A DNA stretch of 64,000 bases from an uncultured Bacilli bacterium (GTDB taxonomy: Bacteria; Bacillota_I; Bacilli_A; RF39; UBA660): the NCBI GenBank assembly GCA_910583945.1, contig CAJTYF010000004.1:3597-67596 (forward strand), written 5' to 3'. Below, piece by piece: positions 1 through 64,000 of the stretch (positions within the stretch are counted from its first letter, which is position 1; every line of letters starts with the position of its first letter). The position numbers were made by a program, and so were the translations under genes. The notes beneath the pieces are model-generated. The model made no database searches. It was not told the origin of the DNA and saw only the letters and a list, made by a program, of their open reading frames with translations.

Positions 1-333
1 AGGTTCATGGAAGTTAAAGTGTAAAGTTTGTTTCTGGGTGTGTTTTTTATAGGTGAATGCATTTAAAAGATGATAGATTTTTTCAGAGATTTCTTCCACA
101 TAAATGGGAATGGTATCTAAAATGTTGTGAATGAGCCCTATGTGGTCACCATGGCTGTGGGTGATGAAAACGGCGTCATAAGCGGGAGTTCCTTTGGTTA
201 ATCCTTCTATTTCAAAGTCTTTTTCTTCATCAAGGTCACTTCCAAAGTCGATGATGATATTAGCGTGTTCGGTTTTAATTTCAGTGATACATCCCCCTAT
301 TTGATTGGTTCCTTTCCAAATTTTTACTTTCAT
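1..333 (-). CDS. MBL-fold metallo-hydrolase, N-terminal part (gene runs off the window start)
   Basis: Minus-strand ATG at 331-333 overlaps the upstream TGA stop as ATGA. Hand translation MKVKIWKGTNQIGGCITEIKTEHANIIIDFGSDLDEEKDFEIEGLTKGTPAYDAVFITHSHGDHIGL carries the HxHxDH metallo-beta-lactamase motif (THSHGDH). Not in the ORF track because it is truncated. Confidence 0.6.
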   Translation of the reverse strand, partial: MKVKIWKGTNQIGGCITEIKTEHANIIIDFGSDLDEEKDFEIEGLTKGTPAYDAVFITHSHGDHIGLIHNILDTIPIYVEEISEKIYHLLNAFTYKKHTQKQTLHFNFHEP

Positions 334-2402
334 AAAATACCTCTTAATTTACTTTCTAATAATGTTTTTAATTTTAGTTGTTCGGTGAATTTGGTTTCAG
401 TTCTTAAGGCTTCTTCTATTTCTTTTTTGGTTATATGAGGATTTATTTCGTTTTGTTTGAAGTAAGTAGAATAAAAAATTTTAGGGTAATCTATTTTTAG
501 TTTTGCAAGTCTTAAGAACATGACGCTATAAGATAAGAGGTGCCCTCTTGGGAAAAGGTATTTTATTTTGCTGACGGATTCGATTAACCACTCAGGCATC
601 TTTTTTTCTTGCATTAACCTTTTGTATTCTTCCCAACTCTCCTTTTTTAATCTTCCAAAACTGATGTCTTCCATTATTTTTAAGGCTTCTTTTCTTTCAA
701 ATTGATAGTTTAATAAGGTTTCTAATAAGTCTTCTCTTGAAGAAATGGTGTCTTTTAACTTGCAAATTTTCTTTTCGAGCAAGTTTTGAGCGTTTTCATA
801 CCACGTGTCTGTGCCATGAAAAAGACCATAGAGCTTTATTAAATCTTCTTGAGAGTAAAGTTTTAATGAGGGATCCTTTTTTTCTATAAAGTCTAATAAG
901 CATTCATGAAAGCCTAGTATTCCAAATGGATAAGTAATTTCTTCTTTAGTTATTTTTAATACTTTGGGACTATTAAATAAAGAAATGGTACGATTGTCGA
1001 TGACTAATTCGTGAATGTCTTCTTGAATTTGGTTTTGAATTTCTTCTAATAAGGTTAGTAACGAGTGTTCTAGGATGCCAAAACTGGTGATTTTTAAGTT
1101 TTCTGTTGGAATTTGAATGATTTTTTTATTTCCTATTGTTTTAAAGGGAAGAAAAGATGGGTCATTTTCTTTTGGGAAGATGTAGTTTCGGCCCACATGG
1201 ATTCCTTCGGTCATTTTTACTCCAACGATTTTTAAGGCTAAGGCTTCTTTTTCTTCATTTTTTAATGTGAGGTTAAATTTTAGGCAATAGTCTTCAATTT
1301 TTTTTAAGGCTTCTTTTGGAGAATAGACTTTTTCCGTTTTTAGATAGTAGACGTTATATTTTTCTTCTAAAGGTTTTAGGATTTCTTCTCTTTCATAAGC
1401 AAAGTTTATATTGATATCTGGCTTTTTATCAAAGTGACTTCCATAAAATATTTCGGGAGCTAAGTTTTCTAGAATGGGATTAAATTCGGTAATGTTTAAT
1501 AAGTAAGCAATAAATGAAGAAGCGACTGCCCCTCTTGAAGAGGTTAACTCACTTTTTTTGCCTTGCATAATTTCTGCCCATATAAGATAAATGCTTGCGG
1601 TATGCTGGTTGAAAATACTTGTTAGTTCGAGATTTATTCTTTCTTGGACTTCCAAAGGAATATTTTTGCCATATTTTTCTTCTACTTTTTCTTGAATTAA
1701 GGTTTTTAATTTTTCCTCTGATTCCTCTATCTCTGGTTCTTTAGGTTCTTCAAGAGTTATTTTTTCTATCTGATTTATTAATGTCTTTTGGTTTTCAATA
1801 AAAATTTCATGTTTGATTGGTTCATCAAGATAAGAAAATTCTTCCCAAAGTTCTTCTTTTGTTTTTAAGTGAAAGTCTTTTAAATGTTCCATTTTTTGGT
1901 TCATTAGAATGGCCCAGGCTAATTTGTCTTCTTTTTTTAGGTAACGGACTTCATTTAGGATCAAGGCTTTTTTGTTTTGTTTTTTCGCGAAGTCAAGGAT
2001 TTTTAAAACTTCTTCTTTCTTCGTAGTGCTAGGAATTCCTCTATAATCATAATAGAAATCCAGTGCGTTTGGTTCTTCTTGGATTAAAATAGTGACGACG
2101 TTTGGGCATTCTTTTAAATCTTCAAGAGTAATCTTCTTTAATGAAAGTAGTTTAAATAATTCTTTTATCCCTTGGTTGTTTTTGGCAATGACAATGAAGG
2201 ATAGTAATTCTTTGGTGGTTATTTCCATGCCATACATTAAATTTTTGTTTTGTTCTTTGGTTAATAAATTTACTTGATAAAAATCGGAGGTATCTTCTTT
2301 ATTGGCTAAAATAAAGGTTTTTTCTGTTTCCATTAACTCTTTTATCTCTATTAAACTCTCTTTATTTGTTTTGGTGTGGACCCAATGAAGGATTTCATTC
2401 AT
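330..2402 (-). CDS. C-family DNA polymerase alpha-like protein (DnaE/PolC-like palm-thumb-fingers core). The PHP region is degenerate and there is no clamp-binding or OB C-terminus.
   Basis: 690 aa. SSRGAVASSFIAYLLNITEFNPI matches the GRGSAAGSLVAY..ITD.DP motif of Pol III alpha. PDININF aligns with the catalytic PDFDVDF (DnaE) / PDIDLNF (PolC) motif. PRGHLLSYSVMFLRLAKLKIDYP matches the fingers helix (K.HAAAYA). The N-terminal ~230 aa retains the PHP-like LLAxNxxGYxNLxxL trace (FIVIAKNNQGIKELFKLL) but not the His residues. Confidence 0.55.
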   Translation of the reverse strand: MNEILHWVHTKTNKESLIEIKELMETEKTFILANKEDTSDFYQVNLLTKEQNKNLMYGMEITTKELLSFIVIAKNNQGIKELFKLLSLKKITLEDLKECPNVVTILIQEEPNALDFYYDYRGIPSTTKKEEVLKILDFAKKQNKKALILNEVRYLKKEDKLAWAILMNQKMEHLKDFHLKTKEELWEEFSYLDEPIKHEIFIENQKTLINQIEKITLEEPKEPEIEESEEKLKTLIQEKVEEKYGKNIPLEVQERINLELTSIFNQHTASIYLIWAEIMQGKKSELTSSRGAVASSFIAYLLNITEFNPILENLAPEIFYGSHFDKKPDININFAYEREEILKPLEEKYNVYYLKTEKVYSPKEALKKIEDYCLKFNLTLKNEEKEALALKIVGVKMTEGIHVGRNYIFPKENDPSFLPFKTIGNKKIIQIPTENLKITSFGILEHSLLTLLEEIQNQIQEDIHELVIDNRTISLFNSPKVLKITKEEITYPFGILGFHECLLDFIEKKDPSLKLYSQEDLIKLYGLFHGTDTWYENAQNLLEKKICKLKDTISSREDLLETLLNYQFERKEALKIMEDISFGRLKKESWEEYKRLMQEKKMPEWLIESVSKIKYLFPRGHLLSYSVMFLRLAKLKIDYPKIFYSTYFKQNEINPHITKKEIEEALRTETKFTEQLKLKTLLESKLRGIL

Positions 2403-2916
2403 AATATTTTTTTACCTCGCTTTCGTATAAAACTAAATCAATGTTGATGTCGTGATTTTTTACAAAATCGCTAATCATATTTTTTAACATGGGTCCTACT
2501 TCTTCATGCGTAAAGCCATATTCTCCTGTTCCAATACTTGGGAGTAAGATGTTTTTGTAGGATTTTACACCCAATTCATCCAATAGGTTTTGATAAGTTA
2601 TTTTTAGAATTTCTAAAGGATTTTTATAGTCCCAAACACGAGGACCTTGAACAAAAAGAATGTCCATATTTAAGTTAAATCCAGGAGTGATGCGTATTTC
2701 TCCGACTTTCATTTCATTGGCATTACTGTCATACGTGATATGATATTTTTCACTTGTGTAGGCTTCTAGTACTTGGACGCCTGCTTTTTTAAATATGGCA
2801 CCACTTACCCCCATCCCCATACGCATAGCGGGGTTGGTTGGGTTTACAATACAATCATGATTTTTTAAGATTTCATCACTGGTGATGTCACCGATTAAGA
2901 TGTTCATTTTGCCCAT
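2395..2916 (-). CDS. macro-domain protein (ADP-ribose binding/processing)
   Basis: 173 aa. N-terminus IGDITSDEILKNHDCIVNPTNPAMRMGMGVSGAIFKKAG fits the macro-domain GDIT...IVNAAN...GGGV.GAI..AAG signature. Overlaps its neighbours by 8 nt upstream and 0 nt downstream, consistent with operon translation coupling. Confidence 0.65.
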   Translation of the reverse strand: MGKMNILIGDITSDEILKNHDCIVNPTNPAMRMGMGVSGAIFKKAGVQVLEAYTSEKYHITYDSNANEMKVGEIRITPGFNLNMDILFVQGPRVWDYKNPLEILKITYQNLLDELGVKSYKNILLPSIGTGEYGFTHEEVGPMLKNMISDFVKNHDINIDLVLYESEVKKYYE

Positions 2917-3519
2917 TTAGTCTATCTCCTCAATCGAAAAATTTTCTTTGTTATAGGTTATTTTTATTTCGTTTTCTATTTTTCCTATTTGATAATTTTT
3001 AGGAATTTGATAATTCTCTATATCTTTTTCATTCATAAATAAAATAACTTCACTTTGATTTTCTTTCGCATAGTTTTCGATTTGATTAAAAATGGTTTCT
3101 ATGTCTTCTGGGGTGCTACTAATAAAATCATCAAAGTCATCGATTAGGATACAATCGTATTTTGAGTTATGTTCAAATATAAATTCTAAATAAGTTTCGT
3201 CCGAAAATTTGTTTTTGCTCATGATTAAGTCGGATGAACGAATTTTTTCGATGGCATTTACAAATTTGGTGGGATTGATTTTTTCTTTAGTAGTGTGGCT
3301 AACGCCTAACGTTGGGTCTAAATAGGTTTCGATGAGTTTATAGGATTCTCCTGATAATAAGGCAATGAGTTTACTTAAGTAAAAGTTTTTGGGAACATAA
3401 AATATTGGAAGAAAGACGGATTTGTTTTGATTTAGGGCATATTCGTTTAGAAGGTTGATAAAAAAAAGTATTCTTTCTTTGTTATTCATACTCGTGATAA
3501 TTGAAATTTTTGGGTTCAT
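2917..3519 (-). CDS. hypothetical protein, possibly a RecA/DnaB-C-like fold without Walker A
   Basis: 200 aa. YDCILIDDFDDFISS...EVILFMNEKD resembles the Walker B/strand region of DnaB-C/KaiC-like ATPases (LIVIDYLQ...). No GxxGxGK[ST] was found. Start overlaps the upstream stop by 4 nt. Confidence 0.45.
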   Translation of the reverse strand: MNPKISIITSMNNKERILFFINLLNEYALNQNKSVFLPIFYVPKNFYLSKLIALLSGESYKLIETYLDPTLGVSHTTKEKINPTKFVNAIEKIRSSDLIMSKNKFSDETYLEFIFEHNSKYDCILIDDFDDFISSTPEDIETIFNQIENYAKENQSEVILFMNEKDIENYQIPKNYQIGKIENEIKITYNKENFSIEEID

Positions 3520-4832
3520 GAGTTGCTCCTTTCAAAGGCAAAGATTCTTTCAGGATTTTGGTTGGATTCTTCAAAGATTAAGTCTACTTTTTCATCGTCT
3601 CTTTTTAAAGTGGTGATGATGTTTTGGGTAAATTTACTAAAGTTATGATAAAAGGGTAAATCTTCTTTAGGGTGACGTATTTGATAGGCATTCAAGATGA
3701 TGATTTTGGTGTTTTCATATTTGGCATATTGGTAAAGTTGTTCTACTATTTCTTCTCCCTCTTTCGAACAACGTTTTTGGAAAGTGATAAAGTCATTTAT
3801 GATTAAGTAATCATAATGTTTTTCTAAGTTTAAAATCTCAGTTTCTAAGTCTATTTTCTTAAAAAGTTCAGTGTCTTCAAAGTTTTCATAAGTACAATTT
3901 AGCGAATTATTTTTTAGTTTTCCATCAAAGTCACAAATTCTTATTTGGGTGTTTTCTTTTAAAACTTGTTCTTTTAGGATGTTTAGAAGCGTTAGGGCCT
4001 CTTGGTTTTCTTCACTATATAATACACTGATTTTATTATTGGTGAAGCGGGTTTCAAATGTTTTTTCGATTCCATTTTCTTCAAATGTTAAAATTTCATT
4101 TGTCTTTGAATTGAGGCTTACTTTTTCGCCCGTGTCAAAATGATAAATCCCCTCTTTTGCATTATAGTCGATTACTTTTACGTTATGGTGCTTATAAAAG
4201 TTTAGGCTCCCATAGCCAGAAAGTCCTCCTTCTAAAAATAAAAATTGGGTATTGGTTTTACGGGCGTAGTTCTGAATGGTTTCTAAAACTTTTACTCTTG
4301 CTTCTTCATAGGGGATTTGGAGCTCTTGTTCTAATTTTTTTTGTTCATATCTTAAACAACTATTGATGTCTTTTAGTATAACTAAATCATATTTTGTATT
4401 TTTATAATGTTCATCAAAAATAAAGTAAAGGTTGCCATAGTCAGCATAGACGGATTCGTTTATTTGAAAGTGACTGTTTTTGATGGTTTCTAAAGAGGCG
4501 AAAAAGGCTTCTTTGTTTGGTAAATCGTTTACAACTTGCCTTTCTTCTAGTCGTTGTTGATAACTAAATGGGGCTAGATAAGCGAGTGTTTTTTCCAGGT
4601 CAATGTTGGAAATTCGCGAAACGAGGTTGGCATGAAACCAACTCGTGTCTTCAGGAACGTCATTCACTGAGGTAATAAGTAAAACTTTTTTGTTTTCTTT
4701 TATGGCTGTTTCATAAATGATGCTGGTTAGTAGTGGTGTTAAATCTAAGGTAGACCCCCAATCTCTAGATATCCACAAATTAATTTCTTGGGTTAATAAT
4801 TTGTTTGTTATTTTTATTTGATTCATATACAC
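3516..4832 (-). CDS. hypothetical protein with two tandem degenerate RecA/DnaB-C-like halves (no P-loop)
   Basis: 438 aa. Two internal segments (YDLVILKDINSCL...TQFLFLEGGLS and YDYLIINDFITFQ...KIIILNAYQIRH) resemble the LIVIDYLQLM...VPVIALSQLNR block of DnaB C-terminal domains. There is no Walker A. This is a fold guess, not a family call. Confidence 0.45.
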   Translation of the reverse strand: MYMNQIKITNKLLTQEINLWISRDWGSTLDLTPLLTSIIYETAIKENKKVLLITSVNDVPEDTSWFHANLVSRISNIDLEKTLAYLAPFSYQQRLEERQVVNDLPNKEAFFASLETIKNSHFQINESVYADYGNLYFIFDEHYKNTKYDLVILKDINSCLRYEQKKLEQELQIPYEEARVKVLETIQNYARKTNTQFLFLEGGLSGYGSLNFYKHHNVKVIDYNAKEGIYHFDTGEKVSLNSKTNEILTFEENGIEKTFETRFTNNKISVLYSEENQEALTLLNILKEQVLKENTQIRICDFDGKLKNNSLNCTYENFEDTELFKKIDLETEILNLEKHYDYLIINDFITFQKRCSKEGEEIVEQLYQYAKYENTKIIILNAYQIRHPKEDLPFYHNFSKFTQNIITTLKRDDEKVDLIFEESNQNPERIFAFERSNS

Positions 4833-4930
4833 TCTTTCCTTTTCTACTTACATTATAGCACAATAAAAATGCCGTTTAGTAAACGACATCTTTTTTTATA
4901 TTTATTTCTTTTAATCACAGGTATCTTACG

Positions 4931-5971
4931 TTATTTTATAATTGTATTTACTTGATACCATTCTTTCTTTTTAAAGTCATACCCGATGTTCCCGTAAAGA
5001 TTATTGAAGTCTTCTAAGTCTCTTTCGATTTGACGTTCCGATTGCAAAAAAACTTTTTTTAGTTCTTTCGTGGTGAAGGTTTCTTTTCCTTTTAGATATT
5101 TTTTCAGTTCTTCTAGTTTTTCTCTTCTTTGGACACTTATTTTACGTAATTTATTTGTTAATAAGTTGTTAAGGAATAAACGATACAGTGTTTCGTCTTC
5201 AAAATAGTTCTCGTTCACATAATAAAAGGGACTGTATTTTAAATGGTATTTGTTTTGTTTTTTTACGTCTTCTGTGATGATATAGACATAAGTAAAGTTT
5301 TTAAAGAATGAGCGGTATTTTTTATCTAGTTCAATGCTATTTTGGGGTAAAAAATTTTCATTTATGATTGCCAGAAAGCCTTGTTTTCTTTTTAGTTCGT
5401 CTAGATTGTTTACTTTTTTTATGTAGGGAAATTGACAAGCAAATTCATTTTCTATTCTGTCTTTAAATTCTTGTTGTCTTTTGTCGGTGAAGTTTATGTT
5501 ATCTAGTTTCCCACAAAGGTAGACAATACGTTTTTCTTTTTTTAAATCGATAGTGTGCGGTTTTACGTTTATTGTTTTTATTGGGGCTTTTACAGATTTA
5601 AGGGCTTTTTTTATTTGGTTTTGAGTATTTAAAATGTTATAAAAGGAAACTTGTTCAAGATAGGCTTTTAATTTTAATAAGTTTTCGTTTAAGTTTAAAA
5701 AGAGGATGAGATCACTTTCAATGATTTCTTCACTGAACATGGGGATACCTGGTTTTATTTGAATGCTCTTTTTCACTTTTTCTTTTTCTTCTTCAGTGAT
5801 ATATCTAAGGTCAATGTAGCCGAACTGATTGATAAGTTTTTGGTCATAAAGCCTTGTAAAGTCTTCTATTTCTAGTTCATTCATGCCACTAATTCTTGTT
5901 CCTAAAATCAAAATGCGTTTTTCAGGATTTTCCTGAATGATTTTTTTAATTTTCCTAATTTCCTCTTTCAT
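4931..5971 (-). CDS. hypothetical protein with C-terminal HTH-like segment
   Basis: 346 aa. C-terminal TFTTKELKKVFLQSERQIERDLEDFNNL resembles DeoR/wHTH N-domains (ITxxELAExxxVSxRTIRRDL). Overlaps the NUDIX gene by 4 nt. Confidence 0.45.
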   Translation of the reverse strand: MKEEIRKIKKIIQENPEKRILILGTRISGMNELEIEDFTRLYDQKLINQFGYIDLRYITEEEKEKVKKSIQIKPGIPMFSEEIIESDLILFLNLNENLLKLKAYLEQVSFYNILNTQNQIKKALKSVKAPIKTINVKPHTIDLKKEKRIVYLCGKLDNINFTDKRQQEFKDRIENEFACQFPYIKKVNNLDELKRKQGFLAIINENFLPQNSIELDKKYRSFFKNFTYVYIITEDVKKQNKYHLKYSPFYYVNENYFEDETLYRLFLNNLLTNKLRKISVQRREKLEELKKYLKGKETFTTKELKKVFLQSERQIERDLEDFNNLYGNIGYDFKKKEWYQVNTIIK

Positions 5972-6432
5972 TCTACTCCCTTTATTTTGTTTAAGGCTTG
6001 CTCTGTCATTTCATCTCCAACACTCCCCCAATTCAAGTAATCATTTAACTCTTCTAAGGGGATCAAAATTCTTTTGTAAGTTTCCTGTTCGGCGGGATCT
6101 GGTCTTTCTTCACCAATGGATTTAATCGTTGCTAACATTCTTACTTGGGCATAGGAATCCTTTGTATCACCGATGACTTCTTGAAAGCCTAAATAGGAGA
6201 TGTTTTCTATTGTTACATTTACTTCTTCTAATACTTCGCGTTTTAGAGTTTCTTCTAACGTTTCATTTTTTTCGGGGTGCCCACCTGGAATGCGGTAGTT
6301 TCCCTTTTTTTCTTGATAAATCATGACGCGTTTCTTCTCATCTAAGATAATGCCAGAGACTTGGGTAATTCTCATATTTTTTGGTACTTCTTCAGTATAA
6401 TATTTATAATCAATCATTTTGTTTTCCACCAC
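5968..6432 (-). CDS. NUDIX hydrolase
   Basis: 154 aa. GGHPEKNETLEETLKREVLEEVNV fits the Nudix box Gx5Ex7REUxEExGU. Confidence 0.75.
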   Translation of the reverse strand: MVENKMIDYKYYTEEVPKNMRITQVSGIILDEKKRVMIYQEKKGNYRIPGGHPEKNETLEETLKREVLEEVNVTIENISYLGFQEVIGDTKDSYAQVRMLATIKSIGEERPDPAEQETYKRILIPLEELNDYLNWGSVGDEMTEQALNKIKGVE

Positions 6433-7436
6433 TATTCTTCTATATTCATATGCCTATTTAATTCTTCTTCTGTTGGAAGATTTTTTATTACTTCATTAGT
6501 TACTTTATTTATTATTTTATACTCACTAACTCCAACAGGTTTATTTATATATTTTAAAGTATAATCTACTATTTGATTACTTTTATTTTGACACATAATA
6601 ATTCCTATCGAGGGATTATCATTTTCTTCTTTTATTGCTTCGTCTAATGCTGCTAGATAAAAGCCCATTTTACCAGCATATTCAGGTTTAAATGCTCCCG
6701 TTTTTAGCTCAACCGCAATGTAACATTTTAATTTAATATGATAGAAAAGTAAATCAATTAGGAAATCTTGATTGTCTATAGTTATTTTATATTGATTTCC
6801 TACAAATGAAAAGCCTTTGCCCAATTCAAGTAAAATATTCTTTAATCTACTTAACATTTGACTCTCCAGTTCTTTTTCTTTGTAATTTTCGGTTAGTTCA
6901 AGTAAATCGAATACAAATGGTTCTTTTAGCATATTATTTGCAAGGTCACTATTTTGTTTTAAAGTTACATCAAAATTGTTATGTTTAACAGTATGCTCTT
7001 GTCTTCTATAAAGATTTGTGTCTATTTGATATAATAATACATTTTTAGACCAACCTTCTTCTAAACATCTTTTCATATACCATTTACGTACTTTTTTATC
7101 TTTCACTTTTTCAATCAACGATACATTATGTTTCCATGGTAATTGTGCACTTAGGTGCACAAATTCTTCATCTTCTTTATATTCTTTATAAAAAGACTTC
7201 ATATATTTTAAATTACGAACTGAGAATCCTTTTAAATTAGGGAAAGTAATTTTTAGTTCTAAGGCTATATTATCTATAAATTTATTTCCCCAATTACTAT
7301 TCTCTTCTAGTATTTTCCCTATATTATAATACAAATTAACTAATTTTTTATTTGCATCATTCATTATTTCAATTTGTGTTTTAGTAATCGCCTTTTTAAT
7401 ACTATTGATTATTTCTTGTAAAGTTTTATCTAGCAT
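6432..7436 (-). CDS. PDDEXK-family nuclease, DUF1016 / YhcG-like
   Basis: 334 aa. N-terminal LYYNIGKILEE... and C-terminal FLIDLLFYHIKLKCYIAVELKTGAFKPEYAGKMGFYL are typical of DUF1016 (restriction-endonuclease-like fold, D..E.K core). Its start at 7436 begins the long minus-strand gene string. Confidence 0.65.
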   Translation of the reverse strand: MLDKTLQEIINSIKKAITKTQIEIMNDANKKLVNLYYNIGKILEENSNWGNKFIDNIALELKITFPNLKGFSVRNLKYMKSFYKEYKEDEEFVHLSAQLPWKHNVSLIEKVKDKKVRKWYMKRCLEEGWSKNVLLYQIDTNLYRRQEHTVKHNNFDVTLKQNSDLANNMLKEPFVFDLLELTENYKEKELESQMLSRLKNILLELGKGFSFVGNQYKITIDNQDFLIDLLFYHIKLKCYIAVELKTGAFKPEYAGKMGFYLAALDEAIKEENDNPSIGIIMCQNKSNQIVDYTLKYINKPVGVSEYKIINKVTNEVIKNLPTEEELNRHMNIEE

Positions 7437-7509
7437 GATTTATCCCTCGTAAAGCCATCCTATCGTACATATGTTTAAGAGTCAAGAGATTTTTTTTATT
7501 TTCAAATCA

Positions 7510-7580
7510 ATTTATGCTCTCTATAATTGCTTGATTTCTATTTTTGATTGTTTATTTTAAAGATATAGTTTTTTCTAAAT
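7510..7580. repeat. ~70-bp direct repeat, copy 1 (partner at 9852-9926)
   Basis: Core GATTTCTATTTTTGATTGTTTATTTTAAAGATATAGTTTTTTCTAAA at 7533-7580 recurs near-identically at 9879-9926. A looser match (AATCnATTTATGCT...TATA..T..TTG) extends ~25 bp further left. Confidence 0.7.
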
Positions 7581-7671
7581 ATAATTCATGAGATATTTTG
7601 TCTGCATGAGTTTTTTAAGTACAATTGTATTAATATTGCCTTTGTTTTAATTTCTACAAAGTCATAGATAT

Positions 7672-8176
7672 TTATTTTTTTATTCTTTTTCTATCTAAAA
7701 CATGCCAAACATCAATTTCCTCTTTTTCTGGTATTTCAAATAGAGAAGAAACTTTTTTTAATAATCCTTCATCAACATAAAAACTGGAACCTCCATTACC
7801 TGCTAAAACTTTACTATTTCTTTCTTCTATGTTTTCATACCAAGTTTTATCATCAATATCAATATAATGCATTTCTACGAAGATATTATTATCATAGCCA
7901 AACTTTTTAATTTCATTTCTATTTTCTTTTGTCCAAAAGCCCCAATCTAAAATCACCGTACATCCCGCATTCACAATTTCTACGGCTTTTTTTCTTAAAT
8001 ATAAATTCACTCTTCTTGCAAATTCATCATAATCTTCCCCTTGTTTATTATTTGTCAAATCATAAGTGACTTCATCCGTAGATAAAATCACAGCCTGTTC
8101 TTTTTCTTTTAATTGATTCGCGTAATAAGTTTTGCCACAACCAATTTTTTCCACATATACAAATTAATTTTGCCAT
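7672..8176 (-). pseudogene. P-loop NTPase / small kinase-like gene with a frame disruption in a poly-A run near its 5' end
   Basis: The track ORF 7672..8154 starts at GTG and reads (V)EKIGCGKTYYANQL. An upstream ATG at 8174-8176 reads MAKLICICGKN... in another frame. A 1-nt change in the GGAAAAAATTGG run (~8143-8154) would fuse them to MAKLICICGKIGCGKTYY, a canonical Walker A (GxxGxGKT). Confidence 0.45.
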
Positions 8177-8190
8177 AAATCTAATCACCT

Positions 8191-8774
8191 TTATTTCCTT
8201 AATCCATCGCTTTGTACCCAAGAATAAAATAAACTTTTATCTGGAATATCATATTCGTAATCTAATTTTGAATTAAAACTATCTATTAAATCAATTGCCT
8301 CTTTTAATACTTCCTCTTTGTTTTTACCTGCTATATCTAAAATAACTTCATTAGGTAATAAATTTCTTTCCATTATTTTTCTAGTGGATACTTCTAATAA
8401 TTCCAAGTCAACTAATCCATTTGCACCACGAGAAATCATTTGTCTTTTATTTTGTTCATAGTCACTTGAGATTAATTTTAATGTAACAAAGTTTGTGCCT
8501 TTAATATTTGTGGTATTTCTCTCGTTCTAATGTCATTGAAGTCAAGTGCTATAATATTTTTCAGTCCCTTATCATAAAAATATTTTAATAATAGAATAGA
8601 AGATTCCCACATTATTTCCTCTTCAAATTTTCCTTCATCAACATTATTTGGTATTCCAAATTCTGGAATCATATTTTGTTCAAAATATACACCGTTATAA
8701 TGTTTATATAATTCTCTTGCTAATGTTGTTTTTCCAATACCACTTGCCCCAATTATAAATATATAATCTTTCAT
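8191..8774 (-). pseudogene. split P-loop kinase-like gene (track ORFs 8478..8774 and 8191..8439)
   Basis: The N-terminal fragment has Walker A IIGASGIGKTTLAREL. A second co-directional ORF begins 38 nt downstream of where it ends. The two total ~180 aa, the usual size for this family, so a frameshift or nonsense split of one gene is the likelier reading. Confidence 0.4.
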
Positions 8775-8819
8775 TTTCGTTCCTCCATTTATCTTTTAAT
8801 TATGACAAATTTGGCATAA

Positions 8820-9618
8820 TTAGATTTATTCATTTAATTCAAAGTTTTTCTTTTCTTCTTCTACAGCACTAATTAATTCTTGTTCTGTAGGTAAATGCAA
8901 TTTATAACTAGAAGAAAAAATATTTTTATTGGCTTCTGGTAGAGTATATTTTACAACAGTCTTGTTTTTCAATGTTGATAATAAAATACCAACAGTTGGA
9001 TTTTCATCGCAATTTTTTAAAATCTGTTTCTAAATAATCTGTATTTTCTTTAATATGAAGAAATTCTAAAACAAATGAATCTTTTACTAAATCTTTACTT
9101 GATTCTAAAACTTGACCTTTTTCAGCAAGATTTAAAATTTTTTCTTTATTAGTAGATAAGGCTAATCTTTCATATAATAGAGAACCGATTTGCCTCCCAA
9201 GTTCCCTAACACTCCATTTAGTATTTATACATTCATTGAATTAAAAATTCCTTTTAGTTTCTTCCTCTATCTTTATTAATTCCAAATAATGTGACCAACT
9301 TAATTGCGACGACACTGTTGTCGCAATTGGAAAATAAATATAAAACTTTCTCATTCTCTCTAAATTTCTTTTAGAAAATCCTTTGCCAAATTCATTCGTT
9401 AATTTTTGTGATAGTTTCTCCAAAACAGCATCACCATAACTTGCTCTTTCATCTCCCTGTTGGATTTCCATAATTGCCTTGCCAATATTCCAATAAAGCT
9501 TAAGCATTTCCGTATTTACAGCACTATATACTTTATTTCTACTATTAATAACTAATTCTTTTATATTATCAAATATAGTATTAATTTCATTATCATTTTT
9601 AATTAATTCATTGTCCAT
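8820..9618 (-). pseudogene. DUF1016/YhcG-like nuclease pseudogene (paralog of 6432..7436)
   Basis: Track ORF 9241..9618 (125 aa) encodes only the DUF1016 N-terminus (LKLYWNIGKAIME...). Hand translation of 8820-9240 on the minus strand yields the missing middle and C-terminal segments (ECINTKWSVRELGRQIGSLLYERLALS... and ...NCDENPTVGILLSTLKN...) in other frames, broken by stops. Confidence 0.55.
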
Positions 9619-9851
9619 TAATTGCCTCCAATTTTCAATTCAAATCATAAAGACTTCTTATGTCTAAATTATACTCTAAGTAAAACTCTTCCATACTCCA
9701 TATTCATTTTAACTTCTTTTAATTGTAATAAGGGAATTCTTTTAGTTAAACTTATGAAACTTGCTAGCTACCGATTATGTCAATATAAACTTAACTGATA
9801 AACGATTAACTATCGTAAATACTGTTTAAGATTCGATTGTTTTTTAAATAA

Positions 9852-9926
9852 ATCTATGCTATTTATAGTATTTGCTAGATTTCTATTTTTTGATTGTTTA
9901 TTTTAAAGATACAGTTTTTTTCTAAA
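9852..9926. repeat. ~70-bp direct repeat, copy 2 (partner at 7510-7580)
   Basis: See copy 1. This copy overlaps the 3' end of the HD-domain gene. Confidence 0.7.
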
Positions 9927-10534
9927 ATTTTTGCCATTTTTTTAGGAATTTCAAAGGGTTTTGCCCATTCTTTTTGAAGTAAGCTTAAGTCAATGTTTTC
10001 TAAAGTTTCATAATTTATAATTAAATTTTCTGCGGTTATTTCAATACTCACCTTTTTTATTTTTTGAACTTCTTTATTGATGTTATCTTGAATGGTGGAA
10101 TTTATGGTTCGATGATAAGTGATGTCTAATTTGTCAGCTAGGACTAAAGAAAGTCCTATAAATGAATTTATTTCATTTCCAGAGCCATGATCTTGAATCG
10201 CATGTTCTAAAATCTTTTTTTCTTCTTCCGTAACGTTTGTGTTTTCTAAGTATTTACGAAACATCTTACTACTTTTTACGGCGTGGTCTTTTTTGTTGGT
10301 ATCACTTTCACTTAAACCAATATCATGAAGTAAAGCGGCGGCCATACCTAAATCAATGGTTCGTTCATCAACTCCTAATTGTTCTAAAATAGTTTTAACG
10401 TACTCAGTGACTCTTTTGTAATGACCTAAACCATGTTCCCAATCCCATTTGCCATCGGTAATGAAATGTCTGTTGCCAATTTGTTCTGCAAGTTCTAAAT
10501 ATTCTTTATTATTTAAAATGCATTCATAAATCAT
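9875..10534 (-). CDS. HD-domain phosphohydrolase
   Basis: 219 aa. Has H..H (HGLGHYKRV) and HD (AALLHDIG) metal-binding motifs. Overlaps the upstream gene by 4 nt. Confidence 0.7.
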   Translation of the reverse strand: MIYECILNNKEYLELAEQIGNRHFITDGKWDWEHGLGHYKRVTEYVKTILEQLGVDERTIDLGMAAALLHDIGLSESDTNKKDHAVKSSKMFRKYLENTNVTEEEKKILEHAIQDHGSGNEINSFIGLSLVLADKLDITYHRTINSTIQDNINKEVQKIKKVSIEITAENLIINYETLENIDLSLLQKEWAKPFEIPKKMAKILEKNCIFKINNQKIEI

Positions 10535-11154
10535 TTTTCTACTCCTTCCATTTGTTTTATGTCTTCTAGAGTTTCAGGCCAATTTATTTTTTCTAAATAA
10601 ATTTTTGGACAATTGCCATTTTTAAAAGCAATACCAATATGATTTAAAGTACTAAAGTTCATTTCTCGTTGGTCATCGTAGTTTTTAAAATAGTCTTCTA
10701 TCTTTATTTGTTCATAATAATTCTCATCTAATTTTTGATTATCACTATAACTTAAATCATAGCCATAAAAGATTTCTTCAATTTGCGTAGCCAATTTTTC
10801 ATCATGTATATTTATTCGATAAATATCTTTAACTTTGGATAATTCTTTTATTTTGTCTCCTAAATTTATAAAAGGCGGATAGCGAAAGAAATAAATGTAA
10901 TAGGCACCATTTTGACCACGAAATTTTTTTAACGCTTCGATATAATCTTCTCTAGTTAAATTTTCTTTTCCATGGTATTCTTTTAATCTCCATTCATTTA
11001 TTATGCGTTGTTTATATTTTAAGACGTTTTTATCAAATTCTTTAAACATTTTATGATCGTACATATATTGTAAACTGTTTAAACCTTTACTTAAGTTGAC
11101 ATCTTTATTTACAAGGTGATAAAAATAAAGAGGCGTTTTTTGATTTGTATCCAT
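10531..11154 (-). CDS. hypothetical protein
   Basis: 207-aa ORF translationally coupled to the HD-domain gene. No motif recognised. Confidence 0.5.
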   Translation of the reverse strand: MDTNQKTPLYFYHLVNKDVNLSKGLNSLQYMYDHKMFKEFDKNVLKYKQRIINEWRLKEYHGKENLTREDYIEALKKFRGQNGAYYIYFFRYPPFINLGDKIKELSKVKDIYRINIHDEKLATQIEEIFYGYDLSYSDNQKLDENYYEQIKIEDYFKNYDDQREMNFSTLNHIGIAFKNGNCPKIYLEKINWPETLEDIKQMEGVEK

Positions 11155-11202
11155 ATTGCTTTTCCTTTCTTCTTATCTACTATTTTTACATCATTCTTTT
11201 GA

Positions 11203-12072
11203 TTATTTTAAAACTAATTTTAAGGCGTTTGTATCATGACCAAAAACGTTTCTAGCATTTATTCTTGCCATTAAAATAGATTTTGTTATACATAATTTAG
11301 AGTTTGTCATGATAATGTCTTGTTGATTTTTATCTACAATAAATTTTTCTAAGGCTATTACATAATCATTCTCTATTTTGTGGTAATGATTAACCGAATA
11401 TATACGACTTAAATATTCTAAAGCAATTTCAATAGCGTATTTTTTATTTTCATCCGTTCCGTTATAAAACATCACAGGATTTTTCTTCTTATCGTAATTC
11501 AAAACAAAAAAATTAGTTAATATAAAATCAAGTTCTTTAACATTTTCTACTCTTTTCTTCTTTAAGCCTGATTCATCCATTTTCACAAAAAATTGGTAAT
11601 TTTTTTTATTTTTTAATTTTTCAAAAACTTTAAGTGCTTCTCTATCTTGAAATTCGATTCTGTCTTTTAAAATAAAAGTTTCTATTCGATCTAGAGTATT
11701 GTTATCTAGTTGATTTGTTTCAAAATCATGAAGATGATTCAAATAAAATAATAAAAGATTTCCTACTTTATGATACGTTTTGACAAATTCTTGATATTTA
11801 TTAGACAATTGACTATAGTATAAGGGGTCTTTTTTTTCAAAGTAACCAGCTATAAACGCATTGAAAGCTTTATGAGCGTGCACGTAAAAATTTTTTAACT
11901 CTTCTTCATTTAGTCCTAAATCTAGATAATACAAAAATTCTTCTTTTATTTGCTCCAGATAATCACTTTCTTCTTGCATTTTTTTTATAAATTCTAATGT
12001 TTCATCAAAAAATTTTTTTTGTTCTTTCTTTGGTTCTTCTTTTAAAAAAGAAAGCTGTTTTATTTTTTCCAT
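11203..12072 (-). CDS. hypothetical protein
   Basis: 289-aa ORF lying 48 nt upstream of the previous gene on the same strand. No motif recognised. Confidence 0.5.
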   Translation of the reverse strand: MEKIKQLSFLKEEPKKEQKKFFDETLEFIKKMQEESDYLEQIKEEFLYYLDLGLNEEELKNFYVHAHKAFNAFIAGYFEKKDPLYYSQLSNKYQEFVKTYHKVGNLLLFYLNHLHDFETNQLDNNTLDRIETFILKDRIEFQDREALKVFEKLKNKKNYQFFVKMDESGLKKKRVENVKELDFILTNFFVLNYDKKKNPVMFYNGTDENKKYAIEIALEYLSRIYSVNHYHKIENDYVIALEKFIVDKNQQDIIMTNSKLCITKSILMARINARNVFGHDTNALKLVLK

Positions 12073-12156
12073 AATCTCACCTTGTTGAATAGCTTCTATT
12101 ATATTTATAACTTGTCAGAAAGGCAATAAAAAAAAATAGTCATTTTTAAAATTTTA

Positions 12157-13038
12157 CTATTCTTTTATTTTATCAAAGTAAACATCGAAGTCTTTTTTTG
12201 ATTCTGTTTCGATAGCTTTTATCAATTCTTCTTTGTAAGATTCTTTAAAACCTTTAAAAGTTTGGTTTCCTATGATGGTATAAGGAACACCTTTAATGGT
12301 ATCGTTCATTTGGCGAGCAAATAATTCTAAATTTTCCTTATTTTCTTTGTTGTACCAAACTTCAAAAGGGTATAAGTTATAAAGTTTGCCGTAGTCTTCC
12401 TTTATACTTTCAAAAAATTTAAATTCTTCTTCACAGTGAGGACATCCGTCTCCCCAAAAGAAATAGATATTCACTTTGTTTTTTTCTTTTTTTACATTTT
12501 CTAAATGAACATTTTTGGATGGTGCTGGTGTTTCTTCAGCCTCTGTTTCATTAGAAACGGATGAATTCTTGTTTATTTCTTTTAAATGAATATATTTTGT
12601 AAACCAACTTTTAAAGCCTTCTTTGCTTTCATAAAAACGTAAGTCTTCCTCTTTATTGGCTTCTAAAAAGTCTATTCTTTTTCCATTTTCAAATAGAATA
12701 AATGAAGGATAATAATTTATTTTATCTCCAACTTTCAGTTCTTTTAATTTTGAAAAAGCAATTTTATAAATAGTAACTTTATTTTCTTCTAAAAACTCAT
12801 TTAATACGCTTTCAAAATCAGAAGAAGTGATGCACATTGGCTGGTAAACAAAAACGGCAAAGCTTTCTTTTTCGTTGATTAATTTTTCTAATTCTTGCCC
12901 TTCTATCTCGATTATTTTATTTTCTCCGTAATATTTTTCTTCTAAATCAAAGGTTTTATTTTTCGGTTTCAAGATGGAAAAAAGAGAGAGAACCACTCCT
13001 ATTAATAAAATAGGGAGAATAATTTTCCATTTTTTCAT
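12157..13038 (-). CDS. membrane-anchored thioredoxin-like protein (two Trx-like modules)
   Basis: 293 aa. N-terminal TM (KIILPILLIGVVLSLFSIL). CPHC redox motif (WGDGCPHCEEE) in the C-terminal module. The first module has QPMCITS in place of CxxC. Confidence 0.55.
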   Translation of the reverse strand: MKKWKIILPILLIGVVLSLFSILKPKNKTFDLEEKYYGENKIIEIEGQELEKLINEKESFAVFVYQPMCITSSDFESVLNEFLEENKVTIYKIAFSKLKELKVGDKINYYPSFILFENGKRIDFLEANKEEDLRFYESKEGFKSWFTKYIHLKEINKNSSVSNETEAEETPAPSKNVHLENVKKEKNKVNIYFFWGDGCPHCEEEFKFFESIKEDYGKLYNLYPFEVWYNKENKENLELFARQMNDTIKGVPYTIIGNQTFKGFKESYKEELIKAIETESKKDFDVYFDKIKE

Positions 13039-13745
13039 TTTTTCACCTTTGTTAAGACATCAAAATCAATATTATAATAAGGCACTTTGCTAAAATCATA
13101 CACATCTTTTCCGTCTTTTGTTCTTTTTACTTCAATGGCATGGTTGCCTTTATAATACCAGTAGCCGCCGATGTCACGAACGCGTTCTTTATCCCAACCT
13201 AAAGCAATTAATAACTCTTTAACTTGACCCGCATAGCCACCAGCTCCACACATGATAAAAATATTTTTATCTTTTGGGAAGATGGCTTCTAAAATGGATA
13301 AAGATTCTTCATAATTGGCTGTGTAGCTCCCATCTTCTTCTAATGTATATAACGTTTCTCCCGTGTACAAACCACTTACGTTTTCACGCTTTTTTTGTTC
13401 AATGTATTCATCAGTAAAACCCGCTAGATAAACCGATGGAATGACTTCAAATCCTTCAATGTATCCACTTAAGTAACGATCGCCACCTTTATTTTCCCAA
13501 GTAGCGGTATCAACAAGCATTCTCACATCACGATAAACGGTATCGGTACGATTTAAATACTCGTCAATGGTGGTTTCATCAATGTTTTTATCTATTCCAT
13601 ATTTTCCTCGCAATCCTTCTGCTAATTCAGCTTTAGGTAAGGGCTCTTCAATAGTTCCTTTTTCTTTGAATACAAAATGAGTAAATACTCCTCCCCCTAC
13701 AAAACAAACTATCATTACTAAAATTAATATTATATTTTTTTTCAT
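13035..13745 (-). CDS. membrane-anchored protein with a possible rhodanese-like domain
   Basis: 236 aa. N-terminal TM. IFIMCGAGGYAGQ resembles a rhodanese active-site loop (weak). Overlaps the downstream gene by 4 nt. Confidence 0.4.
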   Translation of the reverse strand: MKKNIILILVMIVCFVGGGVFTHFVFKEKGTIEEPLPKAELAEGLRGKYGIDKNIDETTIDEYLNRTDTVYRDVRMLVDTATWENKGGDRYLSGYIEGFEVIPSVYLAGFTDEYIEQKKRENVSGLYTGETLYTLEEDGSYTANYEESLSILEAIFPKDKNIFIMCGAGGYAGQVKELLIALGWDKERVRDIGGYWYYKGNHAIEVKRTKDGKDVYDFSKVPYYNIDFDVLTKVKK

Positions 13746-13835
13746 TTTCTTCCTCCTTCTGTTTTTAATTTAAAGAAAAAAAGAGAAAATGGCAATCGTC
13801 TTTTGGTTTAATCCGCTCAACTTTAAGTTGATTTT

Positions 13836-14537
13836 TTAAGAACAACTTTTTAGCGTTAAAGGAATGGTGTACGTTCTGTTTTTCTCATCTTTTGTTGTTG
13901 CTTTTATGGAAATAAATAAACTCTCTTCTTTATAAAATTCACAAACTTTTTTATAATTATCAACAGAAAAAGTGACTTCTTGTAAAAATTTTTCTAACGT
14001 AATGGTATTGAGTCCTTCGTATTTATAAGCACTAATTTTCTTTTCTATTTCTTCGTTTGATTCGTATAAAGTACATTCAATCGTTTGATATTCCTCTTCA
14101 TTAACTTCTCCACAATATTCAATGTTTGAAATATAAATGGCGGATTTGTTTTCGTTATAGGCTATGTTTCCAGAAATGTTAAAGTTTTTACATTCAGAGG
14201 AAAGGGTTTTAAATTGAAAATCGTTTTTATTTTGATTCCATATCTTAAAAAGAACGACTGTAAAAAGAATTAGAGAAAGTGTCACTAAAATAATTAAGAG
14301 ACTTTTTTTATTCTTTCGATTTGGTGTTTTCCTTTCTCCATCAAATAATTCTTCTAAACTAATATTAAAATCTTTGCTTATTTGTCTTATTAAAATCATA
14401 TCTGGCATGTTTAAGCCACGTTCCCATTTGCTGACGGCTTGGAATGTTACATGGTATTTTTCAGCCAATTGTTTTTGAGTTAAATGATTTGTTTTTCTTA
14501 TTTCTTTAATTAATTGACCAAATTTTTCTTGATTCAT
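13836..14537 (-). CDS. XRE-family HTH regulator with TM segment and extracytoplasmic domain
   Basis: 233 aa. LTQKQLAEKYHVTFQAVSKWERG is a Cro/C1-type HTH. It is followed by a hydrophobic span (LLIILVTLSLILFTVVLF) and a ~130-aa C-terminal domain. Confidence 0.65.
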   Translation of the reverse strand: MNQEKFGQLIKEIRKTNHLTQKQLAEKYHVTFQAVSKWERGLNMPDMILIRQISKDFNISLEELFDGERKTPNRKNKKSLLIILVTLSLILFTVVLFKIWNQNKNDFQFKTLSSECKNFNISGNIAYNENKSAIYISNIEYCGEVNEEEYQTIECTLYESNEEIEKKISAYKYEGLNTITLEKFLQEVTFSVDNYKKVCEFYKEESLFISIKATTKDEKNRTYTIPLTLKSCS

Positions 14538-14748
14538 AAACTTTTTACTCCTCTTAAGATTTCTTTTATTATACTATTAATTATAAATAATTCACTAAAT
14601 ATTTTCATTTTTTATGGACTCAATAATATTGGTATTTTTTATTTTTTTAACACTGTACCTCATCACTATTAAAATGATAACTAAAACACATAATGTTGCA
14701 AGTATTAGGTATTTTGTAGGAAAAAGCATGATTAGTGCATTTTTTTTG

Positions 14749-17109
14749 CTATTTAATTTCGAAACTTCTATTAGAAGATAAATTAGAGTTAAAGAAATCG
14801 GGTAGGCCTATCATTAACGTTTTAATTATTAAAAAGAAACTTTCGAGTTGAATCATTTTGTTTAAATTTTTCTGACTCATTCCTAGACTTCTTAAAATCG
14901 AAAATTCCATTCTTCTTAGGTTGATGTTTGAACTTAGGGTATTAAACATACTTAAAATACTTATTAATGCTATAAATAAAAGAATAAAGTAAAGGAGACC
15001 TTTTATAACAAGGTAAAGTAAATAGATTTCGTAATTTTCTAGTGCTCGATTTTCATATTGAATATGATTTGAGGCGTATTTCTTTACAATTTGATTTATT
15101 TCATCGTCTAATTTTTTAAATTTTCGACTATTTATTTCTATTTTCCAATATTTCTTTAAATAGTCTTCATAAGTTTCATTGGTGATACTACTAAAATTTT
15201 TGGTATTTTTACTAATAAAGTTGGTGACTAGATAATTAAATTGTTTTAAGTCTACAACTAATGTCAGTGTATTAAATTTGTTTAAGTAATTCTTATTGGT
15301 TAAGTATAGATTTTCTAAAGTTAAATACGGCTCATGTGTAATATACTGAGTTGTATTTTCTTGGTCCTGGATTTCTATTTCACAAATTTTTATTCTTTCC
15401 AGATTGTCTTTAAAGGCTTCAATTGTTTCGCTTTCATTATTTTTTTCAATTTCTTTTAAGTTATACAGAATCATTCGGTCGTCTTTTAATCCTAATTCTT
15501 TTTTATATTTTTGATAATTTTCTTCATCTAAACCTACTAAAGAAAGAGTATGATAATGATTGTTTTGATTTAAATACTCTGGGTTAAGAAATTCTTCTTC
15601 CCCTTGAAAATAAAGAAAAGCTATTTTTGATTCTACATAGTCATCCATTAATTTTATATTTTTAATTTCTTCAATAATTTTTTGATTGTCTTTTTCCTCA
15701 TTATCAAATAAAGTAATGTCTATATCAAAAGAATGATGAAAGGTGTTTTTTGTTTGTTCTAAAAAATAATTTATAAAAGTAGAGCCAACAATAAATAAAA
15801 CAAAACTTATGGTTAGCGAGGTGGTAATGAGCAAGAATTTATTACTGTTTCTTTTAATGTTTTTATAAGCCAGTTCTCCAATGGCTCCACTTATTTTTTT
15901 TATTAGGGGATAACTGAATTTTTTTATTTTTAAATTGGTTTCGGTGTTTCTGATTGTTTGAATGGGTGGAACATGACTTGCTGTTTTGGCGGGTTTTCTA
16001 ACGGATAGAAAAATGGTTAGGATGATAAATAAAACGGAGAAAATGAGAAAAGAGATTTCTAAATTTAATTTAAATGGAAGCGGTAATATTGTTTTTAATG
16101 TTTGATTTATAAATAAAAGAATGAGTTCCATTAGCCCTAAGCTTAATCCAAAACCAATTATGATTCCTAAGGATCCTACTAAGCTAGCTTCATAAAGGAG
16201 CATTTTATAAATCTGTTTTTTTGTGGCTCCTATACATTTTAGTCTTCCTAGTTCCTTTTTTCTTTCTATTAGGGAATTTTCAAATGAATTGTAAATGATT
16301 AAAAAGCAAAAAACACTCATAATAGATAGAACAATCCCTAAATAGAAATAAATACGAAATTGATCTAATTTGTTTTGATACGCTCCATAAGCCACTAATA
16401 AGCTCGTATTTATGTTGGTATTTTTAAAAGATTCACTTTTGTTTTTCACTTCACGTTCTAAATTTAACTTAGTAGCGGTCTTCTCAATTTTATCATAAAT
16501 ATTAAAATAACTTTTATAGGTAATAAAAAAATAAGTATGAGCGTTAGATTGATCCAGAAACTCTTTTGTGAAGGCTACAGGTTTATAAATGCTTTTTAAC
16601 GTATCATAATGGTATTCTTGAATTAATTTATTCTCGTTATAAATTCCAACTATTTTATAGTTATGCATCATTCCTTCAAGATCAAGATTCATTTCTTGAG
16701 CCAGATTGTTTGATATTAGGATTTCATTATTATTCTGGGGCTCGCTTCCTTTTATTAGGGTTACATATTCTTTTAGCTCTTCATTGTAGGTAAAAATGTT
16801 TAAAACGGTGTCTTCGTTATTGTTTAATTTAATGGGAATTTCTTCTTTTTTCTGGGTGCATTTAATTGATTTTATCTTTTTGTCTTCTTGGAAAATTTTT
16901 ATAGATTGATAGTCTAAATCTTCAAATTGAACATGGAAATCGCCGCTACTTTTTAAGGCTTCCGTGATGTTTTGTTTTCTTATTGTAGAGGCACCTATAC
17001 CAATAAAGAATAACAACATTGATGTTAAAATGATACTTATTAAAGTCATTTTGGTTCTTTTTTTATTTAACTTTAATTGTTTATTGGTTAGTGTAATCAA
17101 TGTTTTCAT
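14749..17109 (-). CDS. FtsX-family ABC transporter permease (BceB/MacB-like), 3' end frameshifted
   Basis: 786 aa. FtsX signature ELGRLKCIGATKKQIYKMLLYEASLVGSLGIIIGFGL and a second FtsX module near the C-terminus. After ...TLMIGLP the expected C-terminal tail (ISLTLIYLLIEVSKLN...YSVKKIKNTNIIESIKNENI) continues in another frame down to ~14587, implying a frameshift near 14810. No cognate ABC ATPase gene is adjacent. Confidence 0.6.
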   Translation of the reverse strand: MKTLITLTNKQLKLNKKRTKMTLISIILTSMLLFFIGIGASTIRKQNITEALKSSGDFHVQFEDLDYQSIKIFQEDKKIKSIKCTQKKEEIPIKLNNNEDTVLNIFTYNEELKEYVTLIKGSEPQNNNEILISNNLAQEMNLDLEGMMHNYKIVGIYNENKLIQEYHYDTLKSIYKPVAFTKEFLDQSNAHTYFFITYKSYFNIYDKIEKTATKLNLEREVKNKSESFKNTNINTSLLVAYGAYQNKLDQFRIYFYLGIVLSIMSVFCFLIIYNSFENSLIERKKELGRLKCIGATKKQIYKMLLYEASLVGSLGIIIGFGLSLGLMELILLFINQTLKTILPLPFKLNLEISFLIFSVLFIILTIFLSVRKPAKTASHVPPIQTIRNTETNLKIKKFSYPLIKKISGAIGELAYKNIKRNSNKFLLITTSLTISFVLFIVGSTFINYFLEQTKNTFHHSFDIDITLFDNEEKDNQKIIEEIKNIKLMDDYVESKIAFLYFQGEEEFLNPEYLNQNNHYHTLSLVGLDEENYQKYKKELGLKDDRMILYNLKEIEKNNESETIEAFKDNLERIKICEIEIQDQENTTQYITHEPYLTLENLYLTNKNYLNKFNTLTLVVDLKQFNYLVTNFISKNTKNFSSITNETYEDYLKKYWKIEINSRKFKKLDDEINQIVKKYASNHIQYENRALENYEIYLLYLVIKGLLYFILLFIALISILSMFNTLSSNINLRRMEFSILRSLGMSQKNLNKMIQLESFFLIIKTLMIGLPDFFNSNLSSNRSFEIK

Positions 17110-17200
17110 TATAATACTCTTTTCTTTATTTATTATAATTAATTTTTGTTCTAAATTCTATTAAAAAAGAAATCATTTTTTTGATTTTGATTTCCTTCTT

Positions 17201-18193
17201 TTATTTTCGATTCTTTTTTAGAATTTCTAAATATTGATTTTGGTATTTTTTTAAAACTAAGTCTTCTTTTCCCCGAACCATAGCTATAAAGTTTAATCTT
17301 CCTTCTATTACTTTTTTTAATTCTTTAATCAGTTTATTTTTATGTATATTTTGACAATCGTCCTTTTCATCTTTTTTAAAATAATTTAAAGCGGTCGCAT
17401 AAAGCCCCTCTTTTTCACAATGATTCAGTAATGCTCTTAATTTCTTTATGTAAATTTTTTTTACGTTTACCTTTTCATTAACAATTAAACCTGTCACTTC
17501 TTTTCTCTCCCGTTGCCAACTATAATTGGTTTTGGTTTCATTGATGGTAAAGCCACTTCTTTCGATTAATTTTCGTAATTCTTGGCCAAGTATAACTTCG
17601 TTGTCATGATTTCTTTTGACAATTTTTTCAGAAAAAAGGGTTGGACTCGATAAAGTGATATCATCCGCGTATCTTGTATAATGAAATTGATACTGTTCAC
17701 TTAAATGAAGTATTTTTTTATCTAATGAATAACACACAATATTTGAAAGACTGGGTGAGGCTGGTGACCCTTGAGGGAGTGCATTGTGAAAACAGGAAAG
17801 GTTTGCCAGAATGGTTGCGACTTCTTTTGGTAAATTAAATGGCTGGTTCATAAAAATGCCTCGAACACGTCCAAAATGAATGGAGGGAAAGAAATCTTTT
17901 AAATCAATATTTAAAATGTATCCCGCTTTACTATGAATAATAGCATTATCTACAATATTTTTACCTTTGATAAAGCCATATTGACATTCTAAAAAAGTAT
18001 ATTTTTTATCAATATACTCTTTTATTTTTTCTTGTACTTTTTTTAGATTCCAATCAGGTGATGCAATGGTACGATATCCGCCACTTCGTTTTGGCAATTT
18101 AAATGTGTAGTATTTACCTTTTGTTAAAGCTTCATTCAATACTTCCTCATCAATATCTAAAATATAGCTTACATAATTTTTAGGATTTTTCAT
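17201..18193 (-). CDS. retron-type reverse transcriptase
   Basis: 330 aa. RT motifs LPQGSPASPSLSNI and YADD (RYADDITL). Retron hallmarks NAxxH (VDNAIIHS) before motif 1 and VTG (RKEVTGLIVN) after motif 7. The size is typical of retron RTs. Confidence 0.75.
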   Translation of the reverse strand: MKNPKNYVSYILDIDEEVLNEALTKGKYYTFKLPKRSGGYRTIASPDWNLKKVQEKIKEYIDKKYTFLECQYGFIKGKNIVDNAIIHSKAGYILNIDLKDFFPSIHFGRVRGIFMNQPFNLPKEVATILANLSCFHNALPQGSPASPSLSNIVCYSLDKKILHLSEQYQFHYTRYADDITLSSPTLFSEKIVKRNHDNEVILGQELRKLIERSGFTINETKTNYSWQRERKEVTGLIVNEKVNVKKIYIKKLRALLNHCEKEGLYATALNYFKKDEKDDCQNIHKNKLIKELKKVIEGRLNFIAMVRGKEDLVLKKYQNQYLEILKKNRK

Positions 18194-18318
18194 ACTAATT
18201 CCTCGAATTCTAACATTATTGATAAACCCGTAAGAGGTTTTACATATCGTAAGATATGTATTGTTTATACATTTTAATAGTCACTGCGAAACGCTCGTGA
18301 TAGGCAATTCTTATTTCA
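18194..18318 (-). ncRNA. candidate retron msr-msd non-coding RNA (structured leader upstream of the RT)
   Basis: A 125-nt non-coding gap between the ATPase stop (18319-18321) and the RT ATG (18191-18193). It holds two adjacent hairpins with the same CGTAAG loop (TACATAT-CGTAAG-ATATGTA at 18241-18260 and AAACC-CGTAAG-AGGTTT at 18224-18240). GCGAAACGC is at 18286-18294. Exact ncRNA bounds are unknown. Confidence 0.35.
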
Positions 18319-38118: not shown

Positions 38119-38502
38119 CTACAGGTAATAAATTACAATAAAATATTTTATATCATCAATTGTTTTAAAATCAACTACAAATAATAGTGTCCCTTTTACT
38201 TCCTTTTGATACCCCTTTAAGGTTTCAACTTCAATTGAGAATGTATTAGTTTTTTTAAATTGTTTAACTTTTCTACCTTTTATTTGAACATCTATTTTTC
38301 CTTCATATAAATCATTAGTTTTATTTTCACCACTATATACAAATATATTTCCATCCCATAGAGGTGTTTTATCATTTGAATTGATATAAGGACTTAAACA
38401 ATCAGAATTTTTTAAGATTTCTTCTTCAATCTTATTAGTAGCAATTTTTTCTATGTCTGTTGTAGTCATTTTACACCTCACTTCTCTTAATTGGTCAGTC
38501 AC
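38119..38502 (-). CDS. hypothetical protein (127 aa)
   Basis: ORF whose start and RBS region overlaps the second copy of the 26-bp palindrome. Confidence 0.45.
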   Translation of the reverse strand: MTDQLREVRCKMTTTDIEKIATNKIEEEILKNSDCLSPYINSNDKTPLWDGNIFVYSGENKTNDLYEGKIDVQIKGRKVKQFKKTNTFSIEVETLKGYQKEVKGTLLFVVDFKTIDDIKYFIVIYYL

Positions 38503-38520
38503 GACTGACTAATTTATAAT
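38492..38520. promoter_or_regulatory. palindrome AATTGGTCAGTCACGACTGACTAATT (copy 2 of the pnkp-upstream operator-like site)
   Basis: 24/26 identical to the 33972-34000 palindrome. Lies at the 5' end of the 38502 gene. Confidence 0.5.
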
Positions 38521-38554
38521 GACAGCATGATAGCAAATTTTGGGAGGGGTACTC

Positions 38555-39046
38555 CTATTTTTTCCTGTCATTCCTGTCATTTTTCTTATTAAATGTTTTT
38601 TCAACAAGTTCTTTTGTTTCTTTATTGGCATTATATACTGCTAAATAATTGAATAATACTGCAACAGTCATAAGAAGATACATACTCCATATAGCATATA
38701 AACTTGTTCTTATGCTCTTGTTGTAAAATTCACAAAATAATACTATTAAATATATTAAGCCACTTAAAACGATAGACACTGCTGTTACATCATTAAAAGA
38801 TCTGTTAATAGTATTTGATTTATGTTTATCAAGGTTTCTTCCAACTTTGCTCCAAATAAACACATATAACACCTCAAAAAGTAACATTAAAGTAACTAGC
38901 ATCCAATAAAAAGCATAGAAAATATCTTTTTTTAAAGTAGTACATAAAATCGCCAATGCTAATAAAATCACATTTACTAATATCATCCCTATACTAATCC
39001 TTTTGTTTCTTTTTATCATTTTCAACTGCCTCCTTTCTTCTTGCAC
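38555..39046 (-). CDS. small polytopic membrane protein
   Basis: 163 aa with 4 predicted hydrophobic helices. Immediately downstream of the XRE repressor gene (the 52-nt track overlap probably reflects a later true start). Confidence 0.5.
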   Translation of the reverse strand: MQEERRQLKMIKRNKRISIGMILVNVILLALAILCTTLKKDIFYAFYWMLVTLMLLFEVLYVFIWSKVGRNLDKHKSNTINRSFNDVTAVSIVLSGLIYLIVLFCEFYNKSIRTSLYAIWSMYLLMTVAVLFNYLAVYNANKETKELVEKTFNKKNDRNDRKK

Positions 39047-39551
39047 TATTTAAAACATTAACAATTTCTTTTGCTGTTTCAATTTGATACTCGGTATCTT
39101 CAATCGTTTGTGAAATAACTTCTCTTTCAGAATCAGTTAATTTTTCTTTTTCTAGTCTTTCTCTAAAATTAGTTACTAATTCTTCCCAATTTTTAATCAT
39201 TGATGAAGTATTTAAAATAGCATCCACAATTTGATCCCCTTTTAAATGTTCATAGTAGTTAATTAAAAATGGATTTAAAGAAGTTACTTGAAAACCTAAT
39301 CCTGCTGCATACATTAAATCATTGTAGTTTATTCCTATATGTGTACTAATCTTTCTTAATGTTTTTGGATTTGGTATTTCTCTTTCTCCTGATTCAATTC
39401 TTGCAAGTTCAGTATCGCTTATTTTAGCAATTCTAGCAAGTTCTCTTTTAGATAAGTTTTTCTCTTCTCTTGCTCGAGCTATCATTTGCCCAACAGTTTC
39501 ATTATTGTCTTTCATACGAATAAAACTCCTTTCGCAATATAAATATAACAC
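38994..39551 (-). CDS. XRE/cI-like HTH repressor of the element
   Basis: 185 aa. LSKRELARIAKISDTELARIESGEREIPNPKTLRKISTHIGI is a Cro/C1 HTH. Divergent from the plus-strand module, with inverted and direct repeats in the 39560-39700 intergenic region. Confidence 0.7.
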   Translation of the reverse strand: MLYLYCERSFIRMKDNNETVGQMIARAREEKNLSKRELARIAKISDTELARIESGEREIPNPKTLRKISTHIGINYNDLMYAAGLGFQVTSLNPFLINYYEHLKGDQIVDAILNTSSMIKNWEELVTNFRERLEKEKLTDSEREVISQTIEDTEYQIETAKEIVNVLNSARRKEAVENDKKKQKD

Positions 39552-39559
39552 ATTTTAAT

Positions 39560-39700
39560 TCCTTTTGCAACTTTTTAGTTATTTTTTAATTAAAATTGCG
39601 ACTTTTTTATTGACAAATAATTTTTTATGGTTTATCATTAACTTAAAGGTTGCAATTTTAATGTTTTTACAACCTTAATAGTTCTTTGACAATTAAATAG
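39560..39700. promoter_or_regulatory. divergent promoter/operator region of the element immunity switch
   Basis: TTGACA-17 bp-TATCAT at ~39611-39639. Inverted repeat AAGGTTGCAA...TTACAACCTT at ~39645-39676. Direct repeats TTGCAACTTTTT / TTGCGACTTTTTT at ~39568-39610. Confidence 0.4.
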
Positions 39701-39888
39701 AGTTGGAAATCACCGATATTCTGCCGACTCGTTAAACAAATGCAAGGCACAATACCTCTATTGGCACGAGAGTTGTAGATTAACTAAAATCTTCGTTACA
39801 TATATGGCTAACTACTATATATACATCCTGAAAGGGAGTTGTTGGTAACACTAAAACCATCAGTATTAAAGGAAAGAGAGGTGAGTCA

Positions 39889-40128
39889 ATGAATGCAAGA
39901 GAGACTTTAAACTTAATATCAAAACAATGGTGTGATCTAAATGATTTAAGAAAACTTACAGGGCTAGGAAAAAATAATGCTATCAAGTTAAAAAATGAAA
40001 TAAGAATTGATTTAGAAAACAAAGGCTATTTACTTCCTAACAAGCTACTTCCTATGAATGAAGTTGTAAGTTATCTCAAAATAAATATAAGTTATCTTCA
40101 AAAAATGGCAAAAGAAGTTATTAACTAG
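39889..40128 (+). CDS. small hypothetical protein, first gene of the plus-strand module
   Basis: 79-aa ORF preceded by the RBS AGAGAGGTGAG. Confidence 0.45.
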   Translation: MNARETLNLISKQWCDLNDLRKLTGLGKNNAIKLKNEIRIDLENKGYLLPNKLLPMNEVVSYLKINISYLQKMAKEVIN

Positions 40129-40141
40129 AAAGGAGTTTTAA

Positions 40142-41095
40142 ATGAAAACAATAAGTGAAATGAGAAAAGAAGCAACAAAAAAAGACTTCATAGTTGATAA
40201 CCTAATGAAATCTAAAGGATTATATTGTCTTGTTGCTAGACCAAAAGTTGGTAAGTCATTATTGGCGTTACAACTTGCCAGCTCTATTGCAACAGGAACA
40301 ACCTTTTTAGGATTTAGGACAAGTCCATCTCCTGTCTTATATATTAGCACAGAAATGAATTCTACGCAATTAGTTGATAGAATTGATAAGATGAACTTAC
40401 AATTTAATGATGATAATTTCGTTATGATAGAACAAAATCCAAGTAAAAGAAAACTAAATTTAATGGATTTACAATTAAAATTTCAAACATTTGCTAATGA
40501 CTATAAAGGTCGATTTGTAATCATAGATATGTTTAGTGGAATTGATTTAAACAATGGTTATAATCTAAATGATTATCAAGATATGGGACAAGTTGTAATT
40601 CCAAAATTTAGAGAACTATGTAAAAAATATGACTTTACTATTCTTTTAGTCCATCACTTAAATAAGAATAATACTTCTTTGGGTAGTACTGCTATTGATG
40701 GATCAGTTGATGGAAAAATCACTTTAAAGCAGGATTCAAACCTAAAGAATAAGATACTTTTAAATTATGAAAGTAGAGACTATGAGGGATTAGATTTAGT
40801 TCTAAAACGAAATGAAAATTTATTATTTGAACTATCAGAAGTCGAGAGTGATGACTTAAATTATAATATACTAACTTTTCTAAATTATGCGATTAAACAA
40901 AAAGAATTTTCATTTAATGTATCGGATATAACAAGTAAATTAAACTTACAAATTACTCCATCAGCATTTGGAAAATTATTAAATAACAACATAGCAAATT
41001 TAGAAAAAGAAGGACTTCATATTGAGCAAAAAAGAACTTCTACTGAAAGAATATATGTTGCAAAATATGAAGAACCGACTTATGAAAATGAATAA
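40142..41095 (+). CDS. RecA-fold AAA_25/DnaB-C-like ATPase (RepA-like, common in Gram-positive mobile elements)
   Basis: 317 aa. Walker A ARPKVGKS in LYCLVARPKVGKSLLALQLA. Walker B-like RFVIIDMFSG. Confidence 0.6.
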   Translation: MKTISEMRKEATKKDFIVDNLMKSKGLYCLVARPKVGKSLLALQLASSIATGTTFLGFRTSPSPVLYISTEMNSTQLVDRIDKMNLQFNDDNFVMIEQNPSKRKLNLMDLQLKFQTFANDYKGRFVIIDMFSGIDLNNGYNLNDYQDMGQVVIPKFRELCKKYDFTILLVHHLNKNNTSLGSTAIDGSVDGKITLKQDSNLKNKILLNYESRDYEGLDLVLKRNENLLFELSEVESDDLNYNILTFLNYAIKQKEFSFNVSDITSKLNLQITPSAFGKLLNNNIANLEKEGLHIEQKRTSTERIYVAKYEEPTYENE

Positions 41096-41311
41096 TTTTC
41101 ATAAGAATTTTTGTAACTTTTATTATAAAAGTTTAGTTTTTGATAAAAAGCCTTTATTTTAAGGCGCAAATATGAAAATTAGAAGTAATTTTACTACTAA
41201 TTTACTACTTTAGAAAGAGTTTTGATAAAGAGTCTTGATATGTTATTTTAAAGAAACGATGGAAAGTCGTTTTTTAATTTTCCTAATAATGGTATAATAT
41301 TTATTAGTGAG

Positions 41312-41746
41312 GTGTTATATATGACAAAAGAAGAACAAAGAAACGAGGCAATTTATAGAATAAAAGAATTAACTAAAAAATTTAATCTTAATTCAAACAT
41401 GTTAGACTTTTTTGAAAATGGAAAAATTTATGGACTTGATTATGTAGAAGATAGTAAAATAAAAGATAGGAATAAATTGATTTCTAGTATTATAGCAGAA
41501 TGTCAAAATAAATATAATTCAATAGTTTATTACTATTTTATTATTGATGTAAATATAGAGGGTTATAATTTAGAGATACTAAATATATTTTATGTTGGAC
41601 AATATAAAGAAGATTGGGAAAATGAAAGATTATCAAAAGATAATGAAGTATATATACGCAGTTATGAACTTGGTAGTCCAAATTATCCCGAGTTAAGTTT
41701 CGTAAAAGTAAATTCAGTAGATGGTAATTTAATTAGAATATCTTAA
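41312..41746 (+). CDS. hypothetical protein
   Basis: 144-aa ORF. Confidence 0.45.
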   Translation: MLYMTKEEQRNEAIYRIKELTKKFNLNSNMLDFFENGKIYGLDYVEDSKIKDRNKLISSIIAECQNKYNSIVYYYFIIDVNIEGYNLEILNIFYVGQYKEDWENERLSKDNEVYIRSYELGSPNYPELSFVKVNSVDGNLIRIS

Positions 41747-42112
41747 AAAACAATTAGTTATATGCTAATTGCTTTTTTAATATTTCCAAAAAAATATCAA
41801 TATTCTATAAAAATTTGATTATTTTTTATTATCATTAAGACAAGCCTCTATCATACTTATAATAACATTATTAAAAGATGTATCATTGTCTTTTGCAATT
41901 TTTTCTATTTGTTTTACTAACTCTTCCTTTATATATAAAGTCTTATATACTGATACTATTTTCTTTTTTGTCTTTTTAGGTACAAAATTCATTTATCACC
42001 ACCACCCATTATAATTTTAACTTGTTAATAAAATAAAAGATAAATTAGAAAATTCTGGTGTATTTTTTAAAAAATAGTGATATAATTATATTGAACTGGT
42101 GGAGTTTAGAAA

Positions 42113-42736
42113 TTGAGAGGTGAAAAAATGAGTAATCTACTAGAAAAAGGAAAGGATATTTTTATAAAGATTAAAAATCAAGTTATAAAAATAGGAATTA
42201 AAAAAGTGGCTATTGGTGGAGTTATTGTTATAGTTGGTATAACTGGAATCGCTTTATTAAGTGGTGGAAGTAGCGATAAAGTGGTTTTAGCAAATGTAGT
42301 ACATCCTACATCAACAGACTATCCCTATTATACATTTAATGAAGTCAAAAATTATAATAAGGTAAATGTTAGTGGAATTAAATTAAAGCATAAAGAAAAT
42401 AAAGTAAATAATAATCAAACACTAGCAGGAGATGTTGAATATGTATTTACTATAAAAAATACTTCTAAAGAAACACTTGATAATATTGGCTATACTTTTT
42501 TCGTTAGAGATACAAATAACAGACCATTTGTTATAAGAAGTAAAGACCCAATAACTTTAAAGGCAGGAGAAAAAAAGAAAATAAAGATATCTAGTATATG
42601 GTGTGATGATGATTGTGATAAACAAACTACTCAAATACTTTTTATGGATAATTATGACAAAGACTATTCGATTTTAAATATTTATGAGGTAATTAATACA
42701 AATTCAGATGGAACAATTATTACAAAGGAATTATAG
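42113..42736 (+). CDS. membrane-anchored hypothetical protein
   Basis: 207 aa. N-terminal TM (VAIGGVIVIVGITGIALL). Confidence 0.5.
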   Translation: MRGEKMSNLLEKGKDIFIKIKNQVIKIGIKKVAIGGVIVIVGITGIALLSGGSSDKVVLANVVHPTSTDYPYYTFNEVKNYNKVNVSGIKLKHKENKVNNNQTLAGDVEYVFTIKNTSKETLDNIGYTFFVRDTNNRPFVIRSKDPITLKAGEKKKIKISSIWCDDDCDKQTTQILFMDNYDKDYSILNIYEVINTNSDGTIITKEL

Positions 42737-43556
42737 GAAAGGAAAATGTAAAATGAAAAAAATAAAATATTTAAGTTTAATTATGATAATAGCATTTATG
42801 CTAACTGGGTGTGGGTCAACTACAAATAATGAGAAGAAAGATGATAATAAACCTATAGCAGTTAACCCACCTAGTGAAACGAATTATAAGGGTGTTAAAA
42901 AGATAGTATATTTAGACCCTACTAATTTAAACAAAAAATGTACTGAAAGCGATGTAAAAAGTGATGATGAAACAAGAAGTGGTTGTATGAAATGGTATGC
43001 ATATAAGGAAGATAAAGACACTTATACAATGATATTAGACCACAATACAACAAATCTTGTTTATTGGTTGTCTCTAGAAGATTATGAAAAAGCAGGAGGG
43101 AATGTTACATATAATCAATTTGGCGACCCTAATTTGAAAACTGATAAAGGTCCTATAACAGCCCAAAAACAATTAGAAAGTGACACATCATATTGGGAAA
43201 AAAGTTTAAATGCTAGATTAATTAAAGTTTCTGAAATAAAAGAAATAGCTGGTAATATAGATAATACGTGTTTAGATACTAATTCATCAAATAAATATAA
43301 TTGGTTGTATGATAGAACATCTAATTATTGTGAAAAATATGGTTGTTTGAATAATGCAACAAAAGATGCATTAGGATATTGGACTGATACAGCTAGGGAT
43401 GAATATAGTGCATATCGTATTAGTCCAGGATTTAATCAAGATATCCTTTGTGGTGGTCAGTTATCTTTTGAAAATGGTAGAAGTGGAATTCGCCCAGTTA
43501 TAACAATACAAAAAAATGCTCTTACTTTTATTGAAGAAAACGAAAATAACAATTAA
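42708..43556 (+). CDS. putative lipoprotein
   Basis: 282 aa. Lipobox MLTGCGSTT after the signal peptide. The real start is probably the internal MKKIKYLSL. Confidence 0.5.
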   Translation: MEQLLQRNYRKGKCKMKKIKYLSLIMIIAFMLTGCGSTTNNEKKDDNKPIAVNPPSETNYKGVKKIVYLDPTNLNKKCTESDVKSDDETRSGCMKWYAYKEDKDTYTMILDHNTTNLVYWLSLEDYEKAGGNVTYNQFGDPNLKTDKGPITAQKQLESDTSYWEKSLNARLIKVSEIKEIAGNIDNTCLDTNSSNKYNWLYDRTSNYCEKYGCLNNATKDALGYWTDTARDEYSAYRISPGFNQDILCGGQLSFENGRSGIRPVITIQKNALTFIEENENNN

Positions 43557-43641
43557 ATAATTTAAAATGAAAAGTAGTATTTATAAATTTTTAAAAGATT
43601 TTAGATACTACTTTTATAATGGATAAAATGGTGGTAATGAA

Positions 43642-43938
43642 ATGACAATAAGTAATAAAGAATTAGCTAATAAAGTAATAGATTTATGTTTGATATATGG
43701 AATAAAGGACTCACAACTTTATATGGAATTTTTAGATAATCAAATAAAATTCTATAGAACTGAATTAAATTTTTTAGAAGATAGTAAACCTTTTTTCTTC
43801 CAAAAGAAGAAATTAGAAGAACATAATAAAAAAATTGAAGAATACGAGCAAAAAATTTTTGATGCATATAGGAAAATAGAAGAAGAATTTAATTTTATAA
43901 TTGAAATGCAAAATAACATTGATAATACATCAAAATAA
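43642..43938 (+). CDS. hypothetical protein
   Basis: 98-aa ORF. Confidence 0.4.
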   Translation: MTISNKELANKVIDLCLIYGIKDSQLYMEFLDNQIKFYRTELNFLEDSKPFFFQKKKLEEHNKKIEEYEQKIFDAYRKIEEEFNFIIEMQNNIDNTSK

Positions 43939-43977
43939 TTTTGGTACAAATAATTGTGATCCAAAATTATTTTTTGT

Positions 43978-44463
43978 TTGAGTCTATATTATATTGGTAA
44001 TAAATGGTATAATTGTAATGAAAGGACGGGCTTTATGGTTAATGAAATAAAAAATCAAGATAGTATCAAAATTGACGATATTTTTTATACTGATAGACAT
44101 TGTGGCGTAAAAGGACACTATATACAATTTTTCCAAGTTGTCGATGTAAAAGAAAATAACCAAGTTATATTAAGGGAAGTTAAACAAATACTTGATTCAC
44201 ATAACGAGGAAAATAAAGCACTTGTTATTCCATCTAAAAATCAATTTAAAGAAAGTAGCGTCTTTATAGAGGACAATAACATTGGGATAGTAAAATCAAT
44301 AGAATATGATGTCAATAGTAAAGATAATACACCTTATATAATTATGTCCCCTCTTACATTTAAAAATAAAGAGCCTATAAATATCAATGCTTATTTATGG
44401 GACGGACAACCAAAGTGTCATTATAACGATTTGTTTGAGTATATAAATGAGGAAAAAATATAA
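43978..44463 (+). CDS. hypothetical protein
   Basis: 161-aa ORF. Confidence 0.4.
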   Translation: MSLYYIGNKWYNCNERTGFMVNEIKNQDSIKIDDIFYTDRHCGVKGHYIQFFQVVDVKENNQVILREVKQILDSHNEENKALVIPSKNQFKESSVFIEDNNIGIVKSIEYDVNSKDNTPYIIMSPLTFKNKEPININAYLWDGQPKCHYNDLFEYINEEKI

Positions 44464-44488
44464 TTAAACTAATAAAAGGAGCGAAAAT

Positions 44489-44935
44489 ATGGAAAGTGAT
44501 TTAGAAGAGAAAATAGACGCATTAGCGTTTCAATTTGAAGATAGTTATTATTGTTCGGGGGAAATAAGTCAAAGTTTTGCAGAAAAATTTAATAAGTTGG
44601 TTGAATTAAAAGCAATAGAACCTACAGAATTTGAGGACGAGTTAGGTTTAAGTGGTGAAACATTTAGAAGATGGAAAAAAGGACTAATAGACCCATCATT
44701 ACAAAATTTAGTAGCATTTTGTATATTTTTTGAAATTGATATAAATTCTTTTACTGAATTACTACGCGCTGGTGGTTATACAATGAACTTTTCTAAAAGA
44801 AGAGACTGCGCTTATAACTTCCTAATTACTAATTGTATTGGTATGTCTATAAAAGAATGTAATATACTTTTAAAAAAAATAGGTTTAGAAGATAGCGAAT
44901 TACTACTTGCTCGCAATAAAAAAACGCAAAAATAA
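44489..44935 (+). CDS. hypothetical protein, possible HTH regulator
   Basis: 148 aa. GLSGETFRRWKKG resembles an HTH recognition segment. Weak. Confidence 0.35.
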   Translation: MESDLEEKIDALAFQFEDSYYCSGEISQSFAEKFNKLVELKAIEPTEFEDELGLSGETFRRWKKGLIDPSLQNLVAFCIFFEIDINSFTELLRAGGYTMNFSKRRDCAYNFLITNCIGMSIKECNILLKKIGLEDSELLLARNKKTQK

Positions 44936-45176
44936 CGAAAACTTTTATAAAAACTTAATAAAACTCCAACTTCCGTGTGGAATTAAAATCACTTGTATAT
45001 AAAGGTTAAAATTATAATTTACTAGTTTAAGGGTTATAATTTTAGCCTTTTTTTCTTTGATTTTAGCCACATGGCGTGTTTTAGAGATTTTAAAAAATTG
45101 TGTTTTAATGAACTTGTAATTTGAAAGGCGCCAACTAAAATTACACAAAATCTAACGAAAGGAGAAAATTAAGGTC

Positions 45177-45464
45177 ATGAAAATTATAGGTATTGAAGAA
45201 AGAATTGGCGTGTATGAAGATAAGCCATTTCATAATGTTAATTTTCATTGTGCGGAAGAGTTTAACAACGATAAAAGCGAAGGACTTAAGGTTTCAGTAG
45301 TTAAAGTAAGATATGATGTCTTAACCAAAACTTTTGGGAAAGAATTAACTACATCAGAAATTAAAAGTCTTGTAGGTAAATATATAGAAGAATTCCTATA
45401 CGATAGATATAGAAATGTTAGTTATGTTGAATTTGCTGACTCTACCGAAACAAGCAAAAAATAA
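45177..45464 (+). CDS. hypothetical protein
   Basis: 95-aa ORF with RBS GGAGAAAATTAAGG. Confidence 0.4.
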   Translation: MKIIGIEERIGVYEDKPFHNVNFHCAEEFNNDKSEGLKVSVVKVRYDVLTKTFGKELTTSEIKSLVGKYIEEFLYDRYRNVSYVEFADSTETSKK

Positions 45465-45560
45465 GTTACTTATTGACTTATTGACTACCGATTTGTTACA
45501 TCTTGCTATTGTTTTAAATAGTAGCAAGATTAACATTAAGGTAAATTTATAAAAATTATT

Positions 45561-45607
45561 GCTACATGCTACATGCTACATATAAGGGGTAATACTAGCC
45601 CTTATAT
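45561..45607 (+). promoter_or_regulatory. candidate rolling-circle origin with iterons and a stem-loop carrying a nonanucleotide-like loop
   Basis: Three tandem 7-mers GCTACAT at 45561-45581, then stem ATATAAGGG (45580-45588) / CCCTTATAT (45599-45607) enclosing the loop GTAATACTAG. The loop contains TAATACTAG, reminiscent of TAATATTAC / TAGTATTAC. It lies 130 nt upstream of the Rep gene. Confidence 0.5.
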
Positions 45608-45735
45608 GGTGGGGGGCTAAAGTGGCTACGCCACTCGCCCCACTCATGGGCGTGTATTAACTAGTATATGTATTAGCGCATTAGTTCTTTGAAAATTTAA
45701 TAATAATCTAAACTTTTAAAAATAGGAGTGATAAC

Positions 45736-46746
45736 ATGGCAGATAATAGCCAAAGTCGTAAATGGGCTTTAACGATTAACAACCCACTAGAACACGGCTT
45801 TACGGACGAAGTAATAAAAGAAACTTTGCAAAAATTCGCTCTTGACTACTATTGTATGTGTAAGGAAATCGGCAACGAAACACAAACGCTACATATCCAT
45901 ATCTTTATTTATTCAAAATCGCCGATTCGCTTTACAACGATACAGAGTCGCTTTAACAAAATAGCACATATAGAAAAAGCCTATGGGACTATACAAGATA
46001 ATATTGACTATGTGAGAAAAACGGGCAAGTTTGAAAATACCGACAAAGCCGAAACATCTGTTGAGGGCAGTTTTGAAGAATACGGAACGATACCATCGGA
46101 ATTACAAGAAAAAGACCCCGTTATAGGGCAATTATTAGAAGATATAAAAGATGGTAAGTCAAACATCGAGATTATAGAAAATAACCCACAATGGGCTTTA
46201 AAAATACGAGATATAGACTTGATAAGAGAAACTTATCTAGCCGATAAGTACATGAGAGAAAACCGAGATATAGTTTGTACATATGTCTTTGGGCATACAG
46301 GCGTTGGTAAGACACGAGATATATACAAAAGACATGGTGCTAAAAATATATGTCGTATCACGAATTATGCAAGTAGTAGAGGCGTAAATTTTGACTCATA
46401 TAAAAGCACTATGAATACCCTAGTATTTGAGGAATTTCATAGTCAAATACCCATCGGTGATATGCTTAATTATACCGATATATATCCCCTTATGCTACCC
46501 GCGAGATATAGTGATAAGGTGGCTTGTTACACTTATGTCTATATAACTTCAAATGTTCCCCTAGAGGAGCAATATTATGACTTACGATGTGGTTTAAAGT
46601 ATAGAGCAGTTTGGGACGCGTTTTTGCGTAGAATTCATAACATAATTGAGTACAAAAGTGATGGCTCAATTATAGTACATAAAATGACTAAAAAATTGGA
46701 GGAATTAGAAAATGAAGAAAATAAAACGAATAATGAAAAAAATTAA
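45736..46746 (+). CDS. rep: CRESS-DNA-virus-like replication initiator (HUH endonuclease plus SF3 helicase)
   Basis: 336 aa. Motif I WALTINNP (FTLNN type). Motif II HIHIFIY (HUH). Motif III YVRKTGK (Y..K). Walker A GHTGVGKT. Walker B LVFEEF. Motif C YITSNV (uTSN). Confidence 0.7.
   Translation: MADNSQSRKWALTINNPLEHGFTDEVIKETLQKFALDYYCMCKEIGNETQTLHIHIFIYSKSPIRFTTIQSRFNKIAHIEKAYGTIQDNIDYVRKTGKFENTDKAETSVEGSFEEYGTIPSELQEKDPVIGQLLEDIKDGKSNIEIIENNPQWALKIRDIDLIRETYLADKYMRENRDIVCTYVFGHTGVGKTRDIYKRHGAKNICRITNYASSRGVNFDSYKSTMNTLVFEEFHSQIPIGDMLNYTDIYPLMLPARYSDKVACYTYVYITSNVPLEEQYYDLRCGLKYRAVWDAFLRRIHNIIEYKSDGSIIVHKMTKKLEELENEENKTNNEKN

Positions 46747-64000: not shown

Follow-up and report, generated by a model that had tools for sequence, protein, structure and literature searches.

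A cassette of inactivated replisome-like proteins and two putative nucleases in gut Mollicutes-like bacteria

Related systems and the layout of the locus

MBL-fold DNases are established as immune effectors elsewhere (PMC12642450). In the protease-activated modules, such as trypsin-MBL and HamMAB, the MBL DNase is encoded beside a co-evolving protease (PMC12642450, PMC13069673). The locus described here would share with these modules an MBL-fold nuclease as candidate effector within a multi-gene immune system. It differs from them in that its MBL protein is of the β-CASP type, and in that none of its three known versions (types A, B, and C, defined below) encodes a protease, while in two related loci (L021 and L024) an FtsH-like AAA+/M41 protease accompanies the same MBL subfamily. 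The PADLOC MBL models RTasMBL and LmuA match an N-terminal fragment of the protein weakly and miss the full-length form.

Two further comparisons concern the partner genes. The macro domain protein of the locus matches DarG models of the DarTG system weakly (PADLOC 3.4e-6, NCBIfam 2e-5). DarTG was rejected as an identification, as no gene encodes a DarT and the DarG match scores 24 bits where 250 are required; moreover, DarG has about 340 residues, while this macro protein stands alone with 173 and is dispensable for the core cassette. For the DnaB-like proteins, the closest comparisons are with the C-terminal domain of the DnaB-family replicative helicase and with inactive RecA-like scaffolds such as Elp4/5/6 and the Rad51 paralogs.

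The window, a stretch of 64,000 nucleotides from an uncultured Bacilli bacterium, begins inside the cassette (Table 1). The first-pass annotation had described eight minus-strand genes packed head-to-tail with one 98-nt gap, and the packing agrees with the open reading frames, whose junctions from the window edge to position 7436 measure −4, −8, 0, −4, +98, −4, and −1 nt. The eight-gene unit itself does not hold: the MBL gene runs off the edge of the window, and the DUF1016 gene is strain-specific. On the source contig (L001), the cassette continues past the edge with the complete MBL gene and then a tightly packed gene for a 413-residue protein, p413. Profile searches support the DUF1016, NUDIX, Macro, C-family polymerase palm, and MBL calls of that annotation and only weakly support the HTH tail of p346, while p413, the full β-CASP nature of the MBL protein, and the degenerate P-loop of p346 had been overlooked.

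Table 1. Features of the cassette and its upstream neighbours (window positions unless the source contig is named)
Feature	Position	Strand	Description
β-CASP MBL nuclease	1..333	-	first 111 codons; full gene 405 aa, runs beyond the window edge
MBL full gene	L001 12070-13287		source contig
p413	L001 13291-14532		source contig; 413 aa, PD-(D/E)xK-like motif
Pol690	330..2402	-	truncated, catalytically dead PolC-like protein; degenerate PHP, palm, thumb, fingers
Macro domain protein	2395..2916	-	173 aa; PF01661 2e-19; accessory, types A and B
p200	2917..3519	-	single DnaB-C/RecA-like domain without Walker A; paralog of the p438 N-terminal domain
p438	3516..4832	-	DnaB-C/RecA-like fold and likely a second such domain; without Walker A lysine
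Intergenic control region	4852..4893	-	hairpin, then extended -10 promoter
p346	4931..5971	-	N-terminal degenerate P-loop-like domain; C-terminal module ending in HTH
NUDIX hydrolase	5968..6432	-	intact Nudix box; likely start ATG at 6417 (149 aa); accessory, types A and B
DUF1016/YhcG PD-(D/E)xK protein	6432..7436	-	strain-specific insertion
Variable insert	7472..9920	.	between HD gene and NUDIX; DUF1016_N fragment and fragmented P-loop kinase genes
p289, p207, HD phosphohydrolase	9875..12072	-	upstream neighbours conserved in types A and B, intermediate divergence

Synteny defines a six-gene core, which occurs in three diverged versions: type A (the window/L001 and L010), type B (L004 and L011), and type C (L016). 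The order p346-p438-p200-Pol-MBL-p413 and the overlapping or abutting codons are kept at 32–54% protein identity. The NUDIX and macro genes are found in types A and B only. ADP-ribose/NAD-derived nucleotide metabolism, suggested earlier from these two genes, is thus not borne out as the defining chemistry; since both genes are absent from L016, the most distant version, ADP-ribose processing is a lineage-specific accessory layer. The NUDIX protein (149 residues in the source record as well) matches PF00293 at 7.8e-15 and PADLOC PDC-S07 at 1.3e-11. The macro gene overlaps the Pol gene by 8 nt, and its matches to O-acetyl-ADP-ribose deacetylase and DarG models fall below the cut-offs. The DUF1016 protein is well matched by YhcG_C (1.2e-58), DUF1016_N (3.8e-39), and PADLOC PDC-S02 (5e-125), and its gene occurs in this strain only, being missing from L010, L004/L011, and L016.

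Upstream of these genes, the variable insert has at its two ends a direct repeat of roughly 100 nt (7472-7574 and 9823-9920) made of the HD 3′ end and intergenic DNA. Membership of p289, p207, and the HD gene (profile match 1.2e-7; dS of the three genes 0.68–0.90) in the system is uncertain, and none of them is seen next to type C. The surroundings of the cassette vary and are rich in defence genes, with a retron-type RT, the PDC-S02 and PDC-S07 candidates, Fic, and a Pnkp-like gene.

Inactivated polymerase and DnaB-like proteins

Pol690 descends from PolC and, judging by its residues, is unable to polymerise. It matches the C-family polymerase palm (PF07733, 1.1e-23) and the NCBIfam PolC model (2.6e-93 in type A, 8.5e-149 in type C), the latter far below its cut-off (313 vs 873 bits). 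The PolC structures 9qpc and 3f2b match at about E 1e-60; residues 130-649 align with residues ~640-1330 of the 1474 in 9qpc (E 2.6e-60), and homology is clear across the C-terminal part of PHP, the palm, the thumb, and the fingers. With 690 residues, Pol690 is about half the length of PolC, and in this alignment it lacks the N-terminal domain, the OB and exonuclease domains, and the C-terminal part. The C-terminal part of PolC binds the duplex and carries clamp contacts. Nor is an intact PHP domain present: there is no PF02811 match, and the H-x-H motif is lost, replaced by HWVH / EFKTF.

At the active site, the PolC motif PDIDLNF has become PDININF (PDIFINF in type B), and KLDILGH has become SFGILEH. 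The catalytic triad therefore reads D,N,G in type A, D,F,G in type B, and S,D,N in type C, compared to D,D,D in the DnaE reference. This means that two of the three catalytic aspartates are gone, by different replacements in three lineages, which upholds the earlier view of a truncated, non-housekeeping C-family polymerase. The PolC motifs SRGxxxSS and K(I/V)KYxFPxxH are kept, the first and the KYLFPxxH stretch being nucleotide or primer-end contacts, and type C retains the PolC zinc-finger insert. Pol-like genes adjoin the same MBL subfamily in four more metagenomic loci. Among MBL-linked Pol-like genes, those of L023 (triad S,T,Q) and L031 (N,N,N) are dead, and that of L020 has an intact catalytic triad.

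The proteins p438 and p200 show the RecA-like C-terminal domain fold of the DnaB family. Neither contains Walker A (GxxxxGK[ST]) or an ATPase-competent site: the P-loop position reads SRDWGST / SREWGST / THDMDSS in p438 and TSMNNKE in p200, and the Walker B aspartate is not conserved. The call of RecA-like proteins without P-loops, pseudo-enzyme copies of replisome components, is thus supported. DnaB itself has an N-terminal domain, a linker, and a Walker A lysine; in p438 and p200 no such domain or linker is visible in sequence or model, and sequence-profile similarity to DnaB is not detected. Compared to the DnaB C-terminal domain, p438 appears to carry two domains in one chain and is accompanied by the separate one-domain paralog p200 (hhalign of p200 against p438, 95.6%, E 1.2e-8). 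p200 has orthologs in L004 and L016 and no Pfam, NCBIfam, PADLOC, PHROGs, or PDB match. Together the two proteins supply up to three DnaB-C/RecA-fold domains without a Walker A lysine; the p438 model draws on four sequences, and its confidence is only moderate.

Candidate regulator and nucleases

p346 is a candidate regulator or adaptor. Its P-loop position reads GTRISGMN / GTRCSGKK / GTMGSGIE. Residues 285-335 match PADLOC WYL-HTH (3.5e-4), and residues 146-346 match stand-alone proteins of 206–210 residues that contain HTH_11 (1.3e-6) and are encoded beside the same MBL subfamily. The 98-nt gap downstream of p346 contains a 13-bp terminator-like hairpin at 4865-4893, which includes the palindrome CGTTTA-C-TAAACG (fold energy of the control region −11.9 kcal/mol), followed at 4852-4862 by the extended -10 promoter TGTGCTATAAT. 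The TGnTATAAT element does not vary among types A, B, and C, and A and B also share the hairpin. The presence of both elements makes at least two transcription units likely, so that the genes probably do not form the single operon first described.

The full-length MBL protein matches Lactamase_B_2 (4.1e-16) and RMMBL. The MBL call was therefore correct. All of MBL motifs 1–4 and β-CASP motifs A–C, as known from RNase J, CPSF73, and SNM1/Artemis, are present, and HSHxDH, DHS, HTGD, TEGT, HTSGH, and IPIHT are invariant in the alignment of types A, B, and C. Among PDB sequences, 2az4 (the structural-genomics protein EF2904) ranks first at 1.3e-18, with RNase J next. Assignment to RNase J was rejected, since the match to that family (7e-18) scores 64 bits against a cut-off of 400 and the protein ends after the β-CASP/MBL core, without the RNase J C-terminal domain. 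By sequence it stands nearest to RNases among the β-CASP enzymes (RNase J), and RNA is therefore a possible substrate.

p413 has no Pfam, NCBIfam, or PDB profile match, and its assignment to the PD-(D/E)xK nucleases is by motif only. In six sequences with 20–62% identity, E225, D263 (in GRID), and E277-x-K279 never vary. Sub-threshold PDDEXK_11/UPF0102 matches occur only in distant relatives encoded as neighbour genes, and L031 encodes a p413-MBL fusion. From their motifs, the two nucleases are apparently active, with p413 a second likely effector.

Distribution and possible function

The cassette is rare and fast-diverging, and it is found in gut Mollicutes-like bacteria. p438 occurs in 3 lineages among 1.84e9 representatives and Pol in 2 of 185,579 GTDB species; since the whole core is known from three lineages only, co-occurrence statistics are thin. 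The MBL protein is widespread, with more than 526 metagenomic relatives, and is also found on plasmids; its partners are shuffled among WYL/HTH regulators, a DEDD exonuclease, and the FtsH-like protease, and a p413-like gene adjoins it in 11 of 80 fetched loci. Every gene of the cassette is under purifying selection (dN/dS 0.09–0.24; 0.18 for Pol). Inside the cassette dS is 1.0–1.9, compared to 0.18–0.65 in the flanks, and the GC skew reverses sign near position 6000 even though these genes all lie on one strand. In the two related species the cassette occupies a single chromosomal position, so we infer mobility from dS and composition only.

In PADLOC v2, Pol, p438, p200, the full-length MBL protein, and p413 match no model, and only accessory genes match, as single-gene candidates. 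Literature searches found no matching system, no PHROG family matched the cassette's uncharacterised proteins, and a viral contig scan found no relative. The earlier statement that no described system has such a composition therefore stands: the combination of a dead PolC, dead DnaB-like domains, and two nucleases matches none.

We tentatively propose, with a little less than an even chance of being right, that the cassette encodes a nuclease-based conflict system that spreads by horizontal exchange, is most likely anti-phage or anti-plasmid, and uses inactivated replisome proteins as its recognition module. The dead PolC would assemble with a hetero-oligomeric pseudo-DnaB complex, in which p438 and p200 at 2:2 would bring together six RecA-like domains, as the Elp456 ring does. 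The target of such a scaffold may be a replication-type DNA structure of the invader, or one of the invader's proteins directed at the host PolC/DnaB replisome, and recognition would license cleavage of nucleic acid by the β-CASP protein and p413. The conserved promoter ahead of p438 is probably under the control of p346. In this lineage, macro and NUDIX, and perhaps HD, would form an added layer, with a possible role in removing ADP-ribose-type modifications or breaking down molecules derived from ADP-ribose. A narrower and rather doubtful form of this proposal is that the dead PolC and DnaB-like assembly are decoys of the host replisome, capturing phage helicase loaders, polymerase inhibitors, or replication intermediates, and that capture switches on the nucleases. 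If true, such a replisome-mimic sensor would make this the first immune system of prokaryotes to rely on a replication-machinery decoy.

It is also conceivable, if rather unlikely, that the cassette is a module of an integrative element, satellite, or plasmid remnant, whose dead PolC and DnaB-like proteins attach to components of the host replisome (loader, primase, or tau, for example) and redirect them so that the element is replicated or maintained, while the nucleases process its DNA. The scaffold proteins are all replisome-derived, one relative (L020) has kept the polymerase triad intact, and replication-like proteins next to an HTH regulator fit equally. On a Butyrivibrio plasmid, a copy of the MBL module has plasmid rep and dnaX-like genes nearby, L021 contains an ORF6N/KilA-N-type gene, and the deep allelic divergence fits exchange between elements. 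Against this, none of the three versions is bordered by an integrase, a relaxase, Rep, or att-like boundaries, the viral and PHROG searches were negative, and Pol is without the C-terminal part of PolC, as the DnaB-like proteins are without the N-terminal domain. Somewhat less probable is an array of independent small systems that happen to be neighbours in a defence island (NUDIX, macro, the MBL and p413 pair, and an unrelated Pol/RecA-like group). The internal terminator and promoter divide the array, NUDIX alone matches PDC-S07, and the MBL protein is common without Pol or p438, often beside a p413-like gene; the core order and junctions kept at such divergence, the Pol-like genes beside the MBL subfamily elsewhere, and the fit of macro between p200 and Pol (junctions 0 and −8 nt) argue for one machine.

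A specialised repair pathway of reduced-genome bacteria for DNA damage or ADP-ribosylated DNA is improbable to a greater degree. In such a pathway macro and NUDIX would clear ADP-ribose adducts, the dead Pol and RecA-like proteins would sense stalled 3′ ends or gaps, and the MBL protein (SNM1/Artemis-like) and p413 would trim the lesion. However, type C does without macro and NUDIX, no ADP-ribosyltransferase or lesion-specific glycosylase was detected, and neither so narrow a distribution nor an allelic dS that exceeds the flanks by three- to ten-fold is expected of repair genes. The loss of catalytic residues in Pol, p438, p200, and p346 could finally suggest decaying paralogs, functionless pseudogenes in the making. 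This has almost no likelihood, being refuted by dN/dS values of 0.14–0.24 at dS 1.4–1.9 in these four genes and by reading frames that are intact in three lineages.

Extent and conserved core of the cassette

The minus-strand genes at the start of the window were described in the first-pass annotation as an eight-gene operon. This description is largely correct in its account of gene packing and in its domain calls, while the boundaries of the unit have to be redrawn. Profile searches support the DUF1016/YhcG, NUDIX, macro, C-family polymerase palm and MBL-fold assignments. The 346-, 438- and 200-amino-acid (aa) proteins (p346, p438 and p200) have no match in Pfam, NCBIfam or PHROGs. In PADLOC, p438 and p200 have no match, and the only match of p346 is a weak one to a WYL-HTH model.

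The array extends past the window edge, as seen on contig CATKZS010000004.1 of the metagenome-assembled genome (MAG) GCA_949841435.1. The MBL gene, which encodes a beta-CASP nuclease, continues beyond the edge to a full length of 405 aa (Lactamase_B_2 and RMMBL), and a 413-aa gene (p413) starts 3 nt after it. Past p413 lie an unrelated secreted protein and then a signal peptidase.

In a GTDB scan, the cassette occurs in only two species, "uncultured Bacilli bacterium MGBC108787" and "uncultured Tenericutes bacterium". Type A comprises the window and loci L001 and L010; in L010 the polymerase-like protein (Pol) is about 91% identical, the P-loop fragments are present and the full DUF1016 gene is absent. 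Type B (L004 and L011) has 49–86% protein identity and lacks both DUF1016 and the AAA_33/P-loop fragments, and its HD gene abuts NUDIX directly. When 1.84 billion representatives were searched exhaustively with HMMER, p438 relatives turned up in only two other lineages. The more distant of these, at 34% identity, is type C (L016, MAG GCA_964437305.1), which has the gene order p343-p455-p207-Pol716-MBL416-p457 and lacks macro, NUDIX and HD altogether. Comparison of L016 with the other types therefore defines a core of six genes: p346, p438, p200, Pol, MBL and p413. The macro and NUDIX genes, previously listed as parts of the operon, are accessory and lie outside this core.

The DUF1016 gene drops out of the operon as well. 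A direct repeat, whose unit consists of the 3′ end of the HD gene and intergenic DNA, brackets an insert in the window that holds a truncated DUF1016_N gene and fragmented P-loop kinase genes. Since DUF1016 is missing from type B and, as a full gene, from L010, and since the insert is bracketed by repeats, DUF1016 is a strain-specific addition. Beyond the repeat lies a second DUF1016 gene, which is intact and represents a different allele. For DUF1016 (PDC-S02) genes, the repeat-bracketed site looks like a recombination hot spot.

Coordinates of features in the window and in related loci
Feature	Locus	Position	Strand	Remarks
ORF array, head-to-tail	window	1-7436	-	junctions -4, -8, 0, -4, +98, -4, -1 nt
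Extended -10 element TGTGCTATAAT	window	4852-4862		after hairpin
13-bp hairpin	window	4865-4893		in 98-nt gap; -11.9 kcal/mol; A-tract and T-tract
Direct repeat, ~100 nt	window	7472-7574 = 9823-9920		brackets insert
Insert, 2.3 kb	window	7575-9822		
Fragmented P-loop kinase genes	window	8478-8774, 8191-8439, 7672-8154		inside insert
Truncated DUF1016_N gene	window	9241-9618		inside insert
Double thioredoxin-like protein (293 aa) and 236-aa protein	window	12157-13745	-	signal-peptide or membrane-anchored
FtsX/LolE-like permease, 786 aa	window	14749-17109	-	flanks RT
Retron-type reverse transcriptase (RT), 330 aa	window	17201-18193	-	RT part only
DnaB_C-like P-loop ATPase, 244 aa	window	18319-19053	-	flanks RT
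Pnkp-like RNA-repair protein	window	31708-33915	-	AAA_33 kinase, metallophosphatase, T4-type RNA ligase
Fic protein	window	35650-36831	-	HTH regulators nearby
Rfam ssNA-helicase RNA motif	window	45560-45609	-	57 bits; just upstream of Rep-like gene
Rolling-circle Rep-like gene, 404-aa gene, Tn916-type Xis, tyrosine integrase	window	45736-49530	+	
FtsH-like AAA+/M41 protease	L021	4248-5546		directly upstream of MBL
FtsH-like AAA+/M41 protease	L024	1855-3168		directly upstream of MBL
p413-MBL fusion, 690 aa	L031	963-3032		
WYL regulator, 277-aa hypothetical, same-family MBL; dnaX-like gene	L097	4089-7173 and 8504-9709		Butyrivibrio proteoclasticus plasmid pCY186

Replisome-like proteins of the core

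Pol690, the polymerase of the window, can be aligned (E 1e-60) with residues of about 640–1330 of 1474 of PolC in the structures 9qpc and 3f2b. Within this span lie the C-terminal portion of PHP and the palm, thumb and fingers; Pol690 lacks the N-terminal domain, the OB fold, the exonuclease and the C-terminal part of PolC. The PolC motif PDIDLNF is changed to PDININF in type A, PDIFINF in type B and ISIDINF in type C, and KLDILGH is changed to SFGILEH in types A and B and IINLLYH in type C. Thus two of the three catalytic carboxylates are missing in each lineage, although the missing pair is not the same throughout. PHP has lost its H-x-H motif as well, and the SRGxxxSS and KYLFPxxH motifs are kept. 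Judged from these alignments, Pol is catalytically dead. The possibility that this gene is the organism's only polC is rejected, because it lacks both the catalytic residues and half of the PolC architecture. Word-indexed homolog searches with Pol were swamped by genuine DnaE; four further Pol-like genes adjoin the same MBL subfamily, of which three are dead by alignment and one (L020) is intact. Whatever the function, the loss of the same polymerase active site by different changes in three lineages represents repeated pseudo-enzyme evolution under purifying selection.

The p200 protein and the N-terminal half of p438 are homologous (hhalign 95.6%, E 1.2e-8); p200 matches the C-terminal half less strongly. 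Modelled with AF2 from four input sequences (pLDDT 71.7, pTM 0.61), p438 matches phage DnaB helicases in a viral structure library. The Walker A position of p438 reads SRDWGST, SREWGST or THDMDSS, so the lysine is absent. With this lysine and the Pol carboxylates gone, the earlier reading of the polymerase and RecA-like proteins as a pseudo-replisome is strengthened. Neither p438 nor p200 matches the 244-aa DnaB_C-like protein of the window significantly in hhalign, and sequence and profile searches of the PDB returned nothing significant for p438, p200, p346 or p413.

The N-terminus of p346 contains a degenerate P-loop (GTRISGMN, GTRCSGKK or GTMGSGIE), and a match to Arl2 there (E about 0.9) is a mere P-loop hint. 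The HTH tail noted previously is weakly supported: residues 146–346 resemble stand-alone HTH_11 proteins of about 206 aa that adjoin the same MBL subfamily elsewhere, and p346 itself has the weak WYL-HTH match. The single-sequence AF2 model of p346 has a pLDDT of 37, so no fold is assigned. Ubiquitin matches to residues 273–328 are rejected as a compositional artefact: the region is K/E-rich, and the matches contain zero independent stretches and are inflated by polyubiquitin repeats.

Candidate nucleases and the wider MBL family

All MBL and beta-CASP motifs are kept in the MBL of types A, B and C; among proteins of solved structure, EF2904 (2az4) and RNase J are nearest to it. In p413, the pattern E...GRID...ExK is invariant across six sequences of 20–62% identity; profile searches match p413 to no known family, and hhalign does not match it to the DUF1016 nuclease. 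At L031, a single protein fuses a p413-like N-terminal region to MBL and so links the two candidate nucleases in Rosetta-stone fashion. A dead Pol-like gene (triad N,N,N) follows this fusion.

The MBL alignment matched more than 526 relatives in a metagenome scan and none in a scan of viral contigs. Of the 80 loci that were fetched, 11 have a p413-like gene next to MBL, on either side of it, four have Pol-like genes and three have p346-like genes. Other fetched loci carry unassigned genes of ~290–335 aa with a D...ExK-like motif directly upstream of MBL, and further partners include a DEDD exonuclease (L017) and a KOW protein (L023). FtsH-like proteases directly precede the same MBL subfamily at L021 and L024, which hints that some MBL variants may rely on proteolytic control. 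These proteases are soluble and about 435 aa long, the membrane part being apparently absent.

Together with its frequent neighbour, a protein with a PD-(D/E)xK-like motif, the EF2904-like beta-CASP MBL forms a widespread, uncharacterised module. Many phyla carry it on chromosomes or plasmids, and WYL or HTH regulators often accompany it; the PADLOC version searched does not include it. Plasmid copies include a hypothetical-MBL pair in Sphingomonas pC33 and the WYL-hypothetical-MBL genes of pCY186. The latter lie about 1.3 kb upstream of a plasmid dnaX-like (DNA polymerase III gamma/tau) gene, another replisome paralog near the MBL module.

Selection, possible function and genomic surroundings

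Between types A and B, dN/dS is 0.09–0.24 for every cassette gene; therefore, the dead proteins are maintained by selection. From NUDIX through p413, dS is 1.0–1.9, compared with 0.18–0.39 in the flank on the RT/HTH side and 0.62–0.65 on the signal-peptidase side, and thus the cassette alleles are older than the surrounding genome. GC skew is +0.06 to +0.11 over 1–6000 and -0.14 to -0.29 over 6000–14000, changing sign at about 6000 despite all genes there being on the minus strand. Such a pattern is consistent with a foreign source of the NUDIX-to-MBL segment.

The 98-nt gap holds a hairpin with the palindrome CGTTTA-C-TAAACG, which is kept in types A and B, and an extended -10 element that is invariant in types A, B and C. 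Such an arrangement points to separate but linked transcription units for NUDIX-p346 and p438-to-p413, possibly with p346 as their controller.

PADLOC has no model for the cassette core, and nothing comparable was found in the literature. DarTG is rejected, as there is no DarT. Protease-activated MBL-fold DNases are known immune effectors (PMC12642450), but they belong to a different MBL family, and a protease-MBL module is rejected because the cassette has no protease. Everything past gene content, residues, fold and selection we infer. The best-supported explanation, held at slightly below an even chance, is that the cassette forms a nuclease-based conflict system of a novel kind, whose catalytically dead recognition scaffold derives from the replisome. 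Replication or hijack by a mobile element is unlikely, mere juxtaposition of small systems somewhat more so, and a specialised repair pathway is the least likely of these three.

Should the cassette serve in defence, it would represent a new route to immune sensors, in which essential replication machinery is duplicated, its catalysis is killed and the resulting scaffold is wired to nucleases. The replisome is a target hijacked by many phages. Such a system would be a bacterial counterpart of decoy/guard immunity directed at the replisome, and would offer a direct handle for identifying phage proteins directed against PolC and DnaB.

The surroundings of the cassette in the window include a retron-type RT, a DnaB_C ATPase, Fic, a Pnkp-like enzyme and an integrative element. 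The best PADLOC models for the RT are RT-TIR XII, RT-protease XI and RT-Toprim I-C, and the locus may, on its sequence, be an unclassified retron variant. In L004 the RT is present and the permease absent; L011 lacks RT, ATPase and permease. The Pnkp-like and Fic proteins are more conflict-type genes in the same 40-kb stretch. The genes from the ssNA-helicase motif through the integrase look like a small integrative mobilisable element, and its 404-aa protein is found on contigs in 62 blocks of a public collection. Finally, the 293-aa and 236-aa proteins, which sit between an HTH regulator and the cassette and are 87–89% conserved between strains, are probably unrelated extracellular thiol-disulfide proteins.

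Follow-up and report, generated by a model that had tools for sequence, protein, structure and literature searches.

Three P-loop-less modules in two Bacilli proteins, encoded beside a PolC-type pseudo-polymerase, are probably derived from the DnaB motor domain

Results

Genes and features of the locus

The window, by which we mean the whole stretch of 64,000 nucleotides analysed here, comes from a genome with a G+C content of about 28%. The features relevant to this report are listed below in the order in which they are read on the reverse strand, with the evidence for each description in brackets.

5968..6432, reverse strand: NUDIX hydrolase, 154 aa (Pfam NUDIX 7.8e-15)
4931..5971, reverse strand: X, a 346-aa protein (weak profile matches, ortholog alignment, synteny)
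4833..4930, reverse strand: intergenic region upstream of D2 (hairpin and T-run, -10 and RBS read from the sequence)
3516..4832, reverse strand: D2, ORF of 438 aa, two tandem P-loop-less modules resembling the DnaB C-terminal domain
4077..4832, reverse strand: N-module of D2, residues 1-252 (hhalign to the D1 family, module alignment)
3519..4076, reverse strand: C-module of D2, residues 253-438, a shortened module (hhalign to the D1 family, BLASTP)
2917..3519, reverse strand: D1, ORF of 200 aa, a single module resembling the DnaB C-terminal domain (AF2 model, Foldseek, hhalign)
2395..2916, reverse strand: Macro, a MacroD-type Macro domain protein of 173 aa (Pfam Macro 2e-19)
330..2402, reverse strand: Pol, a truncated PolC-type pol III alpha core of 690 aa (NCBIfam PolC, PDB matches)
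1..333, reverse strand: MBL, a beta-CASP/RNase J-like metallo-beta-lactamase nuclease, N-terminal 111 aa (translation, ortholog domains)

The stop codon of D2 overlaps the start codon of D1 in an ATGA at 3516-3519, and Pol and MBL are joined in the same manner (ATGA at 330-333); judged by these overlaps, each of the two pairs is translationally coupled. Macro directly abuts the D1 stop, and X and the NUDIX gene overlap by 4 nt. The listed start of D2 is a GTG. Two codons later, at residue 3, lies an ATG preceded by an RBS (AGGAAAGAG), and it is probably this ATG and not the GTG that is used, which would give a protein of 436 aa, the length at which the D2 ortholog in L017 has been called. Reading from X, region 4833..4930 contains a hairpin with a T-run, then an extended -10 (TGcTATAAT) and then the D2 RBS. 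At the level of sequence pattern this is a probable promoter of the D2-D1-Macro-Pol-MBL unit's own; a consensus scan did not pick it up.

D2 and D1 contain three paralogous modules

A preliminary description of this DNA had reported three DnaB-C-like modules in the 200-aa and 438-aa proteins, marked by the strands YDCILIDDF (D1 residues 121-129, nt 3133-3159), YDLVILKDI (the Walker-B-like strand of the N-module, D2 residues 148-156, nt 4365-4391) and YDYLIINDF (C-module, D2 residues 340-348, nt 3789-3815). When the window is translated in six frames and every segment of 100 aa or more is taken (20,266 aa in total), the pattern YDxx[ILV][ILV]xD[FI] occurs three times, always in D2 or D1; when the 638 residues of D2 and D1 are shuffled 20,000 times, just 20 of the shuffled sets contain it at all. 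Because of this window-wide count and these shuffle statistics, the motif is not to be read as an artefact of AT-rich coding, a concern that the preliminary description had itself raised.

Similar landmarks can be placed in each module. The N-module has a degenerate P-loop (SRDWGSTLD, nt 4743-4769) as well as beta2 (KKVLLITS, nt 4668-4691) and beta5 (TQFLFLEG, nt 4227-4250); the C-module has YSEENQEAL at the P-loop position (nt 3993-4019) along with TQIRICDF (nt 3927-3950) and TKIIILNA (nt 3687-3710); D1 has TSMNNKERI at the P-loop position (nt 3469-3495) along with KSVFLPIF (nt 3400-3423) and SEVILFMN (nt 3031-3054). By BLASTP, D1 matches the N-module (E 2e-6) and the motif region of the C-module (E 6e-4). 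With hhalign, the D1 family matches the N-module at 98.3% probability (E 1.4e-14) and the C-module at 82.6% (E 9.7e-6), the direct match between the two D2 modules being weak (E 0.004). The three modules are paralogous, and the original count of three holds.

The predicted fold of D1 is that of the DnaB C-terminal domain

We modelled D1 with AlphaFold (AF2) from a shallow alignment of 10 rows that contained the family's own sequences only, with no templates and no DnaB sequences. The model has a pLDDT of 82.4 and a pTM of 0.81, and each of its best 50 Foldseek matches in the PDB is a helicase domain of DnaB, G40P or T7 gp4 (E 1.5e-7 to 5.6e-5, TM(query) 0.54-0.70, identity 8-16%), with RecA, RadA and KaiC absent among these 50. 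The best matches in BFVD are nearly all annotated as phage DnaB-like helicases. Beta1 begins at residue 4 of the model and no DnaB N-terminal domain is present. The prediction shows D1 to have the fold of a DnaB C-terminal domain (CTD). D2, modelled from its single sequence, reached a pLDDT of 40.6 and gave no Foldseek match at E <= 0.001, KaiC being seen only among the non-significant matches of this low-confidence model; we infer the DnaB-CTD fold for both D2 modules from their homology to D1. The preliminary description had proposed ATPase-dead RecA folds and had weighed a non-RecA fold against them: what structure prediction and Foldseek returned for D1 are DnaB-family RecA-like domains, to which the D2 modules are tied by homology to D1 only.

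At the sequence level the link to DnaB is borderline. A merged profile of D1 and the N-module matches nine genuine DnaB C-domains at E 1.4e-4 and 52% probability over 144 colinear columns, which take in the DnaB-specific helical insert between beta2 and beta3, compared with E 0.017-0.76 over 7-37 columns for eight control proteins; D1 on its own does not reach significance (E 0.019). Neither D1 nor D2 has a meaningful match in Pfam, NCBIfam, PADLOC, PHROGs or PDB sequences, whether searched as single sequence or as profile, the matches returned (G-alpha, ZAP, proteasome, NYN) all lying at E > 0.001. DnaB_C (PF03796) is not matched at E <= 1 in Pfam or NCBIfam, and no DnaB was returned by the profile search of PDB sequences.

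Might the modules instead represent a generic RecA/KaiC/AAA-like fold, with a KaiC- or RadA-like ancestor, so that the DnaB ranking reflects no more than a preference of Foldseek? TM values are moderate and identities are in the range given above, a Pfam DnaB_C match is lacking, the window's own genuine DnaB_C protein shows no similarity to D1 or D2, and the tandem arrangement has a counterpart in KaiC. We nonetheless consider such an origin unlikely, given that the best PDB matches and almost all annotated BFVD matches are DnaB or gp4 and that the profile alignment to DnaB CTDs is colinear through the beta2-beta3 insert.

The active site has been lost

Neither [AG]xxxxGK[ST] nor GK[ST] is present in D1 or D2, in agreement with the initial observation that both proteins lack Walker A. 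The residues aligned with Walker A are NNKERI in D1, DWGSTL in the N-module and EENQEA in the C-module, and the loop between beta1 and helix 1 of the D1 model is 2 residues long. E15-R16-I17 of D1 aligns with DnaB G-K-T; D1 orthologs keep E15, and the residue that corresponds to the Walker Lys is basic in them (R/K16). The catalytic Glu aligns with Y41, at a position that is Y, A or E and not conserved, NEKDI aligns with the DnaB sensor SQLNR, and the Arg finger (KxRxG) is absent. As to the likeness to the Walker B and sensor regions noted previously, D1 keeps the Walker-B Asp (D127, D or E in orthologs), the other modules have Lys (N-module) or Asn (C-module) in its place, and no residue of the sensor is retained. 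The position after the Walker-B Asp is acidic or Asn in all modules, and D128 is nearly invariant across all nine. As aligned, Walker A, catalytic Glu and sensor are gone from all three modules; in the window's genuine DnaB_C protein, catalytic Glu, sensor and Arg finger are all present.

The N-module has GST in place of DnaB GKT, and its R-D-W-G-S-T, set against DnaB R-P-x-M-G-K-T, is possibly the vestige of a P-loop, with G26 replaced by Asp in P0010. A search for homologs with an intact P-loop had been suggested as a way to confirm a degenerate ancestry. Relatives of D2 numbered two among 1.84e9 representative proteins in an exhaustive phmmer search; word-indexed searches gave one match for D2 and seven for D1, and a profile search gave two. 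Contigs from genomes, viruses and metagenomes, when scanned, yielded orthologs only. None of the relatives retrieved by any of these routes bears a P-loop, so the case for degenerate ancestry rests on the fold, the borderline profile match and the possible vestige.

These residues also bear on the idea that the modules are non-canonical yet active NTPases, or binders of a phosphate ligand such as ADP-ribose, and act as a working motor or switch. Conservation of E15, R/K16 and D/E127 among D1 orthologs, the near-invariance of D128 and the GST of the N-module are what one might expect of such proteins, and Macro and NUDIX neighbours would suit an ADP-ribose ligand. We judge the idea quite improbable, however, since a glycine-rich loop is found in no module and the predicted loop is so short, the positions of catalytic Glu, sensor and Arg finger are not conserved, the Walker-B Asp is Lys or Asn in two modules, and the glycine of GST is itself replaced in P0010. 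With R/K16 and D/E127 in place at the Walker Lys and Walker-B positions, D1 might nonetheless bind some ligand in a non-canonical way.

Pol is a degenerate PolC core

Pol comprises degenerate PHP, palm, thumb and fingers in 690 aa (compared with ~1445 aa for PolC), and its matches span PolC positions ~640-1330 only; exonuclease domain, OB domain and C-terminal (clamp-binding) tail are missing. It scores 313.6 bits against NCBIfam PolC, where the cut-off is 873, and matches PolC in the PDB (9qpc 2.6e-60, 3f2b 1.2e-57); tblastn returned ordinary PolC only, at 24-29% identity. PDININF (nt 1401-1421) and SFGILEHS (nt 1062-1085) stand in the palm where PolC has PDIDLNF and KLDILGHD. The catalytic Asp triad reads D-N-G in the window, D-F-G in L001 and S-D-N in L004: two of three aspartates are missing in every ortholog, and which ones varies between the three lineages. 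Going by these residues, Pol is a catalytically dead PolC-type core, which bears out the earlier suspicion that the adjacent polymerase is inactive. We considered and rejected the reading that D1, D2 and Pol do the replicative helicase and polymerase work of the host, since the active sites are absent.

Neighbouring genes

MBL has an intact HSHGDH motif (nt 142-159), and its gene continues past the window edge. Full-length orthologs contain Lactamase_B and RMMBL domains, profile matches include EF2904 (2az4, 2.6e-18) and RNase J (2.4e-16), and HxHxDH and the beta-CASP His/Asp are invariant across orthologs; the nuclease is apparently intact. Motifs are likewise kept in Macro and NUDIX. Macro has NCBIfam matches of the O-acetyl-ADP-ribose deacetylase-like kind, below cut-off, and is missing at the most distant ortholog locus (L004), as is NUDIX, which is found at close orthologous loci.

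X lies upstream of D2 at all loci. Its N-terminus has a degenerate P-loop-like GTRISGMN (nt 5879-5902; GTRCSGKK in an ortholog) and its C-terminus a winged-HTH-like region (nt 5006-5077); the L001 ortholog matches PF01637 ATPase_2 at 5.2e-5, below cut-off. A ubiquitin-related assignment was rejected, the PDB profile matches being repeat-summed and judged spurious. Y, a gene of the orthologous loci, is a candidate PD-(D/E)xK-like protein, assigned by eye alone; its profile found no match in the PDB, and kinship with the D1/D2 modules was rejected because comparison revealed no relation. PADLOC (PADLOC-DB v2) gave no significant model match for D1, D2, Pol, MBL or Y, and weak or generic ones for Macro (DarG, 3.4e-6), the HTH part of X (WYL, E 3.5e-4) and NUDIX (PDC-S07). 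A retron RT lies in the neighbourhood, as do a YhcG nuclease, which PADLOC places in its candidate family PDC-S02, and a hot spot of variable insertion; gene fragments and insertions are also present near the cassette.

The cassette is conserved under purifying selection

The family is found in uncultured gut Bacilli/"Tenericutes", in three lineages. The genes stand in the order X-D2-D1-Pol-MBL-Y in L004 (33-40% identity) and likewise in L001/L002 and in L017-L019, and in two lineages the cassette is syntenic together with the same flanking genes. Estimates of dN/dS are 0.18-0.29 for D2, 0.14 for D1 and 0.19-0.22 for Pol; over three levels of divergence, the values for X, D1, D2 and Pol fall between 0.1 and 0.3. 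Low dN/dS and a gene order held down to 33% identity argue that these are functional pseudo-enzymes, and the module of pseudo-enzymes conjectured at the outset has materialized, with D2, D1 and a dead PolC-type core in one operon under purifying selection. The operon had no blastn match in phages and plasmids, and searches of full-text literature and family libraries did not reveal any account of a cassette like this one.

It is very improbable that the cassette is a decaying, functionless remnant of prophage or ICE replication genes. Every replication-type active site has been lost, the family is tiny and lineage-restricted, and gene fragments and insertions lie nearby; set against this are the dN/dS values, reading frames that remain intact in the same order at 33-40% identity, start and stop codons that overlap, and enzymes of the operon that keep their motifs. 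That the RecA resemblance is an artefact of AT-rich coding and the fold not RecA-like, as low G+C and the lack of a sequence-library match might suggest, is hardly credible in light of the motif statistics, the paralogy of the modules, the profile-comparison controls and a confident D1 model with exclusively DnaB matches.

Discussion

We think it probable that D2 and D1 are dead derivatives of the DnaB motor domain, selected as non-enzymatic subunits in what we propose to be a scaffold/sensor cassette. Their modules would join as a DnaB-like hetero-oligomer, in a ring or an arc (a pseudo-hexamer would arise from 2 x (2+1) modules), and this assembly may bind the dead PolC-like core, ssDNA or both. 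The cassette (X, D2, D1, pseudo-PolC, beta-CASP nuclease and Y) might be a domesticated replication module of the phage or mobile-element type, whose replication-like proteins would serve as a scaffold or sensor, placing or licensing two nucleases at replication-fork-like DNA or foreign replication proteins. Conflict or defence appears the most likely role and DNA repair the second, bearing in mind that synteny with the same flanks in two lineages means a housekeeping or repair role fits as well as defence.

A more specific scenario, which we offer tentatively and hold to be rather doubtful, is a so far undescribed immune/conflict system in which the DnaB-like ring and the dead PolC mimic replication proteins. 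Imagine that D2, D1 and Pol resemble host or phage replication proteins closely enough to bait phage replication or hijacking factors or, alternatively, to poison invading helicases as dominant-negative subunits. The beta-CASP and PD-(D/E)xK nucleases would then be licensed by this engagement, and Macro and NUDIX would be accessory ADP-ribose-handling modules in some lineages.

Under our preferred reading, that of dead DnaB derivatives retained as non-enzymatic subunits, the cassette would be a compact natural case of replication-module exaptation, a test case for DnaB-type rings used without ATP, and a candidate for a new system of defence or repair based on nucleases; a very narrow distribution over three lineages limits its generality. 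Orphan families such as D1 and D2 escape sequence libraries, and structure prediction seeded by internal paralogs is needed to recognise them.

Dead RecA-fold proteins and dead polymerases that serve as scaffolds are already known (ImuA/ImuB, Rad51 paralogs). In the family libraries and full-text literature searched, we found no earlier description of a helicase motor, here in three copies, and a replicative-type polymerase that are both pseudo-enzymes in one operon, let alone one under purifying selection and, by its codon overlaps, coupled in translation to a nuclease with intact motifs. D1 resembles DnaB, SPP1 G40P and the T7 gp4 helicase domain in predicted fold and order of secondary structure; its profile aligns colinearly with the DnaB CTD from beta1 to beta5, the C-terminal beta-hairpin region is alike, and the Walker-B Asp is kept. 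Unlike DnaB, D1 and D2 have no Walker A, catalytic Glu, sensor, Arg finger, primase-binding N-domain or Pfam DnaB_C signal, and where DnaB has one such domain per subunit there is here a tandem pair (D2) plus a single module (D1). KaiC-type proteins share with D2 the tandem of two RecA-superfamily domains in one polypeptide but retain both P-loops and ATPase and kinase activity. Csm2-Psy3 of the yeast Shu complex, a pair of Rad51 paralogs, have the RecA fold, lack functional Walker motifs and form DNA-binding hetero-oligomeric scaffolds; they are eukaryotic, of Rad51 and not DnaB type, lack an operon context and, to our knowledge, have no detectable sequence relation to D1 and D2.

In the ImuA/ImuB/DnaE2 mutasome, RecA-like ImuA and an inactive Y-family protein, ImuB, accompany a C-family polymerase (PMC12926913). 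Both systems combine RecA-superfamily accessory proteins, a C-family polymerase homolog and a dead polymerase-like subunit in an operon, and in the mutasome that dead subunit serves as scaffold. A Y-family gene is missing from the cassette at every locus examined. Here, unlike in the mutasome, the dead partner is the C-family polymerase itself, derived from PolC and not DnaE2, the RecA-fold partners are of DnaB type, and two nucleases are linked to them.

A tight row of genes on the minus strand

D2, a 438-aa protein with an N-module and a C-module, and D1, a 200-aa protein with a single module, are encoded in a tight row of genes, all on the minus strand:

5968-6432, minus strand: NUDIX gene (Pfam score well above threshold)
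4931-5971, minus strand: ORF, X
3516-4832, minus strand: 438-aa ORF, D2
2917-3519, minus strand: 200-aa ORF, D1
2395-2916, minus strand: Macro-domain protein (Pfam score well above threshold)
330-2402, minus strand: PolC-type polymerase homolog, 690 aa, Pol
left window edge, minus strand: metallo-beta-lactamase-fold gene, MBL (first 111 codons inside, the rest beyond the window)

ATGA overlaps at the D2/D1 and Pol/MBL junctions, the abutting D1 and Macro genes and an 8-nt overlap between Macro and Pol indicate co-translation. Between X and D2 lie 98 nt in which, as read from the sequence, a hairpin and T-run are followed by TGcTATAAT and a ribosome-binding site, so that the unit from D2 to MBL probably has its own promoter; a consensus promoter scan did not call one in this gap. 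Note that some public gene calls make D2 19 residues longer (457 aa; P0001, also loci L014, L018 and L019). In the window, where the gap spans 4833-4930, a TAA codon in the putative -10 box cuts this extension off, and the longer calls in other strains are therefore probably artefacts.

Three paralogous modules with a predicted DnaB-type fold

The preliminary description had likened three stretches of D1 and D2 (YDCILIDDF, YDLVILKDI and YDYLIINDF, all confirmed in place) to DnaB C-domains. Such a resemblance might be an artefact, for example of AT-rich coding. However, counted over every six-frame segment of 100 aa or more in the window (20,266 aa), the motif YDxx[ILV][ILV]xD[FI] occurs three times, always in D2 or D1, and only 20 of 20,000 residue shuffles of D1 plus D2 yield one or more copies; the count and the shuffles together rule out a by-product of base composition. 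The artefact is further contradicted by the paralogy of the modules and by the predicted structure of D1 with its Foldseek matches. In BLASTP, D1 matches the N-half of D2 over 160 residues (E 2e-6) and the motif region of the C-half (E 6e-4); between family profiles, it matches the N-module with 98.3% probability (E 1.4e-14) and the C-module with 82.6% (E 9.7e-6). The direct match between N- and C-modules is weak, which makes D1 the member that links them. A joint alignment brings beta1 into register (ISIITS, INLWIS, ISVLYS), along with helix 1, beta2, the YD-strand, the helix after it (..NYAK..) and beta5. As judged from these sequence comparisons, the three modules are true paralogs.

D1 and D2 have no credible match in Pfam, NCBIfam, PADLOC or PHROGs, nor among PDB sequences searched with single sequences and family profiles, and single-sequence AlphaFold gave D2 a pLDDT of only 40.6. 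For D1, internal paralogy supplied the alignment depth: ten rows of D1 orthologs and of both modules from three D2 orthologs were used without templates or outside sequences. The resulting model has a pLDDT of 82.4 and a pTM of 0.81, the five models all lying between 78 and 82. Foldseek found 92 PDB matches at E <= 0.001, and every one of the 50 listed is a DnaB-family helicase or the ATPase domain of one, including Geobacillus DnaB (2r6c, E 1.5e-7), Vibrio DnaB, SPP1 G40P (3bh0), the Helicobacter DnaB C-domain (4a1f) and the T7 gp4 helicase domain (1cr1), with TM(query) of 0.54-0.70 and identities of 8-16% among the matches listed. A search of the structure database BFVD agreed, its matches being phage DnaB-like helicases. 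Structure prediction plus Foldseek had been proposed as the check on the original idea, and its outcome is a DnaB-type fold; a generic RecA/KaiC origin is the competing, unlikely reading of the ancestry. At the profile level, nine genuine C-domains (from E. coli DnaB, seven phage helicases and the DnaB_C protein of the window) align colinearly with a merged D1 and N-module profile at E 1.4e-4 over 144 columns, compared with E 0.017-0.76 over 7-37 columns for eight unrelated window proteins. This sequence support for DnaB kinship is modest and agrees with the D1 model. Between D1 and the window's stand-alone DnaB_C protein no similarity was detectable.

A degenerate ATPase site

That D1 and D2 are instead non-canonical NTPases is an unlikely reading. 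Neither carries GK[ST], let alone the complete Walker A whose absence had been pointed out. The profile alignment sets D1 SMNNKERI opposite DnaB ARPSMGKT (Glu15, Arg16 and Ile17 in place of Gly, Lys and Thr), and in the D1 model a two-residue loop connects beta1 (4-10) to helix 1 (13-30), so that D1 lacks a phosphate-binding loop. The catalytic Glu of SLEM stands opposite Y41 (A or E in orthologs), and D1 has no KxRNG Arg-finger motif. NEKDI stands opposite the sensor SQLNR. Asp/Glu127 is kept in D1 at the Walker-B Asp position, which is taken by Lys in the N-module and by Asn in the C-module. The adjacent D128 is common to nearly all modules. R-D-W-G-S-T in the N-module resembles a remnant of DnaB R-P-x-M-G-K-T in which Ser has replaced Lys; the Gly is not conserved in the D2 ortholog P0010. 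All canonical motifs are present in the genuine DnaB_C protein elsewhere in the window. We have thereby shown three DnaB-C-domain-like modules, all without a P-loop, and the overall inference of the preliminary description, now backed by a predicted structure, was correct.

A dead polymerase core and its partners

Pol matches PolC in the PDB (9qpc, 2.6e-60; 3f2b, 1.2e-57) and scores 313.6 bits against the NCBIfam PolC model (cut-off 873); its sequence identifies it as PolC-derived. It consists only of a degenerate PHP domain, palm, thumb and fingers, with the exonuclease, OB and C-terminal clamp/duplex-binding regions all absent. Palm PDIDLNF has become PDININF in the window and PDIFINF and ISIDINF in the orthologous loci L001 and L004; in place of the third catalytic Asp (KLDILGHD) the three sequences carry Gly, Gly and Asn, in that order, and QHPGG is also degenerate. 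In every lineage two or more of the three catalytic carboxylates are gone, and the losses differ between lineages; Pol has therefore long been non-catalytic, and its inactivity had been suspected.

MBL is a beta-CASP/RNase J-like nuclease with invariant HxHxDH and later His/Asp motifs. The N-terminus of X has a degenerate P-loop-like stretch (GTRISGMN in the window, GTRCSGKK in L001, GTMGSGIE in L004) in which both glycines are invariant, so that X may be another pseudo-NTPase of the cassette, joined to a wHTH-like C-terminal segment. Y (412-457 aa), downstream of MBL in all loci and outside the window, has an invariant GRID...E.K pattern, a candidate PD-(D/E)xK nuclease motif; library searches with Y gave no support for this assignment. 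Judging by these motifs, replication-type active sites have been lost selectively, while the hydrolases and the nuclease of the same cluster are intact.

Selection and distribution

If the genes were simply decaying, selection should be relaxed. Nei-Gojobori dN/dS values of 0.12-0.22 contradict this and indicate purifying selection on D2, D1, Pol and X: against the close strain L014 they are 0.18 for D2, 0.22 for Pol and 0.12 for X (not calculable for D1, with 0 synonymous and 1 non-synonymous difference), and against L001 0.21 for D2, 0.14 for D1, 0.19 for Pol and 0.17 for X. The coherent module of pseudo-enzymes originally envisaged is thus upheld, with P-loop-less modules and a dead PolC-type core that are co-translated and under purifying selection. 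Between window and L014, amino-acid identity ranges from 99% (D1), 98% (Macro) and 96% (D2) to 91% (Pol) and 89% (X and NUDIX), and dS across 330-6432 from 0 to 0.5, a mosaic that suggests recombination inside the cassette.

The D1/D2 family is very small. An exhaustive phmmer search with D2 as query, covering 1.84e9 representative proteins, yielded two clusters (49% and 34% identity), word-indexed searches added near-identical copies and D1 orthologs at 66% and 59%, and no new members came from scanning genome, viral and metagenome contigs. Relatives come from uncultured 'Bacilli bacterium' and 'Tenericutes bacterium' MAGs, mouse-gut samples included; phage and plasmid searches found no match to the cassette. 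L001/L002, L017-L019 and the distant L004 share an identical core order, X-D2-D1-Pol-MBL-Y, with Macro and NUDIX missing from L004.

Neighbourhood

What lies upstream of NUDIX varies from strain to strain and includes a YhcG nuclease, kinase-like ORFs and gene fragments. Features in the window are:

6432-9870, minus strand: variable insertion hot spot between the HD gene and NUDIX, with a full YhcG/DUF1016 PDDEXK nuclease (PADLOC PDC-S02, 5e-125)
7672-8154 and 8478-8774, in the hot spot: small P-loop-kinase-like ORFs, the latter with GASGIGKT
9241-9618, in the hot spot: lone DUF1016_N fragment
17201-18193, minus strand: retron-type reverse transcriptase (PADLOC retron RT models up to 3e-114, RT part only), with a 786-aa FtsX-like permease downstream
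18319-19053, minus strand: stand-alone DnaB_C protein directly upstream of the retron RT (Pfam 4.3e-52), ATPase motifs intact, without DnaB N-domain
29852-30892, minus strand: 346-aa ORF without Pfam match, two ORF positions downstream of the next feature
31708-33915, minus strand: 735-aa kinase (AAA_33)/metallophosphatase/T4-type RNA ligase fusion resembling bacterial Pnkp RNA-repair enzymes
about 40000-52600, plus strand: block with reversed GC/AT skew, Tn916-type tyrosine integrase (48241-49530) and Mob_Pre relaxase-like protein (49915-51348), probably an integrated mobilisable element

Hot-spot content is different or fragmented in sister strains L014 and L017-L019, and in L001 HD is followed directly by NUDIX. 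The block 14749-19053, absent from L001, may be a retron whose effector is a DnaB-C-type ATPase. With the strain-variable stretch and the retron RT, the neighbourhood is rich in accessory and defence-type genes. D1, D2, Pol, MBL and Y matched no PADLOC model.

Possible function and comparison with known systems

D2 and D1 would assemble as a non-catalytic DnaB-like hetero-oligomer, each pair contributing three modules and two pairs forming a six-module ring. Acting with X (the wHTH protein) and the dead polymerase core, this assembly would recognise DNA structures or partner proteins and position or license the beta-CASP and PD-(D/E)xK-like nucleases. The combination of initiator/loader-like, helicase-like and polymerase-like proteins with a nuclease suggests that the cassette derives from a replication module of a phage or mobile element.

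Scaffolds made of pseudo-ATPase RecA-fold proteins or of dead polymerases are kinds already known; the family libraries and literature searched gave no description of a DnaB-type triple pseudo-module combined with nucleases and a dead PolC core. The architecture is unusual and open to test, and its distribution very narrow. Among putative roles, defence or conflict is the most likely and residual element maintenance ranks third. Second comes a possible role in DNA repair or damage tolerance, for which ImuA/ImuB/DnaE2 (PMC12926913) would be the analog.

Follow-up and report, generated by a model that had tools for sequence, protein, structure and literature searches.

Canonical type XI retrons, in which a protease domain is fused to the reverse transcriptase (RT), belong to clade 8 (Mestre et al. 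2020), and no recognisable ncRNA was found for them in that survey (Mestre 2020). Validated ncRNAs from clade 8/type XI are reported in a retron census paper. The motifs NAxxH and VTG are hallmarks of retron RTs, and an msd usually consists of one long hairpin, or two, of 10-50 bp (Mestre 2020). Within the RT clade considered here, Eco2 alone has been solved structurally (PMC12916289). In Eco2, priming takes place at G15 of an ncRNA of about 118 nt, and synthesis ends at RNA position 52, 37 nt later. The product is a 67-nt msDNA in which the predicted hairpin is not formed and the strands pair in trans as a three-way junction (PMC12916289). A further group, TXI_noncan_h, comprises protease-less type XI-like retrons with DnaB_C proteins and has been described computationally only (Toro 2026, bioRxiv 10.64898/2026.05.14.725207).

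The locus reported here lies in the window, by which we mean the whole 64,000-nt stretch of DNA that was analysed. It shows all three descriptive features of TXI_noncan_h: a protease-less RT, a DnaB_C neighbour and a compact upstream ncRNA. The descriptive likeness takes in a stand-alone RT with NAxxH and VTG, an adjacent DnaB_C gene, gut-associated Bacillota hosts and a compact double stem-loop candidate ncRNA that is flanked by a1/a2, lies shortly before the RT and has covariation support. There is a difference in gene order, since DnaB_C is mostly downstream of the RT in TXI_noncan_h (14 of 20 loci; Toro 2026), whereas it is upstream in 16 of 16 loci of the window family. A syntenic twin locus with 94% identity, CAJTUR01, is entered in Table S2 of the preprint as 'typeXII, high', not as low-confidence type XI, with HTH_3, FtsX, DnaB_C and Dockerin_1 as neighbours (Toro 2026). 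This type XII assignment was made by the HMM of a published survey. Judged by these descriptive features, the window retron is a new example of a computationally described kind and not a new kind of system.

In our assessment, the gap between the ATPase and RT genes is very probably the complete, compact msr-msd gene of a retron made up of a DnaB C-terminal-domain ATPase, an ncRNA and a stand-alone RT of the type XI/XII/I-C clade. The analysis gives a predicted base-by-base map (a1, candidate branching G, RT handle, template hairpins and a2) for a retron lineage so far only computationally predicted. It also ties the family RNA by sequence to those of Bacillota retrons of the canonical RT-protease type (type XI), for which no ncRNA had been found (Mestre 2020). 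The strict pairing with a truncated DnaB-like ATPase raises the question of a possible new effector type; the current understanding of how retrons work is unchanged by the result.

Gene order and the flanking proteins

The elements of the locus are as follows:

19163..19192, minus strand: sigma-70-type promoter TTGACA-18-TATAAT, with 12 of 12 consensus matches
18319..19113, minus strand: DnaB C-terminal-domain-only ATPase gene, 264 aa if the start is the ATC at 19113-19111
18194-18318: gap of 125 nt between the ATPase and RT genes, both of which are on the minus strand
18203..18312, minus strand: predicted retron ncRNA gene (msr-msd), covering the conserved structured element from end to end, as delimited by covariance model R1
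18200..18204, minus strand: RT ribosome-binding site GAGGA, read from the sequence, directly 3' of a2
17201..18193, minus strand: retron-type RT gene, 330 aa, without a fused effector domain

The TTGACA-18-TATAAT site at 19192-19163 is the top-scoring promoter site within 17000-19400, and in the scan of this region no comparable promoter stood immediately before the ncRNA. Because a perfect promoter stands upstream of the ATPase gene and no terminator-like site is present in the gap, the ncRNA is probably part of the operon transcript; the ATPase, ncRNA and RT probably form one operon driven from 19163..19192. The GAGGA ribosome-binding site is placed 6 nt before the RT start codon, the ATG at 18193.

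The RT carries NAIIH at residues 83-87, YADD at 175-178 and VTG at 233-235. Among 18 family RTs, A84, H87 and V233-T234-G235 are invariant and N83 is conserved in at least 90%. All of the top PADLOC and NCBIfam matches are retron RTs. The PADLOC matches are RT-TIR_XII (3e-114), RT-Protease_XI (1e-112) and RT-Toprim_I-C (5e-100), each to the RT part of a longer profile only, and the NCBIfam matches are Retron_TIR (330 bits against a cut-off of 600) and retron_Ec67 (1e-91), both below their cut-offs. Only positions 13-325 of the 510-position RT-Protease_XI profile are covered, and positions 21-331 of the 475-position RT-TIR_XII profile; RVT_1 is the sole Pfam domain and there is no TIR domain. 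The 330-aa protein is not a canonical type XI RT, as the fused protease domain is missing, nor a type XII RT, as no TIR domain is fused to its C-terminus. Its close stand-alone relatives have 60-69% identity and come from gut Bacilli and Tenericutes assemblies; the nearest RTs outside this family are those of canonical type XI retrons, at 44-48% identity.

The ATPase matches Pfam DnaB_C (4e-52), and its residues 4-263 match positions 162-432 of the 435-position TIGR00665 DnaB model. Against residues 179-431 of PDB entry 4nmn (E = 2e-38), the Walker A motif GMGKS and the motifs SQ(I/L)SR and RP..DL.(N/E)SG are aligned. The protein is the C-terminal RecA-like domain of DnaB with the linker helix, and essentially nothing else. 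It resembles the DnaB replicative helicase in these two parts, with ATPase and DNA-binding motifs intact, but lacks the whole N-terminal domain and scores 177 bits against the DnaB equivalog cut-off of 385. Since the linker helix and the motifs are retained, ring formation and binding of single-stranded DNA by the ATPase are plausible. It shares just 32-36% identity with cellular or phage DnaB and differs from them further in its constant pairing with an RT: in each of the 16 loci, the end of a DnaB_C ATPase gene lies 125-139 nt before the RT, while all other neighbouring genes vary. There is no sign of a phage origin of the two proteins in tblastn against phage genomes, where the RT gave distant matches only (up to about 42% over partial stretches), as did the ATPase (up to 36%).

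The mechanical ORF call for the ATPase begins at TTG 19053. Its homologues begin MATI(N/T/E)K, and the window has ATC at the position of that Met, 6 nt after AAGGTGA. Without a canonical start codon, this copy of the ATPase may be weakly expressed. Genetic code 4 was considered as an explanation of the missing start and rejected: of 53 long ORFs, which are intact, 7 end in TGA, so that code 11 holds.

A conserved RNA between the ATPase and RT genes

On the minus strand, the 5'-3' order is a1, G, GCG hairpin, linker, hairpin 1, hairpin 2, AAUGUUAG, a2, GAGGA and ATG, with the parts of the RNA placed as follows:

18306..18310, minus strand: a1 inverted repeat GAAUU, which pairs with a2 in the RNAalifold consensus
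18305, minus strand: candidate branching (priming) G, invariant, directly 3' of a1 and followed by C
18281-18300: small GCG hairpin, TCAC-T-GCG-AAA-CGC-TC-GTGA on the plus strand and UCAC-GA-GCG-UUU-CGC-A-GUGA in the minus-strand RNA
18269..18278, minus strand: linker AUUAAAAUGU, conserved and single-stranded
18241-18260: twin hairpin 1, TACATATC-GTAA-GATATGTA on the plus strand, 8 bp
18224-18240: twin hairpin 2, AAACC-CGTAAGA-GGTTT on the plus strand, 5 bp with a CGTAAGA loop in DNA
18210..18217, minus strand: AAUGUUAG, directly 5' of a2
18205..18209, minus strand: a2 inverted repeat AAUUC, 95% identical across the family

The original prediction described two stem-loops with CGTAAG loops and a GCG-AAA-CGC hairpin in this gap, and all of them are present where it placed them. 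The copies of CGTAAG are at 18229-18234 and 18248-18253 on the plus strand; since both genes are read from the minus strand, these loops become CUUACG in the RNA. With a stem of 8 bp, or of 7 bp when the closing C-G is counted into the CGTAAG loop, hairpin 1 forms a perfect palindrome. In the minus-strand RNA its loop is UUAC closed by C-G, which in the DNA sense is C-GTAA-G. Hairpin 2 as RNA becomes AAACCU-CUUAC-GGGUUU, in which a sixth pair (U-G) is gained. CGTAAG is not enriched in the 64-kb window (13 copies against 10.6 +/- 3.6 expected).

Folding energy by itself separates the gap from chance only weakly. The z-score is -0.88 for the 125 nt as minus-strand RNA and -1.69 as plus-strand RNA, -2.08 for the 110-nt unit 18203-18312 as RNA and -2.79 for 18210-18278 as DNA. 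It is because of comparative evidence, namely pairing and covariation, and not folding energy that we regard the gap as more than chance.

The family consists of 16 distinct homologous loci, and the first alignment (A4) and the covariance model R1 were built from 12 spacers. A scan with the exact pattern of the GCG-hairpin core yielded further family loci, together with type XI-like loci. Across the family loci, spacer conservation exceeds that of the proteins. [quoted passage not shown] In the 16 sequences, 94.9% of cells pair, compared with 29-52% when the 3' partners are slid. The covariation analysis that it had proposed gave compensatory, both-side changes at 9 of 26 pairs, with a score that was reached by none of 500 shuffles.

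The RNAalifold consensus recovers a1/a2, the msr (GCG) hairpin and hairpin 1, and the a1/a2 helix closes the whole unit. Hairpin 2 was missed by RNAalifold because MAFFT alone misaligned it, and it was recovered through realignment to the model and single-sequence folds; all four helices appear in the single-sequence folds of most of the 16 members. The family has 92-95% pairwise identity in a1, the G, the msr hairpin and a2, and 56-68% in the twin hairpins, a distribution of conservation that is typical of retrons. Five of the eight pairs of hairpin 1 show compensatory changes, with G-C, U-A or A-U at four positions and 98.4% of cells pairing, and in one member (L104) an unrelated 12-bp stem stands in its place. 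At the position of hairpin 2, every homologue has a hairpin and almost every lineage a different stem (for example AACCAC/GUGGUU, CACCC/GGGUG and AUCCC/GGGAU), with double changes at three pairs. U-G pairs occur in the msr hairpin in 7 of 16 sequences (U-A changed to U-G) and in hairpin 2 in 8 of 16, and would be A-C mismatches on the opposite strand. Because of these pairs, we take the selected molecule to be the minus-strand (RT-sense) RNA.

An Rfam scan of 16800-19600 with E up to 10 gave only a chance lncRNA match inside the ATPase gene, Rfam being without a type XI model. Viral contigs scanned with the exact pattern of the msr core gave no matches, and neither did the supplement of the retron census paper, where line wrapping could hide one. 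A metagenome match (L090) was rejected as a GC-rich chance match with no RT. An extra helix that would enclose both hairpins, formed by UAUUA after the msr hairpin and UAAUA before a2, is unsupported: 86.7% of its cells pair, compensatory changes are zero, and single changes in L001 and L085 are uncompensated.

Anatomy of the predicted msr-msd and competing readings

The search for a1/a2 inverted repeats suggested in the original prediction yielded GAAUU and AAUUC. Over the 5 bp of this helix, 100% of cells pair in the 12 sequences aligned first, and 98.8% when the alignment holds all 16. In L003, L102 and L104 the G-C pair is changed to A-U, with AAAUU as a1 and AAUUU as a2. Extension of the ncRNA into flanking coding sequence, which had been proposed, is not needed, as the unit from a1 to a2 is about 106 nt and fits inside the gap; the ncRNA of the related Eco2 is of similar size, at about 118 nt.

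Directly after a1, G18305 is invariant in 16 of 16 family RNAs and also in L004, L014, L018, L093, L094 and L095 (UUGC); on these sequence grounds we infer that it is the candidate branch point. The GCG hairpin, with 92% pairwise identity in the family and 100% of cells paired, is likely the RT recognition handle; in L018 its outer stem covaries to UCGUU/AACGA. We read the GCG hairpin, a1 and the G together as the msr handle because they are 92-95% identical in the family and common to canonical type XI retrons. The idea of an msr-type RNA handle was thus right in part: the gap appears to be a retron-type ncRNA tied to the RT, but the twin hairpins, with 56-68% identity and compensatory changes, are probably not that handle.

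In the linker, ATTAAA and parts of the next 4 nt are invariant in the 12-sequence alignment A4, from which the later-added L104 departs, and the segment (alignment columns 33-46) has 80% pairwise identity. By analogy with Eco2, reverse transcription likely stops in the linker. Copying into msDNA is predicted to begin on the bases of AAUGUUAG, which is found as such in the window, L001, L003, L102 and L103 and as close variants such as AUAUAUAG or AUGUUUAG in other family members; L004, L014 and L095 have AAAUGUUAG at this position.

By RNA homology, as far as sequence comparison goes, the family sits with the Bacillota type XI retrons. Two RT-protease genes have the msr core UUGC(A/C)UAUCACG.GCG.U.CGCAGUG upstream: L004, which encodes 554 aa, and L093, which is identical to P0041 with its trypsin Pfam domains. 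The core also stands upstream of L094, L095 and L014, and a diverged version precedes the 563-aa RT-protease L018. R1, although built from the window family only, detects the type XI-like loci at E of about 1e-4 to 3e-3, and it found no similarity to other clade-8 RNAs beyond these Bacillota loci. The two groups of RNAs have in common the 5' core (a1, UUGC and the GCG hairpin) and the AAAUGUUAG-a2 end. In the type XI relatives the a1 arms are 7-12 nt long and differ in sequence, each with its own perfect complement as a2 110-140 nt downstream, just before the RT; the pairs are AAGAAGUGUU/AACACUUCUU, AGGGAUUU/AAAUCCCU, GAGGGAU/AUCCCUC and UAUAUAAAAGAA/UUCUUUUAUAUA. They have a -10 box directly in front of a1 and a UUAA..AUGG motif at the position of the linker. 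The window retron differs from them in that it has a separate ATPase instead of the protease domain, an a1/a2 of 5 bp and not 7-12 bp, no private promoter before a1, and an msd region of about 60 nt with two short hairpins and not of about 110 nt. With Eco2 (Ec67, type I-C1) it shares the RT clade, a small ncRNA and a branching G (in the window a candidate) directly after a1, but the Eco2 effector is a fused Toprim nuclease, whereas that of the window retron would be a separate ATPase. In the wider RT clade, AUUG follows a1 and is itself followed by a short hairpin.

Several points stand against the retron reading. The a1/a2 helix is short, at 5 bp, against the more than 8 bp demanded by one published pipeline, and its AAUU can pair with itself. 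The z-scores of the MFE are modest, and there is no Rfam match. The window stems, of 8 and 5-6 bp, are shorter than the 10-50 bp quoted for the msd (Mestre 2020).

Judging from the family alignment and from Eco2, the twin hairpins most likely belong to the msd template, so that the msDNA would contain them again. Their sequence varies while their structure is kept, as in msd regions, and for this reason we read them as template. In Eco2 the stop comes 37 nt after the branching G; counted from G18305, this distance ends in the linker just 5' of hairpin 1, which also places both hairpins in the msd. In the DNA sense, the loop of hairpin 1 is G..A in 16 of 16 members (GAA, GTA, GTAA, GTTA or GATA), and it is closed by C-G in 15 of 16 and by T-A in L104. 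Such C-G-closed G..A loops are the pattern of unusually stable GNA-type DNA mini-hairpins, and we therefore read hairpin 1 as a DNA hairpin; we know of no reputation for unusual stability of the RNA triloop UUC.

These same observations bear on a different division of the RNA, in which the msd would be hairpin 2 and the AAUGUUAG tract only, hairpin 1 would be a second msr stem-loop read as RNA, and the msDNA would be about 30-35 nt. Hairpin 1 is indeed better conserved than hairpin 2 (68% against 56%), with a nearly invariant core UAUC..GAUA, and in canonical type XI relatives a second hairpin comes right after the core hairpin. However, L104 has swapped hairpin 1 for an unrelated 12-bp stem, the Eco2 spacing puts the stop 5' of hairpin 1, and the G..A loop pattern fits a DNA hairpin. 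Moreover, an msDNA of 30 nt would be much shorter than the 67-nt msDNA of Eco2, and also much shorter than the other msDNAs known to us. We consider this division unlikely.

Readings without msDNA are less probable again. The element might act within the mRNA, as a structured leader or intercistronic element through which RT translation or transcript stability is controlled, with no DNA made; for example, a1/a2 could gate RT synthesis and the hairpins could be processing sites. In its favour, a2 abuts the GAGGA ribosome-binding site, and the RNA probably lies inside the operon transcript with no separate strong promoter. Yet the RT has all the retron-specific motifs, the 5' core with a1/a2 is common to type XI retrons with a promoter of their own immediately before a1, the census paper has validated clade 8/type XI ncRNAs, and the invariant G directly after a1 would be left unexplained, so that we give this reading little credence. 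Least of all do we favour an intrinsic terminator, or an attenuator, placed where the ATPase gene ends, or a double-stranded DNA operator with regulator-bound palindromes, even though the element is positioned right after the stop codon and hairpin 1 is a perfect palindrome. The scan found no terminator-like site, and neither hairpin is followed by a U-run. An operator is opposed by compensatory changes that keep pairing and not sequence and by the one member with a wholly different stem, and the U-G pairs indicate selection on RNA of one strand.

Proposed mechanism and the matched loops

In the retron reading, which we prefer, the ncRNA would probably be made within the ATPase-RT transcript from the promoter at 19192-19163. 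The a1 repeat would pair with a2, the RT would bind the invariant GCG hairpin and priming would occur from the 2'-OH of G18305, with copying leftwards from AAUGUUAG beside a2 through both twin hairpins until reverse transcription stops in the linker. The predicted msDNA is about 55-65 nt, roughly plus strand 18210-18268, and would carry two C-GTAA-G-capped mini-hairpins. As in Eco2, the palindromic stems of the window could pair in trans. In other retrons the accessory protein is a toxic effector that is restrained by the RT-msDNA. By analogy, the ATPase would be the candidate effector, held in check by the RT-msDNA complex until phage infection disturbs the complex. With about 106 nt and this short predicted msDNA of about 60 nt, the RNA would be a small natural retron scaffold that may interest retron engineers.

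The repeated loops had been taken as a sign of a protein-recognition element. Both loops are CUUACG in the window and in L001 and L089, its relatives at 94% identity, and in no other member, so that exact loop identity is lineage-specific. CUUCG is present in both loops of L002, L092 and L096, and other lineages have unlike loops. A looser motif, CUU(N)C, recurs: 12 of 16 members have it in the loop of hairpin 1 and 12 of 16 in that of hairpin 2, and on this pattern a loop-reading protein is possible. The window lineage has the same extra A in both loops. The matched loops would then not be a pure accident of the window sequence, although the matching extra A rests on a single lineage; we treat this as a lead.

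One speculative extension, to which we attach a low probability, joins the loops to the ATPase. The msDNA would present two mini-hairpins with like caps (CGAAG twice in some lineages and CGTAAG twice here), both read by one surface of the ring-forming DnaB C-terminal-only ATPase, and would act as a pseudo-substrate that parks the helicase-like motor. If the msDNA were lost in an infection, the motor would be released and could poison replication or burn ATP. If true, this would amount to a new retron effector class and a new use of the replicative-helicase fold, together with a defined msr-msd for canonical type XI retrons, long said to be without an ncRNA.

msr-msd candidates in type XI retrons and the wider RT clade

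A clear msr-msd candidate is present in the canonical Bacillota RT-protease (type XI) retrons, namely in the related loci L004 (3753-3940), L018 (3740-3913), L093, L094 and L095. It runs in the order of a -10 box, an a1 repeat (7-12 nt), UUGC, a hairpin of the form GCG-NNN-CGC, an AU-rich msd of ~110 nt, AAAUGUUAG and a2; Mestre (2020) reported no ncRNA for type XI retrons. In the cyanobacterial loci L010-L042, a simple inverted-repeat scan returned a recurring pattern that precedes the RT match by ~170-270 nt: an a1 repeat (9-14 nt) with AUUGAUUUCCGUUG-UUGAUCCUG-CGACGG after it. This pattern of a1-AUUGAUUUCCGUUG-UUGAUCCUG-CGACGG is probably the msr consensus of the whole RT clade, with the hairpin of the window as a probable variant of it.

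The typing of these RTs deserves a separate remark. CAJTUR01, the syntenic twin of the window locus, is listed as 'typeXII, high confidence' by type-specific HMMs (Toro, 2026 preprint, Supplementary Table S2) despite having no TIR domain, and HMM-only typing is therefore unreliable for stand-alone RTs of the XI/XII/I-C clade. A similar remark, that type I-C sequences are mislabelled as type XII, was made in the Eco2 paper (PMC12916289).

Start codon and 5' UTR of the ATPase gene

Three features lie at the start of the ATPase gene in the window.

19137-19150, minus strand: small 5' UTR hairpin CGUAC-UUAU-GUACG, just past the perfect promoter
19111-19113, minus strand: ATC in place of ATG
19053: TTG, the next standard start codon

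All ATPase homologues share the N-terminus MATI(N/T/E)K with an ATG start, which is replaced by ATC both in the window and in its close relative L001 (3081-3083). In these two loci a good ribosome-binding site, AAGGTGA, is found 6 nt before the ATC codon, and an in-frame TGA is located one codon ahead of it; use of the downstream TTG would cost the DnaB linker helix. The ATC codon either serves as a rare start codon or is a mutation that dampens the proposed effector. The 5' UTR hairpin is preceded by AUUACGAU, so that UUACG, the motif carried by both twin loops in the predicted msd, is present a third time.

Additional genes and genomic neighbourhood

Replication-like genes occur directly 3' of the RT in many related loci (L081-L088, L096, L098, L099 and L106).

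DUF1810, Macro domain, additional DnaB_C paralogues
DnaA-AAA/DnaG zinc-ribbon protein, short DNA_pol3_alpha-like proteins

L002 and L003 also have a small unannotated ORF of 129-162 aa, which overlaps the ATPase gene at its start or lies directly against it. Neither the RT-downstream replication-like genes nor this ORF is present in the window. These additional genes of the relatives could be further system components, or they could belong to a mobile element as its replication module.

In the window, the cassette has an M6 peptidase/dockerin gene on one side and a gene for an FtsX permease on the other. A 74-nt direct repeat (19262-19335 and 19364-19437; 78% identity, 102 nt spacing) falls in the part of the M6 peptidase gene (949 aa) that encodes its C-terminal dockerin repeats; it is an ordinary protein-repeat signal and has no connection with the retron. 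Other defence or mobile genes adjoin some family loci (L103 1-1846, L098 1-1262 and L100 187-1410), which fits a defence-island setting.

LlaJI-type restriction system (AAA_5 + RE_LlaJI), group II intron RT, PDDEXK_4 nuclease

Follow-up and report, generated by a model that had tools for sequence, protein, structure and literature searches.

Gene content and boundaries of the element

The window analysed here, a 64-kb stretch of DNA from a low-GC gut Bacilli/Mollicutes-like bacterium, carries an integrative element of ~8.5 kb on its plus strand (41127..49605), whose ends were set by comparison of loci rather than by attachment (att) repeats, the right end being uncertain by a few bases. Imperfect inverted repeats form its termini (AAAAGTTTAGTTTTTGA... 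and ...CAAAAAACTATATAACTTTT). On the right side, homology to the related loci L001-L013 ends at 49592-49617; the left-end sequence is kept in L003-L008 with differing flanks, and one contig of 8376 nt (L005) spans the element exactly from end to end. A search for direct att repeats flanking the element gave only an internal 35-nt repeat (D4), read as a pair of candidate arm-type integrase sites. Its left copy, a double repeat of the form ATTTTACTAC-N-AATTTACTAC (41183..41217, plus strand), is conserved in L003-L008 at a distance of 61 nt from the left end, and its right copy (49435..49469, plus strand) lies within the 3' end of the integrase gene, ~137 nt from the right end. No att repeats of at least 11 nt were found for an outer MobV/integrase island, and a tRNA integration target was rejected because the window contains no tRNA genes.

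The element contains an intact open reading frame (45736..46746, plus strand) for a 336-aa Rep protein that combines an HUH endonuclease with an SF3 helicase. It is followed on the same strand by an ATPase of the FtsK/SpoIIIE type that has two hydrophobic helices at its N-terminus and is a candidate TcpA-like coupling protein (46712..47926), by a Tn916-type excisionase (Xis; 47927..48163; PF09035, 69.4 bits), and by a tyrosine integrase of the Tn916 type whose N-terminal part is an arm-binding domain (Int; 48241..49530; PF00589, 124.9 bits; PF02920, 113.5 bits). This order of rep, ftsK, xis and int is repeated across the family. The window ATPase scores 20.1 bits against Pfam PF01580, under the cutoff of 24, and matches an FtsK/SpoIIIE-like PHROG at 6.6e-14; among the 33 loci scanned, the gene after rep matched PF01580 (FtsK_SpoIIIE) in 29 and TrwB_AAD_bind in 20. 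Upstream of rep, and immediately 5' of the origin described below, lies a gene whose 95-aa product is predicted to adopt an OB fold (45177..45464, plus strand) and is a candidate single-stranded DNA-binding partner. The OB fold was assignable for the window's protein only, and no Pfam match was obtained for this small reading frame in 20 orthologues or positional analogues. Its identification as DUF961/HelP was rejected, given the lack of a Pfam match and a PDB profile search that returned only a spurious dextranase.

Insertion flanks differ in six genomes, with T-rich sequence to the left of the element and A-rich sequence to its right, and element copies of 88-99.7% identity occupy different insertion sites in different metagenome-assembled genomes (MAGs). 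The element has a Tn916-type recombination module and inserts at varied T-rich/A-rich sites, and these near-identical copies at different sites suggest that it is active. Searches of Pfam, NCBIfam and PHROGs revealed no secretion genes within it, which makes it an integrative mobilizable element (IME) rather than a conjugative one. The preliminary description of this DNA was right about chromosomal integration and about the accompanying genes for an FtsK/TcpA-like ATPase and for Xis and Int of the Tn916 type, but is to be corrected in that the element is mobilizable and not conjugative. The same three resources gave no capsid or structural protein in the element. A virus of the Cressdnaviricota was discarded as an identity, since the 8.5-kb element is chromosomally integrated and has neither a capsid gene nor a small circular genome, as was an inovirus prophage, since the element lacks the Zot gene that related inoviruses do carry. 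The flanks are ordinary chromosomal genes, and no helper secretion system was found in the 64-kb window.

A two-domain CRESS-type Rep of the pCRESS2 group

The nuclease domain of Rep displays KWALTINNP (residues 9-17), HIHIF (53-57) and YVRK (92-95), which contain the three nuclease motifs characteristic of CRESS Reps, namely motif I (uuTu) as LTIN (12-15), motif II (HuH) as HIH (53-55) and motif III (YxxK) as YVRK (92-95). The helicase domain carries Walker A GHTGVGKT (186-193), Walker B LVFEEF (229-234) and motif C ITSN (270-273). When aligned with 14 homologues at 55-94% identity to the window Rep, residues H53, H55, Y92 and K95 show no variation, and GHTGVGKT, LVFEEF, ITSN and the arginine-finger PARY of the SF3 helicase are likewise all invariant. 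Viral_Rep (PF02407) was the sole Pfam match of the protein, its score of 28.8 bits exceeding the cutoff of 26; PF00910 was absent from the window Rep in the profile search, though found in relatives. By phmmer, residues 7-304 align to the full-length Rep of porcine circovirus PCV2 (7lar, E 5e-10), so that the helicase is covered through residue 304. An AlphaFold model (pLDDT 80.6) matched a redondovirus Rep structurally (E 4e-12) and gave TM-scores, normalised to the target, of 0.71-0.79 against the PCV2 nuclease and ATPase domains and 0.71-0.76 against the PCV2 ATPase domain 8xms. Rep is a two-domain CRESS-type protein with all catalytic residues intact, in agreement with the full layout first read from its motifs. 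Its identification as a Rep_trans, Rep_1 or Rep_2 plasmid initiator (PF02486, PF01446, PF01719), the outcome that would have overturned that first reading, was set aside on the basis of the single Viral_Rep match and of the helicase seen in both the phmmer alignment and the model.

To place Rep among bacterial CRESS-type Reps, we compared it by BLASTP with pCRESS1 and pCRESS2 sequences from the supplementary alignment of PMC6668415. It shares 39-43% identity (179-243 bits) with published pCRESS2 members and 24-26% identity (68-77 bits) with pCRESS1; pCRESS3-9 were excluded by motifs alone. The pCRESS2 group is distinguished by a Walker B Asp replaced by Glu, an Asn in motif C, a motif III without YLxH, and HUH instead of HUQ (PMC6668415), and the window Rep has the corresponding FEEF, TSN, YVRK and HIH. 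From this combination of similarity and motifs, we assign it to the published pCRESS2 group. The only autonomous plasmid relative in PLSDB was p4M of Bifidobacterium, at 28.6% identity.

The replication origin

Upstream of rep, folding and comparison of relatives delineate a hairpin with a 10-bp stem (45579..45608, minus strand; arms CATATAAGGG / CCCTTATATG), ending 128 nt before the rep ATG. On the minus strand, it is directly followed on its 3' side by three tandem 7-nt iterons, ATGTAGC x3 (45560..45581), an array (GCTACATGCTACAT) with a chance expectation in the window of 0.00. The iterons abutting a hairpin ~130 nt upstream of rep had been noted before, with a stem of 9 rather than 10 bp. 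The hairpin loop is GTAATACTAG (45589-45598), and the plus strand does read TAATACTAG as first reported; the conserved nonamer, however, is the complement on the minus strand, where the loop is C-TAGTATTAC with the nonamer at 45597..45589. In its wider context, the minus strand at the origin carries 5'-CTAGTATTAC-3', and the loop region reads 5'-GGGCTAGTATTACCCC-3' on the minus strand and 5'-GGGGTAATACTAGCCC-3' on the plus strand. By analogy with circovirus biochemistry, and from the comparative orientation of the origin, the nick is predicted at TAGTATT↓AC on the minus strand, between 45591 and 45590 (nonamer positions 7/8). A second, G+C-rich hairpin (45609..45645) is predicted next to the nick hairpin, preceding it when the nicked strand is read 5' to 3', and a G+C-rich hairpin was found at the equivalent relative position in relatives; most Clostridia-clade relatives also have ATGTAGC repeats 3' of the hairpin. 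Along the nicked strand, the origin thus ordered comprises a G+C-rich hairpin, a nick hairpin whose loop presents TAGTATTAC, and, immediately on the 3' side of the latter, the ATGTAGC iterons.

This module is tightly linked to rep. A hairpin with the motif was present upstream of rep in all 78 related loci having enough upstream sequence, and 75 of the 98 occurrences of AGTATTAC in 948 kb lie at most 300 nt upstream of a rep gene. The stem covaries, with a score of 0.332 vs 0.105 in shuffles, none of 500 shuffles scoring as high. Several loci have a further AGTATTAC 6.2-6.6 kb downstream of rep; these were attributed to chance because their sequence contexts are unrelated. The sequence features of a CRESS-type origin are present (nonanucleotide in a hairpin loop, adjacent iterons, linkage to rep), and the circovirus-type geometry suggested at the outset, along with the expectation set beforehand that the hairpin be conserved with the gene, is borne out by these loci. 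On the comparative sequence evidence, the iteron/hairpin module is a real conserved origin, cognate to Rep.

The alternative that the element is a decayed remnant, or the hairpin a fortuitous structure beside a Rep pseudogene, would have only the AT-rich background in its favor, TAGTATTAC occurring twice in the window vs 0.87 expected. The second occurrence, at 52364, was rejected as an origin and is ascribed to chance because it lies within an integrase coding region without a hairpin. Against such decay stand the intact reading frame with invariant catalytic residues, a hairpin conserved with compensatory changes, and the near-identical copies at different sites in several genomes, and we regard this explanation as refuted, its residual probability being negligible.

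Sixty-one loci have the origin in direct orientation with respect to rep, and 17 have it inverted. When reverse-complemented, the window origin aligns with the origins of relatives that are in direct orientation. In the window's clade the entire module is inverted relative to rep, which puts the nonamer on the strand opposite rep. The inversion of the module in one clade provides a natural experiment on strand choice. No published description of a pCRESS2 origin, or of any pCRESS origin or nonanucleotide, was found in a search of open-access literature.

Proposed function in replication and transfer

We consider it probable that the locus is a pCRESS2 rolling-circle module, composed of Rep and its cognate origin, in an 8.5-kb IME, with Rep most likely doubling as the relaxase. 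Int and Xis would excise the element as a circle. Rep would then bind the iterons as the hairpin extrudes, and Tyr92 would cleave the minus strand at the predicted site, remaining attached to the 5' end; with the DNA being unwound by the SF3 helicase, a host polymerase would begin synthesis from the 3' OH. Rolling-circle replication would in this way maintain the excised circle and release single strands, the displaced strand being coated by the OB-fold protein. The Rep-bound strand would most likely be passed to the membrane-anchored FtsK/TcpA-like ATPase and exported via a secretion system supplied by a conjugative element in the same cell. In the case of export, Rep would also be the relaxase and the origin would be the oriT, as in ICEBs1 and Tn916.

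Competence for rolling-circle replication is suggested by complete circular inovirus genomes that encode, besides a true Zot, Reps of 40-42% identity, each preceded by a hairpin with TAGTATTAC in its loop. Such Reps initiate complete gut inovirus genomes, and the element might accordingly be a filamentous phage satellite, in which the single strands that Rep makes from the origin enter the particles of a co-resident inovirus and are not conjugated. We judge this very unlikely, as genes for Zot, coat or adsorption proteins are missing from the element, its PHROG matches include no structural family, no packaging signal was identified, and an FtsK-like ATPase with Tn916-type Int/Xis is a hallmark of conjugation-related elements.

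The mobilization reading is based on the FtsK_SpoIIIE/TrwB_AAD_bind gene after rep, the rep-ftsK-xis-int order, the OB-fold protein and the published composition of such modules. Counting against it are the lack of a helper in the window and the sub-cutoff score of the window ATPase (20.1 vs 24 bits). A search of open-access literature found no relaxase experiments on PF02407 Reps, which also counts against a relaxase role; the one post-2017 study of IME mobilization that it did find was on Rep_trans IMEs, not PF02407.

The element may otherwise be an integrated plasmid dedicated to replication, in which Rep and the origin replicate the excised circle and the ATPase segregates or resolves DNA without coupling to secretion, an alternative that we find rather unlikely, if by far the strongest of those considered. 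It is consistent with the terms used in PMC6668415, where such elements are integrated plasmids and the ATPase an FtsK-like DNA segregation ATPase, and with the inoviruses, where a Rep and origin of the same kind are a plain replication module. A built-in helicase is also typical of replication initiators. We know of no precedent for an SF3 helicase fused to a relaxase, which favors this replication-only explanation as well. However, the ATPase has N-terminal membrane helices, and the TrwB_AAD_bind coupling domain was matched in 20 of 33 relatives. The set of OB-fold protein, origin, nickase and FtsK-like ATPase has its counterpart in the modules with which ICEBs1 and Tn916 process their DNA (PMC5357655), and an Int/Xis element without a transfer route would be expected to spread poorly, yet near-identical copies are seen at different sites in several MAGs.

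Returning to the favored dual role, a more ambitious proposal is that this CRESS-type protein is a conjugative relaxase in the true sense, with the TAGTATTAC hairpin as an oriT, which we put forward tentatively, as somewhat less probable than its negation. If true, Rep would be the first relaxase to carry an SF3 helicase of its own, and a strand nicked in circovirus style would be handed to an FtsK-like coupling ATPase. Owing to the origin inversion, genes of elements in the window's clade would then arrive in the recipient in the opposite order, and the cis-acting origin of eukaryotic CRESS-DNA viruses would be tied directly to a bacterial transfer origin.

Comparison with known systems

The element is a new member of a group described in 2017 and 2019, and the relaxase hypothesis has also been published. 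In 2019, Kazlauskas, Varsani, Koonin and Krupovic (PMC6668415) reported pCRESS elements in integrated form that encode an FtsK-like ATPase, an SSB and a tyrosine integrase, and an IME class of PF02407, TcpA and tyrosine integrase, with Rep proposed as relaxase, was defined in 2017 (Coluzzi, PMC5357655; Guedon, PMC5704250), so that the novelty initially claimed for an integrated Rep with ATPase and integrase was overstated. With the pCRESS2 integrated elements of PMC6668415, the window element has in common the HUH and SF3 domains, the Walker B Glu-Glu, the motif C Asn and 39-43% Rep identity, along with an FtsK-like ATPase, an SSB-like protein, a tyrosine integrase and the lack of a capsid gene. 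Whereas those examples integrate site-specifically (tRNA genes, rpsI), the window element uses a Tn916-type Int/Xis and varied T-rich/A-rich sites. No origin description was found in the searchable text of PMC6668415; the window origin, inverted relative to rep, is defined here.

Judged from its gene sequences, the element fits the class 7 IMEs of Coluzzi, with a PF02407 protein, a TcpA-type ATPase that is sub-cutoff in Pfam for the window, a tyrosine integrase and no secretion genes. Streptococcal class 7 members such as IME_SiniSF1_ebfC (PMC5357655, PMC5704250) likewise have a PF02407 Rep by a TcpA-type ATPase, a tyrosine integrase, a small size, no secretion genes, and a Rep proposed as a non-canonical relaxase. 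Their hosts are Streptococcus, in contrast to the gut Bacilli/Mollicutes-like MAGs hosting the window element, and tcpA is upstream of rep in the Coluzzi 2017 report (PMC5357655) but the ATPase gene downstream here; these streptococcal members may be pCRESS1 rather than pCRESS2. With the modules of ICEBs1 and Tn916 (HelP, FtsK-like coupling protein, oriT, NicK/Orf20), the element shares an OB-fold protein, an FtsK-like membrane ATPase, a nick site (predicted here), a rolling-circle-type nickase and Tn916-type Int/Xis. The ICEBs1/Tn916 nickase, which serves both replication and transfer, is a Rep_trans protein, whereas the window nickase is an unrelated HUH and SF3 protein with its own helicase, in an element without secretion genes. 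Gut inoviruses (iPF_00203, Roux 2019, PMC6813254; 'bajarodino virus', PQ006121 and PQ006124) have in common the 40-42% identical two-domain Reps and the upstream TAGTATTAC-loop hairpin, but they encode Zot and coat-type genes, lack the FtsK-like ATPase and Tn916 Int/Xis, and are phages rather than mobilizable elements.

The advance made here concerns the cis element, a covarying hairpin before rep across the pCRESS2 family, in mobilizable elements and inoviruses alike, and its definition supplies a precise substrate for nicking, replication and mobilization work on this class of Rep. As in circovirus and nanovirus origins, the stem is immediately followed by tandem Rep-binding repeats on the 3' side of the nicked strand, and the pCRESS2 hairpin loop holds the exact nonamer of these viruses, TAGTATTAC. 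Unlike theirs, the window replicon is bacterial, far larger, integrated and without a capsid gene, its iteron is ATGTAGC, and its clade has the origin on the strand opposite rep; the Rep fold is shared with circoviruses, although the window Rep is HUH (H-I-H) and the circovirus Rep HUQ. The link between plasmids and CRESS viruses is thereby extended from the protein to the origin.

A CRESS-type Rep of the pCRESS2 group

The rep gene (45736..46746, + strand) encodes a 336-aa protein carrying every motif named in the preliminary description, namely KWALTINNP, HIHIF, YVRK, Walker A GHTGVGKT, Walker B LVFEEF and motif C ITSN. Its sole Pfam match is Viral_Rep (PF02407; 28.8 bits, cutoff 26), and phmmer aligned residues 7-304 to the full-length porcine circovirus 2 (PCV2) Rep 7lar (E 5e-10), with both nuclease and helicase covered. 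An AlphaFold model (pLDDT 80.6) found its best full-length structural match in a redondovirus Rep (E 4e-12), and gave target-normalised TM-scores of 0.71-0.79 against circovirus/nanovirus nuclease domains and, separately, the PCV2 ATPase domain. These methods and the motif alignment are consistent in identifying a CRESS-type Rep. Since Viral_Rep is the only Pfam match and the helicase is aligned, a conventional Rep_trans/Rep_1 protein without a helicase is ruled out, and the CRESS-type reading stands. In an alignment of 14 homologues, each 55-94% identical to the window Rep, no change is seen in the catalytic His, Tyr and Lys, in Walker A, Walker B and motif C, or in the Arg of PARY; that the element is a dead remnant seems to us extremely improbable.

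Bacterial CRESS-like Reps have been split into nine groups, pCRESS1-9 (Kazlauskas 2019, PMC6668415). The window Rep carries the pCRESS2 signature (Glu-Glu in Walker B, Asn in motif C, no YLxH) and scores 179-243 bits against the pCRESS2 sequences of that study vs 68-77 against pCRESS1. At least 1875 relatives are present in the protein database.

A conserved origin hairpin upstream of rep

Three tandem 7-mer iterons (TGCTACA on the + strand, 45560-45580) adjoin a hairpin at 45579-45608 with arms CATATAAGGG / CCCTTATATG and a 10-nt + strand loop, GTAATACTAG; the hairpin ends 128 nt before the rep ATG. This confirms the arrangement first described, and the chance expectation for a two-unit iteron match within the window is 0.00. 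For comparison, 80 genomic loci were fetched whose Reps are 53-100% identical to that of the window, the close relatives coming from uncultured Bacilli, Tenericutes and Mycoplasma MAGs and the 53-60% group from Clostridia. A hairpin with an AGTATTA-type loop precedes rep in all 78 loci having enough upstream sequence (77 fetched plus the window), as the initial reading required, and in 77 of them the stem has 9 bp or more without a mismatch, L070 alone having an imperfect one. Perfect hairpins of this size occur at a background rate of 0.21 per kb across the 948 kb examined, where 75 of 98 AGTATTAC octamers fall within 300 nt upstream of rep. When 35 distinct hairpins are compared, both partners have changed in 12 of 15 stem pairs, and the stem covariation score of 0.332 compares with 0.105 in shuffles (0/500 reaching 0.332) and at most 0.105 in slid registers. 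The background rate, octamer placement and covariation together exclude a chance pattern and show that the hairpin is real and under selection as a structure.

Several further features surround this origin. Between the G+C-rich hairpin and rep, a conserved stretch (45650-45715) holds two TGTATTA repeats and a TAGTTCTTTGAAAATTTAATA box. A 90% identical copy of this box lies upstream of a neighbouring HTH gene (39679-39699), and the box is possibly a shared promoter or operator. The nick-hairpin arm has a degenerate inverted copy at 45648-45672. Directly after the OB-fold gene, a 15-bp inverted repeat, ATCTTGCTATTGTTT / AAATAGTAGCAAGAT (45500-45530), contains the iteron-like cores TTGCTA and TAGCAA, is kept in five related loci (L002, L006, L007, L008 and L013), and could act as a terminator or as an additional binding site for Rep.

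Inversion of the origin module

On the rep-coding strand of the Clostridia clade, the order is G+C-rich hairpin, stem, loop TAGTATT(AC), second stem arm, ATGTAGC ATGTAGC, ribosome-binding site and ATG. In the window and its clade, whose Reps are at least 62% identical, the + strand instead reads TGCTACA three times, stem, loop GTAATACTAG, stem and G+C-rich hairpin, which by alignment is the exact reverse complement of that module. This puts the conserved nonamer, TAGTATTAC, on the minus strand (45597..45589): the nonamer-in-loop geometry of the preliminary description is upheld, and its strand has to be reversed. Relative to rep, the module is direct in 61 of the 78 loci and inverted in 17; the inversion spans the G+C-rich hairpin, nick hairpin and iterons (45560-45645 in the window, compared with L019-L080). 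Given this inversion, the strand nicked and displaced is predicted to be opposite to the rep-coding strand, with the nick, by analogy, between 45591 and 45590 of the minus strand.

The minus-strand TAGTATTAC is identical to the circovirus/nanovirus nonamer. The window iterons lie 3' of the stem on this nonamer strand, which is the layout of circovirus origins such as those of PCV. A second exact TAGTATTAC (52364-52372), followed by GTAGCA, was judged a chance occurrence: 0.87 are expected per window, and this copy has no flanking hairpin and belongs to a conserved motif in the coding sequence of the second integrase.

An integrative mobilizable element

Comparison with relatives places the element's left end at 41127 and its right end at ~49603-49605; the left-end sequence recurs in six related loci (L003-L008), and one contig (L005) is exactly the element, end to end. 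A double direct repeat, ATTTTACTAC-N-AATTTACTAC, also recurs in L003-L008 and is present at 41183-41217, 61 nt inside the left end, and at 49435-49469, ~137 nt inside the right end and within the 3' end of int. These copies are candidate arm-type sites for the N-terminal domain of the Tn916-like integrase. The flanks vary between genomes (T-rich left, A-rich right), which fits the Tn916-type Xis (PF09035) and the integrase with a Tn916 arm-binding domain (PF02920). Among the neighbouring genes that complete the module, the one following rep specifies a protein with two hydrophobic helices at its N terminus and an ATPase domain of the FtsK/SpoIIIE type, for which the window has a weak Pfam match (20.1 bits, cutoff 24) and a PHROG match at 6.6e-14; at this position, a scan of 33 loci (32 relatives plus the window) found FtsK_SpoIIIE in 29 and TrwB_AAD_bind in 20. 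The chromosomal integration and the coupling to an FtsK-like ATPase and Tn916-type Xis/Int proposed at the outset are thus borne out. Searches of the element with Pfam, NCBIfam and PHROGs found no secretion or phage structural genes, and we regard a phage satellite as very unlikely. Around it, the 64 kb window holds the genes of an ordinary chromosome, among them those for Pol III alpha, FtsX, MatE and glycosyltransferases. Taken together, the Int/Xis type, variable flanks, lack of secretion and phage structural genes, and chromosomal setting identify an integrative mobilizable element of ~8.5 kb.

The slot directly 5' of the origin (window 45177-45464; L004 6553-6744; L016 6440-6793; L024 6556-6870) holds at least three small protein types among relatives, a 95-aa OB-fold protein, a 64-67-aa protein and a conserved 105-130-aa protein, without detectable mutual similarity or any Pfam match, a pattern suggesting that a small accessory protein has been exchanged repeatedly.

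The element is inserted in an AT-rich palindrome that closely follows an AAA_25/DnaB_C-like gene (40142..41095; region 39889-41126), and in locus L001 this target is occupied in opposite orientation. On the element's 3' side (49606-52583) come the genes for a MobV relaxase (49915..51348) and, after it, a second tyrosine integrase (51372..52583). The whole resembles two mobilizable elements that are nested or stand in tandem; no att repeats were found for the outer one. Just left of this island, a Fic/DOC protein (35650-36831, minus strand) lies near a 735-aa protein (31708-33915, minus strand) whose AAA_33 kinase, metallophosphatase and T4-type RNA ligase domains form the architecture of a Pnkp-type RNA-repair enzyme. 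A 949-aa protein (19254-22103, minus strand) combines an M6 peptidase domain with a GLUG motif and, at its C terminus, a type I dockerin; such a protein is unusual in a Bacilli/Mollicutes-like genome of very low GC.

Proposed mechanism

As the most likely course of events, we propose that Int and Xis would excise the element, that Rep would bind the ATGTAGC iterons and use Tyr92 to nick the extruded minus-strand loop between TAGTATT and AC, and that unwinding by the SF3 helicase would then drive rolling-circle replication of the excised circle. Strong homology speaks for each of these steps. The displaced, Rep-linked strand might then be handed to the FtsK/TcpA-like ATPase and leave through a helper's secretion system, a step to which we give roughly even chances from gene linkage and analogy with the conjugative elements ICEBs1 and Tn916. 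The main rival, an integrated plasmid that only replicates, would dispense with this hand-over, and we hold it to be rather unlikely.

Comparison with known systems

Reps sharing 40-42% identity with that of the window also occur in six complete circular genomes of 5.7-10.2 kb, which were deposited as inoviruses under the name 'bajarodino virus'. Both genomes examined carry true Zot genes, Reps with Viral_Rep and SF3 helicase domains and a hairpin with loop CTAGTATTAC that precedes rep by 135-165 nt on the coding strand of that gene (PQ006124.1, hairpin 1840-1866, rep 1987-2991; PQ006121.1, hairpin 756-785, rep 934-1941), a TAGTATTAC-loop hairpin as in the window. The Rep-origin pair is thus shown to travel as a unit and to serve replicons that must produce circular single strands, which supports a rolling-circle activity of the pair. 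Inovirus Reps have been said to lack a helicase domain (PMC6668415), the exception being one inovirus protein family, iPF_00203, which joins a rolling-circle endonuclease with an S3H helicase motif (Roux 2019, PMC6813254).

Outside groups 7 and 9, 97.5% of pCRESS Reps reside in integrated elements with tyrosine integrases, and FtsK-like ATPases and SSB proteins are common to groups 1-3, 5 and 8 (PMC6668415). In a class of streptococcal mobilizable elements defined before that, a PF02407 Rep likewise occurs together with a TcpA-type ATPase and a tyrosine integrase, and this Rep was proposed to be a non-canonical relaxase with a possible further role in maintaining the element after excision (Coluzzi 2017, PMC5357655; Guedon 2017, PMC5704250). 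The central idea of the preliminary description had therefore already been published; the observation is sound, and the element belongs to a known kind. In the literature searched, we found neither a description of the origin of such pCRESS-type elements nor a test of a PF02407 Rep as relaxase. To these published systems, our analysis adds a defined origin, a nonamer identical to the circovirus one, and the inversion of the module in the window's clade.
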